NCBI GenBank assembly: GCA_963806185.1
Contig: CAWDXE010000007.1
Coordinates: 832,001 to 896,000 of the forward strand
DNA length: 64,000 nt
Direction of reading: 5' to 3'
DNA from: an uncultured candidate division Zixibacteria bacterium
Lineage (GTDB): Bacteria > Zixibacteria > MSB-5A5 > GN15 > FEB-12
In this document: positions 1 to 64,000 of the stretch, in pieces
Layout: every line of letters starts with the position of its first letter
How positions within the stretch are numbered: position 1 is the stretch's first letter
Position numbers and translations under genes: made by a program
The notes under the pieces: generated by a model
Seen by the model: the letters and a program-made list of their open reading frames with translations, nothing else
Told to the model about the DNA's origin: nothing
The model's database searches: none

Positions 1-1
1 C

Positions 2-376
2 TTTCACCGCAAGACAAGCGCCCTCTCCCGCATTCCGATTGCCGTGCTCATAGGCTCCGGCGCGGGGGTAGCCATCCCCGCCATGCTCGAGGCGCGCACG
101 CTCAAACAACTCTCCGACACCGTCATGCCGCTTTTCACCGGCGGCGGCTTCAACTTCTCCGGCCTTGTGGTCATGGTCGGCGTTGTCACAACCATCTCAT
201 ATTTCTACTTCAGCCGGGAACATGTCGGCTGGCTCGGTCGGTCGGCCAAAACGGGTACCTTCTTCCTGATGATCTTCTTCGGCACTACCTTCGGCTACAC
301 CGTCATGTCGCGCATGTCGACCTTCATCGGCCGCGTTGAGTTCCTGCTGTCTGACTTCCTGAGGCTGACCCGATGA
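2..376 (+). CDS. Membrane protein of unknown function, 5'-truncated by the window edge
   Basis: Frame is open from position 2 (FHRKTSALSRIPIAVLIG...). Has about 3 hydrophobic segments. Its stop overlaps the next ATG (ATGA). Confidence 0.75.
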   Translation, partial: FHRKTSALSRIPIAVLIGSGAGVAIPAMLEARTLKQLSDTVMPLFTGGGFNFSGLVVMVGVVTTISYFYFSREHVGWLGRSAKTGTFFLMIFFGTTFGYTVMSRMSTFIGRVEFLLSDFLRLTR

Positions 377-510
377 CCTGCCCCCGCTGCAAATCGGCCA
401 TGATCGAACAAAAGCGGACCTTTCATAAACAACGCAAATGGATCTGCCCCAAATGTGGCAGAACCCGCTTTCAGCAGCTCAGGAAGCCGACTCCAAAACG
501 ATCAAATTGA
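373..510 (+). CDS. 45-aa zinc-ribbon microprotein (not in the ORF track)
   Basis: Translated by hand: MTCPRCKSAMIEQKRTFHKQRKWICPKCGRTRFQQLRKPTPKRSN. Two CxxC motifs; ATGA coupling to the upstream gene. Confidence 0.7.
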   Translation: MTCPRCKSAMIEQKRTFHKQRKWICPKCGRTRFQQLRKPTPKRSN

Positions 511-581
511 TGTAACTGTTACCGGCATCGCACGTATATATTGCAACCGGCCGAGCCGCCCTTTGCTTACCGGCCTGAACA

Positions 582-1364
582 ATGGACCAGAAACAAAACG
601 TTCGCATCGGAACCTCCGGCTTCTCCTTTGAGGACTGGCGCGGTAACTTTTACCCCGCCGGCATCGAGAAGGGGAAGATGCTCGATCATTACGTGCACTT
701 CTTTACCACGGTCGAGATCAACTCGACCTACTACCGCATTCCACATCCCAAAGTGATGGCCAACATGGCCGCCAAAGCGCCGGCCGGATTCGACTTCATG
801 GTCAAGGTTCCGCAATCATTCACTCACCGCCGCACTGACCTCGATACCGATCGCGCACACTTTCACGAAGCAATCAAGCCGCTCGCCGAAACCGGCCGCA
901 TCTCCGGCTTGCTCGCTCAATTCCCCTATTCGTTCAAGTTCACGCCCGACAACTTGGATTATCTCACGATCTGTCGCGATGCGGTAGCCCCGCACTCGCT
1001 GTTTGTCGAATTCCGCCACGACGGGTGGGTCAATCGCACCATGTACGACCGCCTTCGCTCCGACGGCATCGGGTACGTTTGCGTGGACGAACCGCCGCTC
1101 CCCGGCCTCCTCAAGCCCGACCTCTTTGCCACCACCGAAATAGCTTACCTCCGCTTGCACGGCCGCAACACGGAGCACTGGTGGGAGGGGGGCGATAAAC
1201 GATACGATTACTTGTATTCCGAATCCGAGCTCTCCGAATGGCGCGACAAAGTGAATAAGATCGCGGCCAAGGTGAAACAGGCCTACGTCTACTTCAATAA
1301 CTGTTACGAGGGGCAAGCCGTCCGCAATGCCACCGAATTCATGCAGCTTCTCAAGACCCAATAG
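582..1364 (+). CDS. DUF72 (YecE-like) protein
   Basis: Motifs IGTSGFS, VEINSTYY, VEFRH, YLRLHGRN, YDYLYS, VYFNN. Confidence 0.92.
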   Translation: MDQKQNVRIGTSGFSFEDWRGNFYPAGIEKGKMLDHYVHFFTTVEINSTYYRIPHPKVMANMAAKAPAGFDFMVKVPQSFTHRRTDLDTDRAHFHEAIKPLAETGRISGLLAQFPYSFKFTPDNLDYLTICRDAVAPHSLFVEFRHDGWVNRTMYDRLRSDGIGYVCVDEPPLPGLLKPDLFATTEIAYLRLHGRNTEHWWEGGDKRYDYLYSESELSEWRDKVNKIAAKVKQAYVYFNNCYEGQAVRNATEFMQLLKTQ

Positions 1365-1418
1365 TCACGTTGAAAAGTGAGCAGAATGTTCCACATAACC
1401 AGCGAGGGTAAGTAGGGT

Positions 1419-2354
1419 ATGTTACTCGAACTTCAGAATATCCGGAAACAGTTCGACGATAAAGTCGCCGTTGCAGGACTGTCGCTCGGCGTGCCAAAAG
1501 GTGCCATCTACGGCATCATCGGACCCAACGGCGCGGGGAAAACCACCTCGATCCGCATGATTATGAATATCACCGCTCCCGACTCCGGTTCGATTCTCTT
1601 CGAGGGAAACCAAATCGACGAGCATTTCAAGAATCGGGTCGGGTACTTGCCCGAAGAGCGCGGCCTGTACAAAAAAATGACGCTCGAAGAGGTCATCGTG
1701 TATATGGCCGAACTCAAAGGCTTTCCGAAAAGCCGCACCATGCCCAAAATTGACCCATGGCTCGAACGCATGGGTTTGAAAGACTACCGGCTCAAGAAAG
1801 TTGAGGAACTCTCCAAGGGTATGGCTCAGAAACTGCAGTTCATTACCACCGTCCTGCACGAGCCCGAAATCGTCATTCTCGACGAACTCTTTTCCGGCCT
1901 CGATCCACTCAATATGGAATTGATGAAAGGCGTCCTGCTTGACCTCAAGAGGGAAGGGAAGACCATCCTCTTTTCCACCCATGTCATGGAGCAGGCCGAA
2001 AAACTGTGTGACTATGTCTGCATGATCTCAAAGGGACAGAAGGTCCTCGACGGCCGCTTGAGCGACGTCAAAGCCCAGTTTGGCAAGAACGCAGTTCAGG
2101 TCGAGTTCGAGGGCGACGGCGCCTTCCTGAATGCGCTCCCAAGCGTGCAAAACGTAACCGCCTTCAATAACTACTATGAACTCCGCCTCAAGCCGGGTGC
2201 GGACGCCAAGGCATTGCTCAAAACGATGGTGGAGCGCGTTGCTATCAGCCGCTTCCAGATCGTCGAACCGTCTCTCTACGACATTTTCATCGAGGTCGCC
2301 AAGGTCGATCCGTCCGAAGTTCACCAGTCCGCACAGGGGGTGTCGCATGTCTAA
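1419..2354 (+). CDS. ABC-2 transporter ATP-binding protein (NatA/YhaQ-like)
   Basis: Walker A GPNGAGKTT, GYLPEERGLY, signature LSKGM, Walker B ILDE. Confidence 0.93.
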   Translation: MLLELQNIRKQFDDKVAVAGLSLGVPKGAIYGIIGPNGAGKTTSIRMIMNITAPDSGSILFEGNQIDEHFKNRVGYLPEERGLYKKMTLEEVIVYMAELKGFPKSRTMPKIDPWLERMGLKDYRLKKVEELSKGMAQKLQFITTVLHEPEIVILDELFSGLDPLNMELMKGVLLDLKREGKTILFSTHVMEQAEKLCDYVCMISKGQKVLDGRLSDVKAQFGKNAVQVEFEGDGAFLNALPSVQNVTAFNNYYELRLKPGADAKALLKTMVERVAISRFQIVEPSLYDIFIEVAKVDPSEVHQSAQGVSHV

Positions 2355-3678
2355 GTTCTGGGTAATCTTTAAGCGCGAATATGCGCAGGTCGTCAAGAAG
2401 AAATCGTTCATTTTCGGTATCCTCCTCACGCCGGCGCTGATGGCCGTATTCACCATCCTGCCCAGCTGGCTGGCGACTCAGAAGGCGACCGAATCGATCA
2501 AGCTGGCCGTTATCGACCTGAGTCAGTCCGGCGCCGGTCAGAAATTCAGTTCGTCGCTCGCCGAGTACGAATTGGAAAAAGACGGCAAAAAGACCGGCGT
2601 TCCGTATTACCTCATCACCAATGTCTTTACGTTGCCCGGCAGCTCCGACAGCCGCTACCAGGTCGTTTACGATTCGTTGGCCGAGCTCGTGACCAGCAAG
2701 GAACTGAGCTACTTCCTGGTGATCAAACCCGGCTACATTGAGAATCCTAAGGACAGCCTCTTCCTGGTGACCAACGCCACTGAATTCATCACGCAGAGTC
2801 GGTTTGAAAACAAGATGTCCAATATCATCTCCACCGACCGGCTTCAGGCCTCCAGCATCAATCTCCCGGTTGACTCGGTACTGAAACTGACAAGGGGGAT
2901 TGATCTCACCACCCGCGATACTCGCGGCGAGTCGGTGCCGTTCTTCGTCAAGTACATCGCGGCTATCGTTTTCGTTATGTTGATCTACATCATGATCCTG
3001 ACCTACGGTCAGACTGTCATGCGCTCTGTCATTGAGGAAAAAACTTCCCGAATAATGGAAGTTCTGGTTTCCTCCGTCTCGCCTTTCCAACTGATGCTCG
3101 GCAAGATCCTTGGCCTCGGGGCGGCCGCCTTTACGACCGTGGCTATCTGGATTCTCCTCGGCGGTGTCGCCTTTGCCGTCAGCGGAGCCATGGCCCTGAA
3201 GCTTGACCCAGGGACAGTGAAAGTACTGCTCAACCCCATGGTGGTGATATTCTTCGCTCTTTTCCTGACTGTCGGCTATATCCTCTATTCAACTCTCTTC
3301 GCTCTGGTTGGTTCAATTGTGAACAGCGACAAAGAAGCGCAGAATTTCATCTTTCCGATCGTCATGTGCCTGATCCTGCCCATGATCCTCGGCATGTCCG
3401 TTATCCAGGATCCTAATTCGACTCTCGCCCGGACCCTCTCATTGATTCCCTTCTTTGCGCCGACAATGATGATGATGCGAATTGTTTTTGTTGCGCCGAC
3501 CGTGACTTCGTATTCATTCTTCTCAGGGATTCTGGCGGAATCGACCCTGTCGTTTCTCCTGGTCACCCTGACGACGGTCGGAATGGTCTGGCTGAGCGCG
3601 CGTATTTTCCGCGTCGGGATCCTGATGTACGGCAAGCGTCCGACTCTGCCGGAGCTTGTCAAATGGATAAAATATTAG
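2347..3678 (+). CDS. ABC-2 transporter permease (NatB/YhaP-like)
   Basis: Start taken at MSKFW, overlapping the ATPase stop. Motifs VIEEKTSRIMEVL and IFRVGILMYGKRP; multiple TM segments. Confidence 0.92.
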   Translation: MSKFWVIFKREYAQVVKKKSFIFGILLTPALMAVFTILPSWLATQKATESIKLAVIDLSQSGAGQKFSSSLAEYELEKDGKKTGVPYYLITNVFTLPGSSDSRYQVVYDSLAELVTSKELSYFLVIKPGYIENPKDSLFLVTNATEFITQSRFENKMSNIISTDRLQASSINLPVDSVLKLTRGIDLTTRDTRGESVPFFVKYIAAIVFVMLIYIMILTYGQTVMRSVIEEKTSRIMEVLVSSVSPFQLMLGKILGLGAAAFTTVAIWILLGGVAFAVSGAMALKLDPGTVKVLLNPMVVIFFALFLTVGYILYSTLFALVGSIVNSDKEAQNFIFPIVMCLILPMILGMSVIQDPNSTLARTLSLIPFFAPTMMMMRIVFVAPTVTSYSFFSGILAESTLSFLLVTLTTVGMVWLSARIFRVGILMYGKRPTLPELVKWIKY

Positions 3679-3696
3679 TGACGGAATGATCGACGC

Positions 3697-4626
3697 ATGA
3701 AGTTTAAGGCGCACCTGATGAAAATCGGACTTGTCACGGCCACCGTGCTGGCTGTGGGCGTTGGGACGATGTCCCTCCTGGAAGGTTCGGAATCGATTGT
3801 CCAGGCCTCTGTTGGACCGAAACCAGCTTATGACTTGGCCTACGACAAGTGCATTACCAAGGGCTTGAAAATCAACCTCGCCTCCGCCGTTCTGGTGGAT
3901 TATGAATCGGGCGAGGTTCTCTATGCCAAGAACCCCGACTCGATCAGACCCATCGCCTCAATCAGCAAACTGGTGGCTGCCATGGTCATAATCGACAAGG
4001 GCCTGGACATGTCTATGACCCAGACCATTTCGCGCGAGGATGCTTTCCACTCGTCCAAATCGAGACTCGCGGTCGGCTACAAATTGACCTTGAAAGACCT
4101 GCTCTATGCCGGTCTCTTGGTATCCGATAACCGGGCCATCCGAGCTCTGGCACGGGCCGTCTCGGGCGACTATGATTCCTTTGCCGCTGAAATGAACGCC
4201 AAGGTCAAAGCACTCGGTCTGCAGAATACGCAGTTCTATGATCCGACCGGACTCGACGCTCGCAATGTATCAACTGCCCACGAGGTCGCGTTAATCATCT
4301 ACCACTCTTCCAAGTACAAGACGATCACGGATATTACATCCCTCTCGAGCTACCCAGCCAGGATTTTGAATCGCAAACGGACCTTCCGCATCCTTCGGAA
4401 CACCAATGATCTGGTTAAGTCAAAACAGTACGACGTACTGGCGGGAAAGACCGGCTACATTCGAGCCTCGGCCTATTGTTTGGCCACACTCGTAGCCAAT
4501 AATAGGGGCGACAAGCTGACGTTGGTAGTTCTCGGCGCGCCGGGGGAGAAGCTCCGCTTTCGCGAGGCTCGCAAGATGGCCGACTGGGGCTTCAAACAGC
4601 TCAAGACGCTGTCGACGCGCGGCTGA
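3697..4626 (+). CDS. D-alanyl-D-alanine endo/carboxypeptidase, peptidase S11 (PbpG-like)
   Basis: SxxK (ASISK), SxN (SDN) and KTG motifs; N-terminal signal or anchor. Confidence 0.9.
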   Translation: MKFKAHLMKIGLVTATVLAVGVGTMSLLEGSESIVQASVGPKPAYDLAYDKCITKGLKINLASAVLVDYESGEVLYAKNPDSIRPIASISKLVAAMVIIDKGLDMSMTQTISREDAFHSSKSRLAVGYKLTLKDLLYAGLLVSDNRAIRALARAVSGDYDSFAAEMNAKVKALGLQNTQFYDPTGLDARNVSTAHEVALIIYHSSKYKTITDITSLSSYPARILNRKRTFRILRNTNDLVKSKQYDVLAGKTGYIRASAYCLATLVANNRGDKLTLVVLGAPGEKLRFREARKMADWGFKQLKTLSTRG

Positions 4627-4650
4627 CGGCAGTCACAAATTTCCCTGTGT

Positions 4651-4690
4651 AAACGGGTCGTCGTGGGCTTAACACGGCGCCCCGTTTTTT
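4651..4690 (+). terminator. Probable intrinsic terminator
   Basis: aaacggg...cccgtttttt hairpin with T-tract after the S11 peptidase gene. Confidence 0.6.
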
Positions 4691-4703
4691 CTTTTCCCTC
4701 CAT

Positions 4704-4853
4704 GTCACCCCGGCGAGACCGGGGGCCCATTCCTGCATTCGCACACCGAACGCCCATCCATGAGTCATTGCGAGACTCGCTTCTTAGCGAGGCGTGGCAA
4801 TCCTTCAGTTCGTGGGGTATTCCGCAGGCTGGCGTACGTCCCGTGCGCCAGCC
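4704..4853. repeat. Cluster of three palindromic REP-like elements
   Basis: gtcaccccgg..ccggggg (4704), gtcattgcgag..gtggcaatc (4764-4802) and ggctggcgtac..gcgccagcc (4827-4853). Each recurs elsewhere in the window. Confidence 0.75.
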
Positions 4854-5064
4854 AACCATCGGGCGAACTCATCTGCCCATTCATGAAGAGCTTTGCCTGT
4901 CTGAATTACTCGTCCGGCTTGTTGAAAAATCTGAAATGCGAGTACAACCTACGAGCGGAAACTCCTGGTATCACGCGTTTATAATGGATACTTGCCCCCA
5001 GTCATTTCGCTTGACATGTGATTGGAGTCTTCAATACTTTTGACGACATCAGTCACGCTGATGA

Positions 5065-6194
5065 TTGCGAGTCAATATGATAGCTTCAGCACACAACGGA
5101 ATCCACCGACTTTCCCGATTGCTAATCTCGGAGGTTCTCCATTTCTGCAGATTCATCCTTGCCAGAAGATCAACGGCGATTTGGACAGTTATCCTAATAG
5201 CCTCGTCGGTACTCATGGTTTCTTGTGATGACAAGGGCACTGATCCTGTCTATAAACCAAGAGACTATCCGATTTATTTCTGGGATGCAACGGGGAGCGG
5301 CCGTTTCTTCTCGTATCATCCTACCGATAAGTCGATTGACACTTTCTCGCTTTCATTGCCCGTGCCTTACGGCATGAGCGTTTCCGCCGATGGCTCACGG
5401 CTGTATATTCCGTGTGCGATTGGGTGCATCGTCGCCGATGCCCGTTTCGCACGAGATCATCGATACGCTCAATATTCCTGGTGCCGTGGCCGAGTCCCCG
5501 GACGGCAAACTGGCCGCGCTGGTCACTGACAGTCTGATCATTTTCCGGCGGTGCGATTCGAGCCGAGTACTCACGTTACCTGATGGATCGTCCGCCGGGA
5601 TGTTCACCAAAGACTCCAAACACTTCTTAACTACGGGTGCAGGTCCAGTTGATCGCTATGTGATTTGTGCGACGCTGTCGGGCAATGTCGGTGCCGTAAG
5701 GAAGACTTTCGATAGCTGCAGCGTATTCGCAGTAGGTGGTAACTCCGACGCCACGCGATGGTTTCTTTACGTCGTCTATGATTTGTGGGTGTGTGGATTT
5801 CTTGTATACGATGTTCGAACTGACAGCATCATTTACCGACACACGCTCATCCCGGGCTCGGGATTCATCGCAGTGACTAACAACTATGTGGTGTACACCA
5901 ATGGCGGGTCGATAATGGTCGGTCCGCCCCCACCGTCGGAATTCTATATTTATGACATCAAGGCAAATGCCCTGGCGGCGACCGTTTCCACGGTCGGCGC
6001 GAAGGTGGGACGAATCCAATTGTTCTGCCACCAGCGAGGTAGCGGTGACTCCGGACGGCAAAGACATCCTTCAATTGCAGGCCGCGTGGGGCGCACGCTG
6101 TCGCACTACAGTCTGAGTCAGATGAGATGCTCAACTATATCGAGATGGAGGAGATACAAGAGCCCGGGACTTGGGCTGTCAGTCCGGCAGGTGA
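5065..6194 (+). CDS. Putative lipoprotein with YVTN/YncE-like beta-propeller, split by frameshifts
   Basis: Lipobox-like VLMVS-C-DDKGT. Propeller blades SADGSRLY, SPDGKLA and TPDGK lie in three different frames. Both ends approximate. Confidence 0.6.
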
Positions 6195-6352
6195 AAGAGC
6201 AATACAACTTGGGAACCAGGCTTGCCCGTCGGGCAAACTCATCTTCCGTTTGACAGGAGTTTTGCCATCTTGTCTCGCCCACGTCCTGAGCGCCGAAGGG
6301 CAACGACAAATTTCACACCCATAAAGACAAAAGGCCCGCCTTCGCGAGCCTC

Positions 6353-8632
6353 TCACCCCACCGTCACCGCCAGCATGTACTCCAGCAGCTTCTTTACCCC
6401 CTCTTTGCCCCCCTCGCCAACCTCCAGCGGCGGCCCGATGCAGGTCGGACACCCGCCCGCACACGGGCAGTTGCGAACATGCTCCAGACATGCTTCAAAC
6501 AACTTCTCCGCCTCGATAAACAGCTTCTCCGACAACCCCACTCCGCCGGGAATATTCTCATACACATAGATCGTCGGCAACTCCGTAAACGGCGCCCGCA
6601 CCTGCGAAATCGACCGCAAGTCGCGCGGATCGCACATCACCCAGAGCGGCGCGATCGTGCCGATCACATTCGCCAGTCCGCGCAATGCTCCGCCGAACAC
6701 GCTTCCCTGAAGGTTCAGCTTGGCGGCAATATCTCCCGGAAACGCATACCAGAACGCATGAGTGTGCATCTCCAGTTCGGGCAGCGTCAGTTGCCCCGAG
6801 CCGACATTCTCATGCGTCTCAAACTTGATCTTCTTGAACAGCACCGTCACACACGTCACCGAAACTTCGCCGCAGCAGGCGTGAGCGTTATCGAGCGTCT
6901 GCGTCTGCTGATTGAGCGCCAGCACCTTCAGGTCGGATTTCGTCTCGGCGTCGGTGTAGTAATCAACCGACACCTCTTTGACGTACGCTTTCTTTCCCTC
7001 CCAATCCAGATTCGTCACCTGATACTGGTTGGCCCCGTGAAGGTAGATTGCCTCGGGATGCAGAAAGATCGGCGCCGAGAAATAGTCGACCTCGCCGATC
7101 ACCTCGGACTGTCTCGATTCATTGAGTATGACAAAATTATCCGGCGACGCCGACCTGAGCGACACCTGCTGCGCCGGGTAGATCTCGCTCGACCAGTGAT
7201 ACCGTCCTCCCGAATTGCGCAGGATCCGTTCGTCCGCCAGGTAACCCAGGATGCCGGCCGTATTGGCGTCCGAACCATACTCATCCTGGTCAAACGGTAG
7301 TTCAAACACCGCACACTTCAGATGATTCGTCTTGATGATCAGGTTATCCGGATCGATAATTCCCGACTCCGGCGTACGGTCAAACAGATATTTCGGCTCC
7401 GCCACCAGAAACTGATTGATCGCCGTCGAATTGGCCACCAGCACCGTCACCGCCGTTCCCGACCGCCGCCCGGCTCGTCCGGCCTGCTGCCAGAGTGACG
7501 CTATCGAGCCGGGGTACCCCACAATGATCGACACATCGAGCGACCCGATATCTATCCCCAGCTCGAGCGCATTGGTCGACACCACTCCGGTAATCTCGCC
7601 GTTGCGCAGTCCCTGCTCGATCCGCCGCCGTTCATTGGGCAAATACCCACCACGATACCCCGCCACCGAAATCCCCTGCCCGAAGTCACCTTTGAGTTCG
7701 CGCTGGAGATAGGTGAGCAGCACCTCGACATATAACCGGTAATGCGCAAAGACAATCGTCTGAATTTTGTTGCGCAGGAACATCGCCGCCACGCGAGCCG
7801 CCTCGGTCACCGATGATTTCCTGATTCCCAACTGCTTGTTCAAGACCGGCGGATTGTACACGATGACATGCTTCTCGCCCGACGGTGCGCCGTTGTTGTC
7901 GATCAACCTGACCGGCCGTTGGATAATCCTCTGGGCCAGATCATCAGGATTGGCAATCGTCGCCGAACAACAGATGAACGTCGGATTCGAGCCATAAAAT
8001 CTACAGATCCGCTGCAGCCGCTTGATGACGTTCGCCAGATGCGATCCGAACACACCCCGGTAGTGATGAATCTCGTCGATCACCACATACTGCAGATTCT
8101 CGAACAGCTTGATCCACTTGGTATGATGGGGAAGAATCCCCGCATGCAGCATGTCCGGATTGGTAACGACGATGTGTCCCGCCGACCGAATCGCCCGCCG
8201 TGCCGTTTGCGGCGTGTCCCCGTCAAACGTGTAGGTTTTGATATCGACATCGAGCCTCTGGATCAGATCATACAGTTCACTCAGTTGGTCCTGGGAAAGC
8301 GCCTTGGTAGGGAAGAGGTACAACGCGCGCGCATTCGGATCTTTGAGAATCCGCTGTAACACGGGAATGGTGAAGCATAGGGTCTTGCCCGAGGCCGTCG
8401 GCGTCACCACCACCAGATCTTCGTTGTTCATCGCCGCTTGCACTGCCTCGGCCTGGTGGCTGTACAACTGCTTGACGCCTCGACGGGCCAACGCGTCGGT
8501 CAGCCGCCGATCAAGCCCGGCCGGAAAATCGGCATACACCGGCTCTCGCGATGGCAGCGTCCGCCATACCGCTATATTCTTCTTGAAATCGGAATCAGTG
8601 CGAAGAACGTCGAGAAGTTGCTCAAGCGTCAT
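6353..8632 (-). CDS. DEAH-box helicase with DUF1998 C-terminus (MrfA/SftH/Hrq1 family)
   Basis: PTASGKT, PTKALSQDQ, DEIH, SAT, TNALELGIDIG, QQAGRAGRR, and C-terminal CPCAGGCPTC. Confidence 0.93.
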   Translation of the reverse strand: MTLEQLLDVLRTDSDFKKNIAVWRTLPSREPVYADFPAGLDRRLTDALARRGVKQLYSHQAEAVQAAMNNEDLVVVTPTASGKTLCFTIPVLQRILKDPNARALYLFPTKALSQDQLSELYDLIQRLDVDIKTYTFDGDTPQTARRAIRSAGHIVVTNPDMLHAGILPHHTKWIKLFENLQYVVIDEIHHYRGVFGSHLANVIKRLQRICRFYGSNPTFICCSATIANPDDLAQRIIQRPVRLIDNNGAPSGEKHVIVYNPPVLNKQLGIRKSSVTEAARVAAMFLRNKIQTIVFAHYRLYVEVLLTYLQRELKGDFGQGISVAGYRGGYLPNERRRIEQGLRNGEITGVVSTNALELGIDIGSLDVSIIVGYPGSIASLWQQAGRAGRRSGTAVTVLVANSTAINQFLVAEPKYLFDRTPESGIIDPDNLIIKTNHLKCAVFELPFDQDEYGSDANTAGILGYLADERILRNSGGRYHWSSEIYPAQQVSLRSASPDNFVILNESRQSEVIGEVDYFSAPIFLHPEAIYLHGANQYQVTNLDWEGKKAYVKEVSVDYYTDAETKSDLKVLALNQQTQTLDNAHACCGEVSVTCVTVLFKKIKFETHENVGSGQLTLPELEMHTHAFWYAFPGDIAAKLNLQGSVFGGALRGLANVIGTIAPLWVMCDPRDLRSISQVRAPFTELPTIYVYENIPGGVGLSEKLFIEAEKLFEACLEHVRNCPCAGGCPTCIGPPLEVGEGGKEGVKKLLEYMLAVTVG

Positions 8633-8644
8633 GACTGGCCTGGG

Positions 8645-9187
8645 TTACACCACACTGGTGAGTTGTCGACGACAGATATCACAGAACTTGTCCGTCTTGG
8701 AATCGATATCAAGCATGATCTGGCTGTAGTAATTCACACACTTCGGATTTCGACATTCGGTCATATCAAACAGGTGCGCCAGCTGGTGAACTACTTCTTT
8801 GAAAAGGCGCGGATATACTTTGCTCTCATCCTCCGGCAGTCCGTAAAACTCCTGCCGAATATGATACAGCGAAATGATCGCCGTCCCCGACAGCCGGTCG
8901 CTGAGACTCATAATGTACGGCTCATCCGGCATATACAGGTCCTCTTCACAGATGGCCACTACCTTCTCGCGGCTGTTCGCCTTCGTCCGTTCGATCTTGG
9001 CCAGGATTACCTGCGCGTAGTGCTGATTGCGGACAACATTGTACGCCTCGGTCGGCATCTTCATCCCCTTGAGAATGTCCACCGACCGATTAAACACCGG
9101 ACCTATATTTGACGCGAGCTTGTTGACCAGCATAAAGTCAACTTCGCCCATGGGAACAACGACAACTTTCGATTTCACTATCGACAC
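8645..9187 (-). CDS. Archaemetzincin (peptidase M54)-like protein with a degenerate active site
   Basis: Family motifs RNQHYA, DLY, RQEFYG, CRNPKCV...FCDIC. The zinc motif reads HQLAHLFDMTEC. Confidence 0.8.
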   Translation of the reverse strand: MSIVKSKVVVVPMGEVDFMLVNKLASNIGPVFNRSVDILKGMKMPTEAYNVVRNQHYAQVILAKIERTKANSREKVVAICEEDLYMPDEPYIMSLSDRLSGTAIISLYHIRQEFYGLPEDESKVYPRLFKEVVHQLAHLFDMTECRNPKCVNYYSQIMLDIDSKTDKFCDICRRQLTSVV

Positions 9188-9205
9188 CTCGTCAGCCCCC
9201 GCGCT

Positions 9206-9397
9206 TCACTCGGCCGTGAAGAATCGCGACGACGAACCGGTAGGCGAGACCTTGACCTCGACCTTGGCAGCACATTTCGGACACCACCCCACAAACGCCG
9301 TACCGGCCGCATTCAGGTATATCCGCGAATAGACCTTGCAGCAAGCGAAACTTACGCCGATAAACGGCCGCTTCGTCGGGGCAGGCTCCTCTTTCAT
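9206..9397 (-). CDS. Small Cys-rich putative metal-binding protein (63 aa)
   Basis: RPFIGVSFACCKVYSRIY...GWCPKCA. RBS ggtgaggga precedes the ATG; lies inside an operon. Confidence 0.75.
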   Translation of the reverse strand: MKEEPAPTKRPFIGVSFACCKVYSRIYLNAAGTAFVGWCPKCAAKVEVKVSPTGSSSRFFTAE

Positions 9398-9473
9398 TCC
9401 CTCACCAATATACGCATTTCGCCCGTCCGGCAAGGTTCAAATTACTCCCCATAATCTGCCTCTTTCGGCACCG

Positions 9474-10148
9474 TCAACCACCTTTGACCGCAAGCAGTTC
9501 CGCCATAATACGGACCGATGCCGAGCTTCCGATTCGGCTCGCACCGGCAAAAATCATTGCCTTTGCTTCCGCCAACGTCCGAATCCCCCCGGCCGCCTTC
9601 ACCTCAATCCGCCCTGCGCTCAAACGCACGAGGCTCTGCACCTGCTCCACCGTCGCCGATCCAAACATACCCGTAGCTGTCTTCGCAAACTGTGCCCCAC
9701 CGGCAACGATACATTCCACTCCGGCCTTCACTTGATCTACAGTCAACTTATTCACTTCCAGGATGACCTTCAGTTTCACCTCCGTGGGGAGATTTCGACG
9801 AACTTTCCGAATTTCTGCAAGCACCGAATCGGTATCTCTACCGACCAGCCAGCCGACATTGACCACCATGTCGATCTCGTCCGCACCATCTTCGGCAGCC
9901 CCCGCCGCTTCGGCAACCTTAATGTCCGTCCGCGTTGCTCCCATGGGGAAACCGGCCACACTCACCACCAGGACCCCGGCCCCTTTCAACTGTTCCTTTG
10001 CCGGTCTCACCCACACCGGATTGACACAAACCCCCGCAAATCCAAACTGCCTCGCCTCCTCGCAGAGACGCGCTATCGCACTCGCGTCCGCCTCTTGCGC
10101 CAATAGCGTGTGCTCAATCCGTCGCGGCAGCTCTGTTTCGCCAATCAA
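9474..10148 (-). CDS. deoC: Deoxyribose-phosphate aldolase
   Basis: IEHTLL, GFPMGA, GADEIDMV, KVILE, KTATG, VKAAGGIRT, GASRIGSS. Confidence 0.95.
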   Translation of the reverse strand: MIGETELPRRIEHTLLAQEADASAIARLCEEARQFGFAGVCVNPVWVRPAKEQLKGAGVLVVSVAGFPMGATRTDIKVAEAAGAAEDGADEIDMVVNVGWLVGRDTDSVLAEIRKVRRNLPTEVKLKVILEVNKLTVDQVKAGVECIVAGGAQFAKTATGMFGSATVEQVQSLVRLSAGRIEVKAAGGIRTLAEAKAMIFAGASRIGSSASVRIMAELLAVKGG

Positions 10149-10154
10149 GCTCGT

Positions 10155-11337
10155 TCATTTCTTTAGCATTTCTGCGAAGCTCTTGCCGGGAAAGTTCGCC
10201 TTCACCTCCAGCAACTCACCCAGTGTCGACGCCAGATCGGCAAAACTCGGCCTTGTTCCGACATTTACACCCTTTGCGATTCGCTCCCCATACATCAGTA
10301 CCGGTACATATTCGCGCGAATGATCGGTCGACGTCTTGATCGTCGGGTCACACCCGTGATCGGCCGTGATGACCAGTATGTCATCTTCCGTCAATTGCGG
10401 TAGTACATCTCCCAACTGCCGGTCAAACGCCTCGAGCGACTTCGCGAAATTCACCTCGTCGTTGCGATGCCCCCACCATTGATCGAAATCAACACAATTG
10501 GCAAAGATCAACTGATGCTCACGATCGGTATCGATGGCGTCGCGTATCGCCGCCATGACTTCGTCATTATTGGCCGTCTTCAACTTTTTCGCGATCCCCC
10601 GCCCGGCAAACAGATCGTAGATCTTGCCGATCGCCAGCACCTTGTCACCCCGCCTGGTCAATTCATCCAGCAGCGTGGGGGAGGGGGGCACGCGCGAAAA
10701 ATCACGCCGCCCGTCGGTGCGCACAAACGATCCCGGCTCTCCGACAAACGGCCGCGCAATTACGCGCCCAACATCGTAGGGACCAACACACAGATCGCGC
10801 GCAGATTTGACAGATCCGATATAAACGCTCTCGGGAATACAATTTCTCATGCGCGGCCAACTGAAAGACCGAATCGGCCGAGGTATACAGGATCAGCGCG
10901 CCTGTGGCCAGATGTTCCGCCCCCAACCGCTCGATAATCTCCGTTCCACTGGCGGCACAGTTGCCGATTGTCTTGACTCCCGTCGCTCTCTCAAATCGGC
11001 TCACCAACTCCTGCGGAAAACCGTCGGGGAATACAGGGAAAGCCTCCGGTAGTATGACCCCCGCCATTTCCCAGTGCCCGGTTGTCGAATCCTTGCCGGG
11101 CGACTTCTCCGCCATCTTGCCGTACGCCCCTTCCGGTTGTTCTGCCGGCGCGACACCGGCTATCGGCACGATATTGCCCAGCCCCAGCCGCCGGCAATTG
11201 GGCATAGTCAATCCGCCGACCGCCGCGGCCACGTGGGGAATTGTCGATGAACCCACGTCGCCGTAGTTCGCCGCGTCCGGAAGCTCTCCGACACCACACG
11301 CATCGATGACAATAATAATGACTCGCGCCCTTTTCAT
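10155..11337 (-). CDS. deoB: Phosphopentomutase (frameshift near 10803, probably a sequencing error)
   Basis: DACGVGELPDA, GKDSTTGHWE and YTSADSVFQ in one frame; RVIARPF, GHRND, TADHGCDP and DHSREYVP in another. Confidence 0.93.
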
Positions 11338-11383
11338 AGTCTGCCAATCTACTGCTTGAACTCGCTCCACGCCATCACAAAAC

Positions 11384-11412
11384 AAAAGCCCCGCGTGACG
11401 GCACGCGGGGCT
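11384..11412 (-). terminator. Intrinsic terminator
   Basis: agccccgcgtg/cacgcggggct stem with a U-tract on the minus strand. Confidence 0.7.
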
Positions 11413-11432
11413 CAACGTACTATTCTCGAGGC

Positions 11433-12290
11433 CTATTTTCCGGGCGATTTTACATCGCGCAGAGCGTACGAAACTTCATAGTTTACCGCCACTGTGTAAT
11501 CCTGATTCTTGCCGTTCATGGTCCGCTGACGTTTTCCGTGCAGGTCCCACGTTTCTCTCTGCAGCACGACTATGCCCTGCTTGTAGGCAAAATACAATTT
11601 CCCCTGCATGTGGACCCGATCCACACCGCGCCGCTTCAGTGAGTCGGCCGGCGCCGCGTCCAGCGGCAATACCATGTTACCGTCATACGACACGACGGCG
11701 CAATCGTACCCCTGCTCCCGCACGAATGATTCTATCTTGAAAGTCGTCGATGCATCGATCGGCCCTTCGTCGAGAATCACCTTCGTCGACTGCGTCCACG
11801 CGTACCCCAGCCCGATTTCTTCACTGGGGAATACCGGCATCCCCTGCTCATAGAAATTCTTGAGGTACGACACGTTCATATCCTCCGTGCCGGTGACAAA
11901 CTGAAGATCCAGCACCTTTCCATTGGGAGCGATATACATGATCAGCTCGCGCCCCGGCTCCGTGCTGTCGATTCTTGACGAGTCGATTCTGTTAAACGAC
12001 TTGAACCGAAACTGGCTCTTTTCCGTGACTTCGCCCACTGAATCGTCGACTATCCGCCGAACTTCAGTCTCGACTGTGGCGGTAATCTCATTCACCCGAT
12101 CGCTGATCAGGGAATCACCGCGGGCTCCCTTGGCCATCGCCTTGGAAGTCCCTTTAGTGACCTGCTCGTAGACGAGATGCTGGCCGGTTTCAAATTTGTA
12201 CTGAATCCTGACTGATTTCCCGCCCTGATTGCAGCCCAGGCCGAGCAAAATCAGAAGGGGCAGGAGTGAGGTTCTTATGATTCGATTCAT
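11433..12290 (-). CDS. Hypothetical lipoprotein, beta-rich
   Basis: Lipobox LLGLG-C; follows the ECF sigma and anti-sigma genes on the same strand. Confidence 0.75.
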   Translation of the reverse strand: MNRIIRTSLLPLLILLGLGCNQGGKSVRIQYKFETGQHLVYEQVTKGTSKAMAKGARGDSLISDRVNEITATVETEVRRIVDDSVGEVTEKSQFRFKSFNRIDSSRIDSTEPGRELIMYIAPNGKVLDLQFVTGTEDMNVSYLKNFYEQGMPVFPSEEIGLGYAWTQSTKVILDEGPIDASTTFKIESFVREQGYDCAVVSYDGNMVLPLDAAPADSLKRRGVDRVHMQGKLYFAYKQGIVVLQRETWDLHGKRQRTMNGKNQDYTVAVNYEVSYALRDVKSPGK

Positions 12291-12320
12291 ACGTCTCCGT
12301 CTCGCAGGTGTTCGCGCTCC

Positions 12321-12887
12321 TCATTTAGCTAGGAGCAGACAGGCAAACTCGCCCATTCGTCCATGGACAGGCGGCCCGAGTAAACTCACGGCCCCGGCCA
12401 GTTTTGCCCGCTCCCTGGCTGTATATATCTCATCGGTCGGAATGGTTAACGGATTGATACTCGCCGCCACGAGAAACTCTTTGGTCGGCGTCTGAACGAC
12501 AAATGTTCCGTTGTGGCGCTGTGAGCCAAGCCAGATGGCGCCCAGCAGGACAACCAGCGAAAAGGCCACTGAGGCGACCGACCGCATCAGCGTCTGGCGA
12601 GCCTCGCGGGAGGCCGAGACCGGTACGCGTTGATAAACTGGTGACGGAGGAGCTTCCCCTTCCACCGTCCGCGCGAGAATGAGCCGGGATACTTCATCCC
12701 AGTACTCATCTCCCGGGTCCGGCCGGGAAAGTCCTTTGATCATGCTCTTGAGGATGGCCGATGATTCGACCTCAGCCCGGCATTCATCGCATTCCAGCAG
12801 GTGTGCCTTCAGCGACTCGGCGGTAGCCAGGTCAACCTCACTATCGACATAGTCCTCAAGAAGCGAATGGGTGTGGCGGCACGTCAT
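12321..12887 (-). CDS. Zinc-binding anti-sigma factor (zf-HC2/ZAS)
   Basis: MTC...HLLECDEC motif, one TM helix, directly downstream of the ECF sigma. Confidence 0.88.
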   Translation of the reverse strand: MTCRHTHSLLEDYVDSEVDLATAESLKAHLLECDECRAEVESSAILKSMIKGLSRPDPGDEYWDEVSRLILARTVEGEAPPSPVYQRVPVSASREARQTLMRSVASVAFSLVVLLGAIWLGSQRHNGTFVVQTPTKEFLVAASINPLTIPTDEIYTARERAKLAGAVSLLGPPVHGRMGEFACLLLAK

Positions 12888-12889
12888 TC

Positions 12890-13465
12890 TTACCCCTTCC
12901 TGGATATCCGCTTCTGGAGAATCTTCTTTAACTTCGATCTGGCGATGTGCAAATTGGAGCGAACCGTCGCTTCCGGACACCCGAGGATCTGCGCAATCTC
13001 ACTCTTCGTGTACCCTTCAACGTCGTGCAGGATTGCCGTCAGTCTCTGGCGCGGGGGAAGAGTGCCCAGGGCTTTGGTTATCTCCGCCATCACCACCTTG
13101 TCTTCGAACAGCTCGCCCGGTGTCCGCACCTTGCGCGAAAGTTCAATCTGATCTTCCGTCGGCAATAGGCTCACATCATCGGTGACCCTGGCCCGACCCC
13201 GCTGCTTCCGCAGCAGATCGATTGAATAGTTCGTGGCTACCCGTATCAAAAACGAGGTGAAATTCTGTACGTTGGAAAGCTCCTTTCGTCGACGGTATAC
13301 CCGAACAAACGTCTCCTGGACCACTTCGTCCGCGTCCAGATGACTGCCCAGAATCTCAAAAGCCAGATAGTAGACCCGCTTCTGATACCGACTGACCAGT
13401 TCAGCAAATGCCGTGGCATCGCCCTGGATAAACCGTTCGACCAATTCGGGAATTGTCTCTGTCAT
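12890..13465 (-). CDS. ECF RNA polymerase sigma factor
   Basis: Region 2 DADEVVQETFVR; region 4 EIAQILGCPEATVRSNLHIAR. Confidence 0.93.
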   Translation of the reverse strand: MTETIPELVERFIQGDATAFAELVSRYQKRVYYLAFEILGSHLDADEVVQETFVRVYRRRKELSNVQNFTSFLIRVATNYSIDLLRKQRGRARVTDDVSLLPTEDQIELSRKVRTPGELFEDKVVMAEITKALGTLPPRQRLTAILHDVEGYTKSEIAQILGCPEATVRSNLHIARSKLKKILQKRISRKG

Positions 13466-13535
13466 ATCCCGGCGAGTCTATTGTCTTCATAATAGACGCT
13501 CAAAGTCACGCCCCGTTTAACATAAGAGAATCCTG

Positions 13536-13564
13536 TTGACCCCTGGCTCGACATACGGTATTAT
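13536..13564 (+). promoter_or_regulatory. sigma70-type promoter of the MFS gene
   Basis: TTGACC-N17-TATTAT. Confidence 0.6.
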
Positions 13565-13621
13565 TGCCGCCGGTCAAAGTCAACGCTTTTTTCGGCAACG
13601 AGTTATGAGGATTGAACCCTG

Positions 13622-15025
13622 ATGGACCCCGAGATTGTGAAAGCCAACCGCTACAAGTTGTTCGCCGTCGGAGCCATCGGCACCCTCATGGCTACCCTCG
13701 ATGCTTCAATTCTCAACGTCGCCCTCCCGTCGATTTCCAACGATCTCCACGCCGATATTGACACTGTTGCCTGGGTCATTCTTTCCTACTCGTTGACGCT
13801 CATTTCTCTCATGATCGCCTTCGGCGCCTGGACCGAGCGACGCGGCTACAGCTTCGCCTACAAATTCGGCTACGGCTTCTTCCTGGTTGGCTCCGTCGTT
13901 TGTGCGCTCAGCCAGTCTATTCACCTCTTGATTTTGGGCCGAATAATCCAAGCCACCGGTACAGCCATGTTTGCCGCCATCGGCCCCGGCATGGTCACGC
14001 TCGTATTCCCCCGCGAAGAACGCGGAAAGGGGATAGGGCTGATGGTCATGATGGTCTCGGCCGGCTTTATGATCGGGCCACCCGTCGGCGGCCTGATGCT
14101 CGGCATCTGGCCTTGGCAATCGATCTTCATCGTCAATATCCCGATCGGACTCATTGGCATCTATCTGACCGTTAAGTATTTCAAGATTCTGCCCGTTCCG
14201 ACTGACCGCCGTCGGATACCTCTCGTGGCTGCCGCCCTTATCGCCGCTTGTCTGGTTTCCTTCGTTTTTGCCCTCAAGCTGATCAGTGACTATCCGCTGA
14301 GCGATCCTCGCGTCTGGGGCCTGGCCATCATCTCGGCCGTTTGTTTTGTTTTCTACGTACGCGAGGAAGCCATTCCCGAGCAGGCGATCATCGGCCTCGA
14401 CCTCTTCCGCAATCGACAGTTTACCGCCTCACTTCTCGCTCAGCTCATGCACTTCATCGCCACCACCGGCGTTCTTGTCCTCATTCCGTTCTATTTCGAA
14501 CAGGTGAGACACCTTGAACCCAAACAGGTGGGACTTTACCTTGTCATCATTCCCATATTCATGTTTATCTTTGCGCCGCTTTCCGGTCGCGTCTCCGACA
14601 AGATCGGTGTGCGCTTCCTGACAAGTCTTGGCATGCTGACGATGGCCGGCGGGCTGGTGCTCCTGTCGTTGCTGCAGTCCGATTCTTCGCTGGCCTATGT
14701 TGCCGTCGCACTTGGCGTCGTCGGCATGGGCAACGGCATCTTCAACACTCCCAATACCAGCGCGACAATGGGATCAGTGAGCGAATCAAGACGAGCCGTC
14801 GCTTCCGGGATTCTGGCTACGAATCGCAACATCGGCATGTCGTTCGGCGTCGCTTTGTCGACCGCTATGTTCAGCTACTTTGAACTGCGCAACGCCGGCT
14901 TGGGTGATGCCACAACCATCTTCCTATCTAGTTACCGTCCGGTCATTTATATCGCCGTCGGCGTCGCTCTGGTGGGCTTTCTGCTCTGTCTTATCCGGGA
15001 CAACCGCGTGAAACAATCTCATTGA
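13622..15025 (+). CDS. MFS drug:H+ antiporter, DHA2 (EmrB/QacA) family
   Basis: LDASILNVALPSI, GPPVGG, WQSIFIVNIPIG; about 14 TM segments. Confidence 0.92.
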   Translation: MDPEIVKANRYKLFAVGAIGTLMATLDASILNVALPSISNDLHADIDTVAWVILSYSLTLISLMIAFGAWTERRGYSFAYKFGYGFFLVGSVVCALSQSIHLLILGRIIQATGTAMFAAIGPGMVTLVFPREERGKGIGLMVMMVSAGFMIGPPVGGLMLGIWPWQSIFIVNIPIGLIGIYLTVKYFKILPVPTDRRRIPLVAAALIAACLVSFVFALKLISDYPLSDPRVWGLAIISAVCFVFYVREEAIPEQAIIGLDLFRNRQFTASLLAQLMHFIATTGVLVLIPFYFEQVRHLEPKQVGLYLVIIPIFMFIFAPLSGRVSDKIGVRFLTSLGMLTMAGGLVLLSLLQSDSSLAYVAVALGVVGMGNGIFNTPNTSATMGSVSESRRAVASGILATNRNIGMSFGVALSTAMFSYFELRNAGLGDATTIFLSSYRPVIYIAVGVALVGFLLCLIRDNRVKQSH

Positions 15026-15050
15026 CAGGTCCACCCCTCAGCCGTATACT
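15022..15050 (+). promoter_or_regulatory. sigma70-type promoter of tRNA-Ala
   Basis: TTGACA-N17-TATACT, 23 nt upstream of the tRNA. Confidence 0.75.
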
Positions 15051-15073
15051 GCCGTTCTCAAAAATCGACGATT

Positions 15074-15146
15074 GGGGCCTTAGCTCAGCTGGGAGAGCGC
15101 TTGACTGGCAGTCAAGAGGTCGCGAGTTCGATCCTCGCAGGCTCCA
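15074..15146 (+). tRNA. tRNA-Ala(GGC)
   Basis: Acceptor GGGGCCT/AGGCTCC with G3:U70, anticodon arm CTTGA-CTGGCAG-TCAAG, T-loop GTTCGAT. CCA is not encoded. Confidence 0.96.
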
Positions 15147-15264
15147 CTTTTTTTGCCCCAAACTTAATCACCCATCGCACGAAACCTTTGTCCGTGACGT
15201 CGCGTATTGGTAAATGTTTTACGTTAGCTAAATATTACGCCCGGAATCCCGAGGGAGAATAGGT

Positions 15265-16998
15265 ATGTCCTATTTGCGCGTATTCGTTATAGCCTCGGCG
15301 CTGATTGTCGTTCTCGTGATGACTTCCGCCGCCGAAACACTTGTTGATCTCAACGCACCAAAACGCCAGTCGCTGGCTTCGGCCGGCTTCGAGATCACCA
15401 AGCCGATGGAAGTTCAGATCGAAGCCGTTGGCCTGCGCTCAAAATGGCAAAACGACCTCTTCGCCTACGGCTGGGTGCTCAATTCGTCGACGCGCGAGCT
15501 CGTCTGGGTGATGCGAACCAACAACTCCGATCGCTCCGAATCCGGCAAACCGCTCCGCAAAGCCGAACACACCGAGACACTCCCCGCCGGCAAGTACGAA
15601 GTGTACATGTTTGTCGGTAACTACCCGTTTTATTTTGACGGTTCGAGCAACGGTGTCGTCGGTGTCATCCGCAATTGGGTGACCGGCGACGACGAACAAA
15701 GCGACAACCTCGAGCGGTACGTCCGCGACTGTTACATCCGCGTGACCGCTGCTGCCGCCTCGTCGGCCGACGTCAAACCGTTCGAGCCGACCGGCGAAAT
15801 CCCGAATTCGCTCATCCGGTGGACGCAGCTCGGCGACGAGGAATCACACGAGCAGGCCTTTCAAATTGATAAACCCATCACCTTGCGCGTTTATGCCCTT
15901 ACCGAACAACCCAAGGGGTATAATGCGCCCGCTGACGGCGGCTGGATTCTCAACGCCGAGACTCATGAACGCGTCTGGTCGATGAACCGTGTCGAAACTT
16001 TCTGGGCCGGCGGCGATCGCAAAAATCGTAAGTTCGACGATGAAATTCGCCTCAATCCGGGCAAATACATTCTTTATTACGCCACCGACGATTCGCATTC
16101 GTTTGAACACTTCAACGCCAACCCGCCGACCGATCCCCTCAACTGGGGGATAACTGTTCTCCCGGGACAGGGCTTTGATCGCGCCGCCTTCCATCTCCTG
16201 GACAAAATGGAAGGGCCCAAACCTCTTCTCGACATGACGAAAGCGGGTAATGACGAGAATCTGGAACAGCCGTTCCGCCTCTCGAAACAAACCAATCTGC
16301 GCATCTACGCGCTCGGCGAATACAACGGTGAGTTTTCCGATTATGGTTGGATTCAGGATGCCCGCACCAACAAGACCGTCTGGGAAATGACCCGCCGCAA
16401 CACCGAACCGGCTGGCGGCGCCGAAAAGAATCGCCAGTTCAATGGTGAAATCACCCTCCCGGCCGGCGATTACATGGCCTATTATTCGACCGACGCTTCC
16501 CACTCCTATCGCGACTGGAATGACTCCCGCCCTCTGGATCCCTCGGCCTGGGGACTGGCCATTTTCCCCGGCAAAGGATGCCAGCCGACAGACTTTCAGA
16601 TGGTAAACGCTCAGGACCTCGCCAAAACGGAGGGCGTTCTCGTTCGCCTTATCAAAGTGCGCGATGATGAGCGCCGCCGGGCTACTTTCAAACTGGACAA
16701 GACCGCCCGTGTCCACGTCTACTCATTGGGTGAAGGCACCAACGGTGATATGTACGACTACGGATGGATCGAGAACACTTCCACCGGCCGTACCGTATGG
16801 GAAATGACCTGGCGCAACACCGACCCGGCCGGGGGCGCCGACAAGAACCGGATGTTCGATGATGTCATCGTGCTCGAACCGGGAGAGTATGACGTGTTCT
16901 ACGTGACCGACGATTCTCACGCGTTCAACGACTGGAATGCCGGTAAGCCGCGCGACCCTTCAAACTGGGGTATCACGGTCTCGCTGGCCGAGAAATAG
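15265..16998 (+). CDS. Secreted protein made of four tandem ~125-aa repeats, function unknown
   Basis: Signal peptide. Repeated DYGWI..VWEM..AGG..KNR.F..G.Y..YY.TDDSH..P.DP..WG motifs. Confidence 0.85.
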   Translation: MSYLRVFVIASALIVVLVMTSAAETLVDLNAPKRQSLASAGFEITKPMEVQIEAVGLRSKWQNDLFAYGWVLNSSTRELVWVMRTNNSDRSESGKPLRKAEHTETLPAGKYEVYMFVGNYPFYFDGSSNGVVGVIRNWVTGDDEQSDNLERYVRDCYIRVTAAAASSADVKPFEPTGEIPNSLIRWTQLGDEESHEQAFQIDKPITLRVYALTEQPKGYNAPADGGWILNAETHERVWSMNRVETFWAGGDRKNRKFDDEIRLNPGKYILYYATDDSHSFEHFNANPPTDPLNWGITVLPGQGFDRAAFHLLDKMEGPKPLLDMTKAGNDENLEQPFRLSKQTNLRIYALGEYNGEFSDYGWIQDARTNKTVWEMTRRNTEPAGGAEKNRQFNGEITLPAGDYMAYYSTDASHSYRDWNDSRPLDPSAWGLAIFPGKGCQPTDFQMVNAQDLAKTEGVLVRLIKVRDDERRRATFKLDKTARVHVYSLGEGTNGDMYDYGWIENTSTGRTVWEMTWRNTDPAGGADKNRMFDDVIVLEPGEYDVFYVTDDSHAFNDWNAGKPRDPSNWGITVSLAEK

Positions 16999-17022
16999 CC
17001 GAATCTCTCCTTTCGGTTTCCA

Positions 17023-17063
17023 AAAGGGCGGGTGCGGATCATGTATGGTCCGCACCCGTTTTT
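17023..17063 (+). terminator. Intrinsic terminator
   Basis: cgggtgcgga/tccgcacccg stem followed by ttttt. Confidence 0.7.
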
Positions 17064-17148
17064 GCTTCAGCGATCAACTTCTGTTCAAATCCCTTGCCGT
17101 CTCGTCCGGTTTCGGCTACACTATTGAGTATACGCGAAGGAGCGAATC

Positions 17149-18643
17149 ATGAAATACACCTACACCGCCATTCCTGTGCAAAACCTGGCAACCGATGCAG
17201 TCATCGTCTTCGCTGCTCAGTTTGATAATCTGTCGAAGAGTAACCTTAAGCCTCTTGATAAATTCACCGATGGCGCCATCGGTATCGTCGTCGAATCGGG
17301 CGAATTCTCCGGCAAAGACGGCGAGGTTGCCCAGATCGTGCTCCCCAAGGGAATGAAGGCCAAACGCCTCATGCTCGCCGGACTGGGCAAGAAGGAGAAG
17401 TTGACTCCGGACTCTTTCCGTCGGGCCATGGGCACCATTGCCAAGTCGAAAGGCGCCATTGGCGTCGCCAGTGCCGCCGTGCATTTCCTGGACTTCAACG
17501 ACCCCGCCTGTTTCCAGGCTGCCATCGAAGGCTATTTGCTCGGCTCATACAAATTTCTCGAATACAAGAGCGGCGAGGCCGCCGAGAATCCCGGTCAAAC
17601 TCGCTTCACTTGCCTTTGCCGTGAACCGTGCCTCCGGTGTCGCCAGACTCAGGGCCGCCGTCGAGCGGGGCAACATTATCGCCGAGGGCCAGCTCCTTGC
17701 GCGGAATTTCTCAGCCACACCCGCCAATTTCCTTACCCCGCGCCTCTATGCCGAAAAAGTCAGCGCTCTGGCTCGTAAGCACAAACTGGGTGTTGAAATT
17801 CTCGACGAGAAACGCATCGCCGCTGAAAAAATGGGTGGCCTCCTCTCCGTTGCCCGAGGATCCGTCGAACCGCCGCGCTTCATGATCCTTAAATACAAGG
17901 GCGCTGCCGCCGCGCAAAGACCGGTTGTGCTGGTGGGGAAGGGCGTCACGTTCGACGCCGGTGGTATATCGATTAAGCCGGCTCTCGATATGCACGAAAT
18001 GAAACAGGATATGACCGGCTCCGCCGTCATGATTGCCACCATTATCACTGCCGCCCGACTCAAACTGCCTCTGAATCTGGTTGTCCTCGTGCCGGCCACG
18101 GAAAATCTCCCGTCCGGCACCGCGACCCGCCCCGGCGACATCATCACCATGCGAACGGGGAAGACCGTCGAGATTATCAACACCGACGCCGAAGGGCGGT
18201 TGATCCTGGCTGATGCTCTCGACTACGCCAACAATTACAATCCCCAAGCAGTCATCGATATCGCCACCCTTACCGGTGCCGCCATCTTTATCCTCGGTTA
18301 TGCCGGTGCGCCCATTCTCGGCAATAACGAAAACCTCCTGAAACGGATCGAAGTTGCCGCCGATGCCACGGCGGAGAAGGTATGGAGACTACCGATCTGG
18401 GACGAACACCGCGAGCAGATGAAATCAAGCATCGCCGACTTGGTGAATTCGGGCGGCCGCGCCGCCGGCACTATCGCTGCGTCTGCATTCTTGGAGAATT
18501 TCATCGGTGACTATCCCTGGGCGCATATTGATATCGCCTGGATGGATATGGAGCATTCCGGTAAACCGTACACGCCAAAAGGTGCGACCGGTTTTGGCGT
18601 CCGCCTCCTCACCGAGATGCTGTCACACTGGAAGAAGCTCTGA
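17149..18643 (+). CDS. pepA: Leucyl aminopeptidase M17 (frameshift near 17590)
   Basis: VGKGVTFDAGG, MKQDM, NTDAEGRL, DIATLTGA, WAHIDIA. The N-terminal domain is in the preceding frame. Confidence 0.93.
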
Positions 18644-18653
18644 TCTTCTCAAG

Positions 18654-18913
18654 TCATCGCGAGGCCCGCTTCTCACACACGTCATCGCGAGGCCCGCTTC
18701 GGGCCGTGGCGATCTTTCAGTTCTCTTCCGTGTAGGTCGAAACCGCTTCGGTTTCGACCTACAACTCGGCTTGCGCTGTCGCGCAGCGTCATGCTGAGCG
18801 CAGTCGAAGCGTGAGCTACCGTCGGCAGAATTCCCGTCACTTTGTGTGTGGCGTCGCCACTGGTGCGCTCTTCTCTTCCCCCTCTCCCTTCGGGAGAGGG
18901 CTGGGGTGAGGGC
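18654..18913. repeat. Mosaic cluster of REP-like palindromes between convergent genes
   Basis: Two copies of gtcatcgcgaggcccgcttc; a perfect 14-bp-stem GTAG..CTAC palindrome at 18731-18763; gtcatgctgagcgcagtcgaagc; ccctctccc..gggagaggg..ggggtgaggg. Confidence 0.8.
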
Positions 18914-18936
18914 TCAATAAGGCCATTCCCCAAAAA

Positions 18937-18965
18937 CAAAAAGCCCACCTCTCGGTGGGCTTCTT
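18937..18965 (-). terminator. Intrinsic terminator
   Basis: aagcccacc/ggtgggctt stem next to an A-tract on the plus strand. Confidence 0.7.
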
Positions 18966-18985
18966 CAAAACTCCTGGAATAGACC

Positions 18986-20017
18986 TCACTTCGCCGTCGT
19001 TGCCTTGCGCAGTGCTTTAGACCACGCCGGCGCCGAATCCGTCCCCGGTCCCGAAATCCGCTTCGGCTGATTTCCCGTAATATCCGATATCCAGACCGAT
19101 CCGTCCGAGGTGGCAAACGTCAGCCACTTCGAATCCGGCGACCACCCCGCCGCGTGCGTCATCAAATACGTATTTGGCGTCGGCGTAAACACCACGTACC
19201 GCTCGGCTAAATCCGGCGTGCAGATAAACAGGCCGTTGTCCTTGATCTCATTGGTCACGTAGGCAATCCACTTCCCGTCAGGCGACCACGAAGGACCTAC
19301 CGCGCTCGTCATCCGGGAGGATTGAGCGCGCACGTCATCCAGAGGCGCCATGAATTTCAAGCGATTCAGAACTGCTGTGCCCTGTGGACGCTTGTCGTAA
19401 AAGTGCACAAAGGCAATGTCCCCTTTTCCATTCATCGAGGGTGACGTGAAGAACTCCGACATCGTCTGAAAATCCTTGCGCAAAATATCAAAATGCCCGC
19501 CGTCGCCGTCCATCGTGCAGACCTGGTAATTCGGTAATATGGCGTTGGCCTGATTGGCATTCAGATCCTTGGTGAAAATGATCTCCCGGCCGTCAGCCGA
19601 CCATTCCGGTTCCCGACTCCCCAGGTCGTCCGTCAGGCGATACCAGAAGAATGTCTTCCCGGCATCTGCCGAATCCAAATAGGCTATAAAGAGGTCATAC
19701 ACTTTGTGTTTGCCGCCAGTCCCGTCGGGAGCCTTCAGTTCCACCGCGCCGGCTCGGGTGAACACGATTCGCCGTCCATCCGGCGACCAGCTCAGCTTCC
19801 CCTCGGCGTTGGTGGCCTCGCAAACCATCATCTTGTTGGCCCCGCTCGCCTCCATGACCCAGACATTCTTGTCTCGAATAAACGCAATCTTCCCCGAAAC
19901 CGGCGGGATGGAGCCCGCTTTGGCGGCCGGAAGTTTCTCCGCGGCAAACGAAGTCGCCGCAATCAATAGTGCCGCCGCAAATGAGGCGACCGTACGCGCA
20001 CGAGTGGTGATAATCAA
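18986..20017 (-). CDS. TolB-like PD40-repeat beta-propeller protein
   Basis: Signal peptide, GKIAF, repeated WSPDG/WSADG/WSPDS. Confidence 0.88.
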   Translation of the reverse strand: MIITTRARTVASFAAALLIAATSFAAEKLPAAKAGSIPPVSGKIAFIRDKNVWVMEASGANKMMVCEATNAEGKLSWSPDGRRIVFTRAGAVELKAPDGTGGKHKVYDLFIAYLDSADAGKTFFWYRLTDDLGSREPEWSADGREIIFTKDLNANQANAILPNYQVCTMDGDGGHFDILRKDFQTMSEFFTSPSMNGKGDIAFVHFYDKRPQGTAVLNRLKFMAPLDDVRAQSSRMTSAVGPSWSPDGKWIAYVTNEIKDNGLFICTPDLAERYVVFTPTPNTYLMTHAAGWSPDSKWLTFATSDGSVWISDITGNQPKRISGPGTDSAPAWSKALRKATTAK

Positions 20018-20258
20018 CTGATGTACTCCGTCTTGTCAGAAAGTTACTGGGGAGAAGATAGTGCAAAACCTATATCTGTCAATCATTTTGCTGTATCGAA
20101 CCCGTCCGGCTTATTTTGCCCGTTTCGCCTTATACATTCCTGGGCTAATTCGGTTCTTCAACCGGTATCGGCCAATTTCAATACTCCGTCACCGACCCGG
20201 TACGAAAAGGGACGGGTCTCACGACCCGCCCCTTCATTGTCGTCACAATTACAGCCTA

Positions 20259-24508
<4,250 letters not shown>

Positions 24509-24604
24509 GATATTCCTGCAACCACCATCCTGATGGTCCATTGCCCCAGCGAATGCCTTAGGCAGGCTGATGTACATCGACTCGCCGAATTGCGCAAGGC
24601 TTTT

Positions 24605-25036
24605 TTACAGCGGCGAGACTTTCGTAGCTTGCCATTTGGCCAGATCCGCCAGCGTATACTGCTCAAAGACGGAAACCAATTTCCGTTGTGCAATCAGCAA
24701 TATCTCCCGAAGGGCACAAAACTCATCCGGTCCTTTGACACACACCGAAGTATCCTTAAGACATTTCATGAGGAAATAGGGCCCTTGAATTGTCTCCAAT
24801 ACTTCTTTGATCGTAATTTCACTCGGGTCCTTCGCCAGTGTAAAACCACCCCGCACACCCCGGTGAGATCGGACAATTCCGGCCTTTGATAGCGACTGAA
24901 ATATCTTGGCCAGAAACTTCTCCGGTATCCCCTGAGCTTCAGAGATTTCGGACAGTGGCGTAACCACTGATCGGTCGCGTTCGGCCAAGTATAGAACCCC
25001 AAACATCCCATACTCTTCCGCCTTGGTGAACTGCAT
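24605..25036 (-). CDS. Rrf2-family transcriptional regulator, likely Fe-S binding
   Basis: FLAKIFQSL, SHRGVRGGFTLA; three C-terminal Cys. Confidence 0.92.
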   Translation of the reverse strand: MQFTKAEEYGMFGVLYLAERDRSVVTPLSEISEAQGIPEKFLAKIFQSLSKAGIVRSHRGVRGGFTLAKDPSEITIKEVLETIQGPYFLMKCLKDTSVCVKGPDEFCALREILLIAQRKLVSVFEQYTLADLAKWQATKVSPL

Positions 25037-25107
25037 AACCGCCTTTCTAACTAACGGTTTACGACCTCGGACCAATCACCAATACCACTGATCAGGTTCG
25101 ATAAGTC

Positions 25108-25145
25108 ATCACTGAAAGAGTAGTGATTAGAGATCGTAAAGTCAA
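25108..25145 (-). promoter_or_regulatory. Rrf2 gene promoter with an overlapping inverted repeat
   Basis: Minus-strand TTGACT-N17-TACTCT. ATCACT-N8-AGTGAT (25108-25127) overlaps the -10. Confidence 0.5.
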
Positions 25146-25290
25146 CATAAATTGGTTATTTTTTTCACAAATCTCCCCGCCCTAGTCCGGATTCGAACCC
25201 CACCCGTCCACCACCCCCCACCGCAAAAAACCCCTTTTCTTTTGTCCTTCTCCGCCATACATTTGGCCGGATATTTGGGGATACAACTAT

Positions 25291-25836
25291 ATGCCGCTCA
25301 AAGAAGAAAATAAAGGTCTGGTTTTAGTGTACACCGGTGACGGAAAGGGTAAGACTACCGCCGCCCTCGGAATGTGTGTCCGCGCCGTCGGGTATGATTG
25401 GTCGATCTGTCTTATCCAGTTTGTTAAGGGGAGCTGGAAGTATGGGGAGCTCAAAGGCCTCAAACGGCTCGAACCCAACGTGGAACTCCACGTCATCGGT
25501 GAGGGTTTCGTCGGGATCGTCGACGATGACAAGTCGTTCGAGGTGCACCGTGCGGCCGCCCGCAAGGGGGTAGAGCTCGCTCTGGAGAAGTTACGGTCAG
25601 AGCAGTACCAGTTGGTTATTCTCGACGAGCTCAACGTCGCCTATAACCTCGGCCTCGTCACTACGGAAGAAATGGAATCGATACTGGCCGCCCGCACACC
25701 TCGACAAAACCTCGTCATCACCGGTCGCTCAGCCGCCGACTGGCTCATTGACAAGGCCGATCTCGTCACCGAAATGAAAGAAATCAAGCATCCGTTCCAA
25801 AAGGGGATACTCGCACAAAAGGGGATTGACTGGTAA
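25291..25836 (+). CDS. cobO: Cob(I)alamin adenosyltransferase
   Basis: YTGDGKGKTTAALG, QFVKG, ILDE, ITGR, ADLVTEM, KHPF, GIDW. Confidence 0.94.
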   Translation: MPLKEENKGLVLVYTGDGKGKTTAALGMCVRAVGYDWSICLIQFVKGSWKYGELKGLKRLEPNVELHVIGEGFVGIVDDDKSFEVHRAAARKGVELALEKLRSEQYQLVILDELNVAYNLGLVTTEEMESILAARTPRQNLVITGRSAADWLIDKADLVTEMKEIKHPFQKGILAQKGIDW

Positions 25837-25904
25837 TCCTTTTTCTGTGTTGATTGTCTAAGTTTGGCTACACGGATTGACAGGGTAACCATTGGAAAGG
25901 CAAA

Positions 25905-26858
25905 ATGCCCGAAGTAAAGCAATATGACATTGTCATTGTCGGCGGCGGCCCGGGTGGTCTATGCGCCGGTCTCTACGCCGCACGCGCTCGGAGAAAAGTA
26001 GTCTGCCTGGAGAAATTCTCAATCGGCGGCCAAATCGCCCTCACCGGCGAAGTGGAAGACTATCTCGGTTTTGAACATATCAGCGGGGCCGAGTTGGGTG
26101 AACGATTCGCCAACCACGCTAAGAAATTCGGTCTCGAAATTGAACTGGAAGAGGTAGAAGAGGTCTATACCGACGGTGATGACCGGGTCGCCCGCTGTGC
26201 CTCCGGCAACATCTACCGTGCCAAGGCGATTATCCTGTCCACCGGCGGATCGCCCGTCAAGCTCGGGGTCCCCGGCGAGTTGGAATTGAGTGGCCGGGGA
26301 GTATCGTATTGCGCTATCTGTGACGGCGCGTTTTTCCGCGATAAGGTCATTGCCGTGGTAGGCGGGGGAGACGCGGCGGTGGAAGAGGGAACGTTTCTCA
26401 CGAAATTCGGTACCAAAGTGTACATCATTCATCGGCGCGCCGAATTGCGCGCCCAGAAGATCATCCAGCAGCGCGCGCTTGATAATCCGAAGGTCGAGTT
26501 TATTCTCGATACCGTCGTCGAATCGATCAATGGCGAGAGTGGCCGCGTCTCGAGCCTATCGCTGAAAAACGTCAAGACCGGGAAGACTTCGAATCTCCCC
26601 ATTGGCGCCGTGTTTGTGTACATCGGTTTCACACCCAATTCCGGCCTCGTGCGAGGCGGCCTCAAAACCGACTCGGGCGGATATATCATCACCGACGAAC
26701 GAATGGAAACGTCCGTCAGAGGCATCTATGCGTGCGGCGACGTACGCTCACAATTGGTGCGGCAGGTCACAAATGCCGTCGGCGACGGGACAACCGCGGC
26801 CGTGGCGGCCGAAAAATATCTCGAACAGCTCGAGGACAAACATGCCCGTCGTGTGTGA
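25905..26858 (+). CDS. trxB: Thioredoxin-disulfide reductase
   Basis: GGGPGG, GRGVSYCAICDG, GGGDAAVEE, GD.R..LVRQ. Confidence 0.95.
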   Translation: MPEVKQYDIVIVGGGPGGLCAGLYAARARRKVVCLEKFSIGGQIALTGEVEDYLGFEHISGAELGERFANHAKKFGLEIELEEVEEVYTDGDDRVARCASGNIYRAKAIILSTGGSPVKLGVPGELELSGRGVSYCAICDGAFFRDKVIAVVGGGDAAVEEGTFLTKFGTKVYIIHRRAELRAQKIIQQRALDNPKVEFILDTVVESINGESGRVSSLSLKNVKTGKTSNLPIGAVFVYIGFTPNSGLVRGGLKTDSGGYIITDERMETSVRGIYACGDVRSQLVRQVTNAVGDGTTAAVAAEKYLEQLEDKHARRV

Positions 26859-27023
26859 CAATGAAGGGAAACCGGCAAACTTGAGTTTGAGAGTCTTTGA
26901 TGTGTTGTATCTCGGTCACGATCGATTGAGGGTAGGATAGCGACTCCCGACCGGCGGGTACAACCGTATAATTTGAAACTTTAGCCTTACACTTTCGTTA
27001 ATTACCACCAAACAGGAGCAAGC

Positions 27024-27764
27024 ATGGAATCATCAGTGCACTCCGGGCCGGTCCAGCCGCCGACCGGTACCGACACCTCTGGGCTGTCGGTCAAAGGGCT
27101 GTATTTGGTGTTCACCGATCCCGTTGGATTCTTCACAAAACTGAAAGAACGGCACAGTATTGTCGTGCCGTACATTGTCATTCTCATCCTGGCCTTGCTC
27201 TCCGCATACCTCATCAAGGATCTGATGGGACGGTATGTTTTCTCAGAGATGCAGCGCCAGGCTATTGACAGCCCCCAGATGAAGGCGGCTATCGAACAAG
27301 GGTATGTCTCCGAAGCCAAAATGGCCTGGAACATCATGATCTTTGGGCCGATCTTTTCCCTGCTGATTCCGCTAGTCGGCGCAGCTCTGGCCCTTTTTTG
27401 GGGGAATTTCGTTTACAGTGGCAAGGCGCGGTTTGCCCAGATACTATCGGTGATGCTCTACGCCAATATTATTTATTGTGCCGGCAATCTGCTGACTGCG
27501 GTTTTCATGCGCATCAAGGATTCGCCCTCAGCCGGATTCACGCCGGCCATTCTGGTCGCCGACAAGGGGCTGGACACACCGCTGTACACTCTTTTGAGCA
27601 AGATTAATCCATTCATTATATGGGAAATCATCGCCGTTGGCATCGGCCTGTCAATTCTCTACGGCTTCACCCGCAACAAAGGCTATCGGGTATCGGTCCT
27701 ATCGGTGGGCCTGTTGTCGATCTTACACGTGGTCTGGACGGCAATCAGTTCTTTAATGCGATAA
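27024..27764 (+). CDS. Yip1-domain membrane protein
   Basis: VFTDP..FF and INPF.IW patterns, about 5 TM segments, upstream of TolC/MacA. Confidence 0.75.
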   Translation: MESSVHSGPVQPPTGTDTSGLSVKGLYLVFTDPVGFFTKLKERHSIVVPYIVILILALLSAYLIKDLMGRYVFSEMQRQAIDSPQMKAAIEQGYVSEAKMAWNIMIFGPIFSLLIPLVGAALALFWGNFVYSGKARFAQILSVMLYANIIYCAGNLLTAVFMRIKDSPSAGFTPAILVADKGLDTPLYTLLSKINPFIIWEIIAVGIGLSILYGFTRNKGYRVSVLSVGLLSILHVVWTAISSLMR

Positions 27765-27774
27765 AGGAGATAGA

Positions 27775-29040
27775 ATGACTTCGGCTCTTAGAACTTCTCT
27801 TATACTCGTCGCGGCCGCTTTCATGGTAGGTTCAACCGCCGCCGCCGAATTGACTCTCGATGATTGTATCGACCTGGCTATGAAGAATCGAGCCGTCATC
27901 ATTCAGTCCCAGGGGGCGGAAAAGCTGGCCGCGGCCGGCAAGCGCAGTGCCCTGGGAGCGTTTTTGCCGAATCTGTCGGCCTCCTACGGGTATGCCGACA
28001 ACTTGAATTCGTCAGCCAAAGGCGACGAACTCGCGGCCAAGTTCGCCTGGAACGTAACACCGATTCCGAGTTATTTTGAATATCGTGCCGCCGCGGCTGA
28101 TCTTGCCGCCGCCCGCCTGGATGTGATCGGCTCCGAACAGGATCTGATCCTGGCCGTTAAGCTGGCCTATTTTAACTACCTGGCGGCCGTGCAGAACGTC
28201 ACGGTCAACGACCAAGCATTGAAGCGCGCCGAAGAACAGCTCAAGCTGATTCAATCCCGCTTTGATCTCGGCTCGGCCTCGCTCTCCGATGTCCTTAAGC
28301 AGAAAGTAGAGTACGGCAATGTAAAGCTTACGCTACTGAAGGCACAGAACCTCGTGACGACCACTCAGGCCAAACTGGCCTACACGATCGGCATCGACCC
28401 CCGGCAGGAACAGGCGTTCTCGTCCACGTTCGCTCCCCGGACCTACGATGGCGCCATGGATGACGCGGTGGCCTTCGCTCTTGAACACAAGCCGGAATTA
28501 CTGTCGGCCCAGAAGTCGCTCGAGTCGGCCGGCTACACGGTGAAGTCGACGATGACGACCTACTTCCCGGAACTGTCCTTTAGTCTCAACGCCGGCAGGT
28601 CATGGTTTTCCGACAAAAACTTTGGCGCCTTCGGCGGCGACAATGATATCTCCAATGAAGGAAGTGTCGGCTACGGTCTGACCTGGAATATATTCGACGG
28701 CTTCAGCCGCGAAGCCCGGGTAGCGTCGGCAAAGGTCTCCCGCAATAACCAGCGGGCTGGTCTGGCCGATTTGCGCAACCGCATCGTCTTTGATGTCAAG
28801 ACGGCTTTCACCGACATTCAGCAGTTTCGTGACCAGCATTCGGTCGCCCAGGAAAACGTGACTGCCTCCGAAGAAGACTTGAAGATTACCCAGGAAAAAT
28901 ACAACCTTGGCGCCGCCACTATTCTGGACCTGCTCAATGCGCAGGTTTCTCTCCGGCAGGCCCAGGTGGATTTGATTCAGGCCGATTTTGATTTGAATCT
29001 GGCCATTTCCCGTCTTGAAAATGCTATGGGCAAAATGTAA
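27775..29040 (+). CDS. TolC-family outer membrane efflux protein
   Basis: Signal peptide, LTLDDCI, WNIFDG, KYNLGAATILDLL. Confidence 0.92.
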   Translation: MTSALRTSLILVAAAFMVGSTAAAELTLDDCIDLAMKNRAVIIQSQGAEKLAAAGKRSALGAFLPNLSASYGYADNLNSSAKGDELAAKFAWNVTPIPSYFEYRAAAADLAAARLDVIGSEQDLILAVKLAYFNYLAAVQNVTVNDQALKRAEEQLKLIQSRFDLGSASLSDVLKQKVEYGNVKLTLLKAQNLVTTTQAKLAYTIGIDPRQEQAFSSTFAPRTYDGAMDDAVAFALEHKPELLSAQKSLESAGYTVKSTMTTYFPELSFSLNAGRSWFSDKNFGAFGGDNDISNEGSVGYGLTWNIFDGFSREARVASAKVSRNNQRAGLADLRNRIVFDVKTAFTDIQQFRDQHSVAQENVTASEEDLKITQEKYNLGAATILDLLNAQVSLRQAQVDLIQADFDLNLAISRLENAMGKM

Positions 29041-29063
29041 CTGTTGAAGGCAGGGTCGAGATA

Positions 29064-30389
29064 ATGCGAAACAAGAAAGTCATTTGGATCAGTGTGGCCG
29101 TGGTGGTCGTCGCCGCCATTGTCGTACTGAACTTCACCACCAACACCAAAAAGTCGACGGACGTCACAGCGGTGACGGTCGGCGCGATGGATCTGACCGA
29201 GCAAGTGTCCGCTTCGGGGCGCATTCAGCCGCAGACCTTTGTTGACATCACCGCCCAGATTAGCGGCAAGATCATCAGCCTGCCGGTCAAGGAGGGCGAT
29301 CCGGTCATCCGCGGCAATCTGCTGGTCGTGTTGGACACCGTTCAACTCCGCAGTGATCTCGATCAGGCCCGCTACGCCGTGAGCGAAATCGACGCCCGCT
29401 TGAATGGCGCCAAGACGTCGCTGGATCAGGCGCGGGAAGAACATGAGCGGCAGCAGCGCCTGCTGAAGCAGAATCTGACCCCGGAAACCACGGCGAAGGA
29501 CGCCATGTATGCGTATGAAGCCGCGAAATCGAATTACACGGCAATGGAAGCTCAGGCCGAACAAACCAAGTCGGGGTATGACAAGGCGCTTGATAACCTG
29601 AGCAAGGCCAAGATTGTGGCGCCGATGGACGGCGTAATCACGCTGGTCGATTGTGAAGTCGGCGAAATCGCTGCCGCCCAGAATGCCTTCACTCAGGGCA
29701 AGACGCTTATGACCATTTCGAACATGAACATTTTCGAGGTCGAAGTCGAAGTGGACGAAACCGAAATTGTCAAAATCCAGCTCGGCCAGAAAGCCAAGAT
29801 TCAAGTCGACGCGTTCCAGGATACGTCGTTTGCCGGCAGCGTGGCTGAAATCGGCAACACGGCTATCATCAAGGGCTCCGGGACACAGGATCAATCGACC
29901 AATTTCAAGGTGAAGATCATCTTTGCGGAAGCCAACGCCGGCATTCGTCCCGGGATGTCAGCCACTGTCGATATTACGACCAATGAACGCAAGGATATTC
30001 TCGGCGTGCCCTATAGTGCCATCGTCATGAGATCCTTCGATATGGACTCCCTCGAGGCGGCCCGCAAAGGTGAAAAGGGGGAGACGTCGATGGTCAGCGA
30101 GGTACAGGCGGCCGAGGGTGACAGTGCCAATCCAGTCAAGCCCAACGGCGCAGAAGAGACTGAACGAAAAGAACTCAAGGGCGTCTTTGTCGTACGCGAC
30201 GGCGTTGCCCGTTTTATCGAAGTTCAGACCGGCATCGCGGACCAGAAGCACATTGAGATCAAGTCCGGCCTGCAGAAGGGCGACTCGGTCATCTCCGGTC
30301 CGTATCGCATCCTGCGCACCGTCAAAGACGGTGAAAACGTTAAGACGTCGGCTAACAAGGGTCCGGGCGAAGAAAGGAAAGAGGCCTAA
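29064..30389 (+). CDS. MacA-like periplasmic adaptor
   Basis: [35 protein letters not shown]. Confidence 0.92.
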
Positions 30390-31093
30390 TGGCGCTCATT
30401 GAAACCAGAGACCTCTGGAAAACTTACCAGATGGGTGCCGAAGAGGTTCATGCCCTGCGCGGCGTCTCAATCAAAATTGAGCGCGGTGAGTATGTCGCCA
30501 TCATGGGACCATCTGGTTCGGGCAAGTCGACCCTGATGAATCTGATCGGCTGCCTCGACACCCCCTCGCGTGGAGACTACATCCTGAACGGCAAAAACGT
30601 CAGCCTGATGAACGACGACGAATTAGCGTCCATCCGGAACCGCGAGATCGGCTTTGTTTTCCAGACGTTCAATTTGCTGGCCCGAGCGACGTCGCTGCAT
30701 AACGTCGAACTGCCGCTCATCTACAACGGTACTCCGGCTGCCGAGCGCCTCGAAATGGCCAAGGCGGCCCTCGCCAAAGTCGCTCTGGCCGATCGCATGA
30801 TGCACAAGCCCAACGAACTGTCCGGCGGACAGCGCCAGCGCGTGGCAGTTGCTCGCGCCCTGGTGAATAACCCGTCGCTCATACTCGCCGACGAACCGAC
30901 CGGCAATCTGGACAGTAAGACATCGCAGGAAATCATGCGCTTGCTCAACGACCTGCATCATCAGGGGAATACCATTATCGTCGTGACGCATGAACACGAT
31001 ATCGCCAAATACGCCCATCGCGTGCTGTCGATTCTCGATGGTGAGATCGCGTCGGATGAAATAAACAGCGCACCAGCTCTGGTGTCCGCCTGA
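30389..31093 (+). CDS. MacB/LolD-type ABC ATP-binding protein
   Basis: [38 protein letters not shown]. Confidence 0.95.
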
Positions 31094-31103
31094 AAGGCAT
31101 CGT

Positions 31104-32327
31104 ATGATCCTCGGCTCACTGGTAAAGATCTCGTTTGACGCCCTGTGGGTGAACAAACTGCGTTCCGGTCTGACTCTGCTCGGCATTCTGATCGGTGTCA
31201 CGTCGGTGATGACGATCGTCTCCGCCCTGGAGGGTATGTCGGATGCCATCAAGCGCGATCTGGAATCGATGGGCCCGAGTACGTTCATGGTCATGAAGAT
31301 GGGCATTGTCACCTCGGACGAAATGTGGTGGGACAAGGTCAAGCGCAAACCGATCAACATGAAGTCGGTCGAACTGGTCGAAGCCGGGTGTACCCTGTGT
31401 GAGAAGATCGCTCCTCGCGCGTTCCAGGGGGCGAATGTCAAATACCGCAACGAAACGCTCCACGACGTCTTCGTTATCGGCAGCACTTCCAACTACGTCG
31501 ATATCGTCGATCTGGAAGTGGCTCAGGGGCGGTTCCACGCCTCTGAAGATGATCTCTACCGCCGCAATGTCGTTTTTGTGGGCGATCAGATTCGCGAGAC
31601 CTTCTTCGAGGGTCTCGATCCTCTGGGCAAGGAAATCCGCCTGGACGATCAGAAGTACACCGTCATAGGTGTGGCCAAGAAGCAGGGATCGACTTTTGGA
31701 GATAATCAGGACAATTTTGTGGTCATCCCGCTGAATTCCTTCTTCAAGCAGTTCGGCGAACCGCGCCGCCGCGGCATCAATATGGTGGTCAAGGCGGTGT
31801 CGGTTGAGCGAATGGGTGAGGCCCAGGACCAGGTGCGGGCCATCCTCCGGGCGCAGCGCCACGTGCCGTTTAATGCCGAGGACGATTTCGACATGCTGAC
31901 TGCCGACAATATCCTCGAGGTTCTCAATTCGATCACCAAAGTGCTCCGCTGGGGCCTGATCGGTATTTCGTCCATTTCTCTGGTGGTGGGCGGCATTGTC
32001 GTCATGAATATCATGATGGTCTCGGTCACGGAGCGAACTCGTGAGATCGGCATCCGCAAAGCGATTGGTGCTCGACAGAAGCATATTTTGGCCCAGTTCT
32101 TGTTTGAATCTCTGATTCTGACCATGTCCGGCGGCCTGGCCGGCATTGTGTTTGGCTATTTGATCGCCAAGTCGCTGGTCGGCATGATCGACATGGAAAT
32201 TCAACCATCGACTCTGGCTATTATGGCTGGTTTGACCATTTCGACTGGTACCGGCCTCATATTCGGTATCTATCCGGCCATGAAGGCTGCGCGACTGGAC
32301 CCTGTAAAAGCAATGAGCTACGAGTGA
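31104..32327 (+). CDS. MacB/FtsX-type ABC permease 1
   Basis: NKLRSGLTLLGILIGV, VGGIVVMNIMMVSVTERTREIGIRKA. Confidence 0.94.
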   Translation: MILGSLVKISFDALWVNKLRSGLTLLGILIGVTSVMTIVSALEGMSDAIKRDLESMGPSTFMVMKMGIVTSDEMWWDKVKRKPINMKSVELVEAGCTLCEKIAPRAFQGANVKYRNETLHDVFVIGSTSNYVDIVDLEVAQGRFHASEDDLYRRNVVFVGDQIRETFFEGLDPLGKEIRLDDQKYTVIGVAKKQGSTFGDNQDNFVVIPLNSFFKQFGEPRRRGINMVVKAVSVERMGEAQDQVRAILRAQRHVPFNAEDDFDMLTADNILEVLNSITKVLRWGLIGISSISLVVGGIVVMNIMMVSVTERTREIGIRKAIGARQKHILAQFLFESLILTMSGGLAGIVFGYLIAKSLVGMIDMEIQPSTLAIMAGLTISTGTGLIFGIYPAMKAARLDPVKAMSYE

Positions 32328-32334
32328 ACCTATC

Positions 32335-33585
32335 ATGCTGATGACTTATGTGGAACTCAAAGACGGTATCGGCATGGCGCTGGGCGCCCTGCGCGCGAAC
32401 AAATTCCGTGCCTTCATGACGATTCTTGGCGTAATGATCGGGGTGAGTTCTGTCATCTGCATGGCGTCGCTCATCAATGGTATGCAGGTCGCCGCGGAGC
32501 AGGAAATCGATTCCATGGGCTCGAATATCATTATGATCACCAAATTTGAGCCGGATACGAACCACGACAATATGACCGAAGACGAACGGAACCGACAGCC
32601 AATCACGGTGGACGAGGCCAACGCGGTGCTCCACAACTGCCCGACGGTTGACGGAGTGTCGCCCCAGAACGCTTACTACAAGCAGGGCGGCAATGAAGTA
32701 AAGTACAAAAATCGCAAGGCCAATAACCCGGTGCTCCTCGGTGTGTGGCCCGACTTCCTGGCGGTAAACAATAAGAACGTTTCCGCGGGCCGGTTCATCA
32801 CTGACGGTGAGGAGCGCATGGGCGCCATGGTAGTGGTGCTGGGCGCATCGATTGCCGAGGCCCTGTTCGAAACCGAGGATCCGGTCGGAAAAAGCATCAG
32901 GGCAAATGGGAATGAATTCGAAGTAATTGGCGTCGTCGAAAAGGTCAAATCATCGTTCGGTAACGATGAGCTCAATAGCCGCGTGATGATGCCCCTCAAG
33001 ACGTTCGAGCGGATTCACCCGTGGGAGGAGGAGCTTTTTCTCGTGGCTCGCGCCCGCAGCACGGCCCTGATTGCGCAGGCCGAGGAAGAAATTATAGCCG
33101 CTTTGCGTGTGCAACGGCGAGTCCCCTTCAACAAGCCGAACGATTTTGCCCTCTCCACCCAGGAGACCTTCAAGGACACCGTTGCCAATATCACCAAGTA
33201 CATCTACCTGGCGATGATTGTGATTACCTCCGTGGGGCTGATGGTCGGCGGTATCGGCGTGATGAACATCATGCTCGTTTCGGTGACCGAACGGACCCGT
33301 GAAATCGGTATTCGCAAAGCGATCGGCGCCCGACGAGTGAATATACTGCTGCAGTTTCTGACCGAGGCTACTACGCTTTCCGGCGCCGGCGGCATCATCG
33401 GTATTATCTTTGGCGTCGGTTTGGGTATGGCGGTCAATGCCATTGCCGGATTCCCGCTCACGGTTTCGGTCTTCTGGATTATCCTCGGTTTCTTGGTCGC
33501 CGTTTCGGTGGGGCTGGTTTCCGGTATGTATCCGGCCGTCAAGGCCTCACGGCTCGATCCGATCGAAGCTCTTCGCTACGAATAA
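32335..33585 (+). CDS. MacB/FtsX-type ABC permease 2
   Basis: VGGIGVMNIMLVSVTERTREIGIRKA, LDPIEALRYE. Confidence 0.94.
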   Translation: MLMTYVELKDGIGMALGALRANKFRAFMTILGVMIGVSSVICMASLINGMQVAAEQEIDSMGSNIIMITKFEPDTNHDNMTEDERNRQPITVDEANAVLHNCPTVDGVSPQNAYYKQGGNEVKYKNRKANNPVLLGVWPDFLAVNNKNVSAGRFITDGEERMGAMVVVLGASIAEALFETEDPVGKSIRANGNEFEVIGVVEKVKSSFGNDELNSRVMMPLKTFERIHPWEEELFLVARARSTALIAQAEEEIIAALRVQRRVPFNKPNDFALSTQETFKDTVANITKYIYLAMIVITSVGLMVGGIGVMNIMLVSVTERTREIGIRKAIGARRVNILLQFLTEATTLSGAGGIIGIIFGVGLGMAVNAIAGFPLTVSVFWIILGFLVAVSVGLVSGMYPAVKASRLDPIEALRYE

Positions 33586-33691
33586 CCCAGTTTCCTCCTT
33601 TCTACGGAATTCTCTTTTTTATTGCCGCCGGTCGTGCGTCTATCTACATTAGTGGTACTTAAGCGGTTGAGGGGTGTATAATTACCGAGGT

Positions 33692-35032
33692 ATGAAAACC
33701 GTGTGCAAGACAGCTCCGGTCGCTCTGGCGACGTTCATCCTGGTCGTGCTGACCGCGGGTGCCGCGGGTGGTCAGATATTCACGCCAAACCAACCCAAGT
33801 CCATGGGGCCGATTATCATCGTCGATGCGGCAGCGTTTGCGACACCCGGAAGTGACTCGGTCCGGCTTGAATTCTACTACCAGATCTACAATTTCGGCCT
33901 GCAATTCAAGGAACAGGATGGCGACTGGGTAGCAGCATACGAATTGTCCGTGTCGGTACTGGACGAAGACGAGGTCCAGGTGGGTTTCCAGGAACGAGCC
34001 CGCGAAATCCGAGTGGCTTCCAACGATCGCACCAAATCGAAGTTCGACCACCGCACCAGCCAGGTCAACTTCATGGTGCTGCCGGGCAAGTACAAGATTA
34101 ACGTCAATCTCCGCGACAAGTCGAATGACGCCACCACCGAGCGCCAGTCGAAAATCACCATCGAGTCACCCGACCGCGATCTGCCGCTGCTCTCCGGCAT
34201 TGAGTTCGCGCAAGCGGTCAATCAGACCGGCGATACCGGAAGTCTGTTCACGAAAGGTGAGTTGGCCGTGGTTCCATCGGTGTCCCGCGCCTTTGGCGGC
34301 GACGGCGATTCCCGCCTCGTGTACTATTTCGAAATCTACCGGGGGAGTGATTCCACCGAGAAAGTGGTCGTGGAATCGATCATCCGCCACCAGTCCAAAG
34401 GAATGATTTATCGCGATACTGTTCACTTCGACTTCAATGGTCCCGTGCTTCGACAGCTCCGTGAAATTGATATCAAGGAATTTGCCCCCGGCACGTACGA
34501 GCTTGAGATTACATTGCGCGGTCGCCGCAACAAGGAATTGGATCAGACCAGACAGGAGTTTGTCGTCCTGTGGACGCAGGATGGCCTGCTGAAACATGAT
34601 TGGAAGACGGCGCTCGATCAACTCTCTTACGTCGCGAATCCAGGCGAACTGGACAGTGTGAAGAGATTGACTTCCTTTGAAGATCGCCGACGGGCGTTTG
34701 ACGCTTTCTGGGCCTCCAAGGACCCTACACTCGGGACACCTGAGAATGAAGTGAAAAAGGAATTCTACCGGCGTATCATTATCGCCAATCAGAATTTCGG
34801 TTATATGCGCCGCGACGGCTGGCGCACCGACCGCGGGCGAATTCTGGTGATGCACGGCGAACCGGATCAAATCGATGATGTTCCGTATTCGGCGTCCGAT
34901 CTGCCGTATCAAATCTGGCATTATTACCGCGACGGTCGGTATCGTCGCTTCACCTTTGTCGATGAAAACCAGGATGGGGACTACCGGCTCGAGTATCCGT
35001 TTGACGGGCTGAATCAGCGCCCCGATTTTTGA
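33692..35032 (+). CDS. GWxTD-domain protein 1
   Basis: Signal peptide; FW..KDP..TPENE..EFY.R...AN..F, GWRTDRGR, GEPD. Confidence 0.88.
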   Translation: MKTVCKTAPVALATFILVVLTAGAAGGQIFTPNQPKSMGPIIIVDAAAFATPGSDSVRLEFYYQIYNFGLQFKEQDGDWVAAYELSVSVLDEDEVQVGFQERAREIRVASNDRTKSKFDHRTSQVNFMVLPGKYKINVNLRDKSNDATTERQSKITIESPDRDLPLLSGIEFAQAVNQTGDTGSLFTKGELAVVPSVSRAFGGDGDSRLVYYFEIYRGSDSTEKVVVESIIRHQSKGMIYRDTVHFDFNGPVLRQLREIDIKEFAPGTYELEITLRGRRNKELDQTRQEFVVLWTQDGLLKHDWKTALDQLSYVANPGELDSVKRLTSFEDRRRAFDAFWASKDPTLGTPENEVKKEFYRRIIIANQNFGYMRRDGWRTDRGRILVMHGEPDQIDDVPYSASDLPYQIWHYYRDGRYRRFTFVDENQDGDYRLEYPFDGLNQRPDF

Positions 35033-35037
35033 GCATC

Positions 35038-36468
35038 ATGATAAAACGATTTTATTTTTTCGCGTGTTGTCTGGCCGCAGGCCTATTCACAGTTACTGCT
35101 TCAGCCCAAACCGAGCCCGAGACTGCCACCATCGCGATCTATGGCGGGCTGACAATTTTCAATAACCCGACCTTTGATTCCGTTTCGCTGGTGGAGTTCC
35201 CGTTTGTGCTGAACCGGGAACAGTTCGACTTCTACAAGGCCGACTCGGCGGCCGAAGGACTCGAGGCCCGCATTTACTGCCGGGCCGTGGTGGCGAATTT
35301 CCAGGGGATCCTCGTAGATTCCGCCAGCACCTACTTCTCGGCTTGGGTCGCAAACGAACAGGAAGCACGGCTCAAGGGGATCAGGCTTTTTAACCAACTC
35401 GACATTTTTCTGAAGCCCGGCCTCTACACTGTGGCGCTCTCCGCCATCGACGTCGTGAGCAAGCGTGAAGGGCAGATCACCTACAATCGGGTGGAGGTTC
35501 CGGCCATTGAACGCGAGCACCTGACGTTGGGGGCCGCCAATCTGGCCTATGCCATCACTCCGGCGACGGCGACAGCCGCGCCGGAAGATCGATCGGTTCG
35601 CAACGGCCTTCGGGTACTCGTTAATCCGGTCCATTGGTTCGGCCCTGCTGACTCCTCGCTGTACTTCTACGGTGAAGTGTACAACCTGAAATATGGCGAT
35701 CAGGAGAAATCGAAATATCGGGTAGCCTCGCACATGGTCGATGCGAAAAACTCTCTGTATCAGGATTTCGGCTTCTCGTTGCGCGACAAGGCGGGAAACA
35801 CGGCGGTATTGTCACAGCGCTACGATATCTCAGCGTACCCTCCCGGGAAATACGGGCTGAATGTGACTGTTACCGACGAGGCGACGCAGCAGAGCGACAC
35901 CGCTTTTCTTCCCTTCAAGATCGTTGCTGAGGGGGCGAACCCTGTTGCCGAGGTGACGGCGGTGGATCCGACCAGCGCCTACGACTCGTTGAGTCTCGAG
36001 GCCAAGCTGGCGCTAGTCTATTATCTCCTGTCCCCGGTAGAGAAGAAGACTCTGGAGGCTTTGTCTCCGACCGGCAAACAGAATTTCATGCAGCAGTACT
36101 GGCGCGAACACGATAGCGACCCGACGACTCGACCCATCGAAAATCAACTGGAGATGATTCGGCGCTACCAGTTCGCGAACGTCAGCTTTTCGACCAATGC
36201 AAACCGCACCAACGGCTGGTCGTCGGATCGCGGCCGGATTTACATGATTTACGGCCCCTGGGACGAACGGGACGACGTCCCGACGCCGGTCACGGGAAAC
36301 CCGTTTGAAGTCTGGTTCTATCGTCAGGTGGACAAGGGGTTGTTATTTGTGTTCGCGGATACGAAGGGAAGTCAAGATCCGCAGCTCGTGCATTCGAATG
36401 CCACGGGTGAGAAATACAGTGACTCCTGGCAGACGATTGTAGATCAGGGGATTTACAACATCAAGTAA
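35038..36468 (+). CDS. GWxTD-domain protein 2
   Basis: Signal peptide; GWSSDRGRIYMIYGP, FEVWFY, FVFAD. Start approximate. Confidence 0.85.
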   Translation: MIKRFYFFACCLAAGLFTVTASAQTEPETATIAIYGGLTIFNNPTFDSVSLVEFPFVLNREQFDFYKADSAAEGLEARIYCRAVVANFQGILVDSASTYFSAWVANEQEARLKGIRLFNQLDIFLKPGLYTVALSAIDVVSKREGQITYNRVEVPAIEREHLTLGAANLAYAITPATATAAPEDRSVRNGLRVLVNPVHWFGPADSSLYFYGEVYNLKYGDQEKSKYRVASHMVDAKNSLYQDFGFSLRDKAGNTAVLSQRYDISAYPPGKYGLNVTVTDEATQQSDTAFLPFKIVAEGANPVAEVTAVDPTSAYDSLSLEAKLALVYYLLSPVEKKTLEALSPTGKQNFMQQYWREHDSDPTTRPIENQLEMIRRYQFANVSFSTNANRTNGWSSDRGRIYMIYGPWDERDDVPTPVTGNPFEVWFYRQVDKGLLFVFADTKGSQDPQLVHSNATGEKYSDSWQTIVDQGIYNIK

Positions 36469-36491
36469 CGATACTCGACCGCAAGACACTC

Positions 36492-36522
36492 GAGGGCTCG
36501 CCAAAGCGGGCCCTTTGTTTTT
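36492..36522 (+). terminator. Terminator between convergent genes
   Basis: agggctcgc/gcgggccct stem followed by ttgttttt. Confidence 0.65.
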
Positions 36523-36546
36523 CGCGCGATACCGACTACGCGGGGA

Positions 36547-37053
36547 TCAGTGTCCTTCCCAGCTCATGAAGCTCTTGAATTGCGTCGACTCGATGAAGGT
36601 CTGCGGGTCTTTCATATACGAAAGCATGTTGTCGATGAGATAGACGTGGGTCTTCTCCTCGTCGGCGACAAGCTCAAGCAGCCGCCGCTTACCGGCATCT
36701 TTTTCCCGGGACGCCTCTTCTCGATAGAGCCGCTCGGACTTCTCCTCGATACTCAGCGCCTCGGTCCAGACCGCACGGACGTCCTCACCCAGCGGTTTCC
36801 CCTTGCGATCGGCCATCTGCTGGAAGAGGTTCCGATTGGCGCTAAACGAGGTCGTGACCTGCATCAGTTCGAGGCGGGCCGGTTCGGTCCCCAATGATTT
36901 CAGCTTCTTGAAGAAACGATAGTGTTTGTCTTCCTCCTGGGCCAGAGTGAGCAGTATTTGTTTCAACTCCGGTTCGGACATCTTGGCGGCGCCGGCTTCA
37001 TAAAAGGCTTTGCCGTCAAGCTCCATTTGCATGGCAAAATCAAGAATATTCAT
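36547..37053 (-). CDS. Rubrerythrin/ferritin-like protein
   Basis: Duplicated A...E..G..FY / LA.EE..H di-iron motifs. Confidence 0.88.
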   Translation of the reverse strand: MNILDFAMQMELDGKAFYEAGAAKMSEPELKQILLTLAQEEDKHYRFFKKLKSLGTEPARLELMQVTTSFSANRNLFQQMADRKGKPLGEDVRAVWTEALSIEEKSERLYREEASREKDAGKRRLLELVADEEKTHVYLIDNMLSYMKDPQTFIESTQFKSFMSWEGH

Positions 37054-37194
37054 ACCAACTCCTTCTCCCCGATATATACGACACCGGGGTCCACGCAACA
37101 AGGAATTTGCGAGCCGGGGTTGACTGAGGTCTCATGAGAAGCTATGTTCTACTACGGGGCGTTGAGAATACACAACTTATTAGGAGTATCTAAA

Positions 37195-37914
37195 ATGGGT
37201 TTAACGACTACAATAATTCGTCGGGGTATCTTCGCCGTCATTTTCGTTTTGGGTAGCGCTTCGTTCGCGAACGCTCAAACATGGCAAGGTGGGCTCGGCT
37301 TCCAGCTGGCCTTTCCACAGGGGGACTACAAAGATCAGATCGACAAGACCGGCGTCGGCGTCGGCGGCGATTTCTTGTACGCTCCGCACAACAGCCCGAT
37401 CGGCATTGGTGTTTCACTGGGCTGGTTTCAAGTGGGAGACGAGAACCGAACGGAGCCGTTCAGCACGACTATTCCCGACGTCACGGTGGATGTCAACACG
37501 TCCAATAACCTCGCCCAGTTCATGCTGCTTCTGCGCTTACAGCCAAAGCATGGTCCGATACTTCCGTATGCCGATGGCCTGCTCGGCATGAATTATCTGT
37601 ACACGAGGACGACGATCAAGAACGCCAGCAATGACGAGGAAGTCGCAAGTTCGACCAACCGCGAAGATAATGCATTCGGGTACGGCTTTGGCGGCGGCCT
37701 GATGATCAAGGTGTATGACAAGCAGAGAGGGGAGCCTGAGGCGAAAGCGTTGCAGGTCTTTATCGACCTCGGCGCTCGCTATATACGAGGGGGTGAAGCG
37801 GAGTACCTGAAGGAAGGCTCGATCCGCCGGGATGGGGGACAGGTCGTTTACGACATTTCCCAGTCCAAGACGAGTATTGCTACTGCCCACATCGGTGTGG
37901 CGGTCAGTTTCTGA
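37195..37914 (+). CDS. Outer-membrane beta-barrel protein (OmpA/OmpW-like)
   Basis: Signal peptide, amphipathic strands, C-terminal Phe. Upstream TTGACT-N17-TATGTT at 37120-37148. Confidence 0.8.
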   Translation: MGLTTTIIRRGIFAVIFVLGSASFANAQTWQGGLGFQLAFPQGDYKDQIDKTGVGVGGDFLYAPHNSPIGIGVSLGWFQVGDENRTEPFSTTIPDVTVDVNTSNNLAQFMLLLRLQPKHGPILPYADGLLGMNYLYTRTTIKNASNDEEVASSTNREDNAFGYGFGGGLMIKVYDKQRGEPEAKALQVFIDLGARYIRGGEAEYLKEGSIRRDGGQVVYDISQSKTSIATAHIGVAVSF

Positions 37915-37945
37915 CTCGCCCTATGACAAACGTCAAGCGTCTGAC

Positions 37946-40900
37946 TCATGCCCGTTTGCCTAATCGCAGCGGGCGTGCGGCGTTTGAAGTGGCCCCGATC
38001 TTCGCCGCGTAACCCGCTCGTGACACATACTCCTCGTCGGTGATGATATGCGCGTCCAGAAGACCGCCTCGCTTGTAGCCGGTACGCAGGTAGTTGACCT
38101 CGTCAAGGCAAAGACTCCAGCCGGTCAGCCAGGTCTCCAGTAACCGTCGCTGCTCATCGGTGCCGGAGAAATGGACGATCAGATTGATGTCGCTCCGGGG
38201 GCCGGCCGTGGCATTCTTGGTGCTGCCGAAGAGGTACATACCCTTCACGCCCAGCGCGTCCACATCAATCGTCTTCGCCAGTTCCTCGACCATGCGCACG
38301 CGCCAGCGCCAGGCCGTATCGCCGGTTGACTCCACGGGCGTGATGTCGGCTGAATCGGTGACGGCAAACGAGCGCGGTTTCGACAGCAGGCCGATGGCCT
38401 GTTCCAGCCTCGCGTTCATCAGTATCTGAAGAACACTTCCCGCCGCCGTCTGTGGAACGTCAATGACGCGAATACATTCACTCAGATTGGCGAACTCGGG
38501 CAGAATGTCGCCGAGAATGCTGGGCGAGCGCCGGAGAAAGTGTTCATTGAACACGATACCGGGATCATCGGGATAGAGCGGAATATACCGGATGCTTGCT
38601 TCGACCAGATCCTGGAAAAAGTGGGTGCCAAAAGAGAGATCGGGCACGTAGTTGCCTTGCTTGCGGGCGATCTCAATCAGGGCGGCCGTATTACTGATAT
38701 CGGAATAGGTCACACTCACGCCTAGTTTGATGTCGCCCCGGCTGCCCCATCGCCCGGGACCCATCAGGATGAATTGCCGTTTCGGGAGGAGCTTGTTCAG
38801 CTTGCCGACCGCCCGGCCGACCGCCAGCAGCGCGGCTCGTTCGCCCAGCTCAGCGTACCTCTGTGGATCGACATACACAATATGGGTGATGTCAGGCACC
38901 TGACCGTTGGAGATGTACTTCCGGGCCGTGAAAATGATTCGGTTGGGTGCGATGTCCTTGGGAATACGTGCCTCGCTCGTGGCGCTTGAATTGGACTGCG
39001 GGCGACACTGGAGCAGGTAGATGTCCTGGCCGTCGGAGGCGAATTCAAAATCGATCGGACTGCCGATTTCTTCTTGCAGGACCGCGAGCATGGTTGCAAC
39101 CTGCTTCACGAAACTGCTCTGCGAGAAGAGTCCTTCAAAAGTGACGAGGGCGTCCTCCGGCCTGAAATCGACGAGCCGACCAACAAGGCTTCGAATGTGG
39201 TCGCCGTCAAAGATCGACAGTATCTCGGAGAATCGAGGATAGGCGCTGCCGGCCCGGCGGAGAAAATCGGTAAAGACAACCGTCTCAAACGAATTCGTCC
39301 GCAGGTTGATCACATCGATTTTTTTCGGTGAATAGCGAATCTGTTCTTCAACCGTCACATTGACTCGAAGATTCGGCTGCCCGGGGGCGAGCAGAATCGG
39401 GTAATCGTCGCTCACCCGATCGACTGCACGCGTCCCCAAGCCAGGGACGAGCCGCACCAGGCCGTCGTTGCGCTGTATGCGCGGCGACCAGCGAAATTCG
39501 TTGTTGGAGAAGGCGACGCCGGCAAAGGCAGGAAGGAAGTAGTCACCCACGCGGACACCTACCACTTCCTGAATCATGATTCCCATCTCTTCGTAGTAGT
39601 CGAGCAAACCGCGCTCCATCCGGTATTGAATCGGATCGGGCGAGAACGTCGAAGCATAGACCTCGGCGATGGCGTCGCACAGGGCGTCGAGCCGTTCTTG
39701 TTTACTCCCTTGGTTGGCCAAAAAGAGGCTCTTGTACTTGCCGGAGAAGGCGGCGCCGATGCGATCCTCGAGCAGTGATGAGGACCGAACGATTAACGGT
39801 CGCTCGCCCAGATCGTCCAGCGCCATGGCCAGTCCCTTCAGCATTTCCGGGGGGAAGTGGCCGTTCTTGAACGTGTACAGGATGTGGGGGTATTCGGCGC
39901 GAATTTGATCGATCTCATTGTATTTCTGCTCGGCGATCTCCTCGAGATTGTTGTAATTGATAAACGCCATTAACCCGTCGGAAGGGAGGTACCAGGTCTT
40001 GGGCGTCTTGACCGACCGGGTGAGAGAGTTCGCCATTTTGGATTTGTTGAGTATGCGAGAAGCCAGATAGAGACCGGCGCTTTTTCCGCCCAGTTTGCCG
40101 CGACTCTCGGGCAAGAAGATGATTTGATCCACCAGATCGGAGAAGTCATTGACATCGATAAATCGTTTGGCCTTGTCGACAAATTCGACTGACTCAGAGA
40201 AGAATCGGCGAATGAGAGCGGCGTGCATGCCGAACTGCATGGCCGAGGGAAGCTCGATCCCCTGGGGTGCGATCTTGTGATAGCGTCGGACAGCGTCGGC
40301 GATCGCGGGAAGGGAGAGGTCGCGGTTCAGGGCGCGGATGAGAAAGCTCATCTTGTCTTCGTGCATGCGCTTTTGGATGAAGGCGAGAATCTCGTCGTCG
40401 CTCATGTTGTCGACTGCGATTGCAAACGTTGCTACACACATCGCGTCGGTCATGAGAATCGGCGCGCGGCGGCGGTGGGGAATGTTGCTGTCGGCGTACA
40501 CATCCTCATCATCCCGAGGGTCGACATCCGGGGTCTGCAGGAGTTGCTTGGCGCTTTCGATACCGCTCCAGGAGAGGTGGTTGAGCATTTTATGGGAGAT
40601 CGCAAAATAGAGGCTGCGGTCGGTTTCGCGAAGGAGATCGATGACCACCTGCCATTCTTTGCGATCATGGCCGAGCGTGTCCTTGGCCGCCTGCCATTCG
40701 GAGTAGACATGCCGCATCCGTCGATAGACGATATAGTGACCAAGCCGATCGGCGATGGTCTGGATAAGTTTGGTTTCTTCTTTGAGAAACGGACCGTGAT
40801 CGGCTGGGGGGCGCTCTTCTGAGTAATAGATACTGATCCGCCCGAGAGCCTTCTCCTGAGCGATTATATCCGCGCTCTGCACCCAGGAGGTCTCCACAAA

Positions 40901-41125
40901 ACCGTCGGAGATGAAGGTCTGGTCGGCGACAGTTATGACGGCTCGGCAGATGGTCGGGTACTGCCAACCGTCGGGGATTGCCGTTATGATGTCGGCGCAG
41001 ACTTCCGGGAGGTCGGCGTCGGGCCGGTTCAGAATTTCCTCAACGCGCAGCAGGCAGTTGAGTTCCTTGGCGCGTTCCTGCAGGGACAGGAAGAGGGTAT
41101 TGAGCGGTTTGTTCGGTTTCGTCAT
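37946..41125 (-). CDS. PEP/pyruvate-binding (PPDK N-terminal ATP-grasp) protein with GAF-like N-terminus and nucleotidyltransferase-like C-terminus
   Basis: LGGKSAGL, PLIVRSSSLLED, FSGKYKS, MGIMIQEVVG, GLGTRAV, DFEFA, LLQCRP; C-terminal YLFGS...SDINL. Confidence 0.85.
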   Translation of the reverse strand: MTKPNKPLNTLFLSLQERAKELNCLLRVEEILNRPDADLPEVCADIITAIPDGWQYPTICRAVITVADQTFISDGFVETSWVQSADIIAQEKALGRISIYYSEERPPADHGPFLKEETKLIQTIADRLGHYIVYRRMRHVYSEWQAAKDTLGHDRKEWQVVIDLLRETDRSLYFAISHKMLNHLSWSGIESAKQLLQTPDVDPRDDEDVYADSNIPHRRRAPILMTDAMCVATFAIAVDNMSDDEILAFIQKRMHEDKMSFLIRALNRDLSLPAIADAVRRYHKIAPQGIELPSAMQFGMHAALIRRFFSESVEFVDKAKRFIDVNDFSDLVDQIIFLPESRGKLGGKSAGLYLASRILNKSKMANSLTRSVKTPKTWYLPSDGLMAFINYNNLEEIAEQKYNEIDQIRAEYPHILYTFKNGHFPPEMLKGLAMALDDLGERPLIVRSSSLLEDRIGAAFSGKYKSLFLANQGSKQERLDALCDAIAEVYASTFSPDPIQYRMERGLLDYYEEMGIMIQEVVGVRVGDYFLPAFAGVAFSNNEFRWSPRIQRNDGLVRLVPGLGTRAVDRVSDDYPILLAPGQPNLRVNVTVEEQIRYSPKKIDVINLRTNSFETVVFTDFLRRAGSAYPRFSEILSIFDGDHIRSLVGRLVDFRPEDALVTFEGLFSQSSFVKQVATMLAVLQEEIGSPIDFEFASDGQDIYLLQCRPQSNSSATSEARIPKDIAPNRIIFTARKYISNGQVPDITHIVYVDPQRYAELGERAALLAVGRAVGKLNKLLPKRQFILMGPGRWGSRGDIKLGVSVTYSDISNTAALIEIARKQGNYVPDLSFGTHFFQDLVEASIRYIPLYPDDPGIVFNEHFLRRSPSILGDILPEFANLSECIRVIDVPQTAAGSVLQILMNARLEQAIGLLSKPRSFAVTDSADITPVESTGDTAWRWRVRMVEELAKTIDVDALGVKGMYLFGSTKNATAGPRSDINLIVHFSGTDEQRRLLETWLTGWSLCLDEVNYLRTGYKRGGLLDAHIITDEEYVSRAGYAAKIGATSNAARPLRLGKRA

Positions 41126-41207
41126 GGCCTCATACTAATTCATCGGTCGGGCCAATATATAACATGATAGAAGTTGGCGTCATTCAAATTCACCGTCAGT
41201 TTTTGAT

Positions 41208-41241
41208 GAAAAATGCCGGAAGCGGGAAGCGCTTCCGGCAT
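41208..41241 (-). terminator. Terminator-like hairpin after gdhA
   Basis: atgccggaagcg/cgcttccggcat stem with a U-tract on the minus strand. Confidence 0.7.
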
Positions 41242-41282
41242 ATAGATACGTCCGGAAAGACCGGACATGGGAGGGAGAATTC

Positions 41283-42602
41283 TTATACCCAGCCGCGTTC
41301 TTTCGACGCTTGGGCCACACGGCTGATGGCGATCACGTAGGCCGCGTCGCGCATGTACAGTTTGCGCTTGCGGGCCAGTTCGCTGGTCGCCAGGAAAGCT
41401 GAGGTCATCTTCTGATCGAGCTTCGAGAGGACCTCATCCTTCTCCCAGTAGTAGTTCATGTTGCACTGTACCTGTTCGAAGTAGGAGCAGGTCACACCGC
41501 CGGCGTTGGCCAGGAAGTCGGGAATCATGAAGATGCCACGCTCGTGGATCACCTTGTCAGCTTCCGGAGTAGTCGGGCCATTGGCGCCCTCGGCGATGAT
41601 GCGTACTCTCTTCGAAATCTTATTCACGTTCTCGCCGGTTACCTGATTCTCAAGAGCCGACGGGAAGAGAATGTCGACATCCTGTTCGATCCAGGCTTCA
41701 CCCGGCAGGACTTCGTAGCCAAGGTCTTTCGCTTTGTTCTTGTCGATGCCGCCGAAGTGGTCGGTGATGCCGAGCAGAGCGTCCGGGTTGACGCCGTCTT
41801 TTTTGCGGAAGGTGTACGAGCACTGATCGTTCTGATCCCAGCTCGATACGCAAATTGCCTTGCCGCCGAGCTGCTGATAGAGGCGAACGGCGTACTGGGA
41901 GACGTTGCCGAATCCCTGGAAGGCCGCGATGGTGTTCTTCAGGTCGATCCCCAATTCACGGGCTGCTTCACGGACGGTGTAAACGACGCCGTAACCGGTC
42001 GCTTCCGTACGGCCGAGCGAGCCGCCCATGCCGACCGGCTTGCCGGTGATGAGACCGGGGAATTTGCCGCGATGGATGGTTTCGTATTCATCGAGCATCC
42101 ACAGCATGTGCTGGCCGTTGGTCATGACGTCCGGAGCCGGCACGTCGATGAGCGGTCCGATATCGCGTGAGATCTGGCGGACCCAGCCTCGGCAGATCAA
42201 TTCCTGTTCGCGGAGCGACAGGTGGTGCGGATCGCAGATTACGCCGCCCTTGGCGCCGCCGAGCGGGATGTCGACCACGGCCGTCTTCCAGGTCATCCAC
42301 ATGGCCAGGGCACGGACGGTGTCGATGGTTTCGTGGGGGTGGAAGCGGATACCGCCTTTTGACGGACCGCGGGAATCGTTATGCTGCACGCGGAAACCGC
42401 GGAAAATTTTGGTCTTGCCGTCATCCATCTTCACCGGGATGGCAATGTGGTATTCACGCATCGGGAAGCGGAGCAGGTCGCGAGTGGCCAGATCCAGACC
42501 GAGCTGGTCGGCGACCTTATCGAACTGTCCCTGAGCCATGACAAACGGATTAAACGATCCGGCCGCTTCGGCTTTTTTGGCCGTCGGTACAGCGGTACTC
42601 AT
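41283..42602 (-). CDS. gdhA: Glutamate (Glu/Leu/Phe/Val) dehydrogenase
   Basis: RVQHN..RGPSKGGIRFHP, GGAKGG, DVPAPDV, GRTEATGYG, EGANGP, NAGGVTCSYFE. Confidence 0.93.
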   Translation of the reverse strand: MSTAVPTAKKAEAAGSFNPFVMAQGQFDKVADQLGLDLATRDLLRFPMREYHIAIPVKMDDGKTKIFRGFRVQHNDSRGPSKGGIRFHPHETIDTVRALAMWMTWKTAVVDIPLGGAKGGVICDPHHLSLREQELICRGWVRQISRDIGPLIDVPAPDVMTNGQHMLWMLDEYETIHRGKFPGLITGKPVGMGGSLGRTEATGYGVVYTVREAARELGIDLKNTIAAFQGFGNVSQYAVRLYQQLGGKAICVSSWDQNDQCSYTFRKKDGVNPDALLGITDHFGGIDKNKAKDLGYEVLPGEAWIEQDVDILFPSALENQVTGENVNKISKRVRIIAEGANGPTTPEADKVIHERGIFMIPDFLANAGGVTCSYFEQVQCNMNYYWEKDEVLSKLDQKMTSAFLATSELARKRKLYMRDAAYVIAISRVAQASKERGWV

Positions 42603-43131
42603 TCTATTAAACCTCCTCTTATGCAGCTTCGCTCAAGCGCCAATTCAACAATTCCGGCCAATTCAGGGCGCCTTTCGGGCACAAGAAGAGTCTGGGCCGG
42701 CTGGCCCGGCAGCCTGTCGGCGTTTGATGGCGAAGCGCAAAGTCTCATTAAGTGTCGAGTCCTGTTTCCAAATATTGCGGTATATTAAGTGAAACTTTTC
42801 TCAAATGTCAAGCGCGAACGGAAAAATAAGGATGGACTCGTGGAGTGCACTATTCAAAATCTGCACAGCCGATCTGCGAACGCACATCGGCCAGGCGGGT
42901 GCACGTCAGGAATTCTACCGTCCAGCGTATCGCATTGCCTATAAGCATGTTACGGGCATTCCATCAGTGAGGTTTGGCAATGGGTGGTAAACCGGACAAT
43001 GATCGATGTGTTTTAACGGCAAATCTAACATCAGACCGGATCAACACGGCAGGCGAGTCTGGCGAGAGCACAGATATACCCTAATCTTAAAAGCGGAGTC
43101 CGCGAGGAAGATTTGTGCTTTATCCGGTTTC

Positions 43132-44085
43132 TCAAACCCGCTTTCGAAGAATGGCATGCGAATTCGCATTGACACCAATCGGCCGGGCATTGCGAATCTG
43201 GTGGGCCAGTTCGATAGAGGGGCGGGCGTCAGACAGCCCGAAACCATTACCTGCCAGGGTAACCCGGTAGACCTCAGTGTGAAGGTCGGTGAACCCCTCG
43301 GAGAATTCGACTTCACTCCCGTCGACCGTGATAGAGCGGAAGGTGGTTTGTTCTTTCGCGGCGGCTTCGGCCGGGAGGTCTTTGCGGTCGATGGAAAGAA
43401 ACCACTGAACCTCGGCGTGCTCCAATTCCATAAAGCCGGCAGTTTGCATCTGCTCGGCCACGTGAACCTCGCTATGGACAACCGGACCAAAGAGCCAGAT
43501 AAGCAGATCGAAGAAATGGATACCGATGTTGGTGGCGAGACCGCCGGAGCGTTCGAGCTGGCCTTTCCAGGAAACGAGGTACCATATTCCGCGCGACGTG
43601 CAATACGTAAGGACGACCTTGTGTTTCTTCGTGCCGCGTTCTGCCTGAAGCTTATTCCGAAGGGCAATCAGAGCGGGGTGGACGCGCAATTGCAGGATCG
43701 TATTCACCTTGCGGCCGCTTTCTTCCTCCAGCTCCTCAAGGGCGTCGATATTCCACGGGTTGAGGACCAGAGGTTTCTCGCAGATGGCGTCGGCGCCGAT
43801 GCGAAGCGCAAAGCGGCAGTGGGCGTCGTGAAGATAATTCGGCGAACAGATAGAGACGTAATGCACGCGGCTCTCTTCGCCCTGGCGGCGGAGTTTGTCG
43901 AGATGCCGGTCAAAGCGCTCGAACTCGGTGAAGAACTTGACATCGGAGAAAAAGCGGTCAAGGATGCCGACTGAGTCGCTGGGGTCGGCCGCGGCGACCA
44001 GACGATTGCCGGTGTCTTTGATGGCTTTGAGATGGCGCGGGGCGACATAGCCGCCGACGCCGGTAATGGCGAAGTTGTATGACAT
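43132..44085 (-). CDS. wbpB: Gfo/Idh/MocA oxidoreductase, WbpB-like UDP-GlcNAcA 3-dehydrogenase
   Basis: YVAPRHLKAI, SICSPNYLHDAH, CEKPL, TNIGIHFFD, FSEGFTDLH. Confidence 0.88.
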   Translation of the reverse strand: MSYNFAITGVGGYVAPRHLKAIKDTGNRLVAAADPSDSVGILDRFFSDVKFFTEFERFDRHLDKLRRQGEESRVHYVSICSPNYLHDAHCRFALRIGADAICEKPLVLNPWNIDALEELEEESGRKVNTILQLRVHPALIALRNKLQAERGTKKHKVVLTYCTSRGIWYLVSWKGQLERSGGLATNIGIHFFDLLIWLFGPVVHSEVHVAEQMQTAGFMELEHAEVQWFLSIDRKDLPAEAAAKEQTTFRSITVDGSEVEFSEGFTDLHTEVYRVTLAGNGFGLSDARPSIELAHQIRNARPIGVNANSHAILRKRV

Positions 44086-44282
44086 GCTGGGTCCTGGTGT
44101 CCTTTCTGCCTGCGGTCACTTCATGACCTCGGATAATAAACGGGGTCACAAGAGATAGGGCAAAAGAAAAGTGCGTCCGCCGAAGGGACTTCGGCTGGTC
44201 AATTGCCAGTTGACCCTGCCCGATTGCGCCGATATCTTGGCCCTATATTGTGCTTTGTACGCCACAAAAGGGGAATTCGATC

Positions 44283-44818
44283 ATGAGTAAGCTTGTCGAG
44301 AAGCTGTTGCCCGAGGTAAATCAGATAAAGGATCAGCAACTGCGGACGCAGGTGGTCGCCTGTTGGGATGAAGCGATTGCGTTTCGCGGCTGGACTGAAG
44401 AGTTGTTGCGGGGGATTCCGTTCACGCTGTTGGCGGAGGGGGTGACTATATCGTTTATCGACCATGTGCGGGCGGTTTGCCTGATGTGTGTCGCCTGCGA
44501 CGACGTATTGGACAAAATCCACGCCGAGCGCAAGACAAAGATCAACCGGGATCATTTGATTGCCGGGGCGCTGCTGGCGGATGTCGGCAAACTGCTGGAG
44601 TTCGAGATCGTGAGCGGCAAGCCGGTAAAGTCGGATTACGGGAAACATATTCGGCATCCGTTTGCGGGGTGGGATTGGCGTTCAAGCATGGGGTACCGTC
44701 GGAGGTGATGCATATCATCGCGACTCATTCGAAGGAAGGGACGGGGGAGACGCGGAGTCCGGAGTCGATTGTCTTTCACCATGCGGATTTCATTGATTTT
44801 GATTTGGTGAAGGGGTGA
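44283..44818 (+). CDS. HD-domain phosphohydrolase-like protein (frameshift near 44665)
   Basis: IPFTL..HV, AGALLADVGK, RHPF, then HIIATHS.EG..RSPE..VFHHADF. Promoter TTGACC-N17-TATCTT at 44210-44238. Confidence 0.82.
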
Positions 44819-44828
44819 GGGGGGAGCG

Positions 44829-45530
44829 ATGAGGGAGGTGGCTATTCGAACCGGGATAGGGCGTCTGTGCAGTACTGCGGGCATTACGGTGAGCATGGTA
44901 CTGGCTTGTGTCTCAGGCGCTGGCGCCTGGCTGCCATGCGAACGTAGCTTTCAGTTTATGGGGATAGAGGTTGGCGATACGACGGCAATTTCATTTTACG
45001 AATCTTCGTGGGGAGATTGCGTTTACCATCAGTTGCACAGAGTCATAATAGGCCCGGGAGATCAGTTTGTGCGGGACGAGATCAACTCGATTCCCGATAC
45101 TGCGATACAACAACTCCGGGAATCGAGCAGAAATTCGCGTCTTTGTATTCGGCGACTTCATCGCATGGACTCCGTGTTTTCCTCACCGGTTCGCGGTTGG
45201 GGGATGTGTACTGTCCGGGCTCCAAAGTTCGATTCGTCTTTCTGGTCAGTTTGGGAGGATTCGCTACCGTCTAGGCAGAGTGTGGATGAATCCAGAGCTT
45301 GGGCGTATTTCACAGATGTAAACTGGCTCCGAGATCATATTGACGAACCGGTGATTGATGAACCGTCGTATCTCATCTACTACTTTCCGGAGGGGCTTTA
45401 CAAGAACTTCTCTATAGCTGACGTCATAATGGTAGATGACCGTTACCTCTTCATCCTTACGCAACAGCCGATGACGGTTGATGGATGGACGCTGGACGGC
45501 CTCATGATTTATCGTCTGAAGGGAAAGTAG
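44829..45530 (+). CDS. Hypothetical exported protein
   Basis: 233-aa ORF with RBS and signal-like segment; more AT-rich than its neighbours. Confidence 0.65.
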   Translation: MREVAIRTGIGRLCSTAGITVSMVLACVSGAGAWLPCERSFQFMGIEVGDTTAISFYESSWGDCVYHQLHRVIIGPGDQFVRDEINSIPDTAIQQLRESSRNSRLCIRRLHRMDSVFSSPVRGWGMCTVRAPKFDSSFWSVWEDSLPSRQSVDESRAWAYFTDVNWLRDHIDEPVIDEPSYLIYYFPEGLYKNFSIADVIMVDDRYLFILTQQPMTVDGWTLDGLMIYRLKGK

Positions 45531-45591
45531 CATCAACCAAGAATCGCTTCATCCTGAATTCTGTAGATTTGACTATTGAAGGACCTGAAAT

Positions 45592-47565
45592 ATGCCCCAA
45601 ACCCTCGTTGAAAAAATCGCCCAAAAGTTTGCCGTCGGCCTTGAGCCCGGGCAACTGGTCAAAGGCGGTGACTATATTTCGATCCGCCCGGCGTACGTCA
45701 TGACCCATGACAATACCGGGGCGGTAATTCCTAAATTCAAATCAATCGGCGCGACCAAGATCTTCAATCCGCGACAGGTGGTCTTTGCGCTCGATCACAA
45801 CGTCCAGGATACGTCGGAAGGGAATCTGAAGAAGTATCGCGGCATCGAGCAGTTTGCCAAGGATCACGGGATTGACTTCTATCCGGCGGGACGGGGCATA
45901 GGTCATCAGATCATGTGCGAAGAGGGGTACGCCTGGCCGTTGACGATGGTGGTGGCCTCCGACAGCCACTCGAACATGTACGGTGGCCTGGGGTGTCTGG
46001 GGACGCCGATTGTCCGGACTGATGCGGCGGCGATCTGGTCGACCGGGCGGACCTGGTGGCAGGTGCCGCCGATTGCCAAGGTGGTGCTCAAGGGGAAATT
46101 GCATCCGGGTGCGACCGGGAAAGATGTCATCATCACTCTGTGCGGGTTCTTCAACAAGGACGAAGTGTTGAATCATGCGGTCGAGTTTTCCGGCGAAGGG
46201 ATTCAGCGGCTGTCCATTAACGACCGATTGGCGATTGCCAATATGACGACCGAATGGGGAGCGCTGGCGGGTGTGTTCCCGATTGACCATGTGACCATCG
46301 ACTGGTTGCGCAAGCGAGCCGATTTCATCGCCAAGCGGGGTCTGGCCAAGGTACCGTCGGACGCCGACGGGAAGGGACATCATCCGCGCATGGGTTTTGA
46401 ACGGGTGGCGGAACTCGAGATGAATCCGCTGCACCCCGATCACGGGGCGTTTTATGCCAAGGAGCTTCATCTCGATCTGGCGTCAGTGGTGCCGCATGTG
46501 TCGGGACCTGATACGGTGAAGACGATGTCACCGATTTCGGTCATCCGAGAACAACGCGTGAAGATTGACAAGGCGTACCTGGTGTCGTGCGTGAACAGCC
46601 GGGTCGACGATCTTGCGGCAGCCGCGAACGTAATCAAAGGGAAGAAGGTTGCGCAAGGGGTGAAGTTCTATATCGCGGCGGCATCGAGCGAAGTTCAAGC
46701 CGAGAGCGAACGTCGCGGCGACTGGCAGGCGCTCCTGGATGCAGGGGCGATTCCGTTGCCGCCCGGGTGCGGACCGTGCATCGGTCTGGGGACCGGTTTG
46801 CTTGAGGACGGCGAAGTCGGCATTTCAGCGACCAACCGGAATTTCAAGGGGCGGATGGGGTCGAAGAGTGCCCATGCGTACCTGGGATCGCCGGAAGTCG
46901 TGGCGGCTTCGGCGGTGGCCGGAATCATCGATATGCCGGAGGCGCACAAGGTGGTGCCGGTGGTAGCCTCGGTGAAAGAGAATCATCGCGAGGGAGTTGC
47001 AGCCGCGAAGGTGCGAATCGTCAAGGGATTTCCGCCCGTGGTAGACGGGGAGTTGATCTACTGCCATCAGGACAACATGAACACCGATGGCATTTACCCC
47101 GGCAAGTACACCTATCAGGATGACATGACACCGGCGCAGCAGGCGCAGGTGGTGATGGAGAATTACGATCCGGAGTTCGGGAAGATCGTCAAAGAGGGTG
47201 ATCTGCTGGTGGGCGGCTTCAATTTCGGCACCGGATCATCGCGCGAACAGGCGGCGACAGCGCTGAAATATCGCGGCGTGCGGCTGGTGATTGGCGGATC
47301 GTTTAATGAGACCTATAAGCGGAACGCGTTGAATAACGGATTCCTGGCGGTGGAAGCGCCGGAACTAGTGAATGATTTAAAGGAGAAATTCGGCGCGGAG
47401 AAGCTGACCGTGCGAACGTCGATACAAGCGAAGATCGATTTTGCCGATTCGGTGCTTCAAGCCGACGGCAAGGAGTACGCCATTGGATCAATCGGTGCGG
47501 CAGCGCAGGAGTTGATAGTGACCGATGGGCTGGAGAACTGGGTGAAGAAGAATCTCAAGGGTTAA
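45592..47565 (+). CDS. lysF: Single-chain homoaconitase, fungal Lys4/LysF type (aconitase family)
   Basis: QTLVEKI..GDYISIRP..THDN, ASDSHSNMYGG, VSCVNSR, CGPCIGLG, SATNRNFKGRMG, NTDGIYPGKYTY, GSSREQAA. Large and swivel domains are fused. Confidence 0.87.
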   Translation: MPQTLVEKIAQKFAVGLEPGQLVKGGDYISIRPAYVMTHDNTGAVIPKFKSIGATKIFNPRQVVFALDHNVQDTSEGNLKKYRGIEQFAKDHGIDFYPAGRGIGHQIMCEEGYAWPLTMVVASDSHSNMYGGLGCLGTPIVRTDAAAIWSTGRTWWQVPPIAKVVLKGKLHPGATGKDVIITLCGFFNKDEVLNHAVEFSGEGIQRLSINDRLAIANMTTEWGALAGVFPIDHVTIDWLRKRADFIAKRGLAKVPSDADGKGHHPRMGFERVAELEMNPLHPDHGAFYAKELHLDLASVVPHVSGPDTVKTMSPISVIREQRVKIDKAYLVSCVNSRVDDLAAAANVIKGKKVAQGVKFYIAAASSEVQAESERRGDWQALLDAGAIPLPPGCGPCIGLGTGLLEDGEVGISATNRNFKGRMGSKSAHAYLGSPEVVAASAVAGIIDMPEAHKVVPVVASVKENHREGVAAAKVRIVKGFPPVVDGELIYCHQDNMNTDGIYPGKYTYQDDMTPAQQAQVVMENYDPEFGKIVKEGDLLVGGFNFGTGSSREQAATALKYRGVRLVIGGSFNETYKRNALNNGFLAVEAPELVNDLKEKFGAEKLTVRTSIQAKIDFADSVLQADGKEYAIGSIGAAAQELIVTDGLENWVKKNLKG

Positions 47566-47591
47566 GCGCAGACATAGAGGGATAGCAGGAG

Positions 47592-48960
47592 ATGGACAAG
47601 TCACTTTCTCGCCAGATCGCGGAGTTCGCGGTCGGGCTAAAATACAGCGACCTCCCGAAGGAGGTCGTTCACGAAGTAAAGCGGTATCTGTACGATTCGA
47701 TCGGGTGTGCCTACGGCGGGTATCGAACGAAAGACGTCAATATCCTCCGCGACATCTACAAGGATATGGGGGGTAAGCCGGAGGCGACGGTGATCGGCTT
47801 CGGCGACAAGATACCGGCAGTGAATGCGACGCTGGTCAATTCGCTGATGATCCGGGCGCTGGATTTCAATGACATCTATTGGAAAGAAGATCCAAGCCAT
47901 CCGTCGGATATTATTCCAGCGGCGCTGGCGGTCGGCGAGGTGATGAATTCGTCGATGGAGGAAGTGATTGTCGCGATCGTGCTGGCGTATGAATTCGAAC
48001 AGCGGCTCTGCGAGTTCGCCACGCCGGGGGTGCGAGAACGGAAGTGGCACCATGCGACGCTGACCCAGTTTGTGTCGCCGATCGTGGCAGGTAAGCTGAT
48101 GGGGCTTTCGGTGGACAAGATGGTGAACGCGATCGGAATCAACGGGTGCCACAATCATACGATCGGTTGTCCGACGGCGGGCAAACTGACGATGATGAAG
48201 AACACGGTTGACCCGATGGCGGTGCAGAGCGGGGTGTTTGCGGCGATGATGGCCGCCAAGGGGTATTCGGGCACGGAAGCGGTGTTCGAGGGGAAAGAGG
48301 GATTCATGGATTGCTTCGGCCCCGGCTGGGCGAACGAGAAGCTGGTCGGCGGGCTGGGGCAGAAATATCAAGATTCTCGAGTGCGGCATGAAGGCGTTTC
48401 CGACCGAGGCGCTCACGCACACGCATATAACCTGTACGTTGAAAGTAATCCGCGACAACGATATCACGCCGGAGCAGATCGAGACGGTGACGGTGACGAC
48501 GATCGCGCGGGCGTGCGATATTCTGTTTGACCAGCACAAGTATCATCCGGACTCACGCGAGACGGCGGATCATTCGCTGCCGTATTGTATCGCGGCGGCG
48601 ATCGTGGATCGTCAGATCACGACCGCCAGTTTCTCGGATGAGAAGTTGAAAGACCCGCGCATCTGGGAGGTGATCACGAAGATCAAAGGGGAAGCGTCGA
48701 AAGAATTCGAAGCGATGTTTCCGGCCAAGCAGCCCTCGAAGGTGGTGGTGCGGACGACGGCGGGGAAGGAGTTCTCGGCGTACCTGGAGTATCCGAAGGG
48801 TGATCCGCGCGAGCCGATGACGCAGGATGATTTGCGGGCGAAGTTTAATGCGCTGTCATCGCACCTGTTTGATGCGCAGCGTCAGGCGAAGCTGGAGCAG
48901 GTGATCATGAATTGTGCGCCGTTGACGGCGGTGGAGTTTATGGGGGGGCTGGGCGCGTAG
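47592..48960 (+). CDS. prpD: MmgE/PrpD-family dehydratase (frameshift near 48370)
   Basis: RALDFND, SHPSD, MMKN, EGKEG, ETADHSLPY, YPKGDPR. Confidence 0.88.
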
Positions 48961-48988
48961 CATTGAGAGCGTCAGTGGGAGGTAGTCT

Positions 48989-49888
48989 ATGAAGGTGTTC
49001 ATCAGTTGGTCGGGTCCGAGATCGCGTCATGTAGCGCTTGAGTTGAAGGAGTGGCTTCCACTCGTCATTAACGAGATAGAACCGTGGTTTTCGGCAACAG
49101 ATATCGATGCCGGGATGGTGTGGAATGACGAGATTTCAAAGCAGTTGTCCGAGAGCAATGTAGGGATAATCTGTGTGACCAAGGAATCGCTAAACTCCCT
49201 TTGGCAGACATTCGAGGCTGGGGCTCTCGCAAAAGCGGTCGACAAGGCCAGAGTAATCCCGCTACTCATCGACCTTCGGCCTGTTGAAGTCACCGGCCCA
49301 CTCTCCCAGTTCCAGGCCGTCCAAGCAGATCGTGAAGGAATTCTTCGAATGATGCAATCATTGCTTCGTACATGTGCGAATACACATCTCAGCGAGGACC
49401 AACTGAAGCGGTCTTTTGAAAGCCTGTGGCCGCAGCTTGAGCGGATTCTGAATTCCGTTCCATCTTTGTCCGCCAGCAGTCAGTCAGTGAGATCAGATCG
49501 GTCGCTGATGGAGGAAATACTTCAAACTGTGCGAGGTCTGACGAAATCGACTGGCAATCGTCAGAGTGGATTATCACAAGCGGATGAGAGTACGATTGGC
49601 GGGACTTTCAACCCGGTACACCTCAAGCTAATAGTCGATATGAATGCACTCGACAAAGGCTTTCTGATGTTGAGTGACAGTCCTGAAGCGCATACCCTTG
49701 ACTCTCTCTTAATGTCAATAAGAGAAGCTTTAAACTTTGATACTAAAGACTACGGAAAGACATGGATACTAACATACCCATCAAAGGATAATCCCTTAAT
49801 GCCCTCGCCGTACAGCAAGAGTCTATCGTTAGCTCAGGCATTCGGAGTGGTGGCGGGCAGCAGGATTATTGCTGTAAAACTTGCTTGA
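48989..49888 (+). CDS. TIR-domain protein with an uncharacterised C-terminal domain
   Basis: MKVFISWSG, DIDAG..W..EI, GIICVT, FEAGAL, GPLSQFQ. Confidence 0.88.
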   Translation: MKVFISWSGPRSRHVALELKEWLPLVINEIEPWFSATDIDAGMVWNDEISKQLSESNVGIICVTKESLNSLWQTFEAGALAKAVDKARVIPLLIDLRPVEVTGPLSQFQAVQADREGILRMMQSLLRTCANTHLSEDQLKRSFESLWPQLERILNSVPSLSASSQSVRSDRSLMEEILQTVRGLTKSTGNRQSGLSQADESTIGGTFNPVHLKLIVDMNALDKGFLMLSDSPEAHTLDSLLMSIREALNFDTKDYGKTWILTYPSKDNPLMPSPYSKSLSLAQAFGVVAGSRIIAVKLA

Positions 49889-50029
49889 TGATCTGTAGAT
49901 TGATTTCATTTACTACTCCACCGTCCAAGCAGCAGGGTTTCTGTTTTGTGGCCCTTCAACCCCGATCAGGGTGCTATGCAGTTTATGCGCAAGCACACGA
50001 GACGTGCGCCGGCCATCAAAAGAACCGAA

Positions 50030-50190
50030 AGATTGCCACGGCTCGAAGCGGGCCTCGCAATGACGAATGGGAGGAAGCGAGCCTCGCAATGACGAAATGG
50101 GAGGAAGCGAGCCTCGCAAGGACTTATTGAATACTATTCTGCGCTAAGACGCGGGAATGGGCCCCGCTCAAGGCGGGGGTGACATTGGGG
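50030..50190. repeat. REP-like cluster
   Basis: gattgccacgg..cctcgcaatgac followed by two more gaagcgagcctcgcaa units, then gggccccgctcaaggcgggggtgaca. Confidence 0.8.
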
Positions 50191-50373
50191 AGAAGTACAG
50201 AAGTCAGAAATCTTGGATGAGCGGAGTTGAGTTCTGCCCTACAATTTTTATCATTGACTCCGCTGATCGGCTTTGCTTACCTATCAATATATCAAGGCTA
50301 GGAGCACGGTTAGCTTAATCGAATAACCAACCGTCGCCAACTAATGACGACGGGCATCACTGCGTTTATATCT

Positions 50374-52230
50374 ATGGCACGAATTGCGGGCATCGTGGAA
50401 TTGGATCGGTCAAAGGCGGTCGAGGTGCAGACGGTCAAGGCGATGGTGAGCACTCTCACGCATGCGCCGTCGTATCAGCCCAAAGTGATCGGCGAGCAAG
50501 GGGTGTCGTTGGGTGCGATCGGCCTCGAGGCAGTGGATCAGTTCGTCTCGTCCTGCCAGATGGGTGAGGTCGCGATCGTGGCGGCCGGGTACCTGCTCAA
50601 TCTGAAGGAGCTTTCTCAGGACATAGCCAAGACTACCAACGGCCGTCTTCCCAAGAATGTCGCGGAGGTCATCGGGCATTATCTCGCGCAGAATTCGGTT
50701 CAATCACTCGACAGGCTGAACGGATTGTGGGCGTTTGCGGCCTGGAACAAAGGGGAGCGGACGCTGGCGCTGGGGGTGGACCGGTTCGGCATGCGGCCGC
50801 TCTACTACCGTCGCACAGGAAACCGGGTGCTGTTTGCGTCGGAAGTCAAAGGGATCGCGCATCAGGCGACTGACCTGACGATGGACCGGCGATCGGTGGA
50901 AGACCTGCTGCATCTCGGATTCATCCTCGATGACCGCACGCCGTACGAGCAGATCACGCGGGTCGCGGCGGGGACAGTCGTTCGGCTCGACGACCAGGGT
51001 GAAAAGAGAATCCGTTACTGGTCGTTTGAGCGGCTGGCGATTGATCCAAAATTGTCAGTCCCGGAATTCTGCGACCAGATACTGCCGGTGTTCAAGCGGA
51101 CGATCGCTCGAGGAGTCGAGATCGCGCGGACGCCGATCTGCATGTTGAGCTGTGGGTATGATTCGCGGAGGATCATCCTTGAACTGGCCAAGCATAGTAG
51201 GCCCCATGCGTATACCTCTGCGGTACAGATGACCGGGGAGAAGTACACCGTCGATGTTGGCGTGGCACGGGCGTTGTGCCAGGAATTGGGCCTGGAGCAT
51301 TCGAGCGTTCCGCTCTATGACCCGTCGATGGCGGGGGATATCGGCCGGTATGGCGCCGCACTCATGGACGGGGAGACGAATCAGCACCGGTGGATTCAGC
51401 CGCTGTTGCGAGAGGTGCCAGTGGGGGCGGGGGTGAATTTCGACGGGCTGGGAGGAGATATACTGCTCTATGGCAAGCATACCGCGCAGGCGGCCCGGGA
51501 GGCACACGCCGATCCAAAGAAACTTGCTGAATTGGCGATCAAACGCTTTGGGCCCGGTGCAGATGCTTGTGTCCCACAGGGCTTCAGCGGTCAACCCATT
51601 GCAGAGCGAATCGCTGAACTTATGGCGGAATTGCCGGAGACGGAAAATCGGTTTTCGCAGTTCTTTTTCGGGCAATGGACGCGCCGTCGCACCGGGATGA
51701 TGGGGCAGAGTCTGATGAGTTATAAGTTTGAATCGATCTATCCGTATCTGGATAACGACTATGTCGAATTAAGCTATCGACTCGCACCCGAATTGAAAAT
51801 TGATTACAATCTTGCGCGCGACATGCTGTGGAAAGAGTATCCGGAGTTGATGGCGAAAATTCCGAGCAGTCATGATCCGCAGATCGGCACGAATCCGGAT
51901 GCGCGATGCAAACCGTTTGTCGCGCCAATTCCCGAGAATTACGCGCTTAAGCGGCGGTATGCTCGATCGATGATGATAGCCGGACGGGTGAGCAGGTCGC
52001 TGGAGCTGCGGAAGGCGCTGAATGGGACATGTCGGGCCATGTTGCTGGGGCTGAAAATATTCGGGCGGGCTTTGCCCGCGGACAGCGCTGTACTTCACCG
52101 GCTGTGGCGACTGGATGTCCTGGAGCCGCTGTCGCACTTGTACTATACGCATAATGATTCGGATCGTCAGCAAGCTGTACTTCAAGAAGCGAGGAAGTAT
52201 CTGTTCGGAGGGGATCAGGAAGCAATTTGA
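50374..52230 (+). CDS. Asparagine-synthetase-like protein lacking the N-terminal catalytic Cys
   Basis: MARIAGIV in place of MCGIAG; LNGLWAFA, DRFGMRPLYY, FASEVK, LSCGYDSR, GLGGD, PYLDND. Confidence 0.82.
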   Translation: MARIAGIVELDRSKAVEVQTVKAMVSTLTHAPSYQPKVIGEQGVSLGAIGLEAVDQFVSSCQMGEVAIVAAGYLLNLKELSQDIAKTTNGRLPKNVAEVIGHYLAQNSVQSLDRLNGLWAFAAWNKGERTLALGVDRFGMRPLYYRRTGNRVLFASEVKGIAHQATDLTMDRRSVEDLLHLGFILDDRTPYEQITRVAAGTVVRLDDQGEKRIRYWSFERLAIDPKLSVPEFCDQILPVFKRTIARGVEIARTPICMLSCGYDSRRIILELAKHSRPHAYTSAVQMTGEKYTVDVGVARALCQELGLEHSSVPLYDPSMAGDIGRYGAALMDGETNQHRWIQPLLREVPVGAGVNFDGLGGDILLYGKHTAQAAREAHADPKKLAELAIKRFGPGADACVPQGFSGQPIAERIAELMAELPETENRFSQFFFGQWTRRRTGMMGQSLMSYKFESIYPYLDNDYVELSYRLAPELKIDYNLARDMLWKEYPELMAKIPSSHDPQIGTNPDARCKPFVAPIPENYALKRRYARSMMIAGRVSRSLELRKALNGTCRAMLLGLKIFGRALPADSAVLHRLWRLDVLEPLSHLYYTHNDSDRQQAVLQEARKYLFGGDQEAI

Positions 52231-52597
52231 CTGGTGAGTCAAGACCGGACACAGCGGCCCTAGGGGGCGTGCCATGAGGACGGTGTCAGGTCACACCGTC
52301 GCTGCCGCATGCGGTCGCGGTTGCCTCGAAGCATATAGGAATCAAGCGTTTAGTCGGACTCCGGGGTCCCGGCAGGGTAATATGGATCAATGTTACTTAG
52401 CGATCGCACGGGATTGTTTGACGGGGGGCCGGAGTTGGGATCGGGGAGCGCAGAAAATGCGTCGCATCCTAACACAATTTTTATGGAACTGGCCGGTTAT
52501 TGCGGTTGTATCAGGATATGAGGAAGGGACAGAGGCCGGACCGGTTGGACGACCGCACGCACGGCCGCACTGAGGGTTCACGCGAGAAGAAAAGTCC

Positions 52598-52626
52598 TTG
52601 ACATCAAGCCGGTTCAGCGGTAGTAT
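52598..52626 (+). promoter_or_regulatory. sigma70-type promoter of the cohesin gene
   Basis: TTGACA-N17-TAGTAT, about 170 nt upstream of the TTG start. Confidence 0.65.
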
Positions 52627-52800
52627 ATGTGTGGACGAAGTCACGAGTCACCCTTCACCTCCGATTGCACAACAGTCAAAAAGACATTTTCGCAAGCAAG
52701 TCGTATTGCGGAATAAATTGTACGAAGCTGTCAAGAGCTACGGAAAGCCCGAATTCAAGACAGCGAACCATCAACCCATGCAACCCTGAGGGGGTGAACC

Positions 52801-53637
52801 TTGTTGAAACGAGTCAGTCTCTTCTCAATTGCCATCGTCGCACTGCTCGTGCCCGCTATGGTCGTCACGGCCGCGGACAATCGAATAGCTGCGGCCAAGG
52901 CGACCGTTAACTCGGATCACACGGTCACCGTTCCGGTTGAGATTAGCAACCAGGACGGATTAATGGCCATTGATCTGCCGTTGACGTGGAACGAAGGGGT
53001 GACCCTGAAGCAGGTCGACTTCTCCAACACCCGGGTGGATTATTTTGATCTGAAGATCGCCAACATCAACAATGAGAAACGTCAGTTGATCATTGGTCTG
53101 GTGACCCAGGTCAGCGCGGAGGCAAGACCGTTGCTCAAAGCCGGCAGCGGAACGATTGCCAATCTGGTGTTTGAAGTGACCGATCCAAACGTGACTGAAG
53201 TCAGTGTCGAAGCGGTGAAACTGCAGAACCCGAATCACTCGCCGATGTTTGTATATCATACGGTCAAGGATGGCGCGGGCTTGCAGACGAAGGTAGATCT
53301 GACCTTCGAGCGGACTTCACTGGCAGTCAACGGCTCCACGGCGTCAAGTGGGCTGCCGACTGTTTTCGCGTTGGGACAGAATTACCCCAATCCATTTAAC
53401 CCGACCACTGATATCAATTTTGCGTTGCCGGTTCCGGCCAACGTCGAAGTGTCAGTGTTCAATCTGCTTGGGCAGAAGGTGACCACGCTGGTCAACGGCG
53501 ATATGCCGGCCGGCAATCACACGATCACCTGGGATGGAACCACCGAGAGCGGCTCTGCGGTCTCGAGCGGAATCTACTTCTATCGGATTACCGCCGGTTC
53601 TTTCACGGAAACCAAGAAGATGATGATGTTGAAGTGA
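52801..53637 (+). CDS. Secreted cohesin-like domain protein with FlgD-Ig/Por-secretion C-terminal domain
   Basis: Signal peptide; TVTVPVEISN..AIDLPLTW..GSGTIANLVF; FALGQNYPNPFNPTT..WDG..SSGIYFYRI..KKMMMLK. Confidence 0.82.
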   Translation: MLKRVSLFSIAIVALLVPAMVVTAADNRIAAAKATVNSDHTVTVPVEISNQDGLMAIDLPLTWNEGVTLKQVDFSNTRVDYFDLKIANINNEKRQLIIGLVTQVSAEARPLLKAGSGTIANLVFEVTDPNVTEVSVEAVKLQNPNHSPMFVYHTVKDGAGLQTKVDLTFERTSLAVNGSTASSGLPTVFALGQNYPNPFNPTTDINFALPVPANVEVSVFNLLGQKVTTLVNGDMPAGNHTITWDGTTESGSAVSSGIYFYRITAGSFTETKKMMMLK

Positions 53638-53677
53638 GCTGAGCTGATTATTTGAGATGCACGTTCAATAAAGTACG

Positions 53678-53714
53678 GCGTCTGGCTGTTCGTCACAGCC
53701 AGACGCTTTTTTTT
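53678..53714 (+). terminator. Intrinsic terminator
   Basis: gcgtctggctg/cagccagacgc stem followed by a T-tract. Confidence 0.8.
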
Positions 53715-53715
53715 G

Positions 53716-54290
53716 CCTTGCCGGCCCTCCCGGCGGGAGAGGGGGAAGGAGTCTTGTGCTTGGTTGAGAGCATTCGCGAATTACGGGATGTGGGCCCCAT
53801 GGATTCCGGGCCGTTGGTCAGGAATGACAAGACTTGCTGTCAGGCTCACAGGGCGCCTGACCTACTTCTCGTGTGACCTACCGGACCTCACCCCGGCCCT
53901 CTCTCTGAAGGGAGAGGGAGTAGAGAAGAGCATGGCGAGGGTGTGTTGTCGATCGTCGCACTTCGACTTCGCTCAGTGCGACGGTGGGGAGGCTCAGTGC
54001 GACGGTTCCGACGCTGAGAGGTCGATCTGGAGATGTCGGCGAGGTGGAGGGATTTTGATTTGAGATTGCGTCGTCCCCTTCGGCTCCGCTCAGGGTCCTC
54101 GCAATGAGTATTCGACGCATGGCGTAAGTCTGACGGAGCGGGTGTCGCCCACCAACCCTCTCTCGGAGGGAGGGGGAAGAGAAGCGCGTCAGGTCACACG
54201 CCGCTAAGAAGCGGCGCAGGATCTGACGCAAAATCTTCTTACCAGTCAGGCTTCCTGAAAAATGGAAACAGAAGCCTGACCTACGTTCTA
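53716..54290. repeat. About 570-bp mosaic of palindromic repeats between two terminators
   Basis: ccctc..gagggg types, ccatggattccgggccgttggtcaggaatgaca, two gtcaggct..cctgacctac, cttcgacttcgctcag, gagattgc..cctcgcaatga. Confidence 0.75.
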
Positions 54291-54345
54291 TAAGAATACC
54301 CCAGCGGGCGAGCCGGTGGGGTATTGAAATCCAATGGTCAAGATG

Positions 54346-55188
54346 TCATGGGCAGGGGGTATTGACTGCTTTGGGCGTGCCATGTTCGACGCCGGAATAG
54401 ACGTGAGTTCCGTCGAGACACCAATTGGCCCCTGCATCGTTGGAGACAGCATCATAGGCGGCTGCCTTCAGAGTCAGGCTTTTGCCCGGTGCGAGGGTTG
54501 GAAAACCGTTAGCTCCGGTAGAATACGACACCTGGTCAATCACCTGGGCACCCGACGAAAGTTTCAGCAGGCCGTTGGTGTTCGGGAGCGTGACCGTACT
54601 GTAAAGATAGTCGGCGACAAAGCCGGCTGACTCACTTCGGGCCAGGACACGGTAGGAATGCGGAGCGATGGTCAGCGCGCCGCTGATGGTGAAGCTGACA
54701 TTGCTGCTGCCGGTGATAGTCATGCCGTTCATATCAAAGGTCTCGGTCGCACTCGTATTGTAGAGTTCGAACCACTCACCGTCAGCGTCAAGAATCTGCA
54801 CTGGGTCGGGCATGATTTCGGTGATGATGATATCACCAGTACCAACGCCGCCGGCACAATTCGCGGTCGGGGTAAAACCAATAAAGAGGTTGTCGATGAG
54901 GGCGGTAAGATCGCCGATGTCAGTTCCCCCCTGACCGTCAGTATTCGCCTCCGCTTCGCAGCACAGGGGGTTGAAGCTGATGAAGAGGTTGTCGATGAGG
55001 GAGGTCAGGTCGCCGATATCGACACCGTCGCCCGCGCTGCAATCGATGTTGCCGGTCTGGCCGACGCAGCAGCCGGCGGTAGAGACCGGCGGATCGGGAC
55101 GTCGGTATGTTTTGGCGTGCACCGGCTGGAAGACGAGCGAGCTGACAATGACCACGGCATAGTACGAGAAGGCAGGGTAACGTATCAT
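54346..55188 (-). CDS. Secreted dockerin-type-I plus lamin-tail-domain protein
   Basis: Signal peptide. Duplicated Ca-loop repeats GNIDCSAGDGVDIGDLTSLIDNLF and ANTDGQGGTDIGDLTALIDNLF. LTD motifs IIITEIMPDP, GEWFELYN, GTP. Confidence 0.88.
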   Translation of the reverse strand: MIRYPAFSYYAVVIVSSLVFQPVHAKTYRRPDPPVSTAGCCVGQTGNIDCSAGDGVDIGDLTSLIDNLFISFNPLCCEAEANTDGQGGTDIGDLTALIDNLFIGFTPTANCAGGVGTGDIIITEIMPDPVQILDADGEWFELYNTSATETFDMNGMTITGSSNVSFTISGALTIAPHSYRVLARSESAGFVADYLYSTVTLPNTNGLLKLSSGAQVIDQVSYSTGANGFPTLAPGKSLTLKAAAYDAVSNDAGANWCLDGTHVYSGVEHGTPKAVNTPCP

Positions 55189-55519
55189 GCGGGACTCCCG
55201 ACAGTGTTTAGGTATGTAGGACGTGGAGAATAATGGACTTTACGGTTCCAATATAACTCCATTCTAGACAAATACAAGACAATTCGCATGTGGCGAAGGG
55301 TGTGGCGAGATAAGTTTGCTTTTGGGCGACGGCGGCCAGCGCAGGAAGTGCGAGAATGGGCGACGAGGGGGAGTTGGCGGGAACACGAATACCGCCCAGG
55401 CGGCCGGATTGGACGCGGGAGCGGTGGGGGGGTAGAGCCCGAAAGGGAGTAGGTCCCAAACCTATCTAGCTGGCGCACGAGACGTACGCCAGCCACTTTG
55501 GGCCAGTTACGAGATTGAT

Positions 55520-55755
55520 GGTTCTATGGTGTGACTGTCCTTTCATTTGAGAGCCTACGTGGGCAATCAGGTCGGGAGGCATCTGAACAGCTTGCGCAGT
55601 CCAGTGCCAACGCCACCCGGCCTGACGCCACGCCACCTAAATTATGCGGGGCGCCCCAGCAGTGGGACGGACAGAGACGAATCAAGCGCTTGATTTACGA
55701 TGGTCTCTATATAAAGGGCCCCGGTTCCACATTTTGTAGCGAAGTGCTACAACGG
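55520..55755 (-). ncRNA. Candidate structured RNA with three stem-loops
   Basis: Stems at 55734-55752, 55647-55723 and 55558-55632. A GCAA tetraloop favours the minus strand. No credible ORF. Confidence 0.4.
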
Positions 55756-55869
55756 TAGCGCAGGAGGATTGCAGGATCACACGAGTGGAAGAAAAGGGGT
55801 TAAGAGAAAAGTGTGCAAGGGGAGGGGGGATTTGGGATGTTCGAAAAGGGAAATGGGGTACGCGGAGAT

Positions 55870-56160
55870 GGGCTGGCGCACGGGACGTACGGCAACCGAC
55901 GGGTGGTTCGCCAATGTCATACCCGCGAAAGCGGGTATCCAGAGAGAGGTCCTTCACACAACCCAGGCTTCGACTCCGCTCACAGATGTCATCTGTCCGC
56001 CTGACGCGTCCGGCACCGCAATGGTGGCGCGATGATGGTCAACCATCGGAAGACGAGAGGTTTGAGATTGCCACGGCGCGAAGCGCGCCTCGCAATGACA
56101 GAAGAGGGGAAGCGCGCCTCGCAATGACGGAGAGGAGGAAGCGCGCCTCGCAATGTGAAA
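55870..56160. repeat. REP-like cluster
   Basis: ggctggcgcacgggacgtac, gtcatacccgcgaaagcgggtatcc, cttcgactccgctca, and three gaagcgcgcctcgcaatg. Confidence 0.78.
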
Positions 56161-56322
56161 TGTCGGGGTGGACTTGATAGTATGGGAAGTGATAGCCATT
56201 GAATAATGAGCCCGCCGGAACGGCGGGCTACGGCCCCGTCGATCAGAAGGTGTTACGCCGTCCGAATTGTAATTGAGTATTTAGGTCCATCTTTGTATAA
56301 TCACAGAAAGGAGATACACACA

Positions 56323-56776
56323 ATGGCAACAAAGAAAACATCCAAGTCACCCAAAACTACGATCAGCTACACGACCTCCAACGTCTTCAAGGCCCCCCTG
56401 GCGAAAGTCTGGGACGCCGTGGTCCTGTCCAAACACCTCAAGAAGCATTTCATCGATGGTATGGAAGGTGAGTTCGGCCCCAAATTGACGCCAGTAACCT
56501 GGATATGGAAGCAAGTATGGCAGTGGGACGATGACAGTGCTCAAGTATGTCAAACACAAAGAGATCGTCTTTCGCTCGCCGTCGTGGGGCGGAAAGTACG
56601 AGGTGACGGTTCGCTTCGAGTTTGTTCGCAAGGACGGCAAGACGATTTTCCGCGTTCACGACAGCGGCTACCCGAAGAAGGATTTGCAGGCGGCGTTCAT
56701 GATGTGTGAAGGGTGGAGCGAGTTTCACACGGGCGTGAAGGCGTATCTGGCGGGGAAGGATTTGAGGAAGTATTGA
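56323..56776 (+). CDS. SRPBCC/AHSA1-like protein (frameshift near 56515)
   Basis: FKAPLAKVWDAV..LKKHF, then VTVRFE..TIFRVHDSGY..CEGW..VKAYL. Strong RBS. Confidence 0.8.
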
Positions 56777-56970
56777 GGGGGTAGGGGGGAGGAGGACACG
56801 ACGAGTATTGGGAGCAGCGTTGTGATTAGATTACCTGTTCTCCACGATTTTGGAAGTCGACTCCGACACACTTGAAGATAGGGTTGCTTTCATCAGGCTT
56901 GGAGCAACAAGAGAGAATGGTCAAGATTGGGAGATTTCCTCCATGGCAGAAGTCGATTCAGTAATGCCGA

Positions 56971-57225
56971 CTATGACCCGGCACACGCCAGTGCTACAGA
57001 ATCGTTCGTGACGAGGAAATAACGTCTATATCCTTTGCTCCGTGCCCGCAGTCGCACTTGAAAAGGCAAGAGTGGCTCGTTATCTTTCTTACGAGAGTAC
57101 AAGCCCTTTCGATTGATAGACCGAGCTACTTCGTCAAACGCCATCGGGCCTCCGTTCGCTTCCTCTATCAGAATTATAAAAATGGCACGATGCAACGTCA
57201 CAGTATTCGTGGGTTTGGCTGACAT
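56971..57225 (-). CDS. Small winged-helix (HARE-HTH-like) protein
   Basis: TLHRAI..IL..PM...EVA..IN.KGLY..K......QV..RAR...Y..YF pattern. Confidence 0.65.
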   Translation of the reverse strand: MSAKPTNTVTLHRAIFIILIEEANGGPMAFDEVARSINRKGLYSRKKDNEPLLPFQVRLRARSKGYRRYFLVTNDSVALACAGS

Positions 57226-57268
57226 AGGAATCCTCGTGGGCTCGCGGAGTTAGTCATCTTTTCTGACC

Positions 57269-57878
57269 CTAATCATTAACCAGGCCCAATGTAATCTTGT
57301 TGATTAACCCAAATTCAGGATATATTTCCATATAGTCGAATTGAGCCCAGCTAATCTCTTCCCCAAATTGTCCGATGATAGATATTCTCTGATATGGGGT
57401 TTTCAATTGGGCTATCTCATTCTCGAGCCATTGGCTGTTTACTTCACCAACTCGATCGACAAGAATGACTAGTTGTAAGGAGCTGTCCCCTTGGATCAAG
57501 GATTTTCGCCGAATGAGCGAGACCAATAGATCAGAAGGATCACCATCTCCATGCTCCGTTAGACGCGTTACTTGAATGGGACTATCGTGATCTGGAGATA
57601 TAATCCACAAATCGGCGCTCGAATCATCTAGTATCTCATGACTTTCCATTAGTTCAGCCAAAGAAGGTCTCGGAATTTCTGACCTTGGACTGAAACTGCC
57701 ACGGACTATTAGCCCGACGTCTGGAATGAAGCCAGTAACCTCCAAGGCGCACTTCGAGAATGCAGCCAGTGAGTAATTCGATGCCGCGCTTTGTCCGTAG
57801 GCGATCACTGTCCTCGTTGAAATATTCTTCAATCTCCCCAACGGAATAACACGCTATCCGCTTTTCTCTTAACCACAT
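57269..57878 (-). CDS. AT-rich hypothetical protein, possibly frameshifted and nuclease-like
   Basis: Overlapping ORFs 57269-57841 and 57654-58067; low GC; start uncertain. Confidence 0.5.
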
Positions 57879-57931
57879 TACGCGAATCCTATCAAAATCC
57901 ACAATGGTCGAGGTACATTTGTGAGAGTGAA

Positions 57932-58003
57932 TACCCCCGATAGGAATCGAACCTATATTACCAGCTCCGGAGGCTGGTGCGTTATCCATTACACCACGGG
58001 GGC
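57932..58003 (-). tRNA. tRNA-Arg(CCG)
   Basis: Acceptor GCCCCCG/CGGGGGT, anticodon arm CCAGC-CTCCGGA-GCTGG, T-loop GGTTCGATTCC. CCA is not encoded. Confidence 0.95.
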
Positions 58004-58077
58004 AATCGATTGGCAAGGCTTTGGACGCCTCGGTGGGGATATAACGCAAAAGGCAGCGCGAGGTCAATAGGATTCTG

Positions 58078-58526
58078 GGGGGTTGGACCCCATGGATTCT
58101 GGACCGTTGGTCCAGAATGACAAGGGGGGAGTTTCGTTGACACTGAGATTCCGAAGCGCGCTAAGAAGCGGCCTCGGAATGACAATGCGGGGGTTGGACC
58201 CCATGGATTCTGGACCGTTGGTCCAGAATGACAAGGGGGGAGTTTCGTTGACACTGAGATTCCGAAGCGCGCTAAGAAGCGGCCTCGGAATGACAATGCG
58301 GGGGTTGGACCCCATGGATTCTGGACCGTTGGTCCAGAATGACAAGGGGGAAGTTTTGTTGACACTGAGATTCCGAAGCGCGCTAAGAAGCGGCCTCGGA
58401 ATGACAATGCGGGGGTTGGGTCCCATGGATTCTGGACCGTTGGTCCAGAATGACAATGGGGAGGATTTGTTGACACTGAGATTCCGAAGCACGCTAAGAA
58501 GCGGCTTCGGAATGACAATGCGGGGG
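58078..58526. repeat. Four tandem 111-bp units, each holding two different palindromes (BIME-like)
   Basis: Equivalent positions at 58083, 58194, 58305, 58416 and 58527; units nearly identical. Confidence 0.95.
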
Positions 58527-58723
58527 ATGGGACTCGCTCAAGGCGGGGGTGACATTGGGCAGAGGAGACAGTTAACCGGAAAACTGCTTGCTTCTGACCG
58601 CCAAAACGGTAAGTTTACCGTCTTACGTCATCAGCCGGGCGACCGGCGAAATGTCGAAGTAAGCAGAACCTCAGCAAGGACTTAGATCGACCCCGCCGTC
58701 GATCAACACAAGGGACCAAGACA

Positions 58724-60532
<1,809 letters not shown>

Positions 60533-60541
60533 TGAAGGACA

Positions 60542-60990
60542 ATGGCTCTAGAGACAAAAGATCAAGTTCGGGAACTTGTTGGAATTGCCGCTCTCGCACG
60601 AGGGGTTTGAGTTGGCGGATATCGTGTTATCGCGATACCGGACTCAGGTGACCCTGCGGCTGTTTGTGTACGGCAAGAATGGGGTGACGCTGGCCGACTG
60701 TGCGCCATTTGTCGCACGTGGTCGGGAACTTAATTGACGGAACGGACCTTTTTCAGAAGGGATACACCCTTGAGGTGTCCTCTCCCGGTCTCGACCGACC
60801 GCTCAAGACCGCCCGCGATTTCGCGTATCGCATCGGTGAGACGGTGACGGTTCAGTTCGTTGATCCCAAGCGCAAGAAGCTGACCGCCAAGTTGGTCGAG
60901 GTGTCAGGGAGCAGTGTGGAGCTGTCGGACAAGGATCAGACAGTGATGCTCGATCTGGCGGAGATCGTACAGGCGAAAATAGTTATTTAA
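60542..60990 (+). CDS. rimP: Ribosome maturation factor RimP (frameshifted)
   Basis: LRLFV..GVTLADC and YTLEVSSPGLDRPL; position before nusA. Confidence 0.9.
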
Positions 60991-61005
60991 GGGAGTGAGC
61001 AGGAA

Positions 61006-62484
61006 ATGCCGTTCGACATGATGGAAGCCATGACGATGATTGCTCGAGAGAAGAACATCGACTTCGATGAAGTCGTGGAGACGCTCGAGACCAGTCTTCT
61101 GGCGGCCGCGAAGAAGAAGTATCCGAATACCGACAACATCTCGTTCAAGTTCGACAAAAAGAACAACGAGTTGTTCATGATCGCGACGAAAAAGGTGGTG
61201 GAATCGGTGACGGATCCGACGGCGGAGATCGGCGTTGCCGAGGCCAAGGAAATCGACAAGACGTCGGCCATCGGTGACGATCTGGAAATCTATCTTGATT
61301 ACGAGAAGGAATTCGGGCGCAACGCGATCGCGTCGGCCAAGCAGATTCTGATCCAGAAGATTCGCGAGGCGGAACACGAGCGGATCTACGCCGAGTTTAT
61401 CGACAAGGTGGGGACGCTGGTGTCGGGTGTCGTGCAGCAGATCGACAAGGGGAATGTGATTGTCAATCTGGGGCGGGGCGAGGGAGTGCTGCCGGTGAAG
61501 GAGCAGATTCCGCGCGAGAAATTCCGTCAGGGCGACCGGGTGCGGGCGTTCATTGCCGACGTGCAGAAGACGCCGCGCGGCCCGCAGATTACGCTGTCGC
61601 GCGTGAACAACGATTTCCTCAAGGCGCTGTTTGCGATCGAAGTGCCGGAGATTTACGAGAAAATCATCGAGATCAAGGCGATTGCCCGCGAGCCCGGGGA
61701 ACGGGCGAAGATTGCCGTGTATTCGTCGGATGAGCGGATCGATCCGGTGGGCGCGTGCGTGGGAATCAAGGGCGTGCGCGTGCAGTCGATCGTACGTGAG
61801 TTAAACAACGAGCGGATCGATATCGTGCCGTATTCAGGCAATTCGGAATTGTTCGTGACGCGGGCGCTGGCGCCGGCCAAGGTCGTCAAGATCGAGGCGT
61901 CCGACGACGAGCCGAAGATGACCGTGATGGTCGAAGACGACAAGCTGTCGCTGGCGATCGGCCGCAACGGCCAGAATGCGCGGTTGGCGTCGAAGCTGAC
62001 CGGCTGGAAAGTCAATATTCTCTCAGAGACGGAATACAACGACCAGAAGCGTCGTGAGGCAGAGATGCTGATGCCGGTAGGTCAGTTGGAAGGGGTGGGC
62101 GCGAAGCTTCGCGACCGCCTGACCGCGGCGGACATCACGACGGTGCAGAAGCTGGCCCAGGCCTCGGTGGAGACGCTGGTCAAGATCGAAGGAGTCGGTG
62201 AGAAGACGGCCGAGACGCTGATCGAACGGGCCAGGGCGACCGTGGTGGAGTTGGAAGCGCAGCAAAAAGTGCGCGAACAGCAGCGTAAAACGGATGCGGT
62301 GAATGACGCCGAGCCGGACAAACTTACCGCGGCTGATATTTTTGAGACGGAGAAGGAATTTGTCGGCGACGGTGAAGATATTCCGGAAGTCGGGAAGCCG
62401 GACGGCGCTGACGAAATTGAAGGTGACGATGATGATGTTGCCGAGGGTCCGGAAGCAGAAGAGGGCGAGGACGCTCGCAAATAA
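61006..62484 (+). CDS. nusA: Transcription factor NusA
   Basis: FGRNAI..AKQ, AREPGERAKIAV, DPVGACVG, LAIGRNGQNARLA. Confidence 0.97.
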   Translation: MPFDMMEAMTMIAREKNIDFDEVVETLETSLLAAAKKKYPNTDNISFKFDKKNNELFMIATKKVVESVTDPTAEIGVAEAKEIDKTSAIGDDLEIYLDYEKEFGRNAIASAKQILIQKIREAEHERIYAEFIDKVGTLVSGVVQQIDKGNVIVNLGRGEGVLPVKEQIPREKFRQGDRVRAFIADVQKTPRGPQITLSRVNNDFLKALFAIEVPEIYEKIIEIKAIAREPGERAKIAVYSSDERIDPVGACVGIKGVRVQSIVRELNNERIDIVPYSGNSELFVTRALAPAKVVKIEASDDEPKMTVMVEDDKLSLAIGRNGQNARLASKLTGWKVNILSETEYNDQKRREAEMLMPVGQLEGVGAKLRDRLTAADITTVQKLAQASVETLVKIEGVGEKTAETLIERARATVVELEAQQKVREQQRKTDAVNDAEPDKLTAADIFETEKEFVGDGEDIPEVGKPDGADEIEGDDDDVAEGPEAEEGEDARK

Positions 62485-62535
62485 TCATACGCGCCGCGCC
62501 CTAGTGCGCGCGAGCCGTAAAGGAGGTGATCGCTG

Positions 62536-64000
62536 ATGGCAGGAAAGCCGAAAAGACTCTACGAGATAGCGAAGGAATTCAAGATTTCATCGCAGGCGAT
62601 CATGGCGGTTTTGGCGGAACAGAATTTCCATCCGAAGTCGCACATGTCGCTGGCGACGCCGGAGATGATTGCGGCGGTCAACATGAAGATAGCGCGCGAC
62701 CGTCAGGCTGCAAAGCTGCAGATGGAGCAGAAACAGCAACAGCAGCAACAGCAAGCGCAGCAGCAACGCCAACGTGCCCAGCAGAGCGGCCAGCAGCAAG
62801 GCGGCGGATATCGCGGTCCGCAGGGCGGACAACAAGGCGGCGGATACCGTGGTCCGCAGGGCGGACAGCAGGGCGGCGGATACCGTGGTCCGCAGGGCGG
62901 ACAGCAGGGCGGTGGGTATCGTGGGCCGCAACAACAGCAGCCTCCTCGCACTCCGGCGGCCGGGACAGTCCCGGGCCAGCCGTTGCCGACCGGCGGCACG
63001 ACATTCGGCGGCTTCAAGGTCTCCGGACCGTCTACCATGGTGGCGGGCGTCGTACGCAAGCTGGAAAAGAAGAAAAAGAAGAAGGACCGTCGCAAGAAAA
63101 AGGACCGTCGCGATATCGATCTGGATCAGGTGCAGAAGCAATTCAAGACGACGATGGCCAATCTCGGTTCGGCCAAGTTGCCGACAAAAAAGCGGGTCAA
63201 GCGACATCCGGGCGAAGCGGCAACGGCCGAGGAAGAAGCCACAAATACTATCCAGGTCAACGAATTTATTTCGGTGTCTGAGCTCTCAAAGTTGATGGGG
63301 GTGAAGGCGGTTGAAGTCATCGCGAAGCTGTTCGAGATGGGTATGATGGCGACGATCAACCAGCGTCTGGACATGGACACGATTCAGACGGTGGCGGGCG
63401 AATTCGGGTTTGACGCTCAACAGGCGGCCGAAGTGGGCGAAGTGGCACGCCAGGAGGAGCACGTTGAAGAGCGGGTTACGCGCGCACCGGTCGTCACGAT
63501 CATGGGGCATGTCGATCACGGCAAGACGTCGCTGCTCGATTACATTCGCAAATCAAATGTGGTGGGCGGCGAAGCGGGCGCCATCACGCAGCATATCGGG
63601 GCCTATGACGTGGTTCACAAGGGTGACCGCGTTGTGTTTCTGGATACGCCGGGCCACGAGGCATTCACCGCGATGCGCGCACGCGGGACGCAGTTGACGG
63701 ATATCGTCATTCTGGTGGTCGCGGCCGACGAAGGAGTGATGCCGCAGACGGTGGAGGCGATCGATCACGCTCGCGCGGCCAATGTACCGATAGTTGTCGC
63801 CGATGTCCAAGATTGACAAGCCGGGCGCGCGGGCGGATGAAGTGCGCACGCAATTGTCGAAGCACAACCTGCTGCCCGAGGAATGGGGCGGCAAGACGAT
63901 TGTGGTGGAGATTTCGGCCAAGTCGGGACTGGGTGTGGACAAGCTGCTGGATATGATACTCCTGCAGGCGCAGATGATGGATCTGAAGGCGGATCCGACG
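62536..64000 (+). CDS. infB: Translation initiation factor IF-2, 3'-truncated, frameshift near 63808
   Basis: [58 protein letters not shown] continues in another frame. Confidence 0.97.
62788..62931 (+). repeat. Four 36-nt coding repeats ([12 protein letters not shown]) within IF-2
   Basis: Visible in DNA and protein; synonymous differences between copies. Confidence 0.9.

Follow-up and report, generated by a model that had tools for sequence, protein, structure and literature searches.

The protein encoded beside a glutamate dehydrogenase (GDH) gene in the window, a 64,000-nucleotide stretch of a candidate division Zixibacteria genome, combines a GAF sensor, an ATP-grasp domain and a predicted swivel-type histidine domain, and we consider it somewhat probable that it autophosphorylates His835, binds one clade of GDH and switches the activity of that enzyme, most likely by phosphate transfer. 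Genes of its kind (type A; the protein of the window is P0001) are gained and lost jointly with this GDH clade. Like the mycobacterial protein VadK, it would be an autophosphorylating regulator with a direct action on metabolic enzymes, here GDH, and it would probably sense nitrogen.

The locus of gdh and a kinase-like gene

The 1059-residue reading frame proposed beside gdh in an earlier sequence-only reading is intact, carries no internal stop and follows gdh on the same strand after a gap of 157 bases (Table 1). The fusion described there is a real multi-domain protein, but not a one-off, being a member of a large family (7825 matches among 7999 scored candidates). The neighbouring GDH keeps Lys82, Lys106, Lys118, Asp158 and Ser373, which we take to be residues of catalysis and glutamate specificity. 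A promoter scan of the region returned seven sites against 2.2 expected. The terminator-like hairpin between the genes is strong and had been overlooked in the first reading; comparable sites occur downstream of 22 of the 79 related gdh genes, versus 2 of 79 shuffled ones.

Table 1. Features of the locus of gdh and the kinase-like gene, in window coordinates
Feature	Position	Strand	Basis or remark
Sigma-70-like promoter match, 10/12, upstream of gdh	42782..42811	-	Consensus match only
Glutamate dehydrogenase, 439 aa, distinct family-II clade	41283..42602	-	Co-occurs with kinase-like gene; family searches
Terminator-like hairpin (12 pairs, 8 G-C, T run after) between gdh and kinase-like gene	41203..41241	-	
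Weak promoter-like match, 9/12, ahead of kinase-like gene	41154..41183	-	Consensus match only
Type A GDH-linked dikinase-like protein, 1059 aa (P0001)	37946..41125	-	
GAF domain, aa 10-144	40694..41098	-	Fold match; same family on histidine kinases beside amt
All-helical region, aa 157-332, outside known families	40130..40657	-	
PEP-synthase/RPH-type ATP-grasp, aa 344-716	38978..40096	-	Pfam, structure searches, invariant residues
Swivel-fold (beta/beta/alpha) histidine domain, aa 720-916, with family-specific GPGRWGS loop	38378..38968	-	
His835, predicted phospho-histidine	38621..38623	-	
Minimal Pol-beta nucleotidyltransferase tail, aa 938-1055 (Gly967-Ser968, Asp979, Asn981, Asp1024)	37961..38314	-	
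Asn981 replacing the family's second catalytic Asp	38183..38185	-	Tail of P0001 copy probably impaired

A dikinase-like core lacking the pyruvate barrel

The full PPDK/PEP-synthase ATP-grasp and the candidate phospho-histidine claimed in the sequence-only reading are both present. PF01326 matches residues 344-724 (E 7.5e-56), and Lys348, Arg447, Asp692, Glu694, Gln706 and Arg708, residues of the ATP site, are invariant in 148 of 148 aligned sequences. His835, within the motif SFGTHFFQDL, is kept in 187 of 187 aligned homologues and in the model starts a helix within a swivel-type fold. The ATP-site and histidine motifs are retained in nearly all of 98 type A, 58 type B and 10 type C proteins, type B consisting of the ATP-grasp and histidine domains only and type C bearing a receiver; the GRWG loop is retained in 98/98, 53/58 and 10/10 of them, respectively.

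The two domains of the model superpose jointly on rifampin phosphotransferase (RPH) 5hv3 (Z 26.0, rmsd 3.8, 376 aligned residues), PEP synthase 2ols (Z 24.9, rmsd 3.9, 357 aligned) and PPDK 1dik (Z 17.2, 347 aligned), compared with about 280-296 residues aligned by the ATP domain alone, and the histidine domain is thus predicted to rest on the ATP domain in the manner of the dikinases. AlphaFold may recall solved dikinases when seating this domain. A description of the family as 'swivel-less' was considered and rejected in view of this joint superposition. Folded alone, the histidine domain scores only Z 5.1 with the carrier domain of PPDK, no better than with other swivel-fold proteins and less than with a DRTGG domain (5.5). 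Its sequence is strongly divergent: comparison with PF00391 gave nothing significant by sequence or by profile (best E 0.078), Pfam returned nothing for the domain of P0001 and noise only for 83 family members, a PDB profile search gave chance matches only, and profile-profile comparison with canonical histidine domains was not significant. Foldseek with the isolated domain found no match at E 0.001, listing weak swivel-fold proteins (chaperonin apical, PA, LD-carboxypeptidase), and residues 715-920 retrieved only unnamed clusters of the P0001 family from the Atlas.

The histidine domain directly follows the ATP-grasp, with no substrate-binding domain between, and the 143 residues behind it are all nucleotidyltransferase and contain no TIM barrel. 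Searches with Pfam, NCBIfam and fold comparison found no pyruvate-binding barrel, in agreement with the earlier view that P0001 is not a true PEP synthase. P0001 resembles PEP synthase and PPDK (2ols, 1dik) in the order of ATP-grasp and swivel histidine domain and in its ATP-site residues, and differs from them in lacking the C-terminal barrel and in carrying a sensor ahead and a nucleotidyltransferase behind. The best ATP-grasp matches are RPH (5hv1, 5hv3) and HpeI (9goj), with the histidine domain in the same place in the model. RPH carries a substrate-binding domain between its ATP and histidine domains; the P0001 family has none, and P0001 scores 27.7 bits against the RPH family cut-off of 999.

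Sensor module and nucleotidyltransferase tail

The N-terminal module gave no match in a Pfam search, but residues 10-144 of the model adopt a GAF fold (3cit, Z 12.7, rmsd 2.2, 123 aligned), and the same module stands at the N terminus of a HisKA_3/HATPase kinase of the same genome, which confirms the histidine-kinase-type input domain suspected from the sequence. This GAF family occurs on kinases adjoining ammonium transporters, with NarL-type regulators: 15 of 20 retrieved orthologues of the GAF kinase adjoin amt and one adjoins gdh. Of 20 loci of a second GAF-kinase class, only 6, some of them chosen on that ground, have gdh nearby, whereas 11 have NuoE/F-like genes nearby; the signal could therefore be a redox one instead of nitrogen. 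Enzyme I-Ntr (PtsP) likewise joins a GAF domain, which we take to be a nitrogen sensor, to a phospho-histidine swivel fold; it uses PEP and a TIM barrel where P0001 has ATP and an ATP-grasp, and the match to its GAF domain (3trc, Z 11.0) is not above that to unrelated GAFs. The helical region behind the GAF domain, about 180 residues belonging to no known family, had escaped the first reading; residues 150-340 gave only leads under 0.9 in the Atlas.

The Pol-beta-type tail with its second Asp replaced by Asn, also claimed at first reading, is borne out by the family profile and the alignment. Among 187 aligned sequences, Gly967 is kept in 187, Ser968 in 181, Asp979 in 187, Asp981 in 183 and Asp1024 in 187, and a profile built from the family retrieves minimal and kanamycin nucleotidyltransferases, MntA included, at E 6e-4 to 8e-3. 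Asn981 is present in the assembly but atypical, and it leaves the three-carboxylate set of P0001 incomplete. Pfam nucleotidyltransferase matches to the P0001 tail fall below the cut-off; a paralogue elsewhere in the genome has the intact set and a tail above the cut-off for PF01909. The tail is missing from at least six type A proteins, of which five nevertheless adjoin gdh, and types B and C are always tail-less. An attempt to tie tail loss to the absence of type B failed, because tail-bearing and tail-less proteins are each found with type B and without it. The substitution, the intact paralogue and the tail-less members adjoining gdh together indicate that the tail is accessory; to judge from these residues, the P0001 tail is probably inactive, with the accessory output supplied by the paralogue.

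The analogy to GlnD and GlnE drawn in the sequence-only reading is accordingly weak for P0001. In those enzymes of nitrogen control, too, a Pol-beta nucleotidyltransferase, there a large one, is joined to regulatory domains (helical, HD or ACT), whereas the P0001 tail is minimal, MNT-like and dispensable and its partner is GDH, not PII or glutamine synthetase. Pfam and NCBIfam gave no GlnD/GlnE family match to P0001, and no glnB/glnA cluster was found among the recurring neighbours of 119 loci.

Linkage to one GDH clade

The linkage to gdh is strong and specific. A gdh gene lies within the 6-kb flanks of 70 of 80 related loci, from 16 named phyla, and eight of the ten loci without it have an upstream flank cut by a contig end. 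Across 150 genomes of the phylum, among which kinship overstates independence, the type A kinase and one GDH clade are both present in 84 and both missing from 65, with the GDH alone in one and the kinase alone in none. Nine genera contain genomes of both kinds, and the pair is retained where its genes are not adjacent (loci L167-L170, L177 and L178). The single exception is a nearly complete genome that keeps the GDH and in which no partner was found. Trees built with FastTree gave a Mantel r of 0.49, computed without species-tree control. Transfer of the cassette as one unit would give nearly the same co-occurrence pattern. No third conserved gene emerged in 119 loci, where the conserved neighbours are gdh and paralogues only.

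Type C occurs in 46 of the 150 genomes, every one of which has an NADP-type GDH, within 5 kb in 41. That GDH is found in 100 genomes, 54 of them without type C, which fits a regulator and not a needed subunit. Type C also adjoins gdhA in the gut Bacteroidales Parabacteroides distasonis and Phocaeicola massiliensis.

Predicted complex and proposed mechanism

Prediction of a complex between residues 342-916 of P0001 and residues 16-439 of GDH, a check suggested at first reading, passed the mark with a score of 0.48 (runs 0.48, 0.54 and 0.44) against 0.00 for the best control; the runs share at least 70% of contacts, with partner pLDDT of at least 89. The prediction used custom paired alignments, and its output shows no interface. 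Of 157 solved complexes 116 attain the mark, as do 2 of 215 mismatches and 7 of 44 blindly picked neighbours. Passes at or below 0.60 come from only 18 of the 157 solved complexes and from both mismatches, so support for contact between the P0001 core and GDH is weak.

In the mechanism that we propose, the GAF domain would report nitrogen status, with glutamine, 2-oxoglutarate or a similar compound as putative ligand, and His835 would likely be phosphorylated from ATP by the protein's own ATP-grasp. PEP synthase and RPH transfer the beta-phosphate to histidine and release AMP and Pi, and the same dikinase chemistry may operate here. The protein is predicted to bind GDH and would raise or lower its activity, most likely by handing on the phosphate. 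Phosphate transfer to GDH is the form of this explanation that we tentatively entertain; phosphorylation-dependent binding without transfer seems unlikely. The signal-responsive dikinase acting on GDH that the sequence-only reading envisaged is thus supported in part: in its distinctness from PEP synthase, the gdh linkage, the swivel fold and modelled seating of the histidine domain, the occurrence of its GAF family on kinases adjoining ammonium transporters and, weakly, the complex. A wider scheme is doubtful: sensor-gated dikinase converters across bacteria would pass the beta-phosphate to the swivel histidine and on to GDH, type A (with B) serving one clade and type C the NADP-type GDH, and the type A tail would add a nucleotide as a second mark.

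The closest described parallel is VadK (Rv1127c), which, according to PMC13400623, is PPDK-derived, autophosphorylates on histidine, binds metabolic enzymes and is a proposed regulator. It shares with P0001 an ATP domain and a histidine domain without a pyruvate domain, but has neither sensor nor nucleotidyltransferase domain and acts on methylcitrate-cycle enzymes; in the passages of that paper that were searched, glutamate dehydrogenase occurs 0 times (PMC13400623). The likeness is one of domain layout, and the P0001 histidine domain is too divergent to match PF00391. No description of the P0001 family was found in a literature search outside whose reach most subscription journals lie, and the family is not mentioned in the passages searched of PMC5552732, PMC4539542 and PMC12596196; nor could locus tags of B. 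thetaiotaomicron be linked to it.

Alternative functions

The protein might instead be a small-molecule dikinase, in which phospho-His835 would phosphorylate a metabolite that either docks at the GPGRWGS loop or is handed over by GDH, the two genes forming a short pathway. In structure, the ATP domain comes closest to RPH, PEP synthase and HpeI; RPH and HpeI, both close structural relatives, have small molecules as substrates, the GRWG loop kept in all three types could bind an anion, and two-way co-occurrence with one GDH clade suits a pathway. Types A and B, however, have no acceptor-binding domain (the two domains of type B leave none for a small acceptor), no conserved partner gene could supply one, GDH retains its usual glutamate-site residues, the swappable GAF and receiver inputs indicate regulation, and the NADP-type GDH frequently occurs without type C. 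We regard this function as improbable. Less probable still is a signalling relay, with phosphate passing to a response regulator, an HPr-like or PII-like protein, and the gene lying beside gdh for control of gdh expression or of nitrogen genes. Enzyme I, which has the same fold, phosphorylates a protein, histidine kinases encoded next to amt and NarL-type regulators carry the same GAF domain, and the second cluster of the genome includes a NarL-type regulator. Yet the 119 loci show no regulator or phosphocarrier kept next to the cassette, each of two kinase types goes with its own type of GDH, and the predicted complex with GDH passes, if weakly.

That nucleotidylation is the main output, the tail modifying GDH with AMP or UMP in the way that GlnE modifies glutamine synthetase, while the dikinase core only controls or reverses the modification, would accord with the conservation of Asp979, Asp981 and Asp1024, the profile matches to minimal nucleotidyltransferases and a metallophosphoesterase adjoining the intact paralogue. 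The phosphoesterase is not a conserved neighbour, though, and with Asn981 in P0001, tail-less type A proteins beside gdh and types B and C never tailed, we give this reading little credence. That P0001 is simply a PEP synthase or a pyruvate phosphate dikinase, as database labels have it, is scarcely credible: the source names read pyruvate,water dikinase and PF01326 matches, but the pyruvate barrel is absent, TIGR01418 scores 49.7 bits against a cut-off of 739.75, and a canonical PPDK locus lies elsewhere in the genome.

Implications

GDH stands at the junction of carbon and nitrogen metabolism, and our searches of the open literature turned up no dedicated enzyme that switches it. Older reports are said to describe post-translational control of Bacteroides GDH, which type C may explain, and a 1996 title by Baggio and Morrison reportedly names a trans-acting gene downstream of gdhA in Bacteroides. 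Were the converter scheme true, it would supply that gene and constitute a GDH counterpart of the GlnD/GlnE cascade. The presence of type C beside gdhA in gut Bacteroidales opens the idea to test in culturable strains. If P0001 and its relatives do switch GDH, bacterial nitrogen metabolism would gain a point of control not described before; thousands of proteins now named 'PEP synthase' or 'pyruvate,water dikinase' would turn out to be regulators, and the metabolic reconstructions of many anaerobes would change.

Domain architecture of the type A protein

The intact ORF beside a glutamate dehydrogenase (GDH) gene that had been reported from the sequence alone was recovered at the expected position (see the table of positions). 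Pfam places PPDK_N at aa 344-724 of its product (E 7.5e-56), and rifampin phosphotransferase (RPH) is the top structural match to this ATP-grasp (Z 25.1), in agreement with the PPDK/PEP-synthase-type domain proposed earlier; K348, R447, D692, E694, Q706 and R708, which by analogy with PPDK would bind ATP and Mg, are invariant. A structure model built from 148 sequences (mean pLDDT 87.7) likewise bears out the GAF-type input module, with aa 10-144 forming a GAF domain (3cit, Z 12.7, rmsd 2.2, 123 aligned), followed by a helical region (aa 157-332) that lies outside any matched family. The type A family is large (7825 of 7999 scored candidates were matches); the best matches to the window's protein share 55-64% identity over the full length, and its closest named homologues are from Zixibacteria, a hint at the lineage of the host.

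The candidate phospho-His region stood as regards its histidine and its modelled fold. Pfam and PDB sequence searches with aa 720-916 gave no match, and a profile comparison with the canonical His domains of related genomes yielded nothing significant. Modelled alone (pLDDT 91.4), this span matched swivel-fold proteins at middling Z (PPDK carrier domain 5.1, RPH His domain 4.8, enzyme I 4.5), tied with a DRTGG domain at 5.5. Stronger evidence for a swivel domain comes from superposition of the whole predicted model on PEP synthase 2ols (model 305-916 on chain 13-467, 357 aligned, rmsd 3.9, Z 24.9), RPH 5hv3 (376 aligned, Z 26.0) and PPDK 1dik (347 aligned, Z 17.2), which exceeded the ATP domain alone by 50-90 aligned residues. 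Because of these superpositions, the position of His835 at the start of a helix in the model, and its retention in 187/187 type A sequences and in all 83 domains compared from types A, B and C, we read aa 720-916 as a predicted phospho-His swivel domain, an arrangement that the predictor may have learned from solved dikinases.

Positions of features in the window and in other loci
Feature	Location	Strand	Remarks
Type A ORF (P0001)	window 37946-41125	-	1059 aa, no internal stop
GDH gene (P0002)	window 41283-42602	-	439 aa; 157 bases upstream of type A ORF, same strand
Exporter operon	window 27775-33585		putative TolC / membrane-fusion / ABC; assigned from translations
Two GWxTD-domain proteins	window 33674-36468		in tandem, after exporter operon
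Probable HD-type gene	window 44250-44818		split over two frames
Single-chain homoaconitase	window 45592-47565		TIGR00139 type, 891.6 bits (cut-off 529.9)
PrpD-family gene	window 47592-48960		split over two frames; immediately preceded by homoaconitase gene
Canonical PPDK, source genome	G000:C7:282785-285357		split over two frames
Second cluster, source genome (L131)	G000:C7:122754-135558		gdh, metallophosphoesterase, A, B, NarL-type regulator, NADP-type gdh, C
Type A paralogue in L131	G000:C7:125077-128259		tail motif intact
Run with ammonium transporter (L132)	G000:C1:911493-915440		GAF histidine kinase, NarL-type regulator, ammonium transporter, 246-aa predicted exported protein
A-linked GDH gene (L166)	G013:C2:1140712-1142013		sole genome (99% complete) with A-linked GDH and no kinase-like partner found
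Parabacteroides distasonis	L133:10053-13733		nucleotidyltransferase-family gene and rapZ between type C and second gdh

The split genes (PrpD-family, HD-type and canonical PPDK) are probably assembly indel errors. TIGR00139, to which the homoaconitase belongs, is a mainly fungal family.

Linkage of the family to particular GDH types

Type A is the arrangement found in the window; type B (~585 aa) consists of the ATP-grasp and His domain only, type C (~1000 aa) has a receiver at its front, and the source genome carries all three. The proposed count of gdhA adjacency among homologs came out clearly: gdh lies in the flanks of 70 of 80 loci of the family (from 16 named phyla, with 10 loci lacking a phylum), and the ten others comprise eight cut short upstream and two with full flanks. 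The usual gene order is gdh, B, A. When the ORFs of 119 loci were clustered, the kinase turned up in 114 of them and gdh in 103; no third gene had a comparable spread, the largest remaining cluster covering 15/119 loci once overlapping-frame ORFs were excluded. Proteins of ~1630-1650 aa (P0018, P0023, P0027 and that of locus L022) match type A in full; in L022 type B is fused ahead of type A, which suggests that the two act as a complex. In the window, a terminator-like hairpin lies between gdh and the kinase gene, and such hairpins lie 3' of 22/79 related gdh genes versus 2 when shuffled; this hairpin would yield less kinase than GDH, as would fit a regulator.

The GDH accompanying type A forms a clade on a long stem (0.57, support 0.81; tree of 80 sequences and one partial), delimited at E <=1e-170, where scores drop from 573 to 479 bits. 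The clade is marked by an invariant Trp255, which sits in an insertion following the second Rossmann strand; His126, His165 and several Cys are typical of it, and the two His are speculative candidates for a site of modification. The clade member of the source genome is the gene in the window; the gdh beside A and B in the second cluster falls outside (41% to the window's GDH). Across 150 genomes of the phylum, with five GAF-only matches excluded from the type A count, 84 hold both partners, 65 neither, one GDH only and none the kinase only, although the genomes are kin and a test on them overstates the association. Genomes with and without the pair occur side by side in nine genera, as manual inspection of 26 genomes showed, and six fetched gdh loci without a nearby kinase keep one elsewhere in the genome. 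Type C occurs in 46/150 genomes, all with NADP-type GDH (itself present in 100/150), within 5 kb of that gene in 41/46, and 15 of the 46 have no A-linked GDH. It also adjoins gdhA in Parabacteroides distasonis and Phocaeicola massiliensis; in a Prevotella record gdh was not found within 6 kb of type C.

Predicted contact and signal

The sequence-only reading had called for a structure prediction with GDH. The shared core (aa 342-916 of type A) modelled with GDH aa 16-439 from row-matched alignments of 80 scored 0.48 (runs 0.48, 0.54, 0.44; best control 0.00), with at least 70% of contacts shared between runs and partner pLDDT of at least 89. The mark for complexes is reached by 116/157 solved complexes and 2/215 mismatches, and at scores up to 0.60 by 18/157 solved complexes and both mismatches. 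The prediction, weak and made with a single GDH span, hints that the core contacts GDH, and it counts mainly because genomic evidence had made the pair likely beforehand.

The GAF family of type A also heads a histidine kinase of the source genome, two genes from an ammonium transporter (amt), in what looks like two-component control of amt. This run is conserved in 15/20 orthologous loci; the kinase orthologues (20 fetched of ~29 listed) lie beside amt in 15/20 and beside gdh in 1/20, and since orthologues share ancestry the 15 loci form a single line of evidence. In a second kinase class that carries this GAF, 6/20 loci have gdh nearby, although proximity to gdh had guided part of the choice of loci, and NuoE- and NuoF-like neighbours occur in 11/20 and 9/20. 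These loci (L200-L219) also hold a sigma-54 regulator (18/20) and a 115-aa Cys-rich protein (14/20). Type A most likely responds to nitrogen status, less probably to a redox cue.

Proposed mechanism and alternatives

On balance, and by a modest measure, we favor type A as a regulator acting on GDH. We infer every chemical step: the GAF domain would sense a metabolite, the ATP-grasp would load phosphate onto His835, and the core would dock on GDH and alter its activity, more likely through phosphate transfer than through binding alone. VadK, a PPDK lacking the pyruvate domain, phosphorylates itself on His422 and associates with methylcitrate enzymes (PMC13400623); type A may work like VadK, by analogy of architecture.

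A small-molecule dikinase, as RPH-like structure might imply, is unlikely, and relay of phosphate from His835 to a protein other than GDH somewhat less likely still. Type A falls outside PEP synthase, RPH and GlnD/GlnE; its scores against the NCBIfam models of PEP synthase, RPH and PigC fall far short of the thresholds, in keeping with the earlier doubt that it is a true PEP synthase, which we regard as highly improbable for all the likeness of its fold to 2ols.

Nucleotidylation as the main output, the least probable of the alternatives after PEP synthase, would reside in the tail. Pfam nucleotidyltransferase matches at aa 958-999 are below threshold, and a profile from 37 tails retrieves minimal, kanamycin and MntA nucleotidyltransferases, upholding the Pol-beta-type assignment. 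The window's copy has Asn981 in place of the second Asp, as the sequence-only reading had it. The three tail aspartates are conserved in the family (187/187, 183/187 and 187/187). The Asn981 change occurs in 6/98 type A proteins read from loci, the window's included, with at least three separate origins on a tree of 148, and is therefore a recurring natural change, with assembly error possible in an assembly that has several split genes. The His domain forms the C-terminus of at least six type A proteins, of which five adjoin gdh; tail-less extra copies were picked for shortness and so yield no rate of tail loss. Among four full-length extra copies from multi-copy genomes the motif is damaged in three (G084, G087, G119) and intact in one (G123).

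A description of the family was not found in the open literature. This apparently undescribed family is real, widespread and specifically tied to GDH.

Follow-up and report, generated by a model that had tools for sequence, protein, structure and literature searches.

A homoaconitase-centred gene module of Zixibacteria and its possible role in the breakdown of 2-oxoadipate through homocitrate

Background

The locus studied here raises the question why an uncultured bacterium of the candidate division Zixibacteria carries a gene for a single-chain homoaconitase of the fungal type next to a gene of the MmgE/PrpD family, and in which conversion the two products could take part. The genes lie in a stretch of 64,000 nucleotides (contig CAWDXE010000007.1 of assembly GCA_963806185.1; hereafter the window), for which a first-pass annotation had proposed that PrpD and LysF together convert homocitrate, citrate or methylcitrate to the respective iso form, and that the clade may bear on the origin of fungal LYS4. 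In the part of PMC3556520 that we draw on, fungal homoaconitases are described as performing the homoaconitate/homoisocitrate step only and the methanogen HacAB-type enzyme as performing both hydro-lyase steps. Our analysis leads to a degradative reading, namely that the genes belong to a module that runs the upper aminoadipate pathway in reverse, from 2-oxoadipate to acetyl-CoA and 2-oxoglutarate; we give this reading somewhat better than even chances.

Results and discussion

Genes of the locus

Table 1. Location of the genes discussed. The first four are in window coordinates, the last three lie on other contigs (C3, C4) of the window's genome (G000).
Feature	Location	Strand	Description	Basis
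HD-fold protein gene	44283..44818	+	~177 aa, one frameshift near 44667	orthologue identity, fold
Orphan ORF	44829..45530	+	233 aa, between HD and lysF; outside the module	
lysF	45592..47565	+	single-chain Lys4-type homoaconitase, 657 aa	TIGR00139 score, tree, cysteines, loop
MmgE/PrpD-family gene	47592..48960	+	~455 aa, one frameshift near 48370	PF03972, PF19305
Isocitrate-family dehydrogenase	C4:80744-81862			
Second SucCD-like ligase (SucCD2)	C3:~45300-47357			
Citryl-CoA-lyase-family protein (Ccl)	C4:209173-209937			

The first-pass description of a fused, fungal-type aconitase-family protein is borne out by profile searches, in which LysF scores 891.6 bits against the homoaconitase model TIGR00139 (cut-off 529.9), stays under each LeuC, HacA, AcnA and AcnB cut-off shown, and holds the large and the swivel domain (PF00330 and PF00694) in one chain. 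Its Fe-S cysteines (C333, C393 and C396) are invariant across 22 sequences, its specificity loop GIYPGKYTYQDD is the same as in named fungal homoaconitases, and it is 63% identical to the Basidiobolus enzyme. A tree of 33 rows groups LysF with the named fungal Lys4 proteins (100/100) apart from LeuC and HacA, with a branch of 1.99, i.e. some 2.0 changes per column, towards the HacAB-type enzymes. Grouping with LeuC or AcnA had been named beforehand as an outcome that would contradict the proposal; the tree, in which AcnA and mitochondrial aconitase rows are absent, places LysF away from LeuC, and its AcnA score is below the cut-off. The window's genome has a separate AcnA-like gene, as well as IDH-like genes, citrate synthase and a TCA-type SucCD. 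LysF is thus a predicted homoisocitrate/cis-homoaconitate hydro-lyase.

The ATG of the next gene lies 26 bp past the lysF stop, as noted before. That its product is a PrpD holds at the family level (PF03972, 248 bits; PF19305, 158 bits) but not for PrpD proper, since an intact orthologue reaches 61-85 bits against equivalog cut-offs of 458-950. The full-length protein is nearer cis-aconitate decarboxylase and IDS epimerase than PrpD (best PDB matches ACOD1 and IDS epimerase). It retains the LDFND..HPSD motif, for which PrpD is the best match in a local search, though a weak one (E 0.07), and its motifs are near-invariant in 59 orthologues that were themselves motif-selected. From these features we predict a cis-homoaconitate/(S)-homocitrate hydro-lyase. 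The reading of the gene is split over two frames, and likewise that of the HD gene, whose two pieces match an intact orthologue at 74% and 88% identity; both frameshifts are probably assembly errors.

The HD protein (the orthologue matches PF01966 and TIGR00277) is indeed atypical, as had been claimed: the His of the dyad is replaced by Ala or Ile in 70/77 sequences (Ala in the window's copy), while the Asp is kept in 77/77. A structure model (pLDDT 92) aligns with the HD domain of YhaM over 157 residues (Z 16.2, rmsd 2.9). Among the phylum genomes HD and Ccl occur together in 86/87, and the distribution of HD follows the activation and cleavage genes; our guess is that the protein serves that step, e.g. 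as a lactonase or repair hydrolase. The orphan ORF has no Pfam or NCBIfam match, nothing was found by tblastn over 249 other loci, and its GC content is 51% (lysF: 58%); it is inserted between HD and lysF and does not belong to the module.

Linkage and co-occurrence

We surveyed 110 genomes of the phylum, 74 with and 36 without LysF; because these genomes are related, the counts overstate independence. LysF genomes encode Ccl in 73/74 cases, the isocitrate-family dehydrogenase in 72/74, HD in 69/74 and an MmgE/PrpD-like gene in 69/74, the latter being present in 8/36 genomes without LysF. It is this co-occurrence that makes the proposed split isomerisation by PrpD and LysF plausible; the lysine-synthesis direction and the methylcitrate role considered for it find no support (see below). 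Fifteen of the 110 genomes lack all six components.

Among 80 GTDB loci, HD is found within 2.5 kb upstream of lysF in 38 of the 63 with enough flank and, of the 54 with enough flank on the other side, 33 have a PrpD-like gene no more than 3 kb downstream, a linkage that is not due to chance; the dehydrogenase is found in 29 of the 80, CitD-CitE in 23 and CitF in 21. In the window's genome the six-component module is spread over three contigs, with HD, lysF and MmgE/PrpD as the linked core. Families f7 and f15 have the SucC-like, SucD-like, Ccl, HD and LysF genes in one operon (in a variant locus, L168, the operon comprises Ccl, HD and LysF, with SucCD upstream), and the dehydrogenase lies within ~7 kb of it in 6/7 fetched regions and ~60 kb off in the genome G090. 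SucCD2 adjoins HD in five genomes (G104, G084, G105, G046 and G101); other genes often near it we take, by recognition, to be succinate-dehydrogenase-like, which counts against the role proposed for it below. In Ignavibacteria CitDEF occupies the operon slot of ligase and Ccl.

A replacement cassette

Another gene set, composed of a two-subunit HacAB-type enzyme, a CaiB CoA-transferase and an HMG-CoA-lyase-like (HMGL) enzyme, is present in 7/7 dehydrogenase-positive, HD-negative genomes, all of which also lack PrpD, versus 3/84 HD-positive ones; two of the contrasts fall within a genus (G120 versus G040, G065 versus G055). In six cassette genomes the sole dehydrogenase of the module type sits elsewhere in the genome. 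In this distribution the HMGL cassette and the HD/PrpD set replace each other. Linkage of LysF to PrpD elsewhere, the absence of which was to count against a joint function, is accordingly not universal: five LysF genomes have no MmgE/PrpD gene, and all five have the HacAB-type cassette. The cassette's large subunit passes TIGR01343 (hacA_fam) and in this resembles methanogen and Thermus HacAB and LysTU, which are two-subunit enzymes whereas the window's LysF is single-chain; in the cassette, however, HacAB is partnered by a CoA-transferase and a lyase and not, as in those systems, by a synthase. Our literature search found no published description.

A putative route from 2-oxoadipate through homocitrate

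The substrate, stereochemistry and direction that we infer for the module are as follows. The dehydrogenase would reductively carboxylate 2-oxoadipate to homoisocitrate, which LysF would dehydrate to cis-homoaconitate; the MmgE/PrpD protein would hydrate this to (S)-homocitrate, SucCD2 would activate it with ATP to homocitryl-CoA, and Ccl would cleave the latter to acetyl-CoA and 2-oxoglutarate. In Ignavibacteria CitDEF may take over the last two steps, and in genomes without HD and PrpD (R)-homocitrate would be handled by HacAB, the CaiB CoA-transferase and the HMG-CoA-lyase-like enzyme. Ccl and CitE are Si-face lyases and aconitases yield the (R) isomer, which is why a PrpD-type enzyme would be needed. 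This stereochemical rule does not account for 11 genomes in which Ccl, SucC2 and HD occur along with the dehydrogenase while LysF and PrpD orthologues are both missing; the five of these that were tested have no MmgE/PrpD gene (5/5).

The degradative direction is suggested by the slot of the synthase, which is filled by three unrelated activation-plus-lyase systems, the other module members being cleavage and activation enzymes. The same direction is favoured by the rarity of LysW and of synthase-length HMGL matches and by the lack of complementation by LysA (counts below), as well as by the substrate loops of SucC2. Against the reading, none of the lysine-degradation genes tested in the 110 genomes tracks the module, and a saccharopine/lysine-dehydrogenase-like gene is present in 14/15 module-negative genomes and missing from families f11, f12, f14 and f17.

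The fungal upper alpha-aminoadipate pathway (Lys20/21, Aco2/AcoA, Lys4/LysF, Lys12) shares the LysF family and the predicted intermediates, and its isomerisation is likewise split over two enzymes, as stated in the part of PMC3556520 used here. It differs from the module, which has cleavage enzymes in place of the synthase, no lower lysine pathway, a second hydro-lyase of the MmgE/PrpD type instead of an aconitase, and, as predicted, the reverse direction and the (S) isomer of homocitrate. With citryl-CoA synthetase plus lyase (6hxq, 6hxp) and CitDEF the module has in common the Ccl family and a linked SucCD-type ligase; the ligase is nearer succinyl-CoA synthetase, with altered substrate loops (PGGAG and ARFGG in place of the NGAG and NIFGG of succinyl-CoA synthetases), and is linked to the homoaconitase, not to reductive-TCA genes.

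Alternative readings

The same enzymes could work in the forward direction, as the steps are, by our own estimate, probably near equilibrium: acetyl-CoA and 2-oxoglutarate would give homocitryl-CoA, homocitrate (with ATP formed) and 2-oxoadipate, and from there glutaryl-CoA or another product, i.e. a chain-elongating oxidation of glutamate. In principle every step can be reversed, as is established for ligase, aconitase and lyase members of the families concerned, and the lack of a lysine-degradation gene that tracks the module fits as well. Nevertheless, three acyl-CoA dehydrogenases of the genome fall below the glutaryl-CoA dehydrogenase (Acd) model (278-308 versus 470; a fourth, frameshifted, is outside this comparison), a search for a GcdH-like motif found none in the fetched loci, and CitDEF and CaiB-plus-HMGL systems are known as degradative. 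We regard forward flow as unlikely.

Nearly as unlikely, but slightly more so, is a route with C6 acids, in which 2-oxoglutarate and CO2 would be converted via isocitrate, aconitate and citrate to acetyl-CoA and oxaloacetate (the citrate branch of the reductive TCA cycle). Ccl passes the citryl-CoA lyase model NF004869 (304, cut-off 212) and matches the solved structure 6hxp (E 7e-71), CitF passes its own model (501.7, cut-off 501.45), and the dehydrogenase, which passes no cut-off (best AksF2 HICDH, 328 versus 540), has an isocitrate dehydrogenase as its best PDB match, with Thermus HICDH at a similar score. Against this, LysF is of the Lys4 type and not an aconitase, AcnA-like and IDH-like genes are already in the genome, SucC2 is nearer SCS than citryl-CoA synthetase (5e-82 versus 8e-37), and with citrate as the substrate AcnA would suffice, leaving no need for the cassette's HacAB and HMG-CoA-lyase-like enzyme.

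The substrate might also be another alkyl-tricarboxylate or 2-oxo acid (methyl-branched or longer), or the PrpD-like protein might be a decarboxylase or epimerase giving a side product, in line with its PDB matches and with the functional diversity of the MmgE/PrpD family, which includes a racemase according to the portion of PMC12290011 available to us. The PrpD-type set and the HMGL cassette coexist in the window's genome, perhaps because they act on different substrates. We consider this improbable: the specificity loop of LysF is that of the fungal homoaconitases, and that a HacAB cassette can take the place of the set is more in keeping with an isomerisation step than with a side branch.

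Marginally less probable again is the synthesis of lysine of the aminoadipate type, with the PrpD-like protein and LysF isomerising (R)-homocitrate to homoisocitrate, the direction implied by the first-pass proposal. LysF is Lys4-like, LysA is above cut-off in 9/110 genomes, a saccharopine-dehydrogenase-like gene occurs in 90/110, and Caldithrix abyssi has LysWXZYJ and Hcs (PMC5317091, in the part used here), so that some carriers may use LysF in this way. The window's genome (82% complete), however, has no LysW and no homocitrate-synthase-type gene, an HMG-CoA-lyase-like match being the only one above cut-off; LysW is found in 1/110 phylum genomes (inside a 204-aa frame) and in 0/5 Calditrichota LysF genomes, and 58/74 LysF genomes have no synthase-length HMGL match. 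Nor does LysA complement the module (2/15 module-negative, 5/74 LysF genomes): loss of the module is not compensated, since 13/15 module-negative genomes lack LysA too. For the phylum the gene content largely refutes this reading.

The rarity of LysW and of PrpB-family genes (11/74 LysF genomes) makes both lysine synthesis and the methylcitrate cycle unlikely, and the latter, in which PrpD and LysF would dispose of propionate by turning 2-methylcitrate into 2-methylisocitrate, is very improbable: it shares with the module the pairing of a PrpD-family hydro-lyase with an aconitase-family enzyme (PrpC, PrpD, AcnB/AcnD, PrpB), the predicted Si-face geometry at C3 and the weak motif match, but the PrpD models are widely missed, and a decarboxylating dehydrogenase is co-inherited that could not oxidise the tertiary alcohol of 2-methylisocitrate. 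The reported absence of lysW, prpB and prpC from the window holds for the entire genome (82% complete), which has no match to the PrpB/PEP-mutase family (PF13714) and, as citrate-synthase-family genes, only a mitochondrial-type Si-citrate synthase and Ccl.

The origin of LYS4

Fungal Lys4 nests within the bacterial LysF family (AU p=0.009, post hoc), which upholds the suggestion that this clade bears on the origin of fungal LYS4. The published trees, as given in the part of PMC3556520 we draw on, held only Thermus and archaeal enzymes and could therefore not show the nesting; the bacterial family that holds fungal LYS4 is now named.

Conclusions

Complete or variant sets of the module are present in most of the 110 phylum genomes sampled, and parts of it also in Ignavibacteria, Calditrichota and other groups. 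We tentatively propose, with less confidence than the reverse pathway itself, that many anaerobic heterotrophs have a CO2-fixing, oxygen-independent 2-oxoadipate route in two interchangeable, mirror-image versions, one via (S)-homocitrate (PrpD-type hydratase and Si-lyase) and one via (R)-homocitrate (HacAB and HMG-CoA-lyase-like enzyme), and that eukaryotic LYS4 was recruited from its bacterial enzyme. The module is directly testable, because its enzymes are all soluble and Ignavibacterium album, a carrier of its genes, is in culture. If true, lysine and 2-oxoadipate would be degraded without oxygen and without glutaryl-CoA dehydrogenase, (S)-homocitrate would gain a metabolic role, genes now annotated under lysine synthesis, the methylcitrate cycle or citrate lyase would need correcting, and functions could be assigned to an atypical HD family and to a large, so far uncharacterised subfamily of MmgE/PrpD proteins.

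Organization of the lysF locus

The gene downstream of the HD-family gene was described in the first-pass annotation as a fused homoaconitase of the fungal type (LysF), and profile searches bear this out, since the protein passes the homoaconitase cut-off (Table) and falls below those shown for LeuC, HacA, AcnA and AcnB. Its close named homologues come from Zixibacteria, which hold the nearest one, Ignavibacteria and Calditrichota. The reported close spacing of the following MmgE/PrpD-family (PrpD-like) gene is likewise correct. Both the HD and the PrpD-like gene are interrupted, and they make up two of the 4 split loci among the 36 tested in this 82%-complete assembly, in which further split genes occur that we take, partly by recognition, to be acnA-like, sucCD2, idh-like and gyrA-like; for these reasons we read the two frame breaks as assembly errors. 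At 28 bp past the PrpD-like gene there is a gene for a TIR-domain protein (GC 49%) that matches Thoeris ThcB4 weakly (20 bits vs 220) and has no match in the 249 other loci; it is possibly an inserted defence gene. Further downstream, a repeated unit of ~35 codons that appears as a spurious-looking ORF is probably an intergenic tandem repeat.

Table. Features of the window and of its own genome (contigs C3, C4 and C7)
Feature	Position	Strand	Remarks
HD-family gene	window, start 44283		split over two frames
Orphan ORF, 233 aa	window 44829-45530	+	inserted between HD and lysF; start signal-peptide-like by eye
lysF, homoaconitase, 657 aa	window 45592-47565		TIGR00139, 891.6 bits vs cut-off 529.9
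MmgE/PrpD-family gene	window 47592-48960		starts 26 bp past lysF; split over two frames
TIR-domain protein	window 48989-49888	+	
Repeated unit	window 58083-58685		
Second SucCD pair (SucCD2)	C3:~45300-47357		
Isocitrate-family dehydrogenase of module	C4:80744-81862		
Citryl-CoA-lyase-family gene (Ccl)	C4:209173-209937		NF004869, 304 vs 212; PDB 6hxp, E 7e-71
LysR, dehydrogenase paralogue, HMG-CoA-lyase-like, CaiB CoA-transferase, HacA, HacB	C7:7951-14149		separate operon (L140); dehydrogenase paralogue to HacB within 7951-13015
Citrate synthase, mitochondrial/eukaryotic type	C7:720892-722199		NF007128, 531 vs 344

Phylogeny of LysF and the origin of LYS4

The first LysF trees, one of them of 55 rows, were quick trees; a careful tree was made of 33 rows, 22 of the 55 having been dropped as long branches or near-duplicates. 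In the careful tree the window's LysF forms one clade (100/100) with the sequences of Basidiobolus, Homolaphlyctis, Serendipita and Amoeboaphelidium, as the proposed kinship with Lys4 implied, and the HacA/LeuC-like outgroup is separated from this LysF/eukaryote clade by 1.99 changes per column. The eukaryotes group with the window's clade at 86/99, with the enzymes of Phycisphaerales and of families f7 and f15 of the phylum outside (97/93). Three sequences (P0282, P0458 and P0466) are sister to the window's bacterial clade (90/89) and not to the fungi; they have N-termini that look presequence-like by eye, the two that were compared are 63% identical to the window's LysF, and they possibly represent a second eukaryotic acquisition. 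An AU test on a quick tree of 27 rows, six fewer than in the careful tree, rejected the monophyly of the 13 bacterial rows (p-AU 0.0086), a group that was named after earlier trees and judged against a distant outgroup. The suggestion that this clade bears on the origin of fungal LYS4 thus holds: LYS4 is likely of bacterial origin within the LysF family, donor and direction being left apart. LYS4 has been reported in choanoflagellates and fungi, and the accessible part of that report gives no placement among bacteria (PMC4339202).

Conserved gene associations

The linkage seen in the window recurs in relatives: of 20 regions, 15 contain HD and 16 the PrpD-like gene. Among the best 80 of at least 589 matching GTDB loci, HD is found in 47, the PrpD-like gene in 43, an isocitrate-family dehydrogenase in 29, a CitD-CitE fusion in 23 and CitF in 21, the last three almost only in Ignavibacteriota/Bacteroidota. 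ORFs of ~120 aa (family F6) are variably present at the gene junctions in 20 of these best 80 loci (L057-L136). In Calditrichota lysF is nearly solitary (12 loci), and 4 of 5 such genomes have a PrpD orthologue elsewhere, in one case adjoining CitDE and in another the dehydrogenase and HD.

A common set of 110 genomes from the phylum, each with a completeness of 90% or more, was searched with every component. LysF is present in 74, Ccl in 93, the dehydrogenase in 91, the PrpD orthologue in 77, HD in 87 and SucC2 in 77, the last with a query that missed the divergent SucC of f7 and f15; the genomes are kin, and these counts are not independent trials. All six components are absent together in 15 genomes, and the LysF genomes nearly always contain Ccl (73/74), the dehydrogenase (72/74), PrpD and HD (69/74 each); Ccl is also present in 86 of the 87 genomes with HD. 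The genes for the ligase, Ccl, HD and LysF are clustered in f7 and f15, and SucCD2 adjoins HD in five other families. Given this co-occurrence and the clustering elsewhere, the window's genes are the part of a larger module that has stayed linked. The window's own genome holds the remaining components on other contigs (Table), besides a TCA-type SucCD that adjoins 2-oxoacid:ferredoxin oxidoreductase genes. Neighbours of SucCD2 are often genes that we take, by recognition, to be asparaginase-like, tryptophanase-like and succinate-dehydrogenase-like (L235-L247).

Eleven genomes possess Ccl, SucC2, HD and the dehydrogenase without PrpD or LysF. Among them are G104, G084, G109, G095 and G105 (L187-L191), which have no MmgE/PrpD gene; a distinct type of HacA is found near HD in 4 of the 5 HD regions fetched from such genomes, and SucC2 is preceded upstream by a class III aminotransferase in G104 (NF004426, 624 vs 552) and, by likeness, in G084.

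Replacement of one gene set by another

HD and any MmgE/PrpD gene are both missing from five of the LysF genomes, two of which consist of a single contig. All 7 genomes with the dehydrogenase and without HD (G012, G027, G030, G045, G065, G116 and G120) contain a short HMG-CoA-lyase-like (HMGL) gene of the type found in a cassette with CaiB, HacA and HacB, and this cassette is present in 3 of the 84 genomes that have both dehydrogenase and HD (G026, G046 and G119). The cassette HMGL gene is adjoined by CaiB and HacA in the regions fetched from G012, G027, G030, G116 and G120, by CaiB alone in G045, on a 9-kb contig, and by HacA and the dehydrogenase in G065, where CaiB is not displayed in the fetched region. 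The remaining short HMGL matches fetched are of another type, with 63-65% identity to a G043 gene that stands among leucine-catabolism-like genes. In G012, G026, G027, G030, G116 and G120 the cassette lacks a dehydrogenase of its own. This pattern of replacement, together with the cassettes without a dehydrogenase, implies that the pathway of the same dehydrogenase is completed by either of two unrelated gene sets, and we consider this replacement the strongest result of the analysis. The window's genome is among the few that keep both versions, the dehydrogenase paralogue of its cassette operon being 64% identical to the enzyme on C4.

Direction of the pathway

The place of a synthase is held by three kinds of activation-plus-lyase system. 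We incline, with modest confidence, to a module that runs catabolically through homocitrate, i.e. from 2-oxoadipate via homoisocitrate, homoaconitate and (S)-homocitrate to acetyl-CoA and 2-oxoglutarate. A biosynthetic use of LysF is possible in some carriers, as a LysW locus that includes Hcs is known from Caldithrix abyssi (PMC5317091). The first-pass proposal was that PrpD and LysF jointly isomerize homocitrate or citrate/methylcitrate; within the phylum, lysine synthesis and the methylcitrate cycle are rejected, from gene content, as the setting of such a step. LysW occurs in 1 of 110 genomes; an HMGL match of synthase length is lacking in 58 of the 74 genomes with LysF, the six such matches that were classified passed no cut-off, and a partial synthase-length sequence of G111 is NifV-like. 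LysA exceeds its cut-off in 9/110; five of these genomes have LysF, and just 2 belong to the 15 without the module. The absence of lysW and prpB noted for the window extends to the contigs of its genome (82% complete), in which neither a homocitrate-synthase-type gene nor CitDE (CitE), CitF or a LysA over the cut-off was found and no glutaryl-CoA dehydrogenase could be identified; PrpB-family genes are present in 11 of the 74 genomes with LysF. Lysine degradation was also considered as a connection, through a saccharopine/lysine-dehydrogenase-like gene, and rejected, as that gene does not track the module.

Four operons (L221, L222, L224 and L227, of G069, G088, G070 and G055) encode a synthase-like HMGL protein of 410-450 aa whose scores stay below the IPMS, HCS and citramalate cut-offs; its gene is followed by HacA/HacB and in many cases by a dehydrogenase, and acyl-CoA or 2-oxoacid oxidoreductase-like genes adjoin.

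Proposed stereochemistry

Fungal homoaconitases interconvert homoaconitate and homoisocitrate only, the other step being carried out by aconitases, methanogen HacAB catalyses both hydro-lyase steps, and PrpD performs a syn-elimination of water from (2S,3S)-methylcitrate (PMC3556520). CitE carries the name citrate (pro-3S)-lyase. Ccl would be Si-specific, like CitE, Re-type enzymes exist among the HMGL-family lyases, and (R)-homocitrate is the isomer handled by homocitrate synthase and the aconitases. By CIP mapping, addition of acetyl to the Si face of 2-oxoglutarate would yield (S)-homocitrate, whose C3 would have the same configuration as in the substrate of PrpD; this match may explain why a PrpD-type enzyme accompanies the Si-lyases and is absent from the HacAB/HMGL cassette, but it leaves unexplained the 11 genomes with Ccl, SucC2, HD and the dehydrogenase that lack PrpD and LysF.

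The structure model of the HD protein (pLDDT 92) shows the HD fold (YhaM Z 16.2), and YhaM is also the sole match when the aligned HD sequences are searched against PDB (E 0.026). The dyad histidine is missing in 70 of 77 sequences and several basic residues are kept; that the protein acts as a lactonase or a repair enzyme is a guess.

A literature search, with most subscription journals and supplements outside its reach, found no account of the cleavage of homocitrate, of the metabolism of homocitryl-CoA or of operons like these. The module is real, conserved and uncharacterised, and constitutes a variant of known chemistry.
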